In this document: positions 1 through 64,000 of the stretch, piece by piece
Layout of the letters: every line of letters starts with the position of its first letter
Position numbering within the stretch: position 1 is the first letter of the stretch
Assembly (NCBI RefSeq): GCF_036971445.1
Contig: NC_091470.1
Location: 55,738,001-55,802,000, forward strand
Direction of reading: 5' to 3'
DNA length: 64,000 nt
From: Narcine bancroftii
Lineage: Eukaryota
Position numbers and translations under genes: made by a program
The notes under the pieces: generated by a model
Told to the model about the DNA's origin: nothing
Databases searched by the model: none
The model's input: only the letters and a program-made list of their open reading frames with translations

Positions 1-944
1 ACTACTGCCTGTGTGGTCGTTCACACTGGGTGCTTTTTTTTAGGCTGCAAGAACCTGAGAGCAACAGTCCTGGGGGTTGGTCATGCAGTTGAGTGGATGA
101 CCGTCAATGAATTTTTCCAGTAAGATTTACACTGCAGGCTTCCTCCAAAAAGTTGTAGGGATCCTGAAGGATAAATTGCTGTGCAGGAATTGACTCAAAA
201 TTCCTGCATTCTTTTTCAGACTGCCCATGTAGCGGCAAAATACCTTGATCGTGCCGTTACATGCCTGCAGTCTAAAAACCATACCAGATACCAATGGAGA
301 AGCCATGGTCAACATGACAAACTTTAGGCATAAAATCCCAACTGCTATTTTGTCACCCATTTTGTACCAGTAAAACCAGAACATTACAATTTAATTTCCC
401 GATATTATACTTCAACTGACTGACTCTGGAAATCCAGAACTTACAACTACATTCAGCAGAAAACATCTCATAATAATTAAAGATTATGGTAGATCTGAAT
501 GCAATAATAACCTATAATCTAAAGAAAACATTATCTTGATGCATTATTCAAAACATACAATGCATGAATTTACCATAGAATTCATTTTAAAATATCTCGT
601 ACTGAATTAATTTAAAATGTCAGTTTGAGAAAGCAAGTTTAAAAACAACAAGAAAAACTGCAGAATCTGGAAACACCAGCAGGTCAGGCATTCATATCTG
701 GTCAGAGATCAGCAGAGAGAAAAAGTTAACCTTCAAGTTGATGCCAATCAGCAGAATAGTTTAAGTCATCAATCTGACATGTTAACCATTTCTCCTTCCA
801 CAGATTCTGCTCTACATGCTGAGTATTTTCCAACAATTTCAGAAAAAAAATTTGCAAATCGCAAGTTTATTTCTGTGTAAGTCAGAATTTGTTTGTGCAG
901 CTAAGATGACAAGTGCAGCACTACAAATAAGGAACAGCCCACTG

Positions 945-1135
945 GAATTTACAGCACAGTAACAAGCTCTTGCCAGCTAAATACCCCAATTTACCTGTAA
1001 TCCCATTATATTTTGAGGGGGTGGAAGGAAACTGAAGCACCCAGAGGAAACCCATGCATACACAGGGAGAGTGTTCGAACTCCTAATAGTGTAGGATTCA
1101 AACCCAGGTCGCTGGCACAGTAAGTGTTGTGCTAC
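945..1135 (-). mobile_element. tRNA-derived SINE (HE1/V-SINE-like), degraded
   Basis: Shares the body 'ggaaggaaactgaagcacccagaggaaacccatgca' and 'ggattcaaacccaggtcgctgg' (B-box on the minus strand) with copies at 28290, 52758 and 55690. Confidence 0.65.
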
Positions 1136-2651
1136 TCGTGGAATGTTCTCTTGAAGTCAACCTTGTCTTCACAGGTCACAAAATGGGGCAGGCTTTGTAG
1201 AAATACTCATAACCGCTTGGACAAAGTCAAGTTTTCTCAGAAGACACACTTTTGGATAGCTAAGGTAGCAGAGCAAGAAATATTAGCACAGACAGCCTCC
1301 AAAGGAGAATTGATCAAACTTTTCTGAGAAAGATTGCACCTGTGGAAAGATTAAAGGAATCACAGGCCTATTTTCAAGGCATTTCTTCAAGGAGTGATGA
1401 AAGTCTGATGAACTAGGTGGTCATCTGATTGAATGTGGCAAGGAATAACAGGGCTACAGGACACAAAATATTTTTAAAGATATGTAAAAAACAAAAGCTA
1501 AAGCCAGTCAGTATTGACCAGATATCTTCAAGGCACATAATGATCACTTGAGGATTGTGATGTCAGAGAGGTGATAATGAATGAAATTAATGGAATGCTG
1601 TAGCTCATTGCCAATGTGCTGATAAAAATACCATACTTTGAACAATCAAGAGTAAATGTGTTGACTACATCCTTGAGATGAATTGCGACTTCCCTTCCCT
1701 ACAAAAAGTAACAAAAAACTGCTCTGTTTGAGCCAAGTACAGATATGCAATTAATTCTGCTCACACTTTCTTTGCAGAGAGAAAATAAGATACCCAATCT
1801 ACCCCCAAACCATCAGCAGGGGTTTTAAATCTCATTGGAATGATAGACTCTTGAACCGTGGGCAGAACAGCAAAAACATGCCAGACCATATACTTCAATT
1901 TCCAATTAGCACTAAAAACGACTCAGTAGCAAAGACACTACAACTAGATGAGGCACTGTATGAAAAAGTCTTCAGCTAAAATCATGCTTCATCAGAAATT
2001 TGGAAGTGTGGTTTTCACACAAATGGATCTTTACCCTTAAATTGAACCACACCCTTAGTGTCACCTTAATCTGCTGATTAATTAATGGTTCTTTATTACC
2101 AATTTAAATTGTAGCCCAATGTTTAAGTTTTGTGATCAGATTTGCATATTACATGGACATTCACAGAAGATTTGACAACAGGATTATATTTAAACCAGTA
2201 AAATGGTTGTTGTCAACAGCGACATATAATCATAAATATTACTTTCCAGAAATTAAAGAACAAAGATTGTTTTCAAGAATCTCTTTAAATCAAGAGAACA
2301 AAAAAACCTTATTTGTATTTACAACTTGAAATTGAGTGCAAAAATAATGTGAATGATCAATATTTCCTAACATTTAAAACCATAGTGGAGCATAATTGGG
2401 CAGTCTAATTACTATTTTGATACCCAAATGAATGGCAAGTCAGTATTTCAATTATTTTCCAAAAATTGCCAAAGGAAAATTCAACACGATAATAGTCCAA
2501 ACATAAAACAAGGCTGCCATTTCCATGCAAAATTCAATGCACAACATGCAAAATTCAATGCACAATACTCACAATGATCAATTGTTGTTGAGATTAAAAT
2601 CAGAATATCTTCAAAAGTAAAGCACATTAAATAGTTATTTACAGAATTGAT

Positions 2652-2977
2652 TCAAAATTCAATCAGATGTGTATATGGACCATTGGTGTCCATTTGCAAC
2701 ACTTGTCTGTTTCCATATGTTCCATGCTTGACCACAACTTGAGCTTCAGCACATTTACTGTTCAATGCCAACTCTTTTTCACATTGAGCTACAAAGAGTG
2801 CATAAAGCTCTTTTCCATCTTCTTTTCCAATATTGTCATGGTATTGCATAGCCCGTCCTTTGATTTTACCACCCAAAGTAGCTTGAGGTATAATGAGAAT
2901 ATTAGCAGGTACATCCAGTACAGACACATGGTTGCCTGTATTATCCTCACAGAGTTTCACATTCAACAATGTTTTAA
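2652..2977 (-). CDS. DTD2: D-aminoacyl-tRNA deacylase 2 / animalia-specific tRNA deacylase (ATD), exon 3 (last, includes stop)
   Basis: Acceptor TTTTTCCTTGCTGCAG; 326 nt; encodes (I)[11 protein letters not shown]...IIPQATLGG...[23 protein letters not shown], containing the ATD signature motifs PQATL and DTNGPYTH. Confidence 0.97.
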
Positions 2978-3299
2978 CTGCAGCAAGGAAAAAAAAATGA
3001 TAGTAAAATGTAAACACTTTCCTATTCCATACAAACTGCTTATCTGTAATACATTTTGGGAAAGCTATCTGAATAAAATTAAAACACAATCTTTTTTTAT
3101 TTCAAGCAAATTTACTTCGTCATTTTTTGTCTTTAAAACTGGTTTTCAATTGTTTGTGGGATGTACTGATCAGTGCTGTGATTGCAATGACCTGGAAAAT
3201 GGTGGTATGTTTCAATAAGTGAGCTAAGTTGTACTTTATGGCAATTGAAATTGATATCACTTTTAAGTGAGCTCCTTCCTTTCACTAAACATCACCCAC

Positions 3300-4185
3300 A
3301 ATCAAGGATTAAGTTTTTGGTCTTCAATATTTTTGACTTGATTAACTGCAACATAATTCTGGTTACTAAGTTTGTAGATAACACCAAAATTGTTTAAGAG
3401 GTGGACAGTGAAGATGATCCATTCTGATTTCATCAGAATATTCATCAACTGGAAAAATGGGCCAGGGAATGGGACACGGAATTTAATTCAGACAAGTAGG
3501 AGGTATTGTGTTTTGGCAAGTTAAACCAGGGCAGGACATGCACTGCAAATGGTAAGGACTCAAGAGAATGTTGTCCCAGAGAATGAGGATACAGGAACAT
3601 AGTTCCTTGAAAGTGGCAATGCAAGTACACAAGGTAGTGAAGGTCACATTTGGCGTCCTTGGTTTCATTGATCAAAGCATTTAATACAAGAGTTAGGCTA
3701 TCACATTACAGTTCTACAAGACATTGGTGAGACCATACCCAAGCAATTGTGGTCACCTACACCAAGAAAAACATCATCAAGCTGGAGAGGGTGCAAAATA
3801 GATTCACAAGGGTGTGTTTCACGGCTTGAATTATAAGAATGGGAACATTTTTCCCCATGGAGAACATGAGGCTGAGGGGTGATCTTAGAAATTTGTAAAA
3901 TCATGAGGAGCACAGCAAAGATAAATAGTCAGTCCTTATCCCAGGACATGAGAATCTAAAACTAGGGGGCACAGAGGGGAGGAAGGGAAGTTTCAAAGGT
4001 AGAACATGAAGTGAAAAGGAAGTGATAGAGAGATGCCATTGCAATATTTAAAAGACATTTAGATTGGTATATAGATAGAAATCCTTCAGAAGAATCTGGA
4101 GCAAAGGATTATCTTAAGTAGATAACTTGGTCAGCTTGAATAAATTGGGCCAAAGGGCTTGCTTCCATGCTATAAAACTGTAACA
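3300..4185 (+). mobile_element. CR1 LINE 3' fragment, degraded
   Basis: Remnant KF(A/V)DNTK RT motif near 3368, 'ggaatttaattcagacaag...gtattgtgttttggc', and 'ctggagagggtgcaaaatagattcacaagg', all typical of the CR1 ORF2 3' half. Confidence 0.75.
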
Positions 4186-4634
4186 GGATGTTGCCTGGCA
4201 GTAATAATAGAAAATGGAACCCCTCCAAACTTTCCCAAACAAAATCAAATTCAAGCCTTTCATGTGATCAAAATTATTTAAGGTATCCAATGTATACTTT
4301 AACACGTGTTGAATACTTTATTATTCACAATTTGACATTTTCCTGCAAACTGGAAATGCATGATTTTTTAATTAACCCCCTATTTTCACTTCCACATATA
4401 TTTCTCAAAGACTATTTATCTCTCATGCATTCCATCCAACTTCAACAGTAATGTCTTCAACCATCTATGCTAGGTGCTATGATTTCATTATGAATCTTGA
4501 GATCATTCCTCTTCATCTCTACTTTCAGCTTCAAAAACTCATCCTTCCTGGGCTTCTCCTTTCACGGTGTCAATTAAGTTCCTGTGAACTGCCAAAGGCT
4601 ATTTTCCAACAGGTATTTGAAACTGTGATTATTA

Positions 4635-5390
4635 CTGCATTCAGGGTTTTAATTTTTTTTTAAATTTCAAAAATATACTTTATTCACAATTTAAAAAAAA
4701 ATGAAAATAGTTTTTTCACATTTTTGGTGTCAGGTTTGTAAATGCATTCCTTTATAGAGATATTTATTTTACTGCATAAGCATCATTGCCATTAATATGA
4801 CCAATTATGGTAACACCCCTCTCTTGTTTGAGGGACTCAGCCCCTCAATTCCCAGTAATGGAAGGACAGGGTCCAGTAGCCTGGAATGTGCCAGTCAGCA
4901 GTATTCCCTCTCAGTCATCAATGCGTGTTGAAAGACCAACCAAAAGGCCAGACCAAAAGGCATCTTTCACAAAGTTGATGATCTTCCAGCAATTCTGGAT
5001 GTCTGTCTCTATGAGCATCCCAAGCTGCTGCTGGGGATGAGCCATGATAAGGACCTTTGCATCCTTCTCCACACACTCTTAGCGAATCTTCATTCTGTAA
5101 AGAGGTGGGTGACTATCTTCACTCCACCTCAGTTATCTTGAGGACAACTTGCGATGGAATTATGGTTAAATGTGTTTGGAAAAAAAAAATTCCACAGCGG
5201 AGATGTGGTGTGGCAAAGCCCAGCTGACTAGGACAATGTGCAGAAATGGGGCCAGGCCCATCCTTTGCAACACTTGGAACAGGTAGAACCTTGGCACATG
5301 GTGCCCTTGTACTTCGGTTCCACGCAGCCTGATGGAGTCACACAAAGGTGGTCATCTCACGTTTGCCCCTATTGTCTGAAGACTTGAATA
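4635..5390 (-). mobile_element. Tx1-like (L1 clade) LINE 3' fragment
   Basis: T-rich tail with tttatt at about 4635-4685; degraded cysteine-rich C-terminal region; related to the plus-strand fragment at 57550-58010. Confidence 0.55.
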
Positions 5391-5406
5391 TGATTGAATA
5401 TGAATC

Positions 5407-7681
5407 CAAAATTCTATCATGGCAGCTTAAGACAGAACAAACTAAGAGAATGGTATTGGCATCAAGGAAAAAAGACAAACAAATCACATATAATCCAACG
5501 GAGATTAATGAAAACTTCAGAGAATTCTACGAACAATTATACCAAACTGAAAACGAAGGGAAAGAAGACAAAATAGATGAATTTTTAACTAAAATTGAAC
5601 TAACAAAATCACAAATAGAGCAACAAAATAAATTAACAGAACCATTTGAAATAGTAGAAATACAAGAGATAATAAAAAAACTACCAAATAATAAAACACC
5701 AGGAGAGGATGGATTCCCAATAGAATTCTATAAAACATTTAAAGATTTATTAATTCCTCCCCTCCTGGAAGTAATCAACCAGATTGATAAAACATAAAGC
5801 TTACCAGATTCATGCAAAACAGCAATAATTACAGTAATACCAAAGACAGGGAAAGATCCACTTGCACCAGCGTCATATAGACCAATATCTTTACTTAACA
5901 CAGATTATAAGATAATAGCTAAACTATTAGCAAACAGATTAGCCGACTATGTACCAAAAATAGTAAATCTAGACCAAACTGGATTTATTAAAAAAAGACG
6001 AACAACAGACAATATTTGTAAATTTATTAACTTAATTCATGCAGTAGAAGGAAATAAAGCTCCAACAGTAGCGGTGGCTTTAGATGCAGAGAAGGCCTTT
6101 GACAGAGTAGAGTGGAATTATTTATTCAAAGTACTACAAAAATTCAGCTTACCAGAGAAATATATTAATTGGATTAAAGCATTATATAACGGGCCATTGG
6201 CGAAAGTGACAGTAAATGGATATATATCAAAACAATTTAATTTAAGCAGATCAACAAGGCAGGGATCCCCACTATCGCCCTTATTGTTCGCGTTAGCCAT
6301 AGAACCACTAGCAAAACTGATAAGAACAGAAAATAAAATAAAAGGGATAAAAATAAAAGACAAGGAATATAAAATCAGTTTATTTGCAGATGACGTTATA
6401 GTATACTTAACAGAACTAGAAATATCAATAAAAGAATTACATAAGAAATTGAAGGAATATGGAGAAGTGTCGGGTTACAAGATTAACGCAAATAAAAGTG
6501 AAGCAATGCCAGTGAATAATGTGGATTTCTCAAAATTTAAGAAAGAATCACCATTCAGATGGCAAATGCAAACAATACGATACCTAGGTATACAAATAAA
6601 TAAAAACCTCGGCCATCTATATAAACTCAATTATTATCCACTAATGAAAAAAATTACAGGACGACTTAGAGCATTTGAAAGACATACCACTAACACTAAT
6701 AGGAAGGATAAACTGTATTAAAATGAACATTTTCCCAAGGATACAATACCTATTTCAGGCATTGCCAATATGTATATTAAACTGCAAGAAATGGAGAATG
6801 AGGAAACAAATGGTAAAACTAAACAAAAATGGGAACAAGATTTAAATATAAAGATAAAGAAGGAAACATGGGAGAAGTTATGCTCTGGAACGATGAGAAA
6901 TACAATAAATATGAGGTTACGTATGATACAATATAACTTGATACACAGGCTATACATTACACCTCTAAATTTAAATAAATGGGATCCAACAGTATCTGAC
7001 AGATGTTTTCGCTGCAAAAAGGAAATGGGAACAATTCATGCAATCTGGACATGTGAGAAAATGAAAAAATTTTGGGAAGATCTAAACCAGATATTAAATA
7101 AAATCACAAAAAGCAATATACCAAAAAACCCAGAGATCTTCCTCCTAAGTAACATACAAAATAAAGAATTTGGACTTGATTTGGATGGTGCACAAAAAAG
7201 ATTTGTTAAGATAGCTCTAGCCGTAGCAAAAAAAATGTATTATGTCAACCTGGAAATTGGAAGATAATTTGAGAATACAACAATGGTATGTAGAAATGAA
7301 TAAATGTATTCCATTAGAAAAAATAACATATAATTTAAGAAATAATATTACAATATTTGAACAAATATGGGAGCCATACATGAAACACAATGGAGAAAAC
7401 CTACCGGGGACATCTACCACCTAAAATGACAGAAGAAGGGAATGAAAAGGATTGACTCAGTGAAAATTCTTGTTTGTTTTTATTGAGTGACAACATTGTT
7501 TTGACGGGTTTAATGTATCTTAGATTCTGAACTTTAAATGAATGGGAGGGGAGGTAGGGAGAGTGGGATGGGAAGTGGGGGGGGGGGGGAAGAAAACGAC
7601 ACTGTATATATTTGAAAAGGAAAATGTATGTATCTTGATCAATGTGGTTTATAGTGTGAAAAATAAAAAAAAATTAAAAAA
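5407..7681 (+). mobile_element. 5'-truncated L1-clade LINE (ORF2 RT and C-terminal domain, disabled)
   Basis: KTPGEDGFPIEFYK, YRPISLLNTDYKIIAK, ALDAEKAFDRVEW, RQGSPLSPLLF, LFADD and CFRCKKEMGTIHAIWTC; stop at 5795, frameshift near 6650, internal deletion near 6767; G-rich 3' UTR, AATAAA with poly(A) at 7662-7681; candidate TSD ATGAATC (5400-5406 / 7682-7688). Confidence 0.93.
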
Positions 7682-7764
7682 ATGAATCTTGGATTTCCAT
7701 ATGAACGGGAAGGCTGCTCTGGTAACTGACTGCAATAATGTATCATTAATATTGATATACTCAC

Positions 7765-7834
7765 TCATTTTTGGAATGAGGTCTACAGTAGCCCCTTTAA
7801 AAAAACAAACGTAGATCAATGTCCCTCTTTGTAT
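7765..7834 (-). CDS. DTD2: DTD2 exon 2
   Basis: TTTTGCAG acceptor and GTGAGT donor; 70 nt; IQRGTLIYVCFFKGATVDLIPKM; phases 0/1 fit exons 1 and 3. Confidence 0.96.
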
Positions 7835-8009
7835 CTGCAAAATAGGAAAATAACTATAAAATATCAACAAAATCCCCCACCCCCATGAAATTCAAGAGTA
7901 GCCGACCGGGTCGAGGGAAAACAATTTGAAACTGTTCCTCCACCCATCCGAAACTTGGAGCTGGTTCCCAAGAGCCTTAATGAAGGGAAAAGCTATCTCC
8001 TGTCGGAAC

Positions 8010-8099
8010 CTGAACGTATTCAGCCGCTCTGTCCCCTTCGGCCGGCTTCACCTGCAGCCGAGCCGAAAGACACTGCTGCAACATCACGCGAGCCGCCAT
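8010..8099 (-). CDS. DTD2: DTD2 exon 1 (coding part)
   Basis: ATG at 8099; [30 protein letters not shown]; donor CAG|GTTCCG; total CDS 486 nt = 161 aa. Confidence 0.93.
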
Positions 8100-8200
8100 T
8101 GAAACCAAGAAGAACGGACAGCAGTTCCGCCGGAAACGGGAAGTGAAGTCATTGCCTGGGAAGTTCCCCCACACCCTCCTCCCAGTGAGGAATGCGAAGA
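8100..8200 (-). promoter_or_regulatory. DTD2 proximal promoter (CpG-rich, ETS-like motifs)
   Basis: CpG-rich stretch with CCGGAAA and GGAAGTG at about 8130-8146, immediately upstream of the start codon. Confidence 0.5.
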
Positions 8201-10179
8201 GGGGTCAAGCTGTGGACAGGGCTCTTGCTGCGCTGTGTAATGTCTGGACGTGAAGCCTCGGCAGGTTGAAATGACATGCCCAGCCAGATTTACCTCTTTG
8301 GACGTGAGTGCCAATAATTGCGTGACCAAAAAACAAAACAATGCCGCTGTAGGGAAAAATAAAACTGCTCTTCTTTCTGAATTCGGCGGTCATGGTTCCT
8401 GGCTGAGCCGATGTTCTCTTACAGAAGTTTATCATGTCTTTCGCAAGTTTGTACCGATGACCTATTAATGGAAATGTGTGAATGACTCAGTGAGGATCAC
8501 TCGGCATGACCTGACGTTAATCTAATGTTGGGGTTTTTCTGGGGATTGAGTGATCCTCTTCTTCCAGTACCATGAACAATAGATGTTAAGCTGGTCATTG
8601 CGCATTTTCTCTCCCTAGTTTCCGAGCAATTTCACCATCAAAATAACTGCATTGTTCGCAGTGGGTGGGTACAATCTTGTTCTTGCAGGTGCGTCACCTT
8701 TTATTACAAGATTTTCTTTTTATCACCACGCGAATTAATTTTGTTGAGAATCCAACCTCCCACATCTCTGACTTGATAGGTTTTCAGTTTGGCATGGAAT
8801 CCTCTTGCTCTCACTACTGACCAAAGTAATTTTTTTATTCGCTCTGTATTGCAAAGTTTGTTTACACTCGTTACACTGATGCCCCACAATGGCTCCCCAT
8901 CGACCCTTCCGTTGTCCAACTGACAAGACATTAAGACTCAATTAAGTGTTGAATGTGAAATAATAGATTAAAAATTCTGTTTTCATCCAGGCCAGACCCC
9001 ACAACTACGTTAAATATAACTTTTTTTCATTTATGGTGGGGGCCTAATTTAGCTGCACCATGGTAAATCCGATACTGGGAAAAAAAAACTCTTATTTGTT
9101 TCTGATTTTTGGACACTGTATATTTGCATCAACAAAACCATTACATGGGGCCTGCCTGAAGAACAAGAAGCAATCATTTATTAGATCTTCAAGGATACAT
9201 CATCAAGATATAATTCTTGAAACAAGTATACAAAACAAGTTATTGGCAGAGCATTGATGAAGATTAAACACTGAAGGGATGAAAATGCCTAAACGATTAT
9301 CACATATTTATGGTAAAATATGAAATTGGTTGCATAGAAATTCCACAAGCAAGTCAACTCGGCCTGCAAAGAAATGACTGATCACTAACAAATTATTGTG
9401 TGAAGATACAACTCATGAGAGAGAAAAAAGGCAAGCGAGAACCTTCAGCAGAAGGGACTGTTGAGAAAAAAGACAACACAGATACTCAGGAACAAATTGC
9501 CAAGATTTCAATGGCGTCTGTGACTATCATTGATTTTAAAAAAGTTGCTCTTTATACAGTAATCAGAAAAGCCAGATTTGTTGTTGGAGTTGAAACCTTG
9601 TCTTTTCAATCGCATGGATGATTTACATACACATTACGTCTCTATATTCATAACATGAATACATGTTTGACAATTTTAACAAATGTACTAAAATTGCTTT
9701 TTTTTAAGCACATCTGTTAATTTTGTATTTTGAGGCAAAAATATATTGAAGTTGAATAATTGTATTTAAGCAAACTGAACAATAACAAAAACAGTGGGAA
9801 AATAGTAAACAAAAATAAAGGAAATCTAAATATATGATGGAACAAGCGAGTTTGGTGAGACACTAATGTACAATCATTCAAACTGTATTTTTTCAACAAC
9901 TGTAAGGCTAATTATCTCAGCCAGGAAACAAGCAGGTTTTGTTAACCGTTCAATCTTCTGCAAATCCTTCAATATTTTAATTATGGAGAATTGGAATCAG
10001 GCCATTTAGCAGTTAAATATTTTCCATTTTCCAGTGAAACTGAACAAGCCAGAATAAAATAATATCCAGAGAGAAGTAGAGAAACTCAAGTCACAAAGAA
10101 ACATTTTATTGATATTTAGAGAACTGAACATTTGGAATTGAAGAAATACAAAACATCTGGATACAAATGATTTCAATCA

Positions 10180-10695
10180 GGCAGAAAAGGCTGGTCGTGT
10201 TTGACAAATTTTATTGAGTTATTTGAGGATATAATGAATGGAGTGGATAAAAGAGAACAGATGAATGTTGCCAATGTGGGATTTCTAGAAGGGTTGATGC
10301 TGGACCCGCATCTCTTCATGACGATATACATTAACAATTTGGGACAGGGGATCAAGTGTAGCATATCTAAATTTGCTGATGACATAAAATTGAATGGAAA
10401 AGCAAATTGGGCAGAGGATGCAGAGATAGATTAAGTGGGTGGGCAAGAGTCTGGAAGATGAAGTATGATGTTGATAAATGCAAGGTTATCCACTTTGGAA
10501 GGAAAAATAGTGGATTTTAAATGGTGAATGATTGAAGTATATTCTTGTGCAGAGGGACTTGTGAATGCTTGTGCATGAGTCACAAAAGGTTGGTTGCAGG
10601 TACAACAGTTAATTAAGAATGCAAATAAGCTATTGGCCTTCATTGCCAGAGAGATAGAATTTAAGAGCAGGGAGGTTCTGCTGCAACTGCCACAG
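10180..10695 (+). mobile_element. CR1 LINE fragment
   Basis: ORF 10201-10434 retains TNFIELFEDI...IYINNL...ISKFADDIKL. Confidence 0.8.
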
Positions 10696-11997
10696 TGAAC
10701 AAAGCACATCAGCACTTTACTTTCCCAGGTATCTGTGGAGGTTCAGTACAACATCGGAAACCATGGCAAACTTCCATAGATAATGTAATTGAAAGTGTGC
10801 TGACCAGCTGCATCACAGCCTAGTATGAGAGCACTAATACCTGAGCGAAAAACCCTGCAAATGTTAGTGGACACAGCCTAGTACATCACAGACAAAACTT
10901 TCCCCACCATCAAGAACATCAACATGGAACGTTGTTGTCATCAGAGAGCAGCAGAAATGATCAAGGATCCACACCACCCAGGTCACGCTATATTCTCGCT
11001 GCTGCCATCAGGTCCATGTGCCACTTGCCTCCAGGGTCAAGAATAGATGCTATCCTTCAACTATCAAACTCCAAAACAACAGTCTAATTCAGAGACTCAA
11101 GAACTTGTACTTTGCGCATTATTTATATATATATATATATATATATAAAAAAACAGACTCGCCAAGGCAAATAGCGCCTTTGGAAGACTACACAAAAAAG
11201 TCTGGAAAAACAACCAACTGAAAAACCTCACAAAGATTAGCGTATACAGAGCCGTTGTCATACCCACACTCCTGTTCGGCTCCGAATCATGTGTCCTCTA
11301 CCGGCATCACCTACAGCTCCTAGAACGCTTCCATCAGCGTTGTCTCCGCTCCATCCTCAACATTCATTGGAGCGACTTCATCTCCAACATCGAAGTACTC
11401 GAGATGGCAGAGGCCGACAGCATCGAATCCACGCTGCTGAAGATCAAACTACGCTGGGTAGGTCACATCTCCAGAATGGAGGACCATCGCCTTCCCAAGA
11501 TCGTGTTATATGGCGAGCTCTCCACTGGCCACCGAGACAGAGGTGCACCAAAGAAGAGGTACAAGGACTGCCTAAAGAAATCTCTTGGTGCCTGCCACAT
11601 TGACCTCACATCGCCTCAAACTGTGCATCTTGGCGCCTCACAGTTCGGCGGGCAGCAACCTCCTTTGAAGAAGACCAGAGCCCATCTCACTGACAAAAGA
11701 CAAAGGAGGAAAAACCCAACACCCAACCCCAACCAACCAATTTTCCCTTGCAACTGCTGCAACCGTGTCTGCCTGTCCCGCATCGGACTTGTCAGCCACA
11801 AACGAGCCTGCAGCTGACGTGGACATTACCCCTCCATAAATCTTCGTCCGCGAAGCCAAGCCAAAGAAAGAAAGAAGAAACACACACATATATCAATTTG
11901 CACAGTTGTGTACATTTCTTTCTTCTGAAATTCTGCCAGGCACACAGCATAAAAAAAAACCTCAGGATTGTATGTACTCTGACATTAAATTTGAACT
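10695..11997 (+). mobile_element. Rex1/Babar-type LINE 3' end, interrupted by an RTE element (11150-11880)
   Basis: 'gaaagtgtgctgaccagctgcatcacagcctagtatg' and 'atcaaggatccacaccacccaggtcacgc'; the tail 'gacattaaatttgaact' resumes after the RTE insert. Confidence 0.7.
11150..11880 (+). mobile_element. RTE/BovB-like LINE 3' fragment, young
   Basis: VYRAVVIPTLLFGSES...LLERFHQRCLRSIL...LRWVGHISRMEDHRLPKIVLYGEL...PKKRYKDCLK, then CNCCNRVCLSRIGLVSH; (GAAA/GAA)n tail; CpGs retained; sits next to a (TA)n run at 11124-11147. Confidence 0.9.
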
Positions 11998-12302
11998 GGA
12001 CAGGGTACTGAAGAAGCCGCAGCTGTGTGTAGTTCTGGACTCCTTCCTTGAAAAAAAATATACTGACCCAAAATGTCGACTTCAGTTTGCTTTCCGTGGA
12101 TGGTTCATGATCTGGCGAGGCTCTCCAGCATTTTTGTTAACTGCACTAGACCACAGCAACTGCAGATATCTTGTTTATCACTTTGTCTCTTCTAAGGTAA
12201 ACTCAAAGAAATTCTTCCATTATTTCTCCCTCTGCTTTGACATTTGCATGATCTCAACACATAAATATGGAACACTATGAAACCAAAGTTTAACACTAAT
12301 AT

Positions 12303-12308
12303 TTTATT
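12303..12308 (-). terminator. Candidate poly(A) signal of the Myb/SANT gene
   Basis: AATAAA on the minus strand at the end of a 1.9-kb repeat-free AT-rich tract downstream of the stop at 14221. Confidence 0.4.
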
Positions 12309-14220
12309 TTACTTAAGTAACCGTCAATTCTACAATATAAAGTTATAAAAAAATACTTCAAGGTGAAACAGAACTGATTTTTTTTCCCATTGGAAATAGA
12401 TCTATTTACAATTTATGGATAAGTCATCCAAGTTGTTTGTTTAAACTGAAAATGCATTGTTTACCCAATCTGCAAAAGGTCATTCTTCCCCAAACTGGAA
12501 CAATTAGAATTTATACTCCAAAGCTCTTATATTTAACCTTTAAGTGAAACAATAGCTTCAAGTTTTCACAAAAAAACTTCCAACAGCAAAGGGTTAATCC
12601 TCCATGCTATTGAACAGATGATTCTTCACTTTACATTTTCTGTGACTTCAGTGGTTCTGGATAGTAAAAAAAAAATGAACAAAGAGGAATACCAACTAAA
12701 TATCATGAAATTAGAGTGATGCAACAGAACCTCCATTTACATGTGTGATTTTTAGTTCCGACTAATTGCAAAACATTTTTAACATTTGTGTCTGCAAAGA
12801 GATGACCAAGGATTGATAATGCAAGCAGAAACACTGTCATTTCACCAAAAATCAGTTAATATATTTTTCAGTTCAATCATGTTTGGGATCTTAATCTAGT
12901 TACAGTCATAGCAAGTTCAAAAAAAATTAACCACACAAGGATAAAATAAGCTATTTTCACTGATCATCTTCAGCCAATCATATTTAAAGGCTCTTAGGAT
13001 TTCATTTATGGGTGACTTAATTTGGACAGAACAGCTTAGCTGTAAATAATTAAAGCAAAATGAAGAAATGCATATCAAATTTGCATTCCAAGCAATTGTA
13101 TTTGTTTTTTTTCCAGGATAAATTATTTTAATTTTTTATCCAAAAGCCCCTGGGAGTTATTAACTTCTTGCTTATAGCAATGTTGGTATCAATTAATTTC
13201 ATAAAAGGTTACTGTCAAAATACATGCATCACAAATCAAATACATATCATTTGTGACTACTGCAACATGAGAATTACTCAACTTCTTACAGTTCTAATTC
13301 CTTACATTCCCTAAAAAATGACTTCAATGTTTAAAAATCACTTTTTTTTAAAAAAAATAGAAACTAAAATCTATTGCCCTGTTGATAACAGAAGATTAGC
13401 TTCTCCATTAAGGTAATGAAAGTGAAAAGCAAGACTCATATACATGTTTTGCAGCACAGAAAAGAGGAAAGAGTTCCTTCAGGCCATGTAGCCCTTTCTG
13501 AAATGCCTACAAAATCAGACAATACTTGAATGCACATGAAAACATTCACTCAATCACTCACAGTACATGGTATCAGGTCTCTTTTCTGTCCATGTCTCTC
13601 AACTGCCCTTGTAATAAAATTGTAAAATTTCCATTTATTTAAGCATTGTTAAGTGCATACATGTCCAGGTACTTATTACTTCAAAACCAACAGAATGAGA
13701 GACCTGGAATGCTACAGCAAATCAATTATATTAGTGTTTTAGAATAAGAGGAGAGAGAAAAAAAAAAACTGGACAGTGGATGATGCAAAATATTTTCCTT
13801 CAATATGATTGAAAAGATCACATTGGATCATTTTGATATCCACTGTGATGTATATCACCTCAAGCAGTTGAAATGCTTGGAACTGCACCTTCTTTAAGTC
13901 CTGCACAAAAACATAAAATGAAACTCTCGTATTAACTCAGTCTGTCGCAATTATTTCCATCTGATTTCACGATGGTTGAAAAGTGGATTAATTTTTTGCA
14001 TTAAACTTGGACCCCTGAAAAAATAGTTTACATTTTAGCTATTGTTCTCAATGACTTTTCCAAACAAACTTTTTTAACCATTCAACTTGTAAACCTCTGG
14101 ACAATGAAAAAATATTTTTGTTGTGAACCTGCAATGAGTCACATTGAAAAATTAACAGCAAACAAGTAAAAATATCCTACAAACTGTATAACTTTGATTT
14201 AAAGAAAGTTGAACAGTGAC

Positions 14221-14567
14221 CTAAAATATTTTCCTTTCTGTGATTTCACCTTCAGTAGCTGTAGATGTGGTAGGAAAGTCAGCCATATTGTGACCCATCA
14301 TCTGTCCCAGCATAAAAAGAACACGAGCTTCATGTTCTCTATCACTTTGCCTCATTCTTTCCTCCATTTCCATACGGAGTTGCTCAAGACGAGCAAAACG
14401 TTCCTCTGACGCTTCCATGTAACGGAGAAATTTTTCATCTGCAGCTTCACTGTATCGGATAAACTTCTCCATCATTCCATCCATGATGTCCTCCAGTGAG
14501 TGCTTCTTTGCTTTCTTCGGCTGAGGTGTAAATGGTAGAGATGAATGTGTACGCCTGACACGGGGAG
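14221..14567 (-). CDS. Myb/SANT-like (MSANTD/Harbinger-ORF1-like) protein, exon 2 (basic patch and coiled coil, includes stop)
   Basis: Acceptor TTTTTTTCCCTTTAG at 14568, phase 1 matching the exon 1 donor; (P)PRVRR...PKKAKKHSLEDIMDGMMEKFIRYSEAADEKFLRYMEASEERFARLEQLRMEMEERMRQSDREHEARVLFMLGQMM...KIF*. Confidence 0.85.
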
Positions 14568-15329
14568 CTAAAGGGAAAAAAAAAATACACAACATGTTTG
14601 AAACATGCCTACCTGGGCAAATAACCATGGAAAACTGAAAATAATTATTTTTCATGGAAGGAAATACACAAAATTCCAGGTGACGACAATAATTGGTGAA
14701 CACTTAAAGCTCATCCATTGCTGTAGGTCACCTTCAATTCAAATATCCAGAATATCAACCATCAGTGCCAAGACTCAGACTGACTGCTATTCAAACTTTC
14801 ATTGATGACTATGTAACCTCTAGACTGAGAAATTTCAATGTGTGCCTCTCACATTCTGCCATCCCATTTATTTTCAATTTCTAGGCTTTGTCTCATTCAA
14901 CAACTGTATGATTTGCTCAACCTATTAATTCTAAGATGTCTGCATTCCTCTTATTCTGTGCTCTTGATTACACCTGAATTTAATTGCTCCAACATTTGTG
15001 GCTAAGTTTTTTCATCTAACAAGATATTAACACTATTCATTTCTTTAAAATGCTCTTAAAAACAGCTTCCTGGATCAATACTGACAAACTTTACTCTATT
15101 TACACTCTGATGATATTCCGTGAGAAATGTAACATTTCCTTTATTAATGAAGCTCAATTTGCTTTTGTAATTAATAAAGTTTTACAATTGAATATCTGTA
15201 CTTAAGTTACAAATCTAAAAAAAAAGTATTTCAACTTGATTATGGTTCAGAAAACTTTAAAAAATGTCACTAAATTCAAAAGACAGCATCTGAAAGCAAC
15301 ATGAGCAACACAAGGCTCATGTGGCAGGG

Positions 15330-15825
15330 TATTAAAAAAAAATGACTGCATCAACCTTTCTGGTCAGCAATAACGATGCCTCCCTAACAGGATTGAGGAG
15401 AAAAATAAGGTGACACCAAAGAAAGCCTCATATTCCCCTGAAGAACAGGCATCCTGCATAGCCTCAGCTGAGGTGAGGAAGACCCTACCCAGGGTGAACC
15501 CACACAAATAACAATCCTAATTGGGTGCAGAGGACTTTGTGGCCCAGCTGCTGGAGATTGTAATGGACATCTACAACATCTCAGTGCAGCAGTCCTTTGT
15601 CCCCACAAGTTTCAAGGCAGCCACCACCATCTTGGTGCTGAAGAAAGTGACAGTAACTAAACTAAATGACTATGGCCTAATGGCACTGACATTTATGATC
15701 AAGTGCTTTGAGTGGCTGTTGTTGGAATGCATCAAAGTGCATCTTTCAGTTTGCCTACCATCCAAACTGCCTTGATCCTCTACTTTAACCTGACCCACCT
15801 AGAGAACAATGCCTCACATACAAGA
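15330..15825 (+). mobile_element. Rex1/Babar LINE RT fragment (N-terminal RT part)
   Basis: ORF 15521: DIYNISVQQSFVPTSFKAATTILVLKK...LNDYGLMALTFMIKCFEWL (family pattern PTCFK..IIPVPKK..LNDYRPVALT..MKCFERL). Confidence 0.8.
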
Positions 15826-18800
15826 CCATAAATACAGAATAGGCTATTCGACCCATCAAGTCTTCCACCATTTTCCCATTCAGTCCCACTGCCTGGCCGT
15901 CTCACCATAACCTTGGTACCCTGGCTGATCAAGAACCTATCAATCTTTACCAAAAGATACACCAAAAGATTTGGCCTCCACAACTGCCTATGGTATAAAT
16001 TCCACAGATTGAACTGCTTATTCATGCAGTGGCTAGCGTAGCTATTGGACATTAAAGTGACAAGAAATTTTGTCAATAATCCACCATGCTCCTGAAGGAA
16101 ATAAAAATCCAGTGAGCTTTGATAGCTATATCACAACAACCTCAGGACTTATTTTCCCTGTGCCATTAAATTTTGATTCTTGAGGAAAGTGCGAAATGGA
16201 GGGGGACAATACGAACTCCGCAAAATCCCACACTGCTGTATGAAGAACTCAGCACCGGCCACAGCCAGTTAATCAGATAACTATCACACTCACAGCACTA
16301 GCTAATAGTTTAAAGTGACCTATTGCCTGCAATGTAAGCCCCTCCCCAAGGAAACTGCACAGGACTTTTGGGTGTGCTCATTGCAGCATCCAGACTTATG
16401 CTGGAGCTCAGGCATTTAAAGATGTCCAGCCTTTGGCTTAATTTAATGCAATCCTTATCAGAAAAAAACTCCATCATTAGATAACACTAATTGAAACTTG
16501 TCAGATAAGAGAACAATCTAAGAGTGGTGATGCCTTCTGCCCGAGAAATAAAGAGGAAGCTGAGGCACCACTGAAACCCTGAATGAAATATGAATTTCCT
16601 TTAGGAATGCCAATGGGAGATGACGACAGGGATGATTGGCTATATCCAAGCGAACCAACACAGATTCTTGTTCAGCATTCTGACCCACCTCAGGGGTGAA
16701 ACCGATTCTGGAGACCCCACCCAGGACCCCAGAGCATACCTAATAAATATACCCGACCACCACTCTCATGGTCCACCACCTCGCCGAAATGTCTGCTTTA
16801 AGTGTGATGGAGAAGGACATTAACATTGGGAGTGCTCCTCCTTTGGAGAGGACAATCGCTGCCAGGCATCTTTTACTACAGATAATCCCTTCTGCCAATG
16901 ATCTGAGGAGGGGCCAGAGGTCCACACCACCTTCCCCTGAGTAACATGAGGAAGGAGTGAGGAACCTAGAGTTACAATGAAGGTGCAGGATGTCTCTCTT
17001 CCATTTTTGATTGATACAAGAGCAACTTTACAAGAATTCTCACAGGGAGCATTGACCAACATCTCAAGAAGTCCATGGTACCTTGCAACACCATCGTCAG
17101 CAAAATACTGAAGTATCAGAGGAGGTATGGTCAGCATCACCATATAAGGTAGGATAAACCAACTCAACTACCTTCCATACCACCTTACATCAGTCAGTAC
17201 AAGTATACATCCAGCATTCAGCGGCAGCTCTCCTGAAGTTCAATCAAACAGGCCACATGACTCGAGCATGTTTGAGCCACTATGAACTTTCTCTTTCAGT
17301 AAGCACGTATCTGATCTTCTACAACTTCACTACTGTTATCTTGGCAGCCTTCATAACACCACCTCCAGATGAACTTGAAGAGCTAGATTATGATTGTTTG
17401 CAGCATAATCTTCTTTTGACTTCTGGCACAACAAGATTTAATAGACAGTCCCATTAATGGAGCTCTGACTTGGTTTGATGATGGGTCAGCTTTTGTTGAT
17501 GATACAGGTCAACACTGTTCAAGTTATGCCATTGTCCAAAATACAGATGAGATAATAAAGGCAGCTGCCTTCCACCATTCAGTCTGTCCCAGCAATCTGA
17601 ATTTTTTGCCCTTATTAGAGCCTACAAAATAGGAAAGGGAATATCATTTAATATTTATGCACTGGGAATAACTTACACAGATGCCACTGCAAAAGCTGCT
17701 GTTATAAACGGTCCCTTCACCATTTTTCAGAAAGAGATAAACTGGTTATAAACAGAACAGTCTTGTCTGATACAGGGGATGTAATACAACTTCAGAGGAA
17801 CACCCCTACTAATTTGATTAAGGTCTGGAAACAGCAGGGTGTGCCAGGGATCCAGAAATTGAATTACGAACACTCCTGCTGAACAATTTATGTACCTAAT
17901 GCATTTTTTAAAAACTGTACTGCTTAATTACATACATGAAATAACACATTTGGGTATGGGAATGGTAGGAGTGGCACACCAGTTTGAGAAAAGAGGCACA
18001 AAGTAAGGCACAGGAATGTATTATCTGTCAGCAACATAATCCTGGTAAAGCAATCAAGTGTCCTCCGGGTAGGGCATGAATGACTATCATTTGAGTATAT
18101 ATAGATTTTACAGAATTGCTTAGAGTAGCTATAAGTATTGTTTTGTTATTATTGATCTACCTCATGTCTTGGAAAAAAAGCTGAGGCAAATTTATATTCT
18201 TATTAATATCCACATTATAAATGTACAAACTTGGATAAAGGTATAGCATTCTCCATGAACGAAGAAAGCGATCAGTGATACAGGGCAAATTCAGAATTGT
18301 TGCTACTTGCTATTAATAGGTTAGTTAGGGTTTTTGATTATACATCAGTGGTACTATGTGTTCTTGCAAAGAACCTTCAAAAACAGTGCAATTTAGAACA
18401 TTTTATCCTCAGAACAATTTAAGTAAATATGGCAGATGTTTTGGCAATGAAGAATATGCATTCAATATTCCCAAATTCAAAACTATCTCTAGCTCCCAAA
18501 TTAATGTAAACTTAAATAATTTACAAGGAGACAAGACTGCAAACAGGCTGGTTGCAGCTCTTTGGTTAATTGAGAGCTTAAATACGACTATTACATCTCT
18601 ATTCATTTACTTCCTCTGGGCTTAAATATTATAATTTTTTAAAAATAAATTTAGCATCTACTGATTATTTTAATAATAGCTTAAGAAGATATCAAGGCTT
18701 ATTGGCAGTGATCCCCTGCTGGTGCTGATGCAGCCTTGACGTTACAAGACCTGTAATCATATACAAGCATAGGACAAATCTCAGCAGAAAAATTGTTTTG

Positions 18801-19215
18801 TATTTCAAGTTCAAGTTTGAAAGTCAACATCAGAACTTCATTTTTATGGCATTCAGTTGATCATTATACTGTGAAGCTGTTTGACTTGGAGTATCTTCAT
18901 TACATTTTAAATTCATTTTTTGATTTTCCAGCTTTATTTTTAAAGTCTCAATCTGCTCCAGATAGGTTTTGAGCTACATACAAAAGGGAAAAAAAAAAAG
19001 TTGATTAAATTCTGGGGACCTACCCAGAAGAAAGAGGAGGACAATACAGAGGTATCGGACGGAATTCGGCCAGGAGACACCCACGGCCGTAAAGGTTAAG
19101 GAGGAACCTCGGTAGATACATCACACCTACTGTAAAAAGATTGGCCCTGGAAAAAGTCAGCATGTTGCATCAGAGGACAAGCCAGAGCCTAGATCAGGCT
19201 CCTGAATGGCAAAAA

Positions 19216-20332
19216 TGAACAATGGGTGTATTTAAAGGTATTTTTGGCTTTGTTTTGGGACTCTTATAATGACTAATTTGATGAATGAGAATGAGAATTC
19301 AAATCAGATAGCTAAACGGGAATGGCATAGCCCAAATGTATGTTGAAACTATGAATTTATCTTACTGTCAGATCTGTAGTCATGTACCAACCCATAGTAA
19401 TCAAGATATTCCTATGGTAGCTATACCCTTTAATGATACAGAACATATAGCATGGAGCTGTCACTCCAACTGGACTCTGAGGGTTATACTGGCAAACATA
19501 TGTCAACCCACTATACATCGGTTTATTAATTGGTACAAGCCAAAATATAACCTGTCCATACAGCCCCTATATTAAATGCTGAACAAGTTCACCAAGGGAG
19601 GCACTTGTCCATGTAGAGGAGACTAAAGTAGATCTGGAACGGACTATTGCACTAAAGAAAGTACTGTAGTCAATTTGGCCATTTTATGGGGGATGCAACC
19701 TTAAATAATACCTATCTTTGTGATGAATGAAAAGCATATCCATGATAACCTATCTTATCCCAGCTATGTGGCATTTTGAGGATATTACTGACCATCCTTT
19801 GGTTGAATAAAAAGAACCATTTCTGAGACAAAAGTTTTTTATGATTCCATTTCCTCAGTATGATACTGCTAAGGCAGCCCGAGAATTGATTAATATGGCC
19901 AGTGCCCTAGAAAAGATTACCAATCAAACCACAAGGATTGAGAAAAACACACAGACCCAAATTTGCATCTCACCAATGAAGTGGTGGCCATATGAATTGT
20001 GGTCTTACAAAACCATTTAGATTTTGTTTTACTTCTAGCAGAAAAAGGTGGAACATATGCAGTTGTGGGACAAGAATGCTGTATGTGCATCCTTGATGCT
20101 TCATAAAATATCATTCATTTAGCAGAACACATTAGAGAACAGATACATGAAGTACAGAAAATTCCACAATTACAACCTCAGGGACCATCTTGGTGGCCAT
20201 TTAAGGGATGGTAGACTACATTTATCCAGCGATTATGTGTCCTATCTATCATGCTACTGATAGTGTGGCTTTTGCGATTCTTTTATTTGATTCATGTCTT
20301 AAAGATGTCTTGTTACAAAGGATTATCATGAC
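19216..20332 (+). pseudogene. ERV env remnant (SU CxxC, furin site, ISD, CX6CC remnant, TM)
   Basis: CQICSHVP at about 19365; [CGA>TGA]-IKR|TISE at 19804; ISD from 20005; GGTYAVVGQECC; hydrophobic LCVLSIMLLIVWLL; multiple stops and frameshifts. Confidence 0.85.
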
Positions 20333-20439
20333 AGATCATAGTGTAGTTTCATTTTGCTTTTTTCTTTAATAGTAGGGCATACAAACAGACTCCAAATAGT
20401 AGGGCATTTGAATGGACACCAGAATGTTAGTGTGGTGGT

Positions 20440-20810
20440 CCCAACGCTTCTGTATGCATCGGAAACCTGGACAACATCTGAAGGCACTTGAAAAGTTCCA
20501 TCAACGCTGTCTTCGTAACGTCTTAAATATCAGCTGGGAAGATAGAAGAACTAAAGTCAGTGTGCTAAATGAAGGAAAAACAACAAGCATTTGAAGCCAA
20601 CAGATGTGCAGAACTAGAAGAAAAGAGAAGTAAATGAAAAGAGAGGCAGCAGCAACCAAAGTCCAATCTGCCATCTGGAACTACCTGTCCTGAATGCGGA
20701 AGATCTTTCAAAGCCAAGATTGGACTCAGAAGCCACTTTAGAGCCCATAAATAGGTCAACGGAATGAAGTCCATAATCCTCGACCTCAAGGGATAGCCAT
20801 GACAACAACA
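20440..20810 (+). mobile_element. RTE-clade LINE fragment inserted between env and the PPT
   Basis: LKALEKFHQRCLRNVLNISWEDRRT and CPECGRSFKAKIGLRSHFRAH. Confidence 0.8.
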
Positions 20811-20875
20811 TAAAGGGAAAATAAACCATATTGTAATACTCATTAATTATCATAAAATGATAAAAGGAAGGAATA

Positions 20876-21321
20876 TGAAAGAATAAGTTTTACGAATATA
20901 CTTTAAAAAGGGTTAATGGATTATGTAAGAAAATACAGTAGCAGCTTGTGCAATTGTGAGAACATAACTGCCTTCTTAACATCTGTGCCAGAGTGAGATA
21001 GTCCCCAACTTCACAACAATGTCTATAAACCTTGGGTACAAAATACTAATATTTCTCAGACACTTCTAGACATCACAGGATAACATGTTATTGTAAATAC
21101 AAAATTGTCAGGTGTGAAACTTCAAAGGATCTCATGCAGACCCCTGCCCAAAATGTGTATAAAAGTTCGATGAACACTCCATGGCTTTGAGTTGGGGTTC
21201 AGTGTAGAGAACAAGTTACTAAATTAATTCTCTTATCTCCCCCTTAGTCCCGCTAGTGTTACCAAGGTGAAATAAAGAAGCTGTTGTATGCTTAATTGGT
21301 TCTGCTGTTTGTTTTCTTACA
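20876..21321 (+). mobile_element. ERV 3' LTR
   Basis: Preceded by PPT AAAAGGAAGGAA (20862-20873); termini TGAAAGAA...TTCTTACA (7/8 inverted match); TATAAAA at 21158; AATAAA at 21271. Confidence 0.8.
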
Positions 21322-21334
21322 TCATGGGCTGACT

Positions 21335-22110
21335 TTTGTCTCCTGCTCACTGAAAATCAACATAAGCACACCTCAAGGACGCATGCTTAGCACACAGCTC
21401 AACTCACTCTGTGACTGTGTGGCTAAATACAATTCAAATGCTATTTGCAAATTTGCTGATGACATCAGGATTGGCAGCAGAATCACAGATGGCATTGAGG
21501 AAGTGTACAGGAGGAAGATAGATCAGTGAGTTGTGTCACAACAGCAACCTTGCACTCAACGTGAGGAAAACTAAGGAGATAGTAGAACACGAACTAGTCT
21601 TCATCAAGGGGTCAGCAATGGAGAGGGTCAAGAACTTTAAATTCCTCGAGTCTCCATGTTGATGCAATCACGAATAAGGCTCACCAGTGACTATACTTTG
21701 CGAGGAGTTGGAGGAGCTTTGGTATGTCACCAAAGATTCTTGGAGACTCTCCAGGTGTGCCATATTACTCTCTGGTACAGAGGTGCTAATGCTCGGGACA
21801 GGAAAAAAAAACTCCACTTGGCCTGCGACATAATGGGGACCAGACTTCACTCCATCGAGGATATCTACAATAGGCAATGTCAAGAAAGTAGCCTCTGTCC
21901 TTCGGGAGCCTGAAGACAAGCACTCAGCAGCACAAAGACATTCCAATTTCTGAATGAATAATGAACCCAAGACACTTCGTCTTTTTTTGCTCTATTTCTT
22001 TAAATTTATTTTGAAATATGGTTTATATAAATGTTTGCACTGTGACGCTGCCTCAAATCACAAATTTCGTGATTTGTTCATGACAATAAATTCTAATTCG
22101 AAACTTGAAT
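21335..22110 (+). mobile_element. Rex1/Babar LINE 3' part
   Basis: STPQGRMLS...DCVAKYNSNAICKFADD; 3' tail 'gacaataaattctaattc'. Confidence 0.8.
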
Positions 22111-23204
22111 CTCCACCTCAAAAACACGGTCACAAAACCACCACCTCACTGGTCAAAACATTTTCATCATCAACAAGACATTTTATTACGAGTTAAAATT
22201 AAACGAATCCAACACAATCCAAGTCAAAATAGCGTTCCAAAAATATTGCTGCCCTCCAGCGTATCCAAAAGTGCTCTGGAACGATCCTACAAGCATTTTC
22301 GAAAACACCTCCCAACCAATAGCAAAACTAAGGCACATTAGCTCCTCAAATTTCTCCTCCAAGGTTACACAACACTCCAGTTTATAAACATCATTCGTTC
22401 ACAGTCAATAAATTCTGACAGCATTGTGGAAGACACAACGGCTCGCCGCCCCTATCGAGAGAAAGAAGAAAACATAAAAGTGCATATTTTTTCTTCATAC
22501 CCATGTGAATAATATGCAAAAATTAAGCATACTAAATTGGAATTTATTTACTTAAAGTGACCACTAATATTCTTCTGTACAAGGTCCCCGTTTCAAAATT
22601 TAAACTTGAACAGCAGTGATCCAGTAGTTTTCGAGTAACGCTCAAGCCTTTCATCGTCCCATCTACAGACTCAGTACAAGTAATTGCTTCAACTGAACCC
22701 CATTTAGTGCTTAAGTTCCCAAGTTCATCGGAATTTAGAACACTACAATCATGTTTTCAGCTCGGTTTACAACGGGCATACGATAAAGAATGAAAACAAT
22801 CGTTTAAAATACTTGCAAAGACAAGAACACGGTCAAAAGTATTATTTAGTATCACGGATGATCGTCAAGTTGGATTTTCAATTTTTTCTTTTGAGAGTTC
22901 ATATTTAGAAATCTAAAAGTTGAGAAATTCAAAGTTGCCGCGTAGTTGTGAACCAAAGAACTGAAGCCTGTGCAATTAAAAACGAAATGATTGAGCTGAT
23001 TGTTTACACGTTGAGTTTATTGCAACTTCCGTGACAGTTGAAACACAATTGTTCCCCTTCCCACGCAAAATTTTCTGATAACTCATTGAACATCTAAAAG
23101 GATTAAAGCATTTCACTAATTCCTTACTTCGAGAAAAGACAGTATTCCCCATTTGGAATTGACATTAAGCTCACTCTGAAAGCGACAATAACTTAAATTC
23201 TTAC

Positions 23205-23733
23205 GACAGAAAGCACTGGTAGAGGGTTGAGGCTCAAATGGCCGGTTGATGGTCTCCCCCATCGAGTGATCGGGCTCCTCCGAGGAACAATGGCCATTGC
23301 GGCATTCAACTCTTTGGCTGATATCGGAGTGCGGGCTGCTGTGCTCCTCCTTCACGTCTCGCGACTCACTGGGGGTCGCGATCGCGTCCATGACTACAGG
23401 CCGTTCATTGGCAGCTCGGGAACCGAGCACAGCATCAAGTTGCTCGAAGAAGCGGCAGATCTTCCTCCCACTGGCGCTGCAGCCCTGCCTGATGCTGTCC
23501 TTGGCCAGCGTGTATTTTCTCTTCAGTCCCTTGATGCGGATGCGGCACTGCTCCGGGGTGCGGATGTAACCCTGGTCCAGCAACTGCGACGAGATGAACT
23601 TAAAAACGTGGCTGTTCCTCAGCTGCTCGTCCAGAGCCGTCTGCACATTCTCCTCACTCCAGACCGCGATCAGCGCCAGGGTCTCGGACTCCGACCACAG
23701 GGCGCCGCGTTCAAACCTCGCCTCTGACATCAT
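23205..23733 (-). CDS. Myb/SANT-like (Myb_DNA-bind_4, trihelix-type) DNA-binding protein, exon 1
   Basis: MMSEARFERGALWSESETLALIAVWSEENVQTALDEQLRNSHVFKFISSQLLDQGYIRTPEQCRIRIKGLKRKY...CRFFEQLDAVLG; donor C|GTAAGA at 23204; joined to exon 2 gives 876 nt / 291 aa; an in-frame upstream ATG at 23901 would add 56 aa. Confidence 0.9.
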
Positions 23734-24169
23734 TGGAAAGCCGGCGCCCGGCGGCCCACACTCTGCGGCGGGGGGGGGGCACCCCAGCCCACTTTTTTCA
23801 CCAACAAAAAGGATGGAAGAAACAAAACAAACTGCCCTCCATGATTGAAACCATCGGATCACTCGAGAGGCCCCTTCAAATTTGCCCCCTCTGAGAACCA
23901 TGGGTAGATGTTGGCGTCATCTCCACTTCCGGGCATCGGCGGGCCCGGCACCTCTGACACCAAGCTCCAGCATGCCGACGGTGAATGGTGGTGGGTGGCA
24001 GCTTTGCAGAGCTACCCACTTTGCGGCTCGGCGATCATTAATGAGCTGAGGCGAGGACAAACACTCATGGCAAGGCCTGTCTTTTGTGGTCCTGGCCGTC
24101 GCCTTCGAGTGACGCGGTGAGGAGGCGGGGCGAGTGCGCGTGAGGGCGGTTGGTGGGACCAGTGGGTGA

Positions 24170-24247
24170 ATGGCGCAGCTGTGCGGAGCCGGGAGGCGTC
24201 ACGTCGGGGCTCGTGTGGCCGCACTTGCTTCTGCAGCGCGTTTTTGG
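24170..24247 (+). CDS. NUBPL: NUBPL candidate exon 1 (putative mitochondrial targeting peptide)
   Basis: ATG at 24170 gives MAQLCGAGRRHVGARVAALASAARFW (Arg-rich, no acidic residues), ending at a phase-0 GTGGGT donor compatible with exon 2; not alignable by eye and alternatives exist. Confidence 0.4.
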
Positions 24248-24789
24248 GTGGGTGCCATCGCAAGGTCCATCTCTGTTGGTGGTGTGCTGTGTTTTTATTT
24301 GAGAGCGCAGTTTAGTGACTGCTGAGATGTTCTCGCATCCAACCTGTATGAGACAATGGCTCCCAACTCCAGTTGTCATGTCCTGATAGATTGGGTGGAC
24401 CATTTGAGCAGATCACTTTGTTTAGTGTTAGTTCTGGGCTTTAATGGATGGGATGCAGTGGAATCCGTTTCTAGTCGTGCTCTTCAGCTTGCCTCTTCAG
24501 CAAGACGCGAGAGATGTGTCCTCGATTCCCTTATACTTTATCAAAACATGAGTGTCTTCTCTATTCCTCTATGTGTCTGCGTCTTCAAAGTATGTCTTGG
24601 AAAATCATCATCTCAGGATCTAGTCAGTTCTGTGTGGCTTCAAATTGAGTCAAAGTTGTTCATTTTATTGACCCATGAACTGAATTGAATAGGACTGTTG
24701 AAGGTTCAATTCAGAGTGGGCAATTTGTACTTGGGCAAATGTTTAAGTTGAAAATGACTTCGTGATCAGATGCATCTGACGTCCTATTC

Positions 24790-25575
24790 TTTTCGAAGTT
24801 TAAAGTTCCTTTTGTTGTTACGTAATAATACATTAAAAATGTAATGTGTATTTACATTTTTGTCTGGCTTAAGTTACCATGAACATAAGAGAAAAAGTGA
24901 AGTAAAAGAGAGACCCTTCAAAGTCACTGAACGTCTGTGGATTCACCTCTGACATTCCTGCAGCCTCTACAGCCAAGTAGACTCCTGTGCGATTCACAGT
25001 CAACCAGAGCTTTAGATCCAAACCTCCAACAGGATCAGGAAGCTTTCAGTGCTCGAGGCTTTTCAGGAGCCCTTCTTGCCCTTAGCATACTCTTGAATCA
25101 TGGTTCCAATAATGAGTTCTCATGCGCCAGTCTCCGGCAGCCCACAGCTTATGTGGGTCCTTCAGCCACAAGTTGCCAGTAACCTGGAGCCTGTGTGAGT
25201 CCTTCAGCTGTTGAGCCCCGCACTGGTCTGGCCCTTGGTTACCTTCAGGTGGGGTCATCTCCCATTTTTCTCCTCAACTGGAGGTTTTCTCCCCATATCT
25301 GGTGCCCTGCTCCAATCTGCTGCTCACCCGAAATTTGCACCCCTTGTGGTATGCTGCCCAGTACAGGCACTGCTACCTTGGGCACAGACCTCAGTGTTTG
25401 CAAGATTTTAAAATTCAACCCTGTCTGCTCCTTTAACACATGGTTTAGGGCCTATTTGGAGCTGTTTGCATTAGGACTGGGCAGTAGGACCCTGCACAGA
25501 AGTTCTGTGTCTCTGCTTGGCTCTCTCCAGATCTGCACCAGTGTCAGTGCTGCATCTCCCAACAGTGCTACCATT
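24790..25575 (-). repeat. Unclassified interspersed repeat (family also at 51730-52500 and 53350-53625)
   Basis: Shared core 'gattttaaa(a)t...ctttaa...ggcct...ggagc' and 'gtggattcacctc...cattcc(t/c)gcagcctct'. Confidence 0.55.
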
Positions 25576-26487
25576 TTTATTTGAGCAAGAAGCTTCAACT
25601 AAGATTGTTGAAGTTTCTACAGACTTGTGAAAAGAGAATAGATGTGATAGATTATAGACTACAGATTATAGATTATCGACTAGTATGGGAAATTTTATTT
25701 CAAGAAATATTGAAGAGATGAAAAAAAAATCAAGCCAGTATTTTGTCTTGTGAAAATTCACAGCAGCCTGATATTTGTTGAAACTTGATTTTTTAAAAAA
25801 AATAATCCATAGATCTAATTATAATGTTCCTTGTGTCAAAATAAGGAGTGGCTCCTAGAAAACATCCAATTGACTATGAAAGGTTGAGGCACTGAAAAAG
25901 TTAATGCAAGAAAAAGTGGAGAGATGAAAATTATGACAAAGAAAAGTGACTTGAATTACATTTTGTTTGAGTTTAAACCAAAAAAAAACAGCCAAAATTG
26001 GAATTGATTGTACTGGAATGTCCTTGTGTCTGAGTTTCCATAAAAAATTAATTGGAAAACTGCATCCAGAGCACTTCCAATTTTACTGAGTTAAGATTAT
26101 ACTCCCAAATTGCAATGCAATCATATGAGCAGAAGCTACAGGAAATATCTTGCATGAAGTACCGGTAATCATACTGTGCCTGATTACTGGATAAATAAGT
26201 GAACTACAACATCACACACTGACTTGGGGTTACAAGTAATTCAAAATTGATTCCTGCAGAAACAAGTTTCTGCATGATATGTGTCCAGCTAAAGTAGGTC
26301 AGAGGATACCTGAAGCAATTTGACATCAGCAAAGTGACTTTTTGTCAGAACTTTCCCCCATTTCCAATTAATAATTGTGTATAATTATTTATCCACAAAT
26401 GTTTAATGTACTGTTGTCTGTTTTAAGTTTCAGGATCTCTGGTGTAATGCTTTCTGCATTCTCTTATTTGTGTGCATGATTTTTAAG

Positions 26488-26635
26488 TCTTCAGGATCTA
26501 GTACTGAATCACTCCAGGAGAGACAAAAACGAATGATGGCACGGGGACTTCCAAAGCAAAAAGTAATTTCTGGAGTGAAACAAATTATTGTTGTAGCCTC
26601 CGGAAAAGGAGGTGTTGGAAAATCAACCACTGCAG
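26488..26635 (+). CDS. NUBPL: NUBPL exon 2 (deviant Walker A motif)
   Basis: 148 nt; [49 protein letters not shown]; AG/GTATG boundaries. Confidence 0.95.
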
Positions 26636-27758
26636 GTATGAAGGATACTTGATGTTAACAGATTTTTTTTACAATTTGTCATTTATGATTTCTAAAATGT
26701 TGAAGGGGAGTAGCATTCTTTATGCTGTAGATAATGCAACATTGTTTGGAATGAGAGCAAGCACAACTGTCTTTGAGTTGCAAAATCAAAATTGAGCAAC
26801 TCTGGCACCGAAGCCCTGGACTTCAAAGCCTTAATCCGGGGGTCATTCCCTCCTAATGTCGTGTCTTGGGCTTTTATGCATTAATTGTCTCCCCCGTGGG
26901 TCCCTTTAACTGTTTGGCAGTAACAGCTTATTTATGGCACTTGGGGGCTTCTTGCACTTTATTGATCAATCCTTTCACCCGACAATACTTAAAACCCAAG
27001 ATTTCCCCTGAATCTCCCTTTCTCCCTTGATCAAGGCTTCTTTCCGCACCCCCCCCCCCCCCCCCCCCACCCTGGGTTCCCTGAACCATATTCCAAAGCT
27101 CTATCTGAACCAACTACCCCATCCCCTCTGTTTCCCCTTCAAGATACACAAAAAAAGAAAAATAAGAAAAAAGATTATTGCCTTGTATTTTTTCCAAACT
27201 CTGTTATTGTAATGTCCTGATGTGCTTAAAAAATACTACCAAAATTCAAATTCATCAGTTTTATCAATTTTACATAAATATCTGAAGCACTTTAGTGATG
27301 TCAGTACATTAAAGCTGTACTAGAGATGAAGTGAATGTTTCCATTGGTTTGTTGACCAGTTCTTTTTATGCTTTCTGAAATTCTGCCACAACTTTAAAGG
27401 TCACAAAATTAATAAACAGAACTGCAATTTCAGATACAAAGCTTTCAGTTGTGTTATAAGTTAAATTGCAGCATCCTTCTTGCCTCTTGTCAGGTTTCTT
27501 CTTCATACATATCCACATTGAGGCTTCATTTCTCTGCACTTGTAGAAAGGGAAAAGTAAATTAGTAAAAGAGCACTTGAGGTTGATCACCTGAAGGTGTT
27601 TATTTTTTGAATTGGGGAGCAGAAAGGGAGAGTAGAGATGGGTAAAATGTAGGTTTGTTTTGGCAATGAAAGTTTCAAGATGCTTGGCTCATGTTTATTT
27701 GAAATTCTGGAAATAAAAAATGGTATAAAATGCTAATCCAACTTTATTTAAATTTCAG

Positions 27759-27793
27759 TGAATTTGGCTCTGGGATTAGCAGCCTATGAATTG
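27759..27793 (+). CDS. NUBPL: NUBPL exon 3
   Basis: 35 nt; (V)NLALGLAAYEL; tttcag / gtaggt. Confidence 0.93.
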
Positions 27794-27976
27794 GTAGGTT
27801 GACATTTTGTGGAAACATTGTATGAAACAAAATATTTATGTGCAAATTGATACCTGTACTGTAACTTGAAATTTTAGCAATAAAACTAACAATTGTACTA
27901 ACATTGTGTTGTTAATTTGTCATAGCAAAAAAATTACAAGACTGCTAAACCCCATTTAAAATATCATTTTCAAATA

Positions 27977-28217
27977 CAGTAAAACCCAGGTATCTAGCAC
28001 CTATGGTGATTGGCAGATGCTGGATAAGCGTGTTTTCTGGTTGCTTGAGACTTCATGTAGCGTGAATGGAGAATTACGAGAAGACATGCCAATTTTAAAT
28101 TTTTGTATTTTTAACCCATTTATTCTCTGCATGCTATTTATCTATTTATTAATTTATTTAATGTTGGAGCGGGGTGGTTGCCGGTTATTTGAATTCTGGA
28201 TAACAGGGATTTTACTG
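27977..28217. mobile_element. Tc1/mariner (Tigger/pogo-like) MITE
   Basis: TIRs CAGTAAAACCC / GGGATTTTACTG flanked by TA on both sides; related inverted copy at 56264-56493. Confidence 0.8.
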
Positions 28218-28289
28218 TATAATGTGGAATTTCAGAAGGCAATAAATGCTGTTTTTGTATCCACATATATAATGAATGTTTGCATTAAA

Positions 28290-28537
28290 TTTAGACATAC
28301 AGCACGGTAACAGGCCATTTCAGCCCATGAGTCCATGCTGTCCAATTTACACCCAATTAACCTACACCCCCAGTATGTTTCTAACAATGGGAGGAAACTG
28401 GAGCCCCTGGGGAAAACCCACGCAGACACGGAAAGAACGTACCAACTCCTTACAGACAGTGCTGGATTTGAACCAAGGTCCAAATCATTGGTGCTGTAAG
28501 GGCGTTGTGCTAACTGCTACACCAACCGTGCCACCCT
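28290..28537 (-). mobile_element. tRNA-derived SINE (HE1/V-SINE-like)
   Basis: Minus-strand head GGTGGCACGGTTGGTGTAGCAGTTAGC (A-box) and GGTTCAAATCC (B-box); same family as 52758. Confidence 0.8.
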
Positions 28538-28789
28538 AAAGAATGACAACTTTTTCTTGATGTAGTTAGTAGGTATTTCTACTGAGGTGCTGGGAAGAAT
28601 TGATCCTGTATGGATAAATCTGAGATTGTGTTTACTCTTTCATTCTCCAAAATCATTCATGACTCTTCCTTTTCTCTCTAGATTCTTTGAAAAACAGTTG
28701 TCTTCCTTTTCTTGTGTATCTGAAGAAATCTGTTTCATTTAGTTGGTCCATGGCTTTGTGCATGAATTTTAATTTGATGCCTAAAACAA

Positions 28790-30225
28790 ATGTAGTGTAG
28801 CAGAGGTTCAAGAGCCTGACAGCCATTGAGGGGGGGAAAACTGTTCGAAAGCCTGGAGATACTGGACTTCAGGCTTCATTACCTGATTCCCAAAGGCAGC
28901 AGTGAGAAGAGGTTATGACCAGAGTGATGGGGTCTTTGATGATGTTGGCTGCTATCTTCAGGCAGCATTTCACATAGATTTCATCAGTGGATAGGAGATC
29001 AGAACCTGAGATGATTTAGCTAGATTTGTTACTTTCTACAGCCTTCTGCATTCCTGGGCACTCGAATTACCAAACCAGGCAATGATGCAACTAGTCAGAA
29101 CATGTAGAAAATCAAGAGAATGCCAAATCTCCTCAGACTTCTTGGAAAGAAGAGGTATTGGTGTGTCTTCTTAACAGTTGCTTATTGCTGGTTCCAGAAG
29201 AGGTCTTCTAATGTATGGACTCCATGAACATCAAGGTATGAACCCTCTGCATCTCCAACCCTTCAATGCAAACAGGTGCAGAGTCTGTCAATTGAAAAAT
29301 CCACAATATGCTCTTTGGTCTTATTAACATTGCGAGTGGGATTGTTCTGACATGACACAATTAGATTCTTGATCTCCATCCTGTGCTGTGACTCATCATT
29401 TCCCGTTGTTCGGCCCACTTCAGTGGTGTTATCAGCGATTTATAGGTTGCGTTGGAGCAAAACTTGGCAATGTAATCATAAAGAAAAATGCTGGAGGAAC
29501 TCAGCAGGTCTTGCAATATCCATAGGAGGTAAAGGTATATAACCAACATTTTGGGCACAAGGTCTTCTTCAAGGTATCATATGTATATCTTTACCCCCTG
29601 TAGACACTGAGAAATCTGTTGAGTTCCCTCAGCATTTGTGCTTTTTCACAGCTTCTGGAGACATTAGTGTTTTACTCAATGTAGCCATGAGTGCAGAGGA
29701 AATAGAGCAATGGATGAAGCATGCATCCTTGAGGTGCTCCTGTGTTGATGGACAGTGAGGAGGAGGTAATGTTGCTGATCTGAACTGAAGGGCACTCAAG
29801 TTGATGAGGAAGTCAAGGATCCCGTTCTAGAGGGATGAACGGTCCCCAGATCCCTTAAGTTAATAATAGTTTTGCTGGTGTTGAATGTCGAGCTATGATC
29901 AATGATCAACAGCTTTGTGCAGATATTCTTATCCAGATAATGTAATAGAGTGTTGGGCCAGAGAGATGGCATTTGCCATTGATCTGTTGTAACTAGAGGT
30001 GAATTAAAGTGGTTACAGTTCCTCCTTCAGACTGGTAGATTTGCTTCTTACAAACTGCTCAAAGTACTTCACGATAGAAGCAAGTGCCAAGGACTGATGG
30101 TCATTGAAGCAGACCAGCTTGCTCTTCATGGGCATTAGTATGATGAATGTCCTTTGAAGCAGGTGGGGGACCACTGACCGTAGCAGTGAGAGGTTGAAAA
30201 TGTCGGTTAAAAACTTTACCCACAC
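28790..30225 (-). mobile_element. Rex1/Babar LINE fragment with a short Penelope-derived insert (about 29480-29680)
   Basis: ORF 30013-30237: LTDIFNLSLLRSVVP...LVCFNDHQSLAL; insert 'aaaatgctggaggaactcagcagg...ctgttgagttccctcagcatttg'. Confidence 0.7.
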
Positions 30226-31558
30226 AAACCTAAACACAAAAACAGAAGTTTCTGCAATACTTGCACCTTCGTTAGCTTTACCACATCTTTCTGAGAGATG
30301 AAGTTGGGGTATTTAACAGCAAGGTGCCAATCAGGAAAAAAGTTGTCATCCTTTAAAGCAGGCATGACTTTTGTATAGCTGGGTCACAAAACATTTTCTT
30401 AAATTCCCTATTATAATGAAAATGATGGGGTTTCCCAGTCCTTTTGGTGAAAACTGACCACATCAGCGTATTTACTTTATAAAGTTTTAAATCACTAAGT
30501 TAGCATATCACTAATCATGTTCACATTTATTGGACAATTATTGGTGCTTTCAGGATCTGAACAGTTAGAGAGAATTTTATTTCAAAGGTAGTTTAAGATG
30601 TGAAAATTCAATCTGAATGTAAATTTTAAGATGCTGTTTGTTACCATGAACAGGATTGGTAACCCCAGGCATGCAAAGAGAAAGAAAGAGGAAATTTACA
30701 AACTTTAAAAATCTCTATCAGGATAACATTTTAAGTTCCTCCAAGCAAACTCCTCTGACCATGCACCCACATAAAGCATGAATGTGCATAATCTTGTCCA
30801 TGTCTGTTCCTCAGCCATACTCCCTGCAATAATTCTTCCTCACAACCTGTTTACACTCCTCTCCGACCCATCACCAAAACCACAATTTTTCCCAAAGTGA
30901 GACAGTTTCCCAATCTGTGGTTGTTCTCCACATTCACAGTACCTATGCCACCTGAACCATCTATCCTATAGAAAAAATGGTAGCTGCAATCAAGAAATGA
31001 ATGTGGCCAAAATGGCAGCAGCTGAGTTGCATTGTATTTTCTGAATGCTTCAGAGGATTATTCCTCTTCCATCCTTAGGCAAACTCTGTGACTCAGCGTG
31101 CCCTGTCACCAATTATAGTTTAAGCACTACCATTTTAAAGTGTGAGTACATTTTTTAATAATCTCTGATACAGAAATTTAATTTTGTGTGTGGTCTTCTC
31201 ATTGCTTTATTTTATTCCCAACATTTTAAAAAATGCTATAGATTTTTTAAGAAACTTGTCTTTGGTCCATCAGCCCCAATTTTCTTTACATCTTTCTTTT
31301 TGTTTAAGATTAATAACACCTCTAACCTCTTACTTATTGCCTTACATTAAGGATTTTTCAAACTGATTGAGATATTGTTATTTGTCCTTTTCACAAGGTT
31401 CCTTGATTCCTGTAGAGGGCGTAATGCTATTTTCAACTGATAACCACAAATCAAAATGTAAAATCTTGCATGTGTCCTTAGTTTGCTGTTGACAGCAGAA
31501 TTCAATGTTGTCTAATTATTATACTGCAATTCAATATATTTTTTTAAAAATCTTTAAG

Positions 31559-31643
31559 CGAGTGGGGCTGCTGGATGCAGATGTGTATGGTCCTTCTATC
31601 CCACGCATGATGAATCTGAAAGGAGCCCCTGCTTTAACGGACA
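31559..31643 (+). CDS. NUBPL: NUBPL exon 4
   Basis: 85 nt; [28 protein letters not shown]; ctttaag / gtaagt. Confidence 0.9.
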
Positions 31644-32778
31644 GTAAGTTTTCTAAATTTAATTTTGAAAATCTGAATACGAGGCAAAGTTCTGTGTTGT
31701 ATCATAGAAATAAAATAAAATGATTAGAAGGAAAATGCAAGAAATTGCAGATGATGGATTATGGAGCAAAATATCATTAAAATGGAAAAGGACGAGAACG
31801 TGACTAAAATAAAGGTTGGCTGAAGCAGACCTAGTAGCCATTTTCTCTTATCATTATTGCTGGTTGAATTATTTTGTGGTCACTTAGCCAAAAATTTGCA
31901 TCAATCAGCATCTTTGTACTTTCACAATCTGGACTGCAATGGTTCAAGAAAATAGCTGGTCCTCATTTTTAAGGCCAACAGGGCAAGGGAAAAACATGGT
32001 CATTATGTTTGCAATACTTGTATCAATTGAATTAATGCATTTTTTAATATCTGGAGTTGTTAATCACTTCATTTAAAATGTGATGGGAATAGATATATTG
32101 TGTTGTAGCTGTTGAAGATATTTATTTTTTAGTTCTTGTCATTTTAGTCTCTATTTTGGAATATTATCTTGGACTATTATGTCATGTCTTTTACTTGAGC
32201 TTGAAGCAATTAGGCATTGAACTCAAGACTTGGCAGAATAGTTCCAAATAGACGTAATGGTGAGAGCTGGTGCTGCCTGATTCCTAAAGTACTCTGAGAA
32301 CAACTTCATTTGTACGCTTTGAGTTTAATTAAACTTTTTGATGTTAAAGTGTGTGAGTGATTTTCCTCTTGTTCTCTACTGCTGATGTTGCCACTACAAC
32401 CTGTCATCATGAACTTGGCGTTGCATCAGTCATCAATGCTGGTACTTGTTACTTCTGGCCTTAAATAATAACATTCATAGCAGTTCATTCCAATTGGACT
32501 ATGACTTATCACTATTGAACAATTCATAAGTATCTCTGGTGAAAAGCCATTGTTTGATTTTTTTAAAAATCTCTGACCTCTTCTTAATTTGTTCCATAAA
32601 AGCTTTTAAAAATGCCTTTTCCCACCCTTTTTGCTCTTGGCCAATACAAAGTGTCTGCTTCTTCGTAGCATTATGCAAACTTACGTTTGCCTTTTTGTGG
32701 ATGGGGTGATGGATGTAGATTATTACAGTATTAACATTCTGCATACAAAGTGATTATTGTACTTTTTCCCTTCAAAAG

Positions 32779-32818
32779 GAAACTTGATGATACCTTTGGT
32801 AAATTACGGAATTAATTG
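32779..32818 (+). CDS. NUBPL: NUBPL exon 5
   Basis: 40 nt; (R)NLMIPLVNYGIN(C); aaaag / gtaagc. Confidence 0.93.
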
Positions 32819-32925
32819 GTAAGCATTTTCTATTTGGTGATATTCCATCTTTGTATTAGTGAATTAATAATTCAAGTATGAAATAAGGTGTGAATTTGGT
32901 TTTTTTTTGCCTATTCTCTTGACAG

Positions 32926-33016
32926 CATGTCAATGGGGTTTCTGGTGGAGGAAGCAGCCCCAATTGTTTGGCGAGGTCTCATGGTGATGTCAGCAATAGA
33001 GAAGCTGTTAAGACAA
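32926..33016 (+). CDS. NUBPL: NUBPL exon 6
   Basis: 91 nt; [30 protein letters not shown]; gacag / gtgagg. Confidence 0.96.
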
Positions 33017-33545
33017 GTGAGGAACAAACTTTTCTTAAAATAAAATAATCATTGCAAAAGTGATGTATAACCTTTTAACTTCCACATAATAGAATGAAAA
33101 TTCCATTGCCACAGCTCTTTTATATTTATTGGAATATTTGTTCTTCTGAATTTTACAAATGTCCAAGCAGTTTAGCATGTGCTAAACCAAATAATCCAGT
33201 CAGTATATGAGGAAAAAGCCTCTGAGTTCTTGCTTGGTGTCCTGTCAACTGCAAAAGACCTTTCATTTGATGCTTATATTTTCAAATGTGTTCATATTTT
33301 CAAGATTGAATTCTCCTTGTCTTTGAAGATTTGTAATTTTTGCTTATTTAGTTTTGTTTAATCAGTTTGTTTTGCCAAGAGCAGTGTTTCTCAACCATTT
33401 TTCACCAGAGGACTACCCTAAGTATTCATTGACTTATCATAGACCACCATGAGGGAATAAGGGTGCTGGGAGTTCATGCCCCTTGATCTCCAAAGGGAAT
33501 TTTGTTTTGTTTCAGTTGGAAAAGTTCTCAAAATAATTTTCCCAC

Positions 33546-34868
33546 TGTTACAGAGTTCTGTGTTGTGTATTAGCCTATGTATTGTGTGGTTTTATGTTTA
33601 AAAAGTGACAGTTTACCTTAGAGAGCCAAGGTGAAGGTGGACTGCTGAGAGAGTGGGAAACTGACTGAGCATGTGCAGAAAAATGATCTAAAAATTTCTG
33701 GATTTGGACAATCAACCACCACTGGGGGTGCTGTGGAGTGGAAGAAGGCCCAGAACATGTGTCATGGTCTGGAGGACAGTTTAGGACAGGGGTGTCAAAC
33801 TCAAATTCACAGAGGGCCAAAATTAAAAACTTGGACTAAGTCGTGGGCCAAACTAAATATTTATTGAAAATTTTCAACAACATCTGCATGTTTTCTCTTC
33901 TTTCATCATATGTAATATTAAACTTTTTCTTATTAAAATAAATGTTTAATAATAGTTTTGGTTAAACTCTTTCCAGAAGAAGCATTAACAAATGAGAAAT
34001 AAAATATTCAATAAATAATATTTCTCTATAGCCTTTGAGCTCCTTTTAAATGTATTTTTTTTCACAAGCCAACAAGTCAAAAAAAATAACAACTTGCTTC
34101 AATGACAAACAGGTTTGTCTTTTAAAATGATGAACATATAGTCTGCCTCCCACCTGTCTTGAAAGGTCCTGTTTTCTGTCTTTCTTTTGGCCATTTTTTG
34201 TAAGGGGTTTATTACATGTGAGTTGGGCGACAGGTCGCAGATGCTAATGAAAGTAAAGAGAGGAGGTGGGGGCGATTAGCGGGCTGATGCCAATGCATTT
34301 GCAAAGCATTCTGGGATTTGTAGTATTAGCTGTGCATGCGCTATACTGGCGTGGTGGACAGCGGGCCAGCTCTAATACATATTTGATATGATCTTGCGGG
34401 CCAAATATAATTATATCACGGGCCAAATTTGGCCCCCGGGCCTGAGTTTGACATGTGTGGTTTAGAATGTTGGAATTTCAAAAAGGATGAACATTCCGAG
34501 GGCAGCTCTCTCTCTCTCTCTCTCTCAAAGATTTTTGGCTTCAGTTTACCAAACAATCTGAATTTTGTTTATGATCTTTGCTTCAGTTGAAATCGAAGTT
34601 TTGTGAGCCTTTGTGTTTTGTGTCTTAAGTTTTTCTGTGGGCTGGTTGGAAGTGTAGCTTAGACTTTGATTACGTATGTTATATTTAGGCTGGGGAATTT
34701 ATTAGTTTTACACTGTAATAGAAATGTGCATGTTAACCAGTGGGCATTGTTATAAAATGGGGGATTTTGAATTAAAGTTTGAAGGTGAATTTTGTTAATA
34801 AAGTCATTGTTCATCTTTACCCCTGTGTGATATGCCTTCTTTGTGGTTGCTGGTTTGATCTTGTAACA
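33546..34868. mobile_element. Solo LTR (containing a hAT MITE)
   Basis: Termini TGTTACA...TGTAACA with an exact 4-bp TSD CCAC (33542-33545 / 34869-34872). Confidence 0.85.
33787..34459. mobile_element. Inner hAT/Charlie-like MITE
   Basis: TIR CAGGGGTGTCAAAC / GTTTGACATGTGTG; TSD GTTTAGGA / GTTTAGAA; repeated GGGCC subterminal motifs. Confidence 0.88.
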
Positions 34869-35165
34869 CCACTAAAACAAAATTCCCTGAAAAGCTTTTA
34901 GGGATATTTTTTGTATCAATTTTACAACCTTGTTTTACATATAATCTGTCAAAAATATTTACCTTCAGTGCTTTGCCACAGTTTACCAATAACATGCCCA
35001 TGGGTTAAGAAATTCTAGTCTAGAGCATGAATTTTCAACCTTAGCATCAGGTACTATTTGCAGATCTGCTGTTGATTTCGTTTGCATTTCAAAATTGGAT
35101 ATTTATAGGGTGGAAAAATCATCAACCCATTTTGTTATTTGTTGTCTTCCTCTTCTGTCATGTAG

Positions 35166-35259
35166 GTTGACTGGGGGAAATTGGACTACCTTGTTATAGA
35201 TATGCCACCTGGCACAGGGGATGTGCAGCTTTCCATCTCTCAAAACATACCTATTTCAG
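35166..35259 (+). CDS. NUBPL: NUBPL exon 7
   Basis: 94 nt; [31 protein letters not shown]; tgtag / gtgggt. Confidence 0.97.
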
Positions 35260-36825
35260 GTGGGTGTAAATAGCTTTTAGTGAAAACTTATAAATGTCAT
35301 ATCCAAGTAATTGTGTTGAAAAGTTGTACTCTTAATGTTTTTTTTGGGGGTTTGGCTTTTATGCAATAGCTATTCATTGACACTCCAGAAAACATTTTTT
35401 GATTTAACTTTGTGATTTTTATATGATGCAAATATTATTTCTCTTAGTTTGTAATATTGTAATTTGACTTGTAAATTAGAATAATGTTAGCATTTACAAG
35501 ACTGGCATTTTTAAAGCAAGTTATTTTAATGTACAGTAATGGAAAATATGCTGTATGCAATTTTCATGTTGACCTGTCTGAATAATTTAGTTTATTTTTC
35601 CAATAATGGATTAAAATTATTCTTTTTCACAATACCATTACCAAAAATGTTATTTAATTAAAATTAAAGCCAAACGAAATGTTATATTTTCCTGTGTTTT
35701 GTTTTTCTTAATGCCAAGAGCACATGGATGGTAATTTAATACTGCATATCTAGTTTTGAAACACGAAAGCAAGGACTAGAAAAAAAATATCAAGAGACCA
35801 CACTTGACTTGACAATCTGATCTCCTCATACCACCTCATCTTTATTGGCCTGTTATATTCAGCAACGCCCATAAAAAATGCTGGAAACGCTTGACAGACA
35901 GGCAGCAATTGAAGTTTCAGGTCAATAATCTTTCGTCTGAACTGGGAAATGTAAGAAATGTGTAACAAAGAGAGACTGGCATAAGTTAAGATCGTATAAT
36001 TACTCCGTTCCTTTTAACTTTCGCATAACTGGGATGAACATTTTCACATTTCAGCAGTTCCTTTATATTTATTGGAATATTTTTTCTTCTGAATTTTCCA
36101 AATGTCCAAGCAGTTTATTAACACCTCGGCAAAGGTTAATAACCCCAGTTTCTATTCAGGGGAAGTCTCTCATCTTGTGACTGGACAGGTTGTAGTTCTT
36201 GAGATTTAGCAGTGAATTCCACCTGGTTGTCTCTGAATTAGCCAGTTATCAAACTGGAATGTTCATTCTATTTTTTTTACTTTCCACTGCTTATCTTATT
36301 GAGTACTTTCGGTATTTCTCTTTGATTTCTCATAACTGCACTTTTCTTTTTCACTGTTTTAGCATTGTTACTTTTCTCCCTTTGATACTCATTCATCTCC
36401 TTCTTGCATCTCCTTGAGGCAGATCAGGTGGAGCCTTTGGTCTATCTCAGCTGACACCACCACCTCTTGAATCCCTCAGTCTTTGATACTATTTCCTGTT
36501 CCTCTCTCCATAGATGCTGCCCATGCATCATGAATACTTTCAGCATTTTTTTTTAAAACTTCTGCTTCTCCTGCATTTGATTTTAAATAAATAAATTTAA
36601 ATATGAAATATTACAGTATAACCTTAGGGGAATAAAAAAGGTAAAGTAAAATATCAAAGTACTGAGCTGCAGTTTTTCATAGCAGGAGTAGATGGAAAAG
36701 ACTATAACAGGAAATGCATACTTATGGCTTCATAATTGAGCATTCATTTTGCATGCTTTCTGAGATGCTTTTACATAGTTCCAAAAAGTCGTCACTCTAT
36801 TAGACCTTGCTACATTTGTCTTTAG

Positions 36826-36911
36826 GAGCTATTATTGTTTCTACTCCCCAAGACATTGCTTTATTGGATGCACTACGAGCAGCAAAAATGTTTCGCAAAG
36901 TTAGTGTTCCT
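36826..36911 (+). CDS. NUBPL: NUBPL exon 8
   Basis: 86 nt; (G)[28 protein letters not shown]; tttag / gtaagt. Confidence 0.96.
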
Positions 36912-39091
36912 GTAAGTACAATTTAAAAAGTTCTTTTTTTGGTTCATGATTTAAAACTGAATTTGGAATCCAAGAATAAATGACTGTTTTCATGTTGTTA
37001 TTTGATATTTAATAGCTTGAGCAACTAAAAATAGAGTTTGAGGTTGGGTTGTGGAATAATTTGTGCTATCTAATAGCTGAGAATAATTTGTTTACAGAAA
37101 ACATTGTTAGAAATGAGACTCACTGCTTTTGCCACACAAGTTAAAGAAAGGAACAGCAAAATATGGGAAGCCTAATGTGTCGAGAAAATAACTGCAGAAA
37201 CTTAGTTTCAGTAGAATCGGGATGCAGCTTTATCCAGTTGTCAGTGATTTTTGTCAGCCTTGTCAGTCATTTTTCTTGAATTTTTTACATTTATTTCCTC
37301 TCTTCAAGGAGATAATAACTGAATGGTGTCAATTCCATAACAGTTCAGGAATTTTGAAGTGCGTTGTCCAATCTTGTAAGCTGAGACACACAGAATGAGA
37401 ACACTATTAGATGGTTGGGATTTTGCAACTTATCTTGATAGTAATGGATATTTGAAAATGAACAGCAGTTGGGACTTGGCATCTAACTATTGCCATTGTA
37501 TGGCTGAGGGACACTGGGGTTTGACTTGGCTAATTCGACCTTCTATCATTACTACCCATAAAAAGTTCAATTTGCCACAAGTAAAACACGAAAATCTGCA
37601 GACACAGTAGTTGTGTTTTTACTTAATTTGCCTCAGTTAGATTTTTATTTCCTTGTAACCCCAATAAACAGCAGGATGATGTGTGCATTTGAACAACAAT
37701 GTACTGGAGGCTGATTCTGGATTCATACAGGAATGCTATGAAAAATCCACCTCTGGAACTATAAACTTATTTTGCTTCAGTCATTATTGCAGACTGCAAC
37801 ATTCCAGATTGAGTCTATTTTTTTCTGTATTGTGGCCTTGCAGACAGTGAAAAGAAGTATATCAGCTTTCTAAAAGAAATATGATTAAGAATATGCCCTG
37901 ATTTTTACTATCTATTTAGTTTTTGATCTTAGACACCAATTTGGTTGAAAATTCAAGTGTTATCTGAGAAGTTCAATAAGAACTTGAAGGAGAAAGATTA
38001 AATTTTGTCCCTTCAAATCACATAAGAGAGGCATAAATAGATCAAGAATGGGCAATGTTCTCTGATTACAAAGTAAATGATTGAGATTGCAGTTTGTTAT
38101 TTTTGACCAGGGCTGTGAGTGAGGCAGCAGCAGGAAAACACAGATGTGAATAAAGAGTTTTGACATAGAGGGAACAGATGGACAAAATCAGATGAGTTGA
38201 GGTTTTTGATCCTGTTCGGTGGGGTAAAAGAGAAGTCCAATTGATGAACAAGGAAATACTCATTGAAACTGTTACAGTTAAGGATCAAAAGAGGCAAAAA
38301 GTAATTAGGATATTAACATATTGAGTCTTGAATCTTGAGAAACCTGGTAGACAGAAGCTTCAAATTAGGATGATTGAAGAATGATTAGTTAAGGAACTGG
38401 GAGAAACTAATGGCAGCAGTTGCGTGCATGTTTCAGCTTTGGAGACCAAAACATCCACGAATTTTTTTCAATTGAAACAAAAATTATGGATGGATTTGGC
38501 AGTCAGAACACTGAGACTGAAAACTGAACAAGGGTTGGAATTGAAGTTGCACAAACTTCATTAAAGTTGGACCCTAATCTCTGACACAGAGGTTCTCCAT
38601 CCCATGAGTCAAGATTGAATTTGAATCCAAAACAATTGCTTTCATTTATCAAAGAGAATGATTCAACCAAATAAGTCTACCTTTTGAACTGGAATTTTTC
38701 TTTGATAATTAGGTTCAATTATTGTTTTCTTTGATTTTGATATTCTTGTGCTCAAAGTGGGAAGAAGTATCTTTCTGAAGGATGCTAAATTGACCTAAAA
38801 CCAGAAGTTATCAAATACTTCAATAATTTCAGAATTGTAAACTCACAAAGCAGTAAATGATATAAATAGAAATTTACTGCAATATGCTGATGTATAAACA
38901 ATTTCCTCGCATTCTGAATAATCACAAGTATAGAGTGGCTGCAGATAATCAGTTGATCAATTTTAGGCATACGTCTTTCCAATATCCAACCTATTTGGCA
39001 AACTTAAATTGGCAACTGTGTTTTACTTGTATTAGATTAATTGTAACATACTTCAGCGTCATATTCACTTTGCACCTCCTTCTTTTGACAG

Positions 39092-39212
39092 GTTCTTGGT
39101 ATTGTTCAAAACATGAGTGTCTTCCAGTGTCCAAAGTGTAAACATGAGACTCATATCTTTGGGGCTGAAGGAGCAAAAGGACTGGCAGCAGAACTTGAAT
39201 TAGATGTCCTAG
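39092..39212 (+). CDS. NUBPL: NUBPL exon 9 (CxxC Fe-S ligand motif)
   Basis: 121 nt; [40 protein letters not shown]; gacag / gtacag. Confidence 0.97.
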
Positions 39213-39254
39213 GTACAGAGCAAAATTAAAGATCTCTTTGGCATTAAGTTGTAG

Positions 39255-42200
39255 GACATGGGACATTACATCACAGTACAGGCCCTTCAGCCCACGATAT
39301 GTGCTGAACTATGTTACATTCTCAGCAACAGTCTAATTCTTCCCTACTTCACTCCCATCACCCTCTTTTTCTTGCATCCATGTGCCTATGTAAGAGTCTT
39401 TTTAATGTCCTTTTTGTACCAGCCTCCAACACCACCCCCATCAGTGCATTCCAAGCACCCTCCACTCTATGACATCTCCCCTGAACTTTCCTCCACTGAT
39501 CTTAAACAGATATCCTCCTGGTATATGCTTTTGTCGCTCCAGGTTAAAAGGTACTGGCTGTCCACTCAATCTTTTATACGATTAATTCACCTCTGATGCT
39601 TTATCTCTCTAAAGAGAAAAGCCTTAGCTCTATCAACCTTGCTCCAGAAGATGTCTTCAGTTCAGACAACAACCTGGTAAATCTCTGCTGCACCCTCTCC
39701 AGGGCATCTACATCATCCCTTTAATGAGGAGATCATAACTGAACTGAATAGAAGTATGGTCAAACCAGAGGTTATTTTTGAGCTGCAAAAATCTCCTACT
39801 TCCCTCTGGTTTCTGCAGGCAGGCCAATTCTGAATCTCACAGCTCTTAAACTCTATCCTCTGACTAATGCAGTATATCTTTTTAACCACCCCATCAACTT
39901 GCATGAGAACCTTGAGAGATCTATGCACTTTGTTTCTCAATGCTGCAAAAATCCTTTAACCACATACTTTGACCTTCAAAGTACATCATTTAAACATCTA
40001 GAATAAACTCTATCTACCACTTCTCTTCTGAACTCCATCCTGCCTATATCCTGTGGTAACCTATGATATCTACACCATCTGCAACACATCTAACTTTTGA
40101 ATTATCTGAAATGTAGTGACCCATCCTTCCACTTCTTCATCCAAGACATTTATATAAAAAAAAATCACAAAGAGCAGGGGTTGCAGAAAAGATCCCTGCA
40201 GGATGTCACTAGTCACCAGCCTCCAGGTAGAATACATTCCATCTACTACTTCTGCAAGCAAACCAGTTCTGAATCCACACAGCTAAAGTTGCATGGATCC
40301 CATACCTCATGACTTTCTGAATGAGCCTACCATGGCAGACCTTTTCCAATACTCACTAAAAACCATATACACCACATCACCACCTTACCTTCATCAATTC
40401 CTCTTTTTTTTTTAACTTCCTCACAAAACTCAAATAGACTTGTGAGACACAACCAGCCCCTCACAAAGCCATTCTGACTATCCCTGAGAAGACTATTTAT
40501 TTCTAAATGCTTGTAATTCCTGTCATTGAACCATAGAACATTATAGCACAGAAACAGGCCTCTTTGGCCATTTTAGTCTGTGCAGAACCATCTTCTTTTG
40601 TCTTTCTTCACCTTGATCTACTCCCACTGACCTGCACCCTGTTCATAGCCCTCCATAACTCTCCCATCCATGTACCTGTCCAAATTCCTCTTAAATGTTA
40701 AAATTGAGCACACATTCACGACTTTAGCTGGAAGCTCATGCCACACCCCCACCACATTTTGTATGAAGAAGTTCTTCCCTCATGTTCCCCTTAAACTTTC
40801 CCCTTTCACTCTTAGCCCATTGTCTTCTGGTTTGCATCTCACCTAGCCTTAGTGGAAAAAGCCTATCTACATTTACTCTGTCAATCCCCTTCATAATTTT
40901 AAATACTTTTATCAAATCGCCCCTAATTCTTCTATGCTCCAGCAAATAAAATCCTAACCTGTTTAACCTTTCCCTGTAACTCAGTTCCTGAAGTCTGGGC
41001 AACATCCTAGTAAATCTTCTCTGCACTTTTTCTATCCTTTTGATATCTTTCCTGCAGTTAGTTAAAACTGCACATAATACTCCAAATTTGGCATCACCAA
41101 TGTCTTGTACAAACTTTAACATAGCATCTCAACTCCTGTTCTCAATACTTTGATTTATGAAGGCCAATATGCCAAAAGCTCTTTTATCACCTCTATCCAC
41201 TTTCAGGGAATTATGTATCTGTATTCCCAGATCCCTCTGTTCTACTGTACTCCTTAATGCCCTACCATTTACTGTATATGTCCTTTTTTGGTTTGTCCTT
41301 CCAAAATGCAACACCTCACACTTGTCTATATTAAATTTCGTCTGCCATTTTTCAGCCCATTTTTCTAGCTGGTCCTGATCCCTCTGCAAGCTTTGAAAAA
41401 TTCTTCGCTGACCACAACACCTCCAATCTTAGTGTCATCTGCAAACTTGCTGATCCAATTTACCACATTATCATCCAGATCATTGATATAGATGACAGAC
41501 AGCAATGGTCCCAGCACTGATCCCTGAGGCACACCACTAGTCACAGGCCTCCAAACTAAGAAGCAATCATCCACCACTACTCTCTGGGTTCTCTTGTCCA
41601 GCCATTGTTAAATCCAATTCACTACTTCACCATGAATACCTAGCGTCTGAACCTTAAGAATCTTCCCCAATAGTTTGCTCACCGCTGAAGCAAGTCTCAC
41701 TGGTTGAAAATTCCCAGAGTTTCCCTCTTGCTTTTCTTCGGGGACTATATTTGCCATTCTCCAAACCTCCAGTAACTCTCCTGCATCCAAGGAGGATGCA
41801 AAAATCATTGCCAATGGCCCAATAATCAGGGAATATTCTGTCCAGTCCCAGTAATTCTTCTATCTGAATCATTAGAAGATCCAGTACTTCCTCTTTCTTC
41901 ACCTTGATCTACTCCAGCATTGACCTGTTACATTCTCCAAGGTCGCTCACCCTAGTGAACACTGAAGCAAAATATTAATTTAGGATCTCTCTATCTCCAG
42001 GCACATATTCCCACCCCCCCCGCCCCACCATCCCTTTTTGCTCCTACTCTTACTCTGGTCTCATTTCTGTTCTTCACATGTATTGAAATCCTTCTGATTT
42101 TTGCTTAATCCTACTTGCCAAGAACTTCTCATACCCTCTTCGAGTTCTCCCAAGTCCTTTCTTAAGTTCCTTCCTGGCTAACGTATAATTCTCGTGAGCC

Positions 42201-42990
42201 CTTCCTGACCGTTGCTTCCTAAATCTGGTATATGCTTCCTTCTTCCTCTTGAATTGCTGTTGCATCTTGCTTATGAACCATAGTTCCTTTACCCTACCAT
42301 CTTTTCCATGTTTCAGACAAACCTGTCCAGGACTTGCAAGTTATACTTAAACATCCTCCATATTTCCGCTACGCATTTCCCTGAGAACACCAGTTCCAAA
42401 TTCATTCTCCCAAGTTCGTCCTTGGGAGAATGTAATTGGCCCTTCCCCAATTAAAACCTTTTCCATTTTGTCTACTTCTATCCTTGTCCATAGTGATGCT
42501 AAAAGTCAGGGATTTGTTGTCACTGTCGATGAAATGCTTAATCACCAAGTAGTCTGTTGGCTGACCAGGTTCGTTACCCGGTATGGCCTCTCCTCTGGTT
42601 ATCTTGTTGACATACTGTTTCTGGAATCTTTCTTGGTCACGCCTGACAAATTCTGCTCTGTGAACATATTGCACAAAGGCAATGCCAGTCAATATTAGGG
42701 AAGTGAAGTCTCCCATCACAACAATCCTGTTATTTTTGGACTTCTGCCTTTTTCTCTTCTCAGTATCCCAGTGGCTAATTGGGAGCCTATAGAATACTCC
42801 CAATAAAGTGATTGCTCCCTTCCTGTTTCTGACTTCCATCCAGAATGATTTTCTGCAGGGGCAGATATTCTATCTGACTTTTATCTCCTCCCAATCCCTT
42901 TTTGAAACCTCTAAACCCCAGAACTTGCATTAACTAATCCTGTCCTTGTGTCAGCCAAGTCTCTAATGGCCATTACATCATAAGTTGACT
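39255..42990 (-). mobile_element. CR1 LINE with a second CR1 copy nested at about 40528-41652
   Basis: [24 protein letters not shown]...[21 protein letters not shown], and endonuclease remnants GVFYR...IVVMGDF; two separate 3' tails at about 39255 and 40528. Confidence 0.88.
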
Positions 42991-43097
42991 GAAAAATGGT
43001 CATGATTTTCTATTTCGTATACCATGTATAATAACCTGATTTTTGTCTTCAGATTTGATAAGACTAGAAAGATGAAAGTTCTGATGTCTTTTTATAG

Positions 43098-43180
43098 GTG
43101 ATATTCCACTACATGTAAATATAAGAGAAATGTCAGATAAAGGCCAGCCTATTATTGTATCTCATCCAGACAGTCCAGAG
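43098..43180 (+). CDS. NUBPL: NUBPL exon 10
   Basis: 83 nt; (G)[27 protein letters not shown]; tatag / gtatgt. Confidence 0.96.
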
Positions 43181-43284
43181 GTATGTTGCATTTTGGTATA
43201 AATATTTTAATGTTTTAATTTCTCCTTGCTATCAAAACTCAATTTTGAATATTGATGTGTGCTTTTGATGTGATGTGAAATTTA

Positions 43285-43965
43285 ATGTTAAATGTGAAGT
43301 ATTACACTTTGACAGCAAGAATGTAAACTAAAAGGCGCAATTCTAAAAGAAATATGAGAATAAACATCTGGGGTACGTTTACATAGTTCATTGAAAGTGG
43401 CAGGAAAGTATGACAAAATGGTTAAAATCACTTTGGATGCTGATTTTTAACATAGAAAGGTACAGATGTTTTGGTGAACTATTATTGAATGCTGGACTCT
43501 GACCGGTTCAGCTAGAACTGGACTGACCAGTTCTGGCTTCTACACTTTACAAAATATGTCAAAACAGGAGAGATTTACCAAATTTATTCCAGGGATGAGG
43601 GGATCTAGTTATTTTCATTGACTGGAGATCCTTGGATTGATGCAGAAGCATTTACAAGGGACTCTAAAAGGTAAAAAAAAAGTTGATGGTTGGGTTGAGA
43701 ACCTTTCATCAGAGAATTAAGGTGATTGGCAAAAGAACCAGAAGTAATTATGAAGAAAAAAAGGTATTTTTTAGTAAGCAAAGTTTGGAATGCATTGCCA
43801 GGGGTCATGGTGGAGGCACATTCCATTGTGTCATTTAAGATGGAGCAAGTTAAATATCAGAACAAAAGGAAGATGCAGAGCTCTATTTGGAACAGAAGTG
43901 TGAATAGAGCTGGTTGTTTTACTCTTGCATATTGCAATTGGGCCAAATGGTCTTTTACACTGTGA
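43285..43965 (+). mobile_element. CR1 LINE 3' fragment
   Basis: 'gtgaagtattacactttg' and KVWNALPGVMVEAHSIVSFK remnant. Confidence 0.65.
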
Positions 43966-44068
43966 TTAAATCACAAAATATGGAATATTAAGCCGTCTGA
44001 TGTTGATAAGTTGGTGTTTTTTTTCCCCCATTTACTTTGTGATATACAATATATGCACATTTTCCAAT

Positions 44069-45001
44069 TGTTACAGGTTATTATGTTTATGGATAAATAT
44101 GTCTTTCAAAGAGATTGTGGAGGGTTTAGTGTAGGTCACTTTACAAACAGGGTAACACTTCACAAAAGACATCTCATTTAAAATGCAGGAGCCTTGCTGA
44201 AGCTCCTGGTTCAAACTCCAGGCTCAAATGCTAATAAGATCTTTAAACGATTGGGTTTGGAGCCTTGGGGGAGGTTTTGGTTTTTACAAGCAGCAAGAGG
44301 AAAGAACAAACAGGATTCTTCTCTGAGAGAGAGAGAAGGAGTGAAGTAAGTCTTGCAGTAGAAGGTGAGGCTGCAGAATGGCAAGTTGGCAGGCTTGTTG
44401 AAAGACCCCATTTTGAAGATGGGTTGTGAGTTCTGCCTTTTCAAAATCCTTGTAGTCCTTACAAGAGGAAATGGCTAGCTAGTGTTTCTCCTGAAATAAG
44501 GGAACCAAGAGTTACTCTGTGGTGACCTGGAAGAAGAGATTATCATTTAGAAAACCCATGGTGGGGCAAGTTTCTTCGGCAAGACATTGAAGTGACTGAT
44601 TGGAGGAAATCAGTTTTTTGTGTGTTCAACGAGCAATGAATCTCTCTCTGAAACCAACAAGAATCTTCCTGAGTGGTAACCATTTAACTTTAAACACCAG
44701 AACCTGGTGAAGATTCATAAATGTTGATATGTGCACAGTATAAGAATTGTCTGATACCAGTGAACTTGGAGAAGTGAGAAGTGAATGATTGGACTGTGAA
44801 TCAAAAATCTTTCCTGAATATGTACACATTACATACACGTACACTTAGAATTAGAATGGGGTTAAGTTGATAGTAATAAGTTAAAGTTTGATCCTGTTTT
44901 TATGTTTAAAGAAAATTAAAAGCAACTTTTGTTTAAGTAACCCTTGTCTCGGTGAATTTCTATTGCTGGTGGGTTTTGGAGTCCTCTGGGCTCGTGTAAC
45001 A
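44069..45001. mobile_element. Solo LTR, 933 bp
   Basis: Termini TGTTAC...GTAACA with an exact 4-bp TSD CAAT (44065-44068 / 45002-45005). Confidence 0.88.
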
Positions 45002-45647
45002 CAATAATCAATTTAATTTGAACTTATTTAGTCTGTTTGGAAGGTGAATGCAAAAAATCCTTTTCAAGTTGTGAAAAGGTCATCAACATCATAATAATGA
45101 TCATCTCATGCAAGCTTTTCAGCTTTTGCAGTTGAATTGGACATAGTGAGGCTTATGATCCTTGTGGAGTACAGTGCAAGTATCACAAAGCACTGTTGTC
45201 TGAGTATCTTGGCAATTGAATCTCTAAGCTGCATGGTGTCAAGGAGCAAAGGAAGAAGATGTGATTTGACTGAATATTTCATTATGCTCTGCATTAATAT
45301 TCATGATTTTTTAAAAAAGTGCAGCTTGTCAGTTGATGAAACAAAATAGATGCAGATAATGAAGGAATTGCATGTGCAGACAAGACTTCAAATTGTGGTC
45401 TTTTTAACTGAAGACCATGACAAATAATTGCCAAAGGGAGTTTGTTTTTGGAATGTTTTCTTTGTGGTAGAAATACATTTTTGTTGTTTAGTTAGTGCAT
45501 TGATTTTCTGCATTGATTTGATTAATGCATTGATTTTCTGAAATATTATTCACTGTCTTGGCAGTTTCTGAATGATGTGCACTTCAAAAAAAAAGAATAA
45601 CCATCAGTATTCGGCATCTGATAAGTACACATCAGATAAATTATCCT

Positions 45648-45833
45648 TGTACTGACAATAACCACACCAGCAGTGCGATTATAAGACAGCTTTCATAAAC
45701 TAATATGTACACTAAGGTCTTGTCTCTCTGCAAGACGAACCTGGAAGGCTAGACTGTAGCTCTGCACTGCTTTATATACAAGGACACCGGGATGACCCCT
45801 GGTGACCTAGTGGTGTAATGACATATCACCACA
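45648..45833 (-). mobile_element. Short solo LTR, 186 bp
   Basis: TG...CA termini with an exact 5-bp TSD ATCCT (45643-45647 / 45834-45838); TATATAAA on the minus strand near 45775. Confidence 0.8.
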
Positions 45834-45865
45834 ATCCTAATAGTTTTTCTGCTTTTATTTTATAG

Positions 45866-45928
45866 GCCAATGCCTATCTGAGACTTACCGCTGAGGTGGT
45901 GAAAAGACTACCAATACCTCTCACATGA
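45866..45928 (+). CDS. NUBPL: NUBPL exon 11 (last coding exon, includes stop)
   Basis: 63 nt; ANAYLRLTAEVVKRLPIPLT*; ttttatag acceptor. Confidence 0.95.
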   Translation, partial: ANAYLRLTAEVVKRLPIPLT

Positions 45929-46220
45929 GCAGTGGGATGTTCCAGTCTACTTGAGACTTTAATTTTCTTTTTTTTGTTGTCTCAATTATATAAGTTAAAT
46001 TCCTGCTCAAAAGACCACTGCTGGACCAGATTTGAGCAGGTTAATGAAAACTGCAACATATGACCATAGAAAATATTTTATGTATATATATATAGTACAG
46101 AGAACTCAGTTTTCCAGCCAATACCAAGATTTAATTGTTGGTTCTAATGTGAGGTCACTCTTTTACTGACTGCAGTTAAATATAGTATGTATGTTGTGCA
46201 CTGAGAGTGTAATTTTTCCA

Positions 46221-46226
46221 AATAAA
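46221..46226 (+). terminator. NUBPL poly(A) signal
   Basis: AATAAA about 290 nt after the stop, followed by T-rich sequence. Confidence 0.7.
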
Positions 46227-46349
46227 ACCTTTTAAAAATCACTTAAAATTGTAATAATTTGTTTTCCCTTCACCCATAGCATCTTACATTTTTTTTTCAA
46301 AATTTTATGTCTCATCCTTTAAATACCACTCAAAAATTTCTTGCGAGTA

Positions 46350-48900
46350 AAGAAAATAGGAGGAGGACTAGGCCATTAAGTCCTTCAATCCTTTCTCATC
46401 TTCACATGATCATGGCTGTTCTATGCTGGCCTTTACCATTTCTCAATACCCCTCTAATTCTTGATCTATTTTAACTGCTTCCAAAAATCCAGCTTCCACT
46501 ACCTGTCGGGGCAAAGGATTCGAGAAATTCATCACCCTCTGAGAAAAATTTCCACATATCTCAATTTTAAAATGGCCAGCTCTTTATTGTTATATCCCCT
46601 TGTTCAAGACTTTCCCACAAATGAAAACATCCCTATATATACACTGTCAAGCCCCTTAGGATCTCATGTGTTTGAATAGGTCACTCCTCATTCCTCTGAG
46701 GAATACTCTGAGGAATATTTTGAGTCTCTTCTGGCAACCCTTTCATCTCCATCAATTAATCTGGTGAATCTCCTTCAAACTGCCTCAAATATTACACATT
46801 TGTAGGTAAAGTGGTCTCACCAGCATCTTGTACAATTCTGACAAAACCTCCCAATTTTTAAACATGAACCCTTTTGGAATAAAGGCCAAGATGCTGTTTA
46901 CCTTAACTACTTGTTGGATCTACCTGCTAGCTTTTTGTGATGCACGTAGGAACAGATCTAGATCCATTTGGCATTCATTTTAAGATTTATTGTCAGAGTA
47001 CAAACATTATATCACATACAACCCTGAGATTCTTTTTTCCTGTGGGCAGCCAGACCCAGCAGAATTACCACTAATTGGTGGTGCAAAAAATAAGGTGTGC
47101 ACAGCATAAGCATCTAAATAAATAAATTTATGTAACAGATAATGAATATAAACAAACTGCAACACAGAGAGAATAAAAGAAAATCAATAAAGAGCACAAG
47201 AGTCCTTAAATGAGTCTCTGCTTGAGTTTATGATTGAGAAATCTGATGGTGGAGGGGGTAGCAGCTGTTTCTGAACCTGGTTGTGTGAGTCTTGTGGCAT
47301 CTATACCTCTTTTCTGATGGCAGAAGTGAGAACAGAGCTTGTGCTGGGTGGTATGGGTCCTTGATGATTGCTGCTGCCCTCCAATGGCAATGTTCCCTGT
47401 AGATGTACTAAATAGTGGGGAGGGTTTTGTCTGTGATGTCCTGGGCTGTCCACTACCTTTTGGGAAGCTTTTTGCTTAGGGGTATTGGTCTTCCCATACC
47501 GGACCACAATGCAGCTGGCCAGCACACTTTCCACCACACCTCTGTAGCAATTTTCCAGGGCTTCTGGTGTCATTACCAAACCTCTGCAAACTCCTGAGGA
47601 AGTAAAGGTACTGATGTGCTTTCTTCATGATGCTTGGTTCCAGGAAAGATCCTCTGAGATAGTGACTCCCATTAACCTAAATTTGCTCACCACTCCGCCT
47701 CTGATTCTCCAGTGATCTCTGGATTGTGTCCCTCCGGCTTTCCTGAAGTCTCTCCACTTTAGAAATAATGTTTTATGATTTCTCTGACTAAAGTGAATGA
47801 CCTTGCATTTCCCCACATTAAATTCCATTTACTTGTTTTGTTCTCACTCTACTTCCTGTTACAGATTGACAATATCTATGTCACATTATATTCCCTTCCA
47901 ATTTGTTTGGTTTCATTGGCAAATTTATACACCTTACTACTCTTTCCTCCAGGCCATTAATGTCAATAGTGGACAACTCCTGGCCAAGAAATGATTTTAC
48001 CAGTCCTCCCACAATTACCTCTTGCCAGCCTGAAAATGTCCTAGTTATTTCAACTTAACTTTCTATGAGGCTATCAGTTTTTAATCCATTCCAACACTTT
48101 TTCTGATACCATATTATTTTAAATTTATTACCAGCCTATCAAATGCCTTATTGAAATCTACAGGTTTCCCTCTATCAGCTCTCTGTTACATCCTCAAAGA
48201 ATTCAAGCAAATTTGTTAACCATAATTTACTATTCATAAAACCACATTGATTTAGTTTAGCAAATCATTCAGTAAAGCTGAATACCGTGTACAACTATTT
48301 CTCCTTTGATTGACTATAGCATCATACTATGTCAAACGAACTGGCCTGTCGTTCTCCCTCTCTGCCTTTCTCCTTTATTTGAATAAAAGAATTACATTGG
48401 CTATTTTCCAATCTGGTATCTTGGAGTTCACTATTTAAAAAAAAATCAACAAATGGGTTGATTTCTCTGCGACTTCTTCCATTAATACCCTAGTCCATCA
48501 GGTCCTGGTGACTTCCCTTCCTTTAGCCCTGGGTTTCTCTAATATTTTATCCTTTCTAATTGAGATTTTTGTAAATGTTTCCATTCTCTTTTTAAATTAG
48601 CCAGTCTAAGATCTTAAGGATAAAAGCAATGTGAAGAATGATGCCAAAAAAATTATTTAAGATGTCTATTTGCTGTTTTAAATTCACCAGACTGGCTCTC
48701 TGAAGTTCCCATATTTACCCAAGCTATCTTCTTATTTGTACATCAAGAGAAAATTTTCCTATTTGATTTTATACTACATGCAAATTTGCTCCAAATTCAT
48801 TTTTTAATCTTCTGCTGCTTGTTCCCATAAACTTCCCAGTTCTCTGATCTTATACTGCGTAGTATACCCTATTTTTGCCTCCTTTCTCAGCCTCTCCAAA
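46350..48900 (-). mobile_element. Degraded CR1 LINE interrupted by a Rex1/Babar 3' fragment (about 46975-47725)
   Basis: MEFNVGKCKVIHF (CR1); YRGVVESVLASCIVVRYG and KFRLMGVTISEDLSW (Rex1). Confidence 0.7.
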
Positions 48901-49354
48901 TCCTGAATAACAACATTGACAATATATGCAACTAAAATGGTACATCCTTGGAAACATACAAATAAATTTTTCCCATAGCCTTGCTATAATCTCCACAGAA
49001 TGTGATGGCCAAAATTGGACAGCTGAGGGTCAAAATGGCATTTTAGAAAGGTTTAATGTCTTGTTTTCTGTATACAAAATTTCATATAATAGATTACATT
49101 TCTTTATTTATCTGTTGTCTCTCTCTTCTCATGCTCTACTTTAAAACAAACATCTAGCCTGCATTGCTTCCTTTTTATTTCACAAAATACGTCACATACA
49201 AACATGATCAAGCAGGAATTGGTCATGAAGAATCCTTCAAGCCTGCTTTGCATTTCAAAAGATTGTGAATGCTCTGCTTGTAACCATTATAACTCATTTC
49301 GATCTACTTGTAGTCATCTTTCAGCCTCATGCTTATCAAGAATCTACCTGCCAA

Positions 49355-50180
49355 TAGATGGGAGAAAGATTTAAATATACAAATTCAGGAGAAGATTTGG
49401 TCAAATTATGTTCTGAAAGTGTTACGAATACAGTAAATGTTAGATATCAAATGGTTCAATATAATTTTCTTCATCAATTGTATTAAACTCCACATAAGTT
49501 GAATGAACTTAATCCTAATTATTCAATTAAGTGTTTCAATATATGAAAGAAATGGGGACTTTTTGCATTCATTGTGGTCTTGTGAAAAAGTGGAAAGGTT
49601 TTGGAATGAACTGAGTTTATTATTAGGGCAAATTATGAAGATAAAGCTACCAAAGGATCCAAGAATATTTTTACTTGGTGATATTTATGAAAAGGATATA
49701 AAATTGAAATTGGACAAATACCAAGAAAATTTTTTAAGTATTGCAATAGAAACTGCAAAGAAATGTATAACGATATCATGGAAAAGTGATACAGAAGTGT
49801 TATTAAGTAGATGGTATAATAAGATGCAAAATTGTATACCTTTGGAAAAAATTATGTATAGTTTAAGGAATCGAGTTAAAAAAATTATAGTATTTAGAAA
49901 CCATATATGGATTTCATGGATAGTTTTCTGTTCACCTCTTCTATGTTATCCACTCCTCTTAATTAGTAATTTTTAATAACAATTAATGATTATATGTGTA
50001 ATATTATTGTATATTAAATGGTAGGTATATCTTTCTTTTTCTTACTTTTGGGTGGGAGAGAGGATGGGGAGAAAAATATAAAAATTAATTTTTTTGTATC
50101 ACTGGTTATGGATATTTGATTGATGTTTTATTCATTTTTTCCCCTGTAATGATGCAAACAATTAAATAAATTTTAAAATA
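49355..50180 (+). mobile_element. L1-clade LINE 3' fragment
   Basis: GDFLHSLWSCEKVERFW...PKDPRIFLLG...AKKCITISWK...CIPLEKI, paralogous to 6770-7424; A-rich tail. Confidence 0.85.
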
Positions 50181-50789
50181 AAATCTGCCAAAGCCATTCA
50201 TAAAAATGGCAGCACTATCAAGCTGCTGTAAAGGTAGAGTTGCTGGTGTGGATGCAGGAGAACGGGGAGGCATGATCAAACTAACAAAAACCCATTGTAA
50301 ATGGACTGTGCGACAGAAACGACTGATAAATAATTTCTGGAAGTTCGTGTAAATTCAACATTTAAAACCCGATTAATGACCTACAATAAAAGATGTTACA
50401 CATGACAGCTCCCTGATACAAGTCAAAGCTAGAATTGAAAATTTTATTTTTAAATATAAATACATTTTTTTTATATTGGCGCATGATATGTGTTTTAGCT
50501 TTGTGTTAATGTCAACTATCAGCAGAAATGACTCCCAGTATTTTCTAGGGCTTGAAGATTGGTGGGAGGGTAGGGGAGAGAAGTGGTTGAAATGATGCCA
50601 TTGTAAAGGGATGAAGTTTAAAAAAAAGGAAATTTAAAAACAAAATCAAATGACTTAATGATTTTTTTAAAATCAGGAAATGTACATTTAATTCTGAAAT
50701 GTGAATTTAAAACTTTTTATTGAGGGCATTCAATGAGAAAGATAATACTCCAAAAATGATGTTGATAATGGTACAGAAAACTGCTGAGG

Positions 50790-51270
50790 CAGCTCCTGGA
50801 GTACTGTGTACAGTTCTGGTCTCCTGACTTGAAAAAGGTACACTGGCTTTGGAGGCAGTGCAGAGCAGGTTCACCAAGATGATTCCAGAACTTAAAGGGT
50901 TAGCTTGTGAGCAGAGATTAAATAGCCTGGGACTTTTCTCATTGGAGTTTAGAAGAATGAGACATAAAATTTTGAAAAAAATGTTAAGATAGAAGCAGGG
51001 AGATTATTTCCTCTGGCAAGTGATACTGGAACCCAAGGATATAGCCTCTAGATTCAGGGGAGTAGATTTAAGACATGGAGGAAATGTTTGTCCTAGAGAG
51101 TAGAATATCTGTAGAATTACCTGCCCAAGAAATTAGTAAAGGTCATCTCTTTAACAGTATTTAACACATAAATGCATTTTGGAGGAATTAGGAGCTGAGT
51201 CCACGACCAGATCAGCCATGACATAGCATGCTAGATGACTAGAAGGCCTACTCCTGCTACTAATTCTTGT
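50790..51270 (+). mobile_element. CR1 LINE 3' fragment
   Basis: 'ctggagtactgtgtacagttctggtctcc...ggaggcagtgcagagcaggttcacc'; tail 'gaaggcctactcctgc'. Confidence 0.75.
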
Positions 51271-51729
51271 GTATCAAGGTGATTGGTATAAAAGAACATG
51301 GGGAAATTTTAAGGAATAACTGGTTTGAGCTTGGAGTTACCTGTTTTAGAAAGGTAGACAGTTTTTTTAATAGTCACTTAGAAAGGGAAATGGCATGTTT
51401 TAGGTAATGTGAAAGTAGTGGAGAAAGCAGAAGTAATTCTTTGAAAGAGTCCAACAAAGTGCTGTGCTCTCGTAGATAAATTAGAAAATCTGTTCTGGTA
51501 CAGTACACAAAAATGCTCAAGAAACTCAGCAGATCATACATTCTGGGCCTGAGCCCTTCTTCAGGAGCAGATCCAATCTTTTGACCTCTTCAGTAAGACC
51601 CTCAATGTATTGATTAAAGATGCTCTCTTAGGCACACTACATGTTCTGCTCCATCTAAGTCCTTTGTTCAATGGGTGCCCAGTTAATATAAAGGGAGTTA
51701 AAAATATATCAGTAATATTACCCTATTAT

Positions 51730-52500
51730 TCAGATCAGATACTATTTATTGTTGTAATAAAACAGAAATATATTACACAAAATTGCATTTAGTCTGCTAT
51801 AAGGGAGGCAAAGATCGTCCATTAGCTTTGCCCAGACCTCCTTCCAGTCAGAGAAAGAGAAGTCCCCTCAATCACAGACTGTACGTGGATTCACCTCCAG
51901 CATTCCCGCAGCCTCTGCAGCAGCACAAGACTCCAGTTCAAACCATTGGCAATCCGAGCCCAGATCCAAACCTCTGACAATGAGCACCCAGGGCCCTTCG
52001 GGAGCCCTTCTTGTCCTCGGCATGCTCTTGAATCTCAGTTCCGATACCTGGTTCTCATGAGCCAGTCTCCAATAGCCAGTAGCCTGGTGTGAGTCTTTTG
52101 ACCTCAAGTCACCAGCAACCCGCAGTCTGTGTGGGTTCCTTGCCTGCAAGTTGCCAACAACTCACTGCCTGTGAATGTCCTTCAACCGAAGAACCTTCAC
52201 TGGCCCGCCACCATGGTCATCATCCTCTGTTTCTTCTCAACAGGGAGTTTTATCCCCATTACTGGTGCCCTGAGCTATTCTGTTGCTCCCCTGGAGTCTG
52301 CAATCATTGTGGTCGCGACAGTACAAAGGCGCCACCATCTTGGTCCCAGACTCTGCAGTTGTAGGATTTTAAATAAAACTCTGACTCTTTAATAAGCTAT
52401 TTAAAGCCTGTACGGAGCCATAGGCAGTTGGACTGGGCAGTAGAACTCAGCGGGATAGCGCTGTGCCTCCATTCCTCCATTTTGTTTTACAGCTATGCAA
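51730..52500 (-). repeat. Unclassified interspersed repeat (same family as 24790-25575)
   Basis: Minus-strand AATAAA with a (TCTGA)n-like tail at about 51730-51750; shared internal blocks. Confidence 0.55.
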
Positions 52501-52757
52501 TTTTGCTATACATATGCTCCCTCCAATTCTCATTGACTAAAGAGGAGCCTATATCACGACTCCAATAAAGTGTTTGCACCCTTGTTTCTGTTTAATCCAT
52601 ATAGCTTCCCTTCACCTTTATTTTGTGCTGCTAACAACAGACCATGGGAAGCAATCATTCAGAATCTCTCTTGTGTATTGAATGCAAGTACTCTGCAAAA
52701 CTTAATCCATTTCTCCAGTGTATACACCACGTAGTCAGTATCTCTGACCACCCTTAA

Positions 52758-52985
52758 TCATGGTGTGCACGGTTGACGTAGCAGTTAACTTAATGCCTTT
52801 ACAGCACCAGCGATCAGGACTGGGGTTCGAATCCCACGCTGAATGTAAGGATTTTGTACACTCTACCCATGTCTGCGTGGGTTTTTCCTCAGGGTCTGGT
52901 TTCCTCCCACCATTCGAAACATTCTGTGGGCGTAGGTTAATTGGGTGTAAATTGGGCAACACGGACTCATGGGCTGAAATATCAG
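52758..52985 (+). mobile_element. tRNA-derived SINE (HE1/V-SINE-like)
   Basis: A-box-like 'ggttgacgtagcagtta' and B-box GGTTCGAATCC at about 52824. Confidence 0.8.
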
Positions 52986-55689
52986 TCTAAATATTAAAAA
53001 TTTATAATTTAATCCTACCAAGGACTTGCTTCACTTCAGAAAACCACTTTACTCTTCTAGAAACCTGAACTATTCTTTACTCTCCCAAAATAAAGATAAA
53101 TGCAAATGAGCATTCCATTTAACTTGTATGCTTAATCCTTCAAAAAGATTTCTTCATTATTTTTCCTTTCCATTTCTCCACTCATGCCGCCAATGCTTAA
53201 CGGTTAGTATTGAAGGTTTTACATATGTTGAAGATCAGTTTACATTTTTAATCACATGTAGTCACTGTCTCATGGGTCATCTCCTCTGATGGGGGGTTTG
53301 TCTCCCCATTTTCTGGTGTGCTGTGCCAGTTCTCCACTTCCCTGAAATCTGCAACCCCTTGTGGCTGCTTCTGATCATAGGTATTGCCATCTTGTGCACA
53401 GATCCCACAGTCATGGGATTTTAAATAAAACTACCGTCGGCTCCTTTAATGGGCTATTCAAGGCCTTTATGGAACTGACAGCAGTTGAACTGGTTGATTG
53501 GACCCTGCGGGAGCACTGTGACTCCACGACTTCACTATCTGTTTTCCATGAGTCTGCACCAGCGGCAATGCTGCCATTACAGCAGCTTCGGCAGCACCCC
53601 CGAGCTTTGAAAAGCAAGGTGTCCCTACTTTTCTGAAACTTGACCACAGTCTCCAGCAGCCTTAATATAGATGTTTCTTGAGCTGGCTAGCACTTCAATC
53701 CATACTCTCTCATTTCCTTGCCAACATTGAAATAAAATACATACCAGGAGTACTCCACAGGTCAAGCTATACATATCTATGGAGTGAAAAACAGTGAATA
53801 TTTCAGGCCTATCACTTTTCATCAGGAAAATGGGTAAAGCTGAACACATCCATGCCTTAAATTACAGAGAAGTGAAGATAACAAGTGGAATGTGATGGAG
53901 TGGAGATTAAATCAAAGCTTAATAAAGGTGGTGATCCCAGTTGAGATGAAGGACATCAGGTAATAGCAGATGATCTCTCTAAAGAAGATGTAAAAGGAGA
54001 GATAGAAATGAGGAGAGGAAAAAAAGGTGCCAGAACAAGTGGGGTTGTGACTGGGGAAATGGATCAGTTCATGATTAAATGGCAGGGAAGGAATGTTGAT
54101 GGGCTGAATAGTCTATTTCTACTCCAATGTCTTAAGGTCTTCACAATTAAATACAGAACATTGCATTTGTTTAATCCATGAGCTATACATGAGTGCTTGA
54201 AATACCTAGAAGATCTGGCAGCATCTGTTGAAAGAGGAAATAGAATATTAAACATTACAGGTTGATATACTTTAATCATAACTGACCAGTCTGTTACTAA
54301 TTGGAAAGGCAAATCATATGCTAGCCTCATCTGCAAGGGTATGTTATCAGCAAGGTTGTTTTATGGTCTATATTAAAACTGTGGACTATATTAACTTTTT
54401 TGTGGTCCAGGTTGACAACCAATATATTAATCAACTAATTAAAATCTTCAAATTAATTAATTAGATGGGTTGCTTAATTAATTAAATATGAGGATTATCA
54501 GTTGATCAAGGATTTTCTCTGAGAATTTTGGTTTTTCAGCATCTGTCTTGGTGAGTTTGTTTGATTCAAATTCCCTTGACCAATTCAATATATTACAGAT
54601 TTCATATTTATTGTCGGAGTACATGACATCACGACCCTAGGATTCTTTTTCCTGTGGTGATTCAAAAAAAAAAGCTGTACTCAATAAACAGTATACATGT
54701 AAACAAATAAAGAAACTGAGAGAGAAAAAAAAATCAATGAAGTGCAAAAGTAAGAGACCCTGATTGAGTTTGTTGTTGAGGAGTCTGATGGTGGAGGGGT
54801 AGCAGCTGTTCCTGAACCTGGTGGTGTGAGACTTGGAATAAAACTGTAATGGTGGCCATAAAGCTACTAGACTACCAATGTAATCATCTGGTTCATCATT
54901 GTCTATTTGTGAAAGAAACCAGGACTGTTTTACTCCAGAACTTCACTGATGTGAATATCTAATTGCTCCAAAGATGCCATCGTGGTTCAACAATTGAAGG
55001 TCAGTAATATGCACTGGTCTGAGTAGTGATGCCAACATCCTGTGTATTAATTGGAATATTAAGATATAAAATCAGACGGTAATTGGGGCAAGACCATTCA
55101 TGCATGTAATTCTTCAGTGTGTGATCATAACTCAAGTTAGAACTAGATGAAATTATATATGATTGAATCATCGATTTTTCTTCACTGTACACTAATTACC
55201 TAAAAAATGACAAGCAGAGAATAGAATCTCATTCACAATAAGTTTTCACACAATTTAGGATGAAAATTTACAATACAATCAGCCTATTCATGGGTCATCC
55301 TAATTTGACAAACCTGCCAGATAAAAATACTACCCTCTTTATTTTCTGAAACAATCTGGCGAGTCCATTTATTTACTTTCATACATTTTGGTTTTTCAGT
55401 TATTTTGCTATGAGATCTTTTCTTTAAAAATCCCTTGCTCATGACATTGCACTGTCTGGTCCTTTCACATCTGAGATAGATCATTAGGTTTCCAACATTG
55501 TCAATATTTTAATCTTTTTATATTTAATAGGTTAGCTTCATTTGATAGCTAATCCTCCTAATTCTTACGACTATATGGAAATTGATTAAGACAAGCAAAA
55601 TTTGGTTGCCTTTTATATGTTCTCTTTGGGCAGGTCAGTATTAAAACAAAATTATATAACCAATTTATTTTGAGAATGCTCATTTTTTA

Positions 55690-55905
55690 GTTTAGACATA
55701 CAACATGGTTACAGGCCATTTCGGCCCATGAGTCCATGAATTAATCTACACCCCCAGTATGTTTCGAATGGTGGGAGGAAACCGGAGTCCCTGGGGAAAA
55801 CCCATGCAGACGTGGGGCGAATGTACCAATTCCTTATAGACGCCGTAGCATTCAAATCCTGGTCCTGATTGCAGGTTATGCCAACTGTGCCATCCAACCG
55901 TGCTT
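55690..55905 (-). mobile_element. tRNA-derived SINE
   Basis: Close paralog of 28290-28537. Confidence 0.75.
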
Positions 55906-56263
55906 CACAGTTTAATAAAATGCAACATAAAAACTATATGGGAAATATTTTTGCCAGTTGGATAATATATGGTGGTTTGTAATTTAAAAAGGCTTATTCA
56001 TGGTTCCATGTGGCAATTTAGACAAACTATTACTGCTTAGTTTATGATTGTAAACATTCCCAAAACAACTCCTTTCATTTGTTAGGCTATGTATAGAAGC
56101 AAAAATTGAAAATACAGGACACATTAAGCAGGCCAGGTGGATCTGTGTAAGAGGAAATGGAGTTAATATTTATGATTGAAGAACCTTCATTGGAACTGAG
56201 AAAGTGAGAAAACAACTTATGTTGCAAAAAGAGTGGAGAGAAATGGAAAGAACAAAGGGAATA

Positions 56264-56493
56264 CAGACAAACCCTTTGTATCCGTCAAACCCTTTGTATC
56301 CGAAATTCAAGCAACCAGCAACCTCAAGCAAATGGCAAAAAAACGTAAAGAAAATAAAGAAGTAAAAAATATGAACATTTAAAACTGGTGCACCTCGCCG
56401 TTAATTCATCAATTCATGCAACCAAGCAATCTCAAGCAAATGAAAAGCACATTTACCAATCCCCATATGTGCCAGATACCAGGGGTTTTACTG
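56264..56493. mobile_element. Tc1/mariner-type MITE
   Basis: TA-flanked CAGACAAACCC / GGGGTTTTACTG; inverted relative of 27977-28217; internal 17-bp tandem duplication caaaccctttgtatccg. Confidence 0.7.
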
Positions 56494-56734
56494 TATTTGT
56501 GATGGGTGAGGCCAGGAATCCCCTGATTATCACATTGTTTTTCTAATGGAATAGCCCTATAAATGCTTTTGGAATCAATTTCAGTCCTTTTTCTGCACAG
56601 TTTGTTCAAAGGATATTGTGTTTGTTACACATGATTTATGATCTCAATTTATACTTAAAAACACGATTATCCATGTTTAATTGAATCTTTAACCAGAGCA
56701 ATATACATGCTGCTTTGTAATATTCTCCCAGCCT

Positions 56735-58560
56735 AATGCTGGAAAAGTTTAGCAGGTCAGTCAGCATCTCTGGAAAGAGAAATGCTGTTCAAGCTTCAGA
56801 ATGACTGTCTGTCAGGACTTGTGAAATTAGTTTTAAGTTGTCAATTTCAGGTGTGAGTTGGAGTGGGGAGGAAGGACCCCACATGTTGGGGACAGGGCCA
56901 TTAGCATAGATAGGACAAAGGAAATTCCACTGAAGTCATTTAGATGATAATACAAGTCATGAATATAGGAAATGTCCAGCAGATGATGCATTGGCCATGA
57001 AGAAAGAAGAATTGAGTTGATATCATTGATATTATTTCTGATAGAGACAAAGCAAAATATCTGAAATAGTACTCTTCAGTAATGAGTCTGGATAGCTGCA
57101 CCATGCCCAAATTGAAGATTAAATGTGATTCTATTGGACCTCATTAGCATTGTGAAGGATGCCAGAAGGATCAGAGAGGGAATGGATTGGAGAATTAAAG
57201 TGACAAGTAGCTGGAAGATTAGTATTAAGTCTGCAGGCTGAACGTAGGTACAAACCCATGATGCCTTGATGAAGGACTCAAGCCCGAAATGTTGGTTATG
57301 TATCTTTATCTTTGTTATATAAAGGACCCTGTTTGACCTGCTGAGTTTCTCCAGGATTGTTTTTCACTTCATCCATGCAGACTTTTGTGTTTTACTTTAG
57401 GCTGAACATAGGTGTCCTGCAAAGTGGGCACCCTATCTCTGTTTGCATCCTCCAAAGTAAAGGAGACCAGTTCATGAACACTGAATCTGGCACACTAAAC
57501 TGGAAGAAGTGCAAGTGAATCAATGTTTCACCTGAACGAACTGTGATGACCACCTTCATGTGTGGCTGCATCAGACTTTGTATAGAACCAAAATATGAGG
57601 GCACTAAGTGCTGCTGTGTACTGAGGATCTACCTGTCCCAGGTGTTGCAAAGAATAGGCTGGCCTCATTGCCATGCAATGTTCCAGTCAGCTGGACTTTG
57701 CCACACCACCTATGGAAAAGTTTTTCCAGAACAACACCTATGTCCATCAGACAATCATCAGCATGGAAAATCCTTCAGAAAGTGAGAGACGAGAACTTGA
57801 TGGATCTGGTGGGGTGGTTCCCTGAGCAGTCTGTCCAGGTCATCTGGCAGAAGGGCTCACAAATAAGCACCAGGACTTGGCCTAGCTGGTGTTGAGAGGA
57901 GCCCTCCCAGTCAGATCCTTCTTGTACAACTGGAACATCATTCACTGCACATGTTGTCCTCAAGATGATTGTGGTGGAGTGGAGACTGTCGCCCATCTCT
58001 TTGCAGATTCATAAAGAGTGAATGGAAAGGATGTAAGGGTCCTTGGCACATTTCATCCTCCTTTGATTGATTATGCCAAGAGAAGTGGTGTGTTTGGAGA
58101 GATGGAAGAGTAGAGTAGGGAGTTGCAAAAGGAATGGTCTCTGGAAGCAGAAAGTGGTGGAAATTGTGAGGGGTGATTCATTGAATGCTGAGGCTGGTGT
58201 AGAGGAAAATGTGGGCCAGAGAAACACAGACTGTGCTCTGTACAAGAGGAGGGGATGAGAGCAGAGATACAGAAAATACATGATCAAAAGCTGTGTCAGC
58301 TAAGTTAAAGAGGAAGTCATGTGTAAGAAAGATAACTTGCGTGGAAAGTCTCGTCATCAAAGCTTGTGCAGTATTCAGAGGAATTTGCAAAATAGAATGG
58401 AATTCTTGCAGGAGGGAGGGTAGGATGAATTATTTTTAGGTTAGCTGTGGGATCTGTGGGTTTGGAAAGGATGCCAGACTTTTGAGACAGAGACAAATTC
58501 ACAAAGGGAAAGTAAGTGAAGATGAGAGCAAGGTGGAAATTCACAGACAAATTGATATTT
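56735..58560 (-). mobile_element. Penelope-like retroelement remnant (RT C-terminus and GIY-YIG), interrupted by a Tx1-like fragment (+, about 57550-58010)
   Basis: SKPTDP...HPTLP...IPF (family pattern YKPTD..YL...SSHP..IP.SQ); frameshifted GIY-YIG region at 57400-57545; insert reads VRSFLY...CPQDDCGGVETVAHLFAD. Confidence 0.6.
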
Positions 58561-58569
58561 TTTGAATGT

Positions 58570-59790
58570 AAGTGTATGTTGCCTGGCCCTCCTGTCTTAT
58601 GTGGGTTCAATTTGGATATTATTCTCCTCACCTTGGCCGTGGCTACACAAGAGACCTCTTCTTCGTGGGAAAACAGAGCGTTCTTTGGCGTCAGCTTGTT
58701 CTTCTCATCGAATAAAGCATAGAAGATGTTCAGTCTGTCCGGAAGGGAGGTGTCATTGTCATTAACTCACAAGGTTCTCTGTTATTGTCTTGATACTCAT
58801 GTTACCACATGAGCCTCATGTTGCCAATGCCACTCAACTGCTTATGGATCTTCTGTGCATCTTCTGGGTTGCATGGGAGAGATCAGCACAGGCTGATCTT
58901 AGTGCCAACTTGTCTCCAGTTCTGAAGGCTTCATCTTGAGCATTTAGAATTGCACAGAACTCTGCGTCCAACCATGGCTACTGGTTTGGCCTGGTAATGT
59001 GGCATTTATTCTCCATGAGATCCTCAATACATTTAATAGAATGGACAGTCACTGAGCTCGTGTATTCATTGTAGGTGACTGCCTCCCTGCAACGGCTCCA
59101 GTCTGTGTTCTCAAAGTTATCCTGTATTACTGTTGTGGCACTCCTCCCCCAACCCTGCACCACACTTCTCCCCACCCCTACCCTTGACCAGGTCATTAAC
59201 TATGTTCATTTTCCCAGCAAGTCTGTATGCCAGGGTTATCGGACAGATACGTGTTATCATTGTATCCAATGTTGGGGTGATGGGCAGCCACATACGCACC
59301 AGACTCGTTGGTGATCTCTCCTCTGCTAGTGAAGTTGGCATGCTATTAAAACCGTAGAAGAACAGTTGATGTGGTTGAAGTCGCCAGTGGCAATCATGCA
59401 ACCATCAGGGTGGGACGTCCAGGCTTCGCAGATGGCATCATAAGCTCCTTCATTGCTTCACCCTCAGTTGCAGAAGGCAGAATGTAAATTGTGGTATTCA
59501 GTATGGTCATGAATTCCCTGGGCAGGCAGAAGGGTCTGCATTTCACCATCTATCTCTGCTGAGCAGAAGGCCTTTACAATAGAGACATTGATAGAAATGC
59601 ACAGTCACCCTCCTTGAGTCTTGATCGAAGCAGAAGCATCTCTATCTGCCCTGAAAGAGATAAGGCCATCCAGATTGAGCGCTGTCTGGAATGGAGTCCT
59701 GAAGCTATACTTAGCATAAAACAGCAGCCTTGCAGTTCTTTCTGGTTCAGATGCAGCCTTGGGTAATTCGAGCTATCTTATATTTGCAAG
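58570..59790 (-). mobile_element. Rex1/Babar LINE, endonuclease to RT-start segment (inverted)
   Basis: FRADRD, GDFNH, NFENTDW, PNQ*PW, LPDRLNIFYALFD and VRRIISKLNPHKTGGPGNI, read right to left. Confidence 0.75.
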
Positions 59791-59829
59791 TGAGGTCTGA
59801 AGGGGTTAACTCTCAGTCTAACCCCGATG

Positions 59830-60647
59830 CCAGTCCTCATACGCCAGACTGCTATTCATTAACTTCAGTTCGGTGTTTAATACAATGATAACACAGAAGC
59901 TGGTACTCAGCAGACCTCTCTGTAACTGGATTCTGGATTTCCTAACGGAAAGACCACAGTCTGTCCTGGTTGGCAGCAGAACGTCAAGCACCATCACACT
60001 AACCACTAGCACTCTCAGGCCTATCTTGGACACCCAAAACCTTCTCACTTGTCAGGAAGGTGCGAAAGTGACTGCACTTCTTTAGAAGGCATATATGGGT
60101 AAGGCTATAGACCTCCATTCTGTTAACTTTTTTACAGGAGCTCCATCAAGAATGCCCTGGATGGCTGCATCACAGTGGGTTATGGTTGAGGGGCATTGGA
60201 TTTGAGGTCAATGAACAGGGCCATAAAAGCAGCAGGGAGGATCAGTGGAGTCTCTCTCCCCTCCATCTATGTGATTTACTGGGATTGTTGTCGAAAGAGG
60301 GTTTTAAAATCAGGGAGGACCCCTATCCCATTATGCACACAGTATCTTCCAACTACTCCCGTCAGGAAAAAGATATAGAAGTATCTTTGCCAAAACCACC
60401 AGGCTGAGGAACAGCTTCTTCCCATGGGCAGTGAGAATGCTGAATTACTGCTAAAACAACTCTCCATGACTCTACTATTTAATAGTAATATTTATTTTAA
60501 TATCTGTACATATGTACTTTATATATATTTCATTTGTCTGTATTAATGATATGTCTTGATGATGTTTTTCACTGTTCTGCACTGTGGACTGGAGACACTG
60601 AATCATCAGGTTGTACTGGTATAATCGGATGACAAATGAACTTGAAC
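59830..60647 (+). mobile_element. Rex1/Babar LINE, RT-to-3'-end segment
   Basis: [17 protein letters not shown]...[16 protein letters not shown]; tail 'gacaaatgaacttgaac'. Confidence 0.8.
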
Positions 60648-62719
60648 ATCTTTTCAGTTAACCTGAAGTAATTACATAGTAATCGGTTTTGGAAAATGTC
60701 CCAATCTATTTACTTGTTATAGGAAATCATTGTTCCATTTGGATAGCACGGGTTAATGCTTAAAAATGTTTCAACAAGCTTGGTATTCATTCAAAGAAAA
60801 TATTTGTGGCTCTACGTGGATAACGTAAAGTCCAAGAAAAATATGTTTCCATCATACAATTCCAGATTTTCTTCCAGCAGAAGGAATTTATTAAATTCCA
60901 AATGATCTTCACACTTAGATCTCAATAGTGTGAAGTGTGAGGAAGTGGAAGAATGGCAAGATTGGAATAACACATTGGGATTGATATGAATCCTTGAAAT
61001 ATTTAGTAACATTTCAACCATTTACCATTTCTTCTCTTATCAAGCAAGCCTGTGTTTGTGCCATTATTGGCCTTAAGCCAAATGAGGGCTTCCAGTATTC
61101 CCTTCATTTGCTGTGCTTCTGAGTGGAATGATGAATTCCACTAAAGTAAAAATGTTCATAGAATTGTACAAAGCTCAACATTTCCAACCTCCTAAAACAA
61201 TTCCACACGTGCTCACATTCAATGTTTTTATCAGCTATCTCCTTTGGACTTTATCACAAGGAGAATGGAGATACATTTTATTAGCCCTGGCATAACTAAT
61301 TAAGTTTACATTTAGAAGATTGCAAGGAAATTATGTGTTGAAATTTTTTTTAAATACATTGTAATTTTTAAAAATTAAATATTAAGTTTACATCAAATAG
61401 CAGCAATGTTTTTGCACAAATCATTGTCCAGAAGGATAAATTTCAACCATCTAAAATTATTCTCTTTCTGTGATTTGAATTATTATCCACACAAAATCTA
61501 ATTCTATTTATTTGTTTTTGCCACAATGAAGGATAGATGAGTGTTCTTGACAGAAATCTATTTGTCAGCCTGTTCATTTGTGACCCTGAGCAATAAATCT
61601 AAAAGGAATAGGGACTAATACCAGTCACTATCTAGTACATTTATCACTATTCTCCTCACAACCACTTGCAAAAAAAAATGTGACCTTTTGGAATGCTAAT
61701 CCTTCAGGAAAATCAAGGAAAGAATTAGACAAGATATTACCTTTATTTCACCATTTCACAATTGCTTTGTTCACATTTTAATTTGCTAATCTTCCATCTT
61801 TCTTCCCTCATAAGGTTCCATGGTGTGTTCTGTCTGTTGGGGCACCAGATGGCATGAATTGTGTTCTTTTCTATATCTGAATTCACGGATCATCATTAAA
61901 AATTATAATTCAGCTGGTGACTAGCCATTAAGACAAACCAGTGTGCTCTTTAACAGCAGCCCCTGTGTCACACATCCAGCTTGTCACTTTGGAGGAATTG
62001 CCTGCAATTGAATCTTGTTCCAAAGATTATCAATTTATCATTTGAAAAATGATTTAACCTCACTGACAAAATTAATTTCCCATTCTTGGTTGCCCAGCAA
62101 AGATTTTGGTGAACTGTCTGCTTGACTCATTTTGTGATAGTTCTTCCACAGAGGCATGAATTGGAGAGTCCCAGGATTTTGTTCCAATCATAGTAAAGAG
62201 GCTTTCATTGATTTGTCCAAGACTAGTGTGTGACTTGATTGAAAAGTTGTGTGTGGCTTTTCTTATACTGAACATGTTTTTGATATTCTCAGAAATAATG
62301 AAGATAACTATCAATGAAAAGATCAGCAAATTGTATTTATTACATCTGCAATGCACTGATCCTCAATCAGTCAAAGTTCTGTTCCTTGGCAAGGTTACCT
62401 GTTATGTCTCTGTGTTAATTGGGAGGTTTTTTAAATAACTTAGAGATGCAAGGTTCAAATAACAAAAGAGACTTTACTGACTGATGCCTTCCATCATCTC
62501 AGGAAACTGTTCACACACTCATATACATACACCCCACACTGGTGCACTACAGTCACTACAGTGAGAAGGGTGTATTCTTATGCAGTTACAAAATAGTTCA
62601 CATGATCTTGACTATATAACATTACCAATTAAACAGATTATATTGCTGAGGATACTGCAGTGAGATGTAGCTGCACCTGACCATATAGGTTATGAGTATT
62701 TCTTCACATCCTGATTGCT

Positions 62720-64000
62720 GCCATTCTGTAAGCTGTCATATAAGGTAAGGATGTATAGATTTGAGGGTGATGTATTTATATGGATAGAGGATCAGTTATC
62801 CAATAGTAGAGAGTTGTGATACATGGGTGTTTTTCTAGTTGACAATCAGTGGTGAGCGGTGTGCCACAGGGGTTTGTACTAGGCCCGCAACTGTTCACAA
62901 TATGCGTTAAATTTTATTTTTAAAAATTTAGAGAAACAGCACGAGTTAATTGGGAATTAAATGATCCTTTTGAACAAATCCCTTTTAATATTTTGGATCC
63001 ATGATGAAAAGTGAACAATAAAGAAATGGAAAGTAGATTATGAGGAAAGATTGGCACAAAATATAAAAATGGACAGTAAAAGTTTTTATAATTATATAAA
63101 GCAGAAAAAGATGGCTAAAGTGATCATAGGTCCCTTGGAGAATGAGAAGGGGGGATTGGTTTTGGGTAATTAGGAAATGGCAGAAGCTTTAAGTGACTAT
63201 TTTGTGTTGGCCTTCACAGTGGAGGACATGTCTACCATGCCAAAGACAGATCTGGATACAGTAGTGATCATAAAAGAAGGGATGCTTAGAAAACTTGTGG
63301 GCCTAAAGATTATGAACTGTTTTGTGTCATTATTCATGGAGGAGGACATGTTGAAAATGTTAAAGACAGATGTTAAGCATGTGATAGGAGGTGAGGTGAA
63401 GAATTTAATAGCTATCACTAAAGAGGCCATTGTCAGAAAACTTGAGGGCCTAAAGATTAATAAGTCCCTTGGTTCTGACAGAATGCATTCCAGGGTACTG
63501 AGGGAATTGACAGAAGTTATAGTTAACATTTTGGTGATAATTTATCAAAATTCTCTGGACTCTGGGCAGATCCCAGAGGATTGGAAGATGGCAAATGTCA
63601 AGCCACTGTTCAAAAAAGGATGTAGGAAAAAGGCAGGAAACTATAGGCCAATTAGTTTAACATTTATAGTTGGGGAGATGCTTGAGATCATCATTAAAGA
63701 GGAAATAAGAGGTATCTGGAATGAATTGGAACCATCAGGTAGACATAACATGGAATCAGAAGAGCAGGTCTTGTTTAACAAACACTGGAATTATTTGAGG
63801 ATAATAATGAGCACAATAGATAGAGGAATAGGTGGACATTATTTATTTGGATTTTCAGAAGGCATTCCATAAGCTGTCACATAAGGTAAGGATGTATAGA
63901 TTTGAGGGTGATGTATTTATATGGATAGAGAATCAGTTATCCAATAGTAGAGAGTTGTGATACATGGGTGTTTTTCTAGTTAACAATCAGTGGTGAGCAG
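62720..64000 (+). mobile_element. CR1 LINE with internal duplications (runs off the window)
   Basis: MAEALSDYFVLAFTVED...KSLGSDRMHSRVLREL...IPEDWKMANVKPLFKKGCRKKAGNYRPISLT. Confidence 0.88.

Follow-up and report, generated by a model that had tools for sequence, protein, structure and literature searches.

A Harbinger-type Myb/SANT gene of cartilaginous fishes, single-copy and at the NUBPL promoter in Narcine bancroftii, probably domesticated separately from an NAXD-fused relative

We analyzed a 64,000-nucleotide stretch of the Narcine bancroftii genome (the window; NC_091470.1, positions 55,738,001 to 55,802,000) and found that the Myb/SANT gene between DTD2 and NUBPL (the window gene) is real and spliced, and that it adds an undescribed cartilaginous-fish member to the regulators already known to descend from transposons. 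The best explanation, to which we assign a probability of about 0.58, is that a Harbinger Myb reading frame at the NUBPL promoter became a gene for a nuclear adaptor and was domesticated separately from a relative fused to NAXD.

Gene structure and transcription

The two-exon, minus-strand model put forward in an earlier sequence-only reading (phase 1, 291 codons plus stop; Table 1) was confirmed, and all protein motifs that reading had claimed were found in the 291-aa product. The exact joint of 14567 to 23205 was present in contigs of four of four runs, all from one study and termed probable RNA here because their RNA nature is a guess. This joint skips 8637 nt, reads CT..AC on the plus strand, and was matched in the gene models of orthologues. 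The exon 2 acceptor consists of a pyrimidine tract followed by TAG. Contig depth was greater over exon 1 than over the intron, part of which (22063-23204) also occurred in unspliced contigs; the longest stop-free frame in the intron is 116 codons. Downstream of the stop codon, AATAAA signals were found at 13639 and 12308, and upstream a spliced contig extended the 5′ UTR to 24168 in one run. An in-frame upstream ATG at 23901, absent from the earlier reading, was also observed; its 10-residue frame (23901-23872) recurs in sawfish and whale-shark models, an indirect sign at most that the gene has the same genomic position in other species.

Table 1. Positions of the window gene and its flanking features
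Feature	Position	Strand	Remarks
DTD2, flanking gene downstream, same strand	2658..8099	-	PF02580 at 2658-2981 (last exon)
3′ UTR	13000..14220 (≥1.2 kb)	-	contigs unbroken from 14567 to edge of examined stretch, 3 of 4 runs
Coding exon 2	14221..14567 (347 nt)	-	encodes basic patch, long helix, and acidic tail; stop codon TAG
72-residue helix, aa 201-272	14281..14496	-	11-residue repeat, three units from 14475
PKKAKK basic patch, probable nuclear localization signal	14503..14520	-	assigned from sequence
Intron	14568..23204 (8637 nt)	-	GT-AG, contains repeat fragments
Coding exon 1	23205..23733 (529 nt)	-	encodes the start, Myb/SANT domain, and Ser/Pro/Glu linker; phase 1, donor GTAAGA
Myb/SANT-like trihelix DNA-binding domain, aa 13-101	23431..23697	-	PF13837; helices at pLDDT about 90 in model
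CpG island common to window gene and NUBPL	23251..24500		contains 5′ UTR and upstream in-frame ATG 23901
NUBPL exon 1, probable coding part	24067..24116	+	GTGAGG donor after 24116; start codon uncertain
NUBPL exons 2 onward, partial flanking gene	26502..39217	+	PF10609 matches at 31556-39217

The window gene and NUBPL stand head-to-head and share a single CpG island. The NUBPL start lies within about 400 bp of the window gene start codon, an observation that the earlier reading lacked. Contigs of three runs ceased to match at 24116-24117, and two of them carried about 1 kb of further sequence; the P-loop exon of NUBPL lies at about 26502-26635. A loose contig end at 24559 was rejected as a splice, being a chance 19-nt match to the NUBPL exon at 39.1 kb. 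On the other side, the first exon of the downstream neighbor lies on a CpG island (ATG 8099); we take this gene to be DTD2 rather than DTD1 from its NUBPL neighborhood. No form fused to DTD2 was seen among proteins of 160-510 aa, longer forms being covered by a search clustered at 50%, and no joint to DTD2 was present among the contig joints listed.

Protein domains and helix

The Myb_DNA-bind_4 profile (PF13837; cut-off 27 bits) matched with a score of 69.3 bits over residues 13-101, in which W13, W25, and Y74 are conserved, and it was the only family that Pfam found in a full-length orthologue; SCAN, KRAB, and C2H2 zinc finger domains were not detected there. The sole solved relative by sequence was the Arabidopsis trihelix factor GT-1 (PDB 2EBI, 2JMW; E 4.8e-4), which Foldseek also ranked first (probability 1.00, E 0.083); at 24% identity to the window protein it serves as a fold analogy only. 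The PKKAKK patch was unchanged in 16 of 16 aligned orthologues. The helix matched itself at a lag of 11 residues 16 times, compared with 5.2 in shuffles, and none of 2000 shuffles scored as high. A predicted homodimer of residues 192-275, modelled without an alignment, scored 0.01.

Distribution and conservation

Orthologues were found in 19 named chondrichthyan species, including the chimaera Callorhinchus. Against 11 orthologues, 91-94 of 98 residues were identical in the domain, 78-79 of 79 in the block of basic patch and helix, and 47-61 of 70 in the linker, and identity to the chimaera protein ranged from 72 to 100% by region. This near-absence of change across all cartilaginous fishes argues for an important function. 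The earlier suggestion that the gene is possibly chondrichthyan-specific fits all searches, in which bony-vertebrate proteins reached at most about 54% domain identity; word seeding and clustering at 50% make the searches blind in a band of some 50-60% identity, and since word-seeded searches missed the NAXD-fused family described below, a bony orthologue in that band could likewise escape. The gene is indeed unnamed in print, as that reading had it, but for many sharks RefSeq has models of it, with five labels that do not agree.

Harbinger origin

The window gene is single copy in the genome, where no set of near-identical copies with terminal inverted repeats was found and the next-best matches were 52% (partial) and 41% identical. 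The reported lack of a nearby transposase also stood: of 1405 candidates, 150 were scored, and no DDE_Tnp_4 match among them lay in the window. A separate, local transposase profile gave one weak match at about 41 kb, which was traced to a LINE frame contaminating that profile. Likewise, 100 inverted repeats were listed in 9-30 kb, and none of the 25 longest resembled a pair of transposon ends enclosing the gene. The single copy, the splicing, the extreme conservation, and the lack of a transposase together support the earlier proposal of a domesticated Harbinger-type Myb reading frame.

The domain corresponds motif for motif to the Myb reading frame of Harbinger-1_DR, with about a third of residues identical by eye (PMC9179366, supplement), and belongs to the same trihelix subtype. 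It also matched 11 copies of a Harbinger family in this genome (E 2.5e-5 to 7.8e-4), and a convergent transposase match lay beside 6 of them. Mollusc and unnamed transposon-like proteins carry both the domain and the helix, and transposon-like relatives have the basic patch as well; the domain identity of transposon-like rows reached 48-49%, compared with 50-54% for the NAXD family. A direct parent family was not found. Unlike the Harbinger reading frame, the window gene has no transposase and no terminal repeats, is present in one copy, and is fixed throughout the chondrichthyan radiation. According to PMC9179366 and PMC9392472, the Myb proteins of Harbinger elements bind both the transposase and DNA.

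In these respects the window gene resembles MSANTD1-4 and NAIF1, vertebrate genes domesticated from Harbinger Myb-like reading frames (PMC9392472), which are likewise host genes in single copy that encode one trihelix Myb/SANT domain and lack a transposase, and its product is similar in size to MSANTD1 and 3 (275-345 aa for MSANTD1, 3, and 4; PMC9392472). By description rather than by tree, it differs from them in its restriction to cartilaginous fishes, its DTD2-NUBPL locus, and its two coding exons, and it is absent from the genes described in PMC9392472.

NAXD- and ACCS-fused relatives

No orthology to an already described MSANTD gene was found. The nearest relative occurs in bony vertebrates, where it is fused to NAXD and carries no name, and it makes relocated orthology a live rival that the sequence-only reading had missed. 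We found no description of this NAXD-fused Myb/helix gene in the literature searched. The family spans RefSeq NAXD isoforms of bichir, gar, teleosts, coelacanth, and amphibians, and includes birds and an elephant 'ZSCAN29-like' protein. Its members share with the window protein the domain order and the 11-residue helix repeat, with one repeat unit fewer, and are 35-41% identical to it in the basic and helix block. The NAXD-fused gene occupies another locus and splices into the enzyme gene, whereas the window gene terminates in a stop codon and UTR of its own, and no fusion of the latter was seen in protein (160-510 aa) or contig searches.

The window gene and the NAXD-fused family were sisters in two trees (SH-aLRT 85 in a quick tree inference; 88/95), with 3 of 43 rows dropped from the two-domain tree. 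A tree joining the window gene to the ACCS-fused family instead was not rejected (p-AU 0.097), and from these sequence comparisons we hold the sister relationship with moderate confidence. The two were also reciprocal best matches: a bird NAXD-family member searched against this genome retrieved the window gene first (91.8 vs 53.8 bits). The window gene lies on C5 and NAXD on C16, where it was located with a protein stretch, a Pfam NAXD search of the genome having given no match; no Myb match was found in 80 kb near this NAXD, while controls were found at E 1e-38. The ACCS-like Myb/helix N-terminus (lungfish, anole, teleosts; C1:274.57 Mb in this genome) has the same architecture and 40% domain identity to the window gene, is common to cartilaginous and bony vertebrates, and is joined to an aminotransferase in the latter.

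Weighing the explanations

We somewhat favor separate domestication over a relocated orthologue because the stem branches are long and the loci differ. A single jawed-vertebrate domestication, followed by relocation and fast evolution on the stems with the same function retained, is the most serious competitor and clearly the less probable. The reciprocal best matches speak for it, as do the sister position in both trees, where no transposon row separates the two, the shared two-exon plan, and the complementary presence of the two genes, with no chondrichthyan name among 120 listed of 257 NAXD-family matches and no Myb at this genome's NAXD. The phase-1 linker intron is no marker of orthology, since the ACCS-fused gene has it too. 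Such orthology requires a gene move and two stems that, though short, took up about 0.7-0.9 changes per column (0.38 + 0.33 for the window gene and the NAXD family), although each crown has changed only slightly (chimaera-ray 0.04; coelacanth-gar 88% identical) and the control, the ACCS-fused gene, accumulated 0.04 over the same ray-lungfish split, across which identity is 92% for that gene vs 53% for window gene and NAXD family. Separate capture, for its part, lacks the support of an intervening transposon row, since the searches turned up no transposon family nearer to the window gene than the NAXD-fused one.

It is improbable that the jawed-vertebrate ancestor already had the gene at the DTD2-NUBPL locus, with certain bony vertebrates keeping it and mammals losing it. 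In mammals GPR33 now occupies the interval, and its presence there in human, stated in the earlier reading, is confirmed by PMC7667465. MSANTD1, 2, 4, and NAIF1 do date to the jawed-vertebrate base (PMC9392472), and the blind band of our searches could hide such a gene; however, no such bony-vertebrate protein appeared in word-seeded or 50%-clustered searches, and the observed constraint predicts well over 60% identity in gar or coelacanth, compared with 75-92% for the ACCS-fused gene. Slightly less probable still is a main role in transposon defense, in which the protein would bind and block Harbinger ends or transposases rather than regulate host genes. A Harbinger family, now decayed, does persist in this genome, which yielded at least 150 matches to transposase, but the Myb of that family is just 26% identical to the window gene, an arms race would not leave the protein almost unchanged since chimaeras diverged, and the elephant shark keeps the gene though Harbinger is undetected there (PMC9179366).

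Several RefSeq labels would make the window gene the shark MSANTD2, ZSCAN29, or ZKSCAN2, which we consider very improbable; the MSANTD2 label is probably wrong. Apart from the names, this identification can draw on 52% identity between the first 60 domain residues and a gene at C17:92.81-92.85 Mb of this genome. That gene, with its split Myb domain and long last exon, fits MSANTD2 better, and we presume it to be MSANTD2. Its Atlas score of 0.85 as MSANTD2 is a lead only, its last exon retrieved unnamed chordate clusters at 0.92, and a Pfam family search of the genome for SIAE (MSANTD2 synteny) gave no match. MSANTD2 has four exons and 559 aa (PMC9392472), against two coding exons and 291 aa here, and the Pfam results argue against ZSCAN29 and ZKSCAN2. 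A recent or active transposon copy, for which the domain type alone speaks, is refuted by the single copy, the lack of transposase and ends, and 90% protein identity to the chimaera.

Proposed history and function

Under separate domestication, an ancient PIF/Harbinger Myb-like reading frame would have landed at the NUBPL CpG-island promoter before the split of chimaeras from sharks and rays. Its transposase and ends would then have been lost, leaving a host gene transcribed divergently from NUBPL, and the NAXD-fused Myb/helix gene would be a sibling transposon copy at a different site, each copy kept in one lineage. A role as a nuclear DNA-binding adaptor seems likely: the protein may enter the nucleus via its basic patch and bind a specific DNA motif through the trihelix domain, while the near-invariant helix might recruit a partner, be it itself, a chromatin complex, or a dead HARBI1-like transposase. 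The protein would thereby act as a transcription or chromatin adaptor comparable to NAIF1, MSANTD3, and plant HDP2/ALP2.

A bolder version, which we regard as speculative and rather unlikely, would have Harbinger Myb siblings captured at the housekeeping promoters of NUBPL and NAXD, in cartilaginous and bony vertebrates respectively, and the window helix pairing in trans with a dead HARBI1-like transposase that cartilaginous fishes kept. Sharks and rays would then possess a chromatin module of their own, resembling ALP1/ALP2 and HDP1/HDP2 of plants, with further captures at ACCS in both lineages and at PAICS in a whale model. Three intact frames of catalytically damaged HARBI1-like transposases were found in this genome, one of them at least 90% identical across sharks and rays; no Myb match lay within about 10 kb of the three.

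Significance

Published surveys of Harbinger-derived vertebrate genes began with human proteins, so that lineage-restricted members were invisible to them, and few lineage-specific regulators are known in cartilaginous fishes. The route of Harbinger domestication is already well known, and the present gene is useful to specialists rather than very surprising. With it, a wider undescribed set comes to light: the Myb/helix exons at NAXD, ACCS, and PAICS, together with the dead transposases of sharks and rays. Around C1:281.53 Mb of this genome, no PAICS exon was found within 50 kb; the Myb/helix exons at PAICS were observed in a whale model.

Gene Model and Protein Architecture

The gene between DTD2 and NUBPL is a real, undescribed member of the known class of domesticated Harbinger Myb genes. 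Re-deriving the exon bounds, splice sites and phase reproduced exactly the two-exon model of the sequence-only reading, and the phase-1 join of both exons gave an open reading frame of 291 codons plus a stop. The predicted 14567/23205 junction was present in contigs of all four runs, which belong to a single study and whose RNA status is the tool's guess. The 3′ UTR ran beyond 13000 in contigs of three of them. Unspliced contigs also crossed the exon 1 donor (22063–23204), at approximately half the exon 1 depth in three runs and lower in the fourth. A transcript that keeps the intron would yield a protein with the Myb domain alone; RefSeq includes truncated isoforms of a similar kind in sharks.

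The Myb/SANT assignment was borne out by a Pfam Myb_DNA-bind_4 match (69.3 bits, residues 13–101). The AlphaFold2 model comprised a helical domain (residues 15–107), a disordered linker (109–193) and a single 72-residue helix (201–272). The sole solved relative is the GT-1 trihelix domain. The long helix contains an 11-residue repeat, with 16 self-matches at lag 11 vs 5.2 in shuffles (0 of 2000 shuffles as high). No SCAN, KRAB or zinc finger was found in the full-length orthologue by Pfam search.

Locations of features (window positions unless a contig is named)
Feature	Location	Strand	Remark
Exon 1	23733–23205	minus	donor GTAAGA at end
Exon 2	14567–14221	minus	preceded by pyrimidine tract and TAG
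LINE retrotransposon fragment	5333–7264		broken frames
LINE retrotransposon fragment	11149–11814		broken frames
LINE retrotransposon fragment	40739–41128		broken frames
LINE retrotransposon fragment	63174–63869		broken frames
HARBI1-like frame L050	C22:67.24 Mb		
HARBI1-like frame L051	C5:178.35 Mb		
HARBI1-like frame L052	C23:66.67 Mb		

Genomic Setting

The gene is followed downstream by DTD2, which is also on the minus strand, and NUBPL is arranged head-to-head with it. The NUBPL donor at 24116 is the point where contigs of three runs cease to match; its P-loop exon lies near 26.5 kb and later exons at 31.6–39.2 kb. One CpG island holds the start regions of both genes, about 400 bp apart or less, and their 5′ ends likely overlap, as judged from contigs that carry no strand. 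An identical 19-mer in NUBPL intron 1 (24541–24559) and a NUBPL exon (39106–39124) is probably due to chance.

The available text of PMC7667465 agrees with the sequence-only reading that GPR33 occupies the human DTD2–NUBPL interval; no GPR33-like long frame was found in the corresponding interval of the window. The sequence-only reading had seen neither transposase nor terminal inverted repeats, and indeed no transposase match was found in the window (150 scored of 1405 candidates) and no such repeat pair around the gene among the 25 longest of 100 inverted repeats at 9–30 kb.

Conservation and Naming

The gene is single in the genome, the next matches being 52% identical over 60 residues and 41%. 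Orthologues occurred in 19 named cartilaginous fishes, namely sharks, rays and, as one of the 19, the chimaera Callorhinchus milii, among the members listed (15 of 21 for the main cluster). At the sequence level, the protein is under strong constraint: across 11 orthologues, identity was 91–94 of 98 residues in the domain and 47–61 of 70 in the linker, and the basic patch and helix were identical at 79/79 residues in nine and 78/79 in two.

RefSeq labels this protein variously MSANTD2, ZKSCAN2-like, ZSCAN29-like, GT-3a-like or uncharacterized. It is probably not MSANTD2, which has 559 aa and four exons according to the available part of PMC9392472. The gene at C17:92.81–92.85 Mb (L032, L062 and L065) has an intron splitting the Myb domain and a final frame of 297 codons. 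The Atlas similarity search gave MSANTD2 as the lead for its first exon (0.85) and unnamed chordate clusters for its last. This gene is the probable true MSANTD2 of the genome, a name that we partly presume; no match to a synteny marker for it was found in the genome. Atlas also listed GIY-YIG-like clusters (0.91) for its last exon.

Literature searches, mostly outside subscription journals, found no publication on the gene or on its NAXD-fused relative described below. NUBPL, DTD2 and shark are not mentioned in the text of PMC9392472, whose supplement was checked by term search.

Relationship to the NAXD- and ACCS-Fused Families

An exhaustive search of 1.84 billion protein representatives gave 2035 hits, and among the best 150 a gap separated chondrichthyan proteins from all others. 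The best outsiders among the matches listed (48–54% identity in the domain) represent a single gene of bony vertebrates (P0186–P0300), in which the exons for Myb domain and helix are spliced into NAXD; it occurs in bichir, sturgeon, gar, teleosts, coelacanth and amphibians, with members also in birds and elephants. No chondrichthyan member was named among 120 of 257 matches listed. A bird member used as the query returned the Narcine gene as its top match in the genome. The two were sisters in a 160-row tree built by a quick method (SH-aLRT 85) and in a two-domain tree of 40 of 43 rows (support 88/95); the alternative grouping of the Narcine gene with the ACCS-fused family was not rejected (p-AU 0.097).

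A single relocated gene would explain this sisterhood, and no transposon row falls between the two in the trees. However, the loci differ, and no Myb was detected in 80 kb around NAXD in the Narcine genome, where both controls were detected. The second Myb/helix gene of the genome (L027, C1:274.57 Mb), the counterpart of the lungfish ACCS-fused gene, provides a scale: domain identity was 92% for this pair vs 53% between the Narcine gene and coelacanth NAXD-Myb, and change per column across the same split was 0.04 vs stems of 0.38+0.33. The different loci and stem lengths therefore make relocation less likely than either a capture from each of two sibling transposon families or the reciprocal loss of old paralogues. 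Against such separate origins stand the missing transposon row and the fact that the word-based searches overlooked the NAXD family itself, so that a bony orthologue at 50–60% identity could escape them and hide in a 50% cluster of the exhaustive search. The ACCS-like proteins of this set, with the Myb/helix part at the N-terminus, are P0122, P0140 and P0162.

Transposon Origin

The domain matches the zebrafish Harbinger-1_DR Myb ORF in every motif, with approximately one third of residues identical by eye (PMC9179366, available text). Mollusc and unnamed proteins among the matches listed share the domain, basic patch and helix with the Narcine protein. The phase-1 linker intron is probably ancestral, because the ACCS-linked gene also has one, as read-through gene models suggest for the NAXD gene.

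The Narcine genome contains at least 150 DDE_Tnp_4 matches and a decayed Harbinger family (L005–L015) of 11 Myb matches with 82–89% DNA identity, six accompanied by a convergent transposase match; the Myb domain of one copy was 26% identical to that of the gene. The available text of PMC9179366 reports no Harbinger in elephant shark and proposes other species for checking. The NAXD, ACCS, NUBPL and PAICS cases suggest repeated capture at the 5′ ends of housekeeping genes. A further host-like Myb gene lies at C1:281.53–281.55 Mb (L034, L035 and L079), and its relatives include a sperm whale double-Myb protein fused to PAICS (P0317).

Proposed Function and Candidate Partners

As stated in the available parts of PMC9179366 and PMC9392472, Harbinger Myb proteins bind element ends and the transposase and carry the latter into the nucleus, NAIF1 has retained these abilities in concert with HARBI1, and in plants HDP2, ALP2 and SANT1–4 work for chromatin complexes. 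We infer that the Narcine protein is a nuclear adaptor, in which the trihelix domain would sit on DNA, the basic patch would drive nuclear import and the invariant helix would contact a partner protein.

Three intact, intronless HARBI1-like frames of 385–416 aa (mutual identity 45–51%) are candidate partners. By visual inspection, one or two of the acidic residues for catalysis are missing from each, and all three are candidate domesticated dead transposases from their sequences. No Myb match was found within about 10 kb of any of them in the genome. L050 is at least 90% identical across sharks and rays, in a cluster of 25 members.

Follow-up and report, generated by a model that had tools for sequence, protein, structure and literature searches.

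An endogenous retrovirus antisense within a Myb/SANT intron

The window analysed here, a stretch of 64,000 nucleotides, carries on its plus strand, at 16040-21321, a real, long-dead and heavily deleted retrovirus remnant in which the order of retroviral parts is kept from capsid remnants to a single LTR. Genomic fossils of this ordinary kind are already known. The best full explanation, in which we have high confidence, is that a simple retrovirus of class I (epsilon-related) left this non-coding relic, and that its lineage also left endogenous retroviruses (ERVs) in skates, sawsharks and catsharks. A first-pass annotation made from the letters alone had described an ERV in canonical order, and each feature that it named was recovered near the expected place on the plus strand. 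All parts of the class I layout (LTR-gag-pro-pol-env-PPT-LTR) are present in order, with the exception of the 5' LTR. The PBS and the matrix are also missing, as are the RT core, the middle of RNase H and all but the start of the protease, and stops and frameshifts occur throughout. No accessory genes were seen in this simple gag-pol-env layout, the 5' end of the element being missing. A six-frame Pfam scan over the whole region missed every retroviral piece; on short windows, the sole retroviral pieces that it picked up were TLV_coat and, weakly, the knuckle, each in one of 24 frames.

The host is a Myb/SANT gene on the minus strand, with the coding part of exon 1 at 23205-23733 (Pfam Myb_DNA-bind_4, E 1e-18) and that of exon 2 at 14221-14567. 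Between them lies an intron of 8,637 bp (14568-23204), with GT..AG donor and acceptor letters, which holds the ERV in antisense. Spliced contigs and the opposite strands of gene and ERV bear out the claimed intronic position. The splice joint 14567->23205 is present in both RNA-like runs (X5 and X6) and absent from both DNA runs; the runs consist of assembled contigs, and the RNA status of X5 and X6 is our guess. After splicing, the Myb/SANT frame is open for 291 amino acids. The gene is intact, and the ERV-bearing intron is cleanly spliced out. In X5, RNA contig depth over the ERV (~6-13) resembles the 7-11 found upstream within the intron; no rise was seen at the LTR or env, flat contig depths being weak evidence. 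The copy itself encodes nothing, and no effect on the host gene was seen.

Anatomy of the remnant

Capsid remnants of gag occupy several plus-strand frames at 16043-16600, with collinear weak matches to gag of a skate (P0007) and a catshark (P0110). Against the catshark ERV protein, the match at 16070-16238 reaches p 0.006-0.008, each piece alone being weak, and a piece at the MHR position (16327-16368) reaches p 0.008 in targeted sub-windows; the frameshift-tolerant gag score of 47 was attained by none of 100 shuffles. These collinear matches support the MHR-like gag that had been proposed, weak as the pieces are singly. The single CCHC knuckle was located at 16794-16835 on the plus strand, interrupted by a stop (Pfam zf-CCHC E 0.47; p 0.007 against two viral gags).

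At the gag-pol junction, the TGA at 16947-16949 does lie in frame just before the protease, as had been claimed, but it is not alone: a further in-frame TGA stands at 16938-16940. The second of the two occupies the expected junction, and knuckle, TGA and protease share one frame. It precedes the D-T-x-A motif of the protease by 22 codons, a distance that is 27-41 codons in five viral loci. No readthrough signal could be demonstrated, because no stable RNA fold was found 3' of the TGA (z +1.46).

The pol remnants follow on the same strand. Only the first ~27 codons of the protease survive (16950-17030), the part at 16962-17030 matching residues 15-37 of P0001, a protein of the element's clade, with p 0.003; the rest is deleted. 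The end of the spacer between protease and RT, with the first RT residues, lies at 17050-17165 and matches P0001 246-285 with a score of 65 (best of 300 shuffles, 52). The RT core is absent afterwards, the Pol profile match skipping from about 130 to 506, in agreement with the deletion already noted in the first-pass annotation. A second frame, 17036-17149, overlaps this one and is similar to RT slightly further along (p 0.007-0.026, 4 of 20 references), which leaves the exact identity of the RT remnant unsure. Within 16950-17420 the RT core scored marginally above shuffles (38.4, shuffle maximum 36.8); this signal overlaps the far stronger match to the tether and was discounted. This tether (connection) and the N-terminal part of RNase H extend over 17176-17660 (profile i-E 1e-11 at 17176-17658), so that the RT start, connection and RNase H of the first-pass annotation were all found; the middle of RNase H is deleted after 17660. 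The end of RNase H, the HHCC finger of the integrase and its first core motif lie at 17664-18157 (profile 733-903), the part from zinc finger to core motif (17972-18157) having a profile E of 6e-6. The C-terminal integrase domain, with TPTAVKV, is at 19074-19175 (profile 0.011), and both proposed ends of the integrase are accordingly present.

The integrase core had been reported as deleted. It is indeed absent, but not simply deleted: its place is taken by an AT-rich segment of 853 bp (18158-19010, 32% GC) that lacks Pol homology. The segment is multicopy, with a bin depth of 102-170 in run X1, where single-copy sequence has ~13. A hidden integrase core or RT was considered and rejected, since 14 of 40 and 23 of 40 shuffles, respectively, scored equally well. 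A search around the segment for inverted or tandem repeats gave no telling one, and neither an Rfam family nor a tRNA was found.

The env remnant spans 19220-20330 (plus strand), with a hydrophobic leader at ~19240, an SU CXXC at ~19365, an ISD-like stretch with CC at ~19995-20080 and a membrane anchor at ~20233. Its TM part (19969-20322) matches Pfam TLV_coat (E 4e-4), Syncytin-1 (E 9e-7) and all seven gamma-type envs tested; there was no match to the large env frame of L015 (WDSV) or to that of L017. The ISD-bearing env of the earlier description is thus a gamma-type TM, whose CX6CC has another residue in place of its first cysteine. Both SU and TM carry stops and frame changes. Word-based searches with the env frames (111 and 336 candidates, none scored) yielded no relative, which is weak evidence.

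On the plus strand, the polypurine tract (20862-20875) abuts the 3' LTR of 446 bp (20876-21321), both as previously called. The LTR begins with TG, ends with CA, has a terminal inverted repeat of 7/8, and contains TATAAA at 21158 and AATAAA at 21271. It is the sole copy in the window, where no second LTR or LTR fragment was found. At the place of the 5' LTR, PBS and matrix there are high-copy LINE/SINE remnants (15300-16020, plus strand; bin depth 1352-6197 in X1 against ~13 for single copy), kin to other repeats in the window. Of the marks of a provirus (paired LTRs, PBS and target-site duplication), one LTR is thus what remains; dating by an LTR pair is impossible because the 5' end has been replaced by repeats. 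Between env and the polypurine tract lies a plus-strand LINE 3' fragment (20375-20815) with a C2H2 finger, a bin depth of 2957 in X1 and a 51% amino acid match to the LINE frame at 11149-11817; no other ORF was found between env and LTR.

Nearest relatives and classification

Among 1.84 billion representatives, the pol frame matched only four, the best being a little-skate ERV Pol (E 2e-11), followed by a sawshark protein. The host genera of the nearest ERV proteins are Leucoraja, Amblyraja, Pristiophorus and Scyliorhinus, which gives indirect support to the suggestion that the host is probably a cartilaginous fish. The proposed Pol phylogeny was built from the 197 columns covered by the element (tether, RNase H and integrase pieces only; 29 of 52 rows, none of them Gypsy). 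The element, on a long branch (0.84), groups with skate, sawshark and catshark proteins and one unnamed protein with support of 96/95; three of the four clade members entered the tree through searches that used the element as query. When the pol pieces were scored singly against 181 references, the skate/sawshark/catshark clade was best for five of seven, including three pieces outside the search frame, and the protease and the integrase C-terminal piece scored best on gamma and WDSV-group viruses. Since the nearest relative shares only 46% identity over 165 columns, the element represents a different family.

An AU test rejects placement with the gammaretroviruses (MLV/REV clade) at p 0.015 (0.05 in another AU run). 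Placement with the WDSV group of epsilonretroviruses, outside which the element falls in the best tree, is not rejected (p 0.26). The combination of epsilon-type env and accessory ORFs was not seen, the TM being gamma-type and the 5' end missing. The tether followed by RNase H, the MLV-type integrase C-terminus, the in-frame junction stop and the gamma-type env uphold the assignment to class I.

Sister copies and apparently shared deletions

The ERV family is multicopy: an 83%-identical copy covers 20907-21310 of the LTR, and 68 variant contigs were found at 20900 in X1. A contig of 471 nucleotides in X6 crosses both pol deletion joints (16980-17441), with 22 changed and 9 gap letters. In X1, variants at 17019 and 17142 occur in 14-15 contigs, the farthest lying 156 and 95 letters from contig ends. 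At least some sister copies thus seem to share the protease and RT deletions, on the evidence of few contigs. Some of the family therefore probably spread in defective form. A broader and more speculative reading, to which we give well under an even chance, is an undescribed class I lineage restricted to elasmobranchs, with a UGA junction and, between protease and RT, an ancestral insert resembling a phosphodiesterase. Its amplified form would be RT-less, integrase-less and non-autonomous, retaining env and carrying an 853-bp non-viral passenger in place of the integrase core, and one or more sister copies would be transcribed. For the insert, as found in P0001, Atlas gave a tRNA-ligase phosphodiesterase (0.81) as a lead only, and a literature search on it produced nothing useful.

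Alternative explanations

The sharing of deletions bears on a rival account, in which the class I family was autonomous throughout, this copy was deleted after integration, the deleted contigs are an allele or segmental duplicate, and there is no non-autonomous subfamily. We consider this quite possible, if somewhat short of an even bet: the contigs across the joints are few, and other copies have additional, different deletions (17233->17346 and 17400->17470). Against an allele or duplicate, the joint-crossing X6 contig differs at 31 of ~470 letters, whereas neighbouring pieces from the same run (the seven others listed) show zero differences from the window, and the X1 variants, in 14-15 contigs at each position, reach well inside contigs. 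Co-option of the LTR as antisense promoter or terminator of the Myb/SANT gene, or of env as a syncytin-like protein, is very unlikely given the stops and frame changes found in both parts of env and the flat, if weakly informative, RNA depth, even though the LTR retains TATA and poly(A) motifs and the insertion seems common to a second organism label (exact pieces 16717-16874 and 17685-17852, run X9).

Other origins for the element are likewise improbable. A recombinant between SnRV-like class III pol and class I env has been reported from a cartilaginous fish (bioRxiv 10.1101/2021.11.23.469661), and joining the element to L017 was not rejected by the AU test (p 0.09). L017, however, has 18% identity over the element's columns, the lowest of 52 references, and the other members of the element's clade are class I, with MLV-type RT nearest to P0001 (E 5e-136; foamy, 2e-53), so that such an origin appears highly improbable. 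A Gypsy/Metaviridae retrotransposon with an acquired env-like gene would share the order LTR-gag-PR-RT-RH-IN; the RT core is absent here, and the tree has no Gypsy row. We regard this as having a nearly negligible probability, as it conflicts with the tether and separate retroviral RNase H, the MLV-type integrase C-terminus and the gamma-type TM. All four database matches were retroviral, as were all PDB matches of two pol pieces (chains of 'p80' RT/RNase H or of XMRV RNase H; the library also contains Ty3 chains, none of which matched), and no match to Gypsy appeared.

Proposed history and comparison with known systems

From this anatomy and established knowledge, we infer an ancestor that, like other class I retroviruses, had an LTR-driven gag-pol, translated by stop readthrough (most likely of UGA), and a gamma-type env. 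Part of its family was probably mobilised with RT and integrase supplied in trans. One copy would have inserted antisense in the Myb/SANT intron, its splice and poly(A) signals pointing away from the host transcript. Presumably tolerated, it may then have decayed, losing its 5' end beside LINE/SINE sequence, receiving a LINE ahead of the 3' LTR and accumulating stops and frameshifts.

The novelty first attached to the element was overstated: the literature already describes epsilon-related cartilaginous-fish ERVs with gamma-type env, UGA junctions and ERVs lying antisense in introns. ERVs of the first kind have been reported from six cartilaginous fish genomes, with >500 copies in three (bioRxiv 10.1101/2021.11.23.469661). 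The ERV-EA groups of that study, class I ERVs of anamniotes compared here by description only, resemble the element in their simple layout and ISD/CC/anchor TM; their hosts include cartilaginous fish, with hundreds of copies in some genomes. CmiERV lineages II/III of the elephant shark (PMC4422223), also compared by description, are likewise chondrichthyan and epsilon-related with env present, but have a holocephalan host and near-complete proviruses.

The elasmobranch ERV Pol proteins (Leucoraja XP_055501356 cluster, Amblyraja XP_032872649, Pristiophorus P0002 and Scyliorhinus P0110) form one clade with the element, and the likeness reaches the capsid and the end of the long PR-RT spacer. They are 39-46% identical to it on shared columns, in a comparison that excludes their env, and unlike this copy they keep RT and mostly integrase. 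The element adds a family-level data point for the thinly sampled cartilaginous-fish ERVs, and it points to a Pol clade common to skates, sawshark and catshark that orthologous insertions could date. The possible non-autonomous subfamily with its passenger sequence is the only lead with wider reach.

WDSV shares with the element an in-frame gag-pol stop and a similar integrase C-terminus; it differs in that its stop is UAG, it has accessory ORFs, and its env frame, 1,229 codons long, shows no match to the element's TM. SSSV, ZFERV and a frog ERV, RMEV, already provide examples of a UGA gag-pol junction (PMC13517186); their junction hexanucleotides are UGAAGA, UGACGA and UGAAGU, compared with UGAGGA in the element.

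Anatomy of the pol remnant

The plus-strand element at about 16040-21321 is a decayed class I endogenous retrovirus (ERV) of an elasmobranch-type lineage, lying in an intron; it is real and was read correctly from the sequence. A search of 1.84 billion representatives with frame 17158-18168, its stops written as X, returned four matches, led by a little-skate ERV Pol (P0001, E 2e-11) whose cluster holds Leucoraja and Amblyraja proteins, followed by one sawshark protein and two further proteins. A Pol profile built from 16 intact Pol proteins, scanned against all six frames, matches nowhere in the window outside the ERV region. There it marks, on the plus strand, the tether and RNase H start (17176-17658), the RNase H end together with the integrase finger (17664-18157) and the integrase C-terminus (19074-19175); pairwise tests add the beginnings of the protease (16962-17030) and of RT (17050-17163) on the same strand. 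The RT start, connection, RNase H and both integrase termini named in the first-pass annotation are thereby confirmed. Gaps in the profile match show that the protease is largely gone, that RT is missing between about profile positions 130 and 506, and that RNase H lacks 667-732. Deletion of the RT core therefore holds, but a plain deletion of the integrase core does not, as 853 bp (18158-19010, GC 32%) stand in its place. This segment has no integrase or RT similarity (its scores were equalled by 14 of 40 and 23 of 40 shuffles), and three control regions outscored 40 of 40 shuffles; therefore, the integrase core has been replaced, not merely deleted.

Placement among retroviruses

A tree built on the 197 profile columns that the element covers, from 29 of the 52 rows, places it in one group with the skate, sawshark and catshark proteins and one further protein (support 96/95). 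These relatives suggest that the host is probably a cartilaginous fish. It is 46% identical to the catshark protein, 42% to the sawshark and 39% to the skate, against at most 35% outside this clade and 18% to L017, a viral reference locus. Piece by piece among 181 references, clade proteins score best for five of seven pieces, and the protease and integrase C-terminal pieces score best outside the skate, sawshark and catshark clade. The AU test rejects placement in the gammaretrovirus clade (p 0.015) but not placement with the WDSV group (p 0.26) or L017 (p 0.09). Judged by the lengths and gag-pol junctions in PMC13517186, reference locus L004 fits MoMLV and L015 fits WDSV; L017 fits SnRV by its junction. 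The tree holds no Gypsy row, but no Gypsy protein occurs among the four representatives or the three and nine PDB matches of two pol pieces. The Pol clade, together with a gamma-type TM, bears out the class I assignment.

Earlier surveys describe three CmiERV lineages, two of them epsilon-related (PMC4422223), an ERV clade Mu (PMC6001957), and ERVs with gamma-type env in six cartilaginous fish, exceeding 500 copies in three, in which an epsilon-related Pol accompanies the gamma-type env and accessory genes are lacking (bioRxiv 10.1101/2021.11.23.469661; see also PMC10699275 and PMC8672886). We found no paper on the present family, which subscription journals, repeat libraries or the sequence supplements of two surveys may hold. 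The ERV is ordinary in kind.

Gag-pol junction, env and LTR

Capsid pieces, faint yet collinear with the catshark and skate proteins, and one knuckle, with a stop, uphold the proposed MHR-like gag with a single CCHC knuckle. The knuckle, two TGAs (16938 and 16947) and the protease all lie in a single frame; the in-frame TGA at 16947 thus stands, but not as the only one. From TGA 16947 to the protease motif there are 22 codons, compared with 27-41 in five viral loci, and a folded signal sought 3' of this TGA was not found.

In P0001, 425 residues separate the protease and RT motifs (299-318 in six viral loci), and 17050-17090 of the element aligns with the end of this insert. Residues 125-262 of P0001 include an insert of about 110 residues in the protease-RT interval with two HxT-like motifs resembling those of 2H phosphodiesterases. 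An Atlas look-up of the insert gave a phosphodiesterase-type match, a lead at most. A cyclic phosphodiesterase in this interval is reported for fish epsilon-like ERVs (PMC4977317).

The env remnant retains a hydrophobic leader, SU CXXC, an ISD-like stretch, CC and an anchor, and its TM matches TLV_coat, Syncytin-1 and gamma-type envs (seven of seven). This TM does not match the large env frames of either L015 or L017; a small L017 frame matches at p 0.01 in another frame, which looks like chance. A LINE piece occupies about 20375-20815 between env and the PPT, which is followed by a 446-bp LTR (TG..CA, with TATA and poly(A) motifs). The ISD-bearing env, PPT and LTR were all correctly recognized. 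No second LTR lies within the window, and high-copy repeats adjoin the capsid remnant at about 16020. LINE remnants with long open frames also occur at 5333-7267, 11149-11817, 40736-41128 and 63174-63872, presumably L1-, RTE- and CR1-like by their motifs.

The host intron

A minus-strand frame at 23116-23916 encodes a Myb/SANT-like domain (Pfam Myb_DNA-bind_4, E 1e-18), and its closest Atlas clusters are for the most part chordate. Contigs of both RNA-like runs (X5 and X6, RNA status guessed) join 14567 to 23205, skipping 8,637 bp whose ends are CT..AC, or GT..AG on the minus strand; the joint is absent from contigs of both DNA runs. The spliced frame is open over 291 residues. The host gene is therefore intact, and the ERV lies antisense within a genuine intron of it, as first annotated. 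Antisense is the tolerated orientation of intronic ERVs in human data (PMC1794541).

All ERV reading frames are broken. X5 contig depth is about 6-13 over the ERV, 7-11 beside it in the same intron and 47-74 on exons; no rise was seen at the LTR or env in RNA-like contigs, a weak negative with flat depths and guessed RNA status. Towards the 5' end of the host intron, a single contig at 22065-23234 reaches depth 36 (X5) and 63 (X6), clearly deeper than elsewhere in the intron. It could reflect a host isoform whose 3' end falls within the repeats clustered at 21530-22100, which do not include the LTR.

Other copies of the family

Contig depth in DNA run X1, summed at 80% likeness and not equivalent to copy number, is 12-16 in unique bins, 60-396 in internal ERV bins, reaching 578 in the LTR bin, and an X1 contig 83% identical to the element covers 20907-21310. 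The family is multicopy, and LTRs outnumber internal parts. The 853-bp segment, at 102-170, is elevated as its neighbouring bins are, and no sister copy spanning its ends was present among the contigs examined. A sequence similar to 18787-18976, within this segment, reaches about 440-470 in both RNA-like runs, at least the depth of host exons. The segment could derive from this sequence, or the sequence may be a copy carried within an mRNA.

A 471-nt X6 contig (22 changed and 9 gap letters) runs across two deletion joints, that of the protease and that of RT, and a contig from X9, a run from organism B, spans the first of these. These contigs suggest that other copies share the pol deletions and hence spread in trans, although they may instead be duplicates of one locus rather than dispersed copies. 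One related copy carries private deletions (17233 to 17346 and 17400 to 17470); its depth is 130-210 in X6 and about 9-10 in X1, a difference over 17233-17673 that points to possible transcription of one family member. The joint 17453 to 17673 occurs solely in the two RNA-like runs.

X9 also holds letter-for-letter pieces of the ERV (16717-16874 and 17685-17852) and of sequence near the host gene (23885-24036), and the insertion is therefore probably common to a very close relative, or to the same species under another label.
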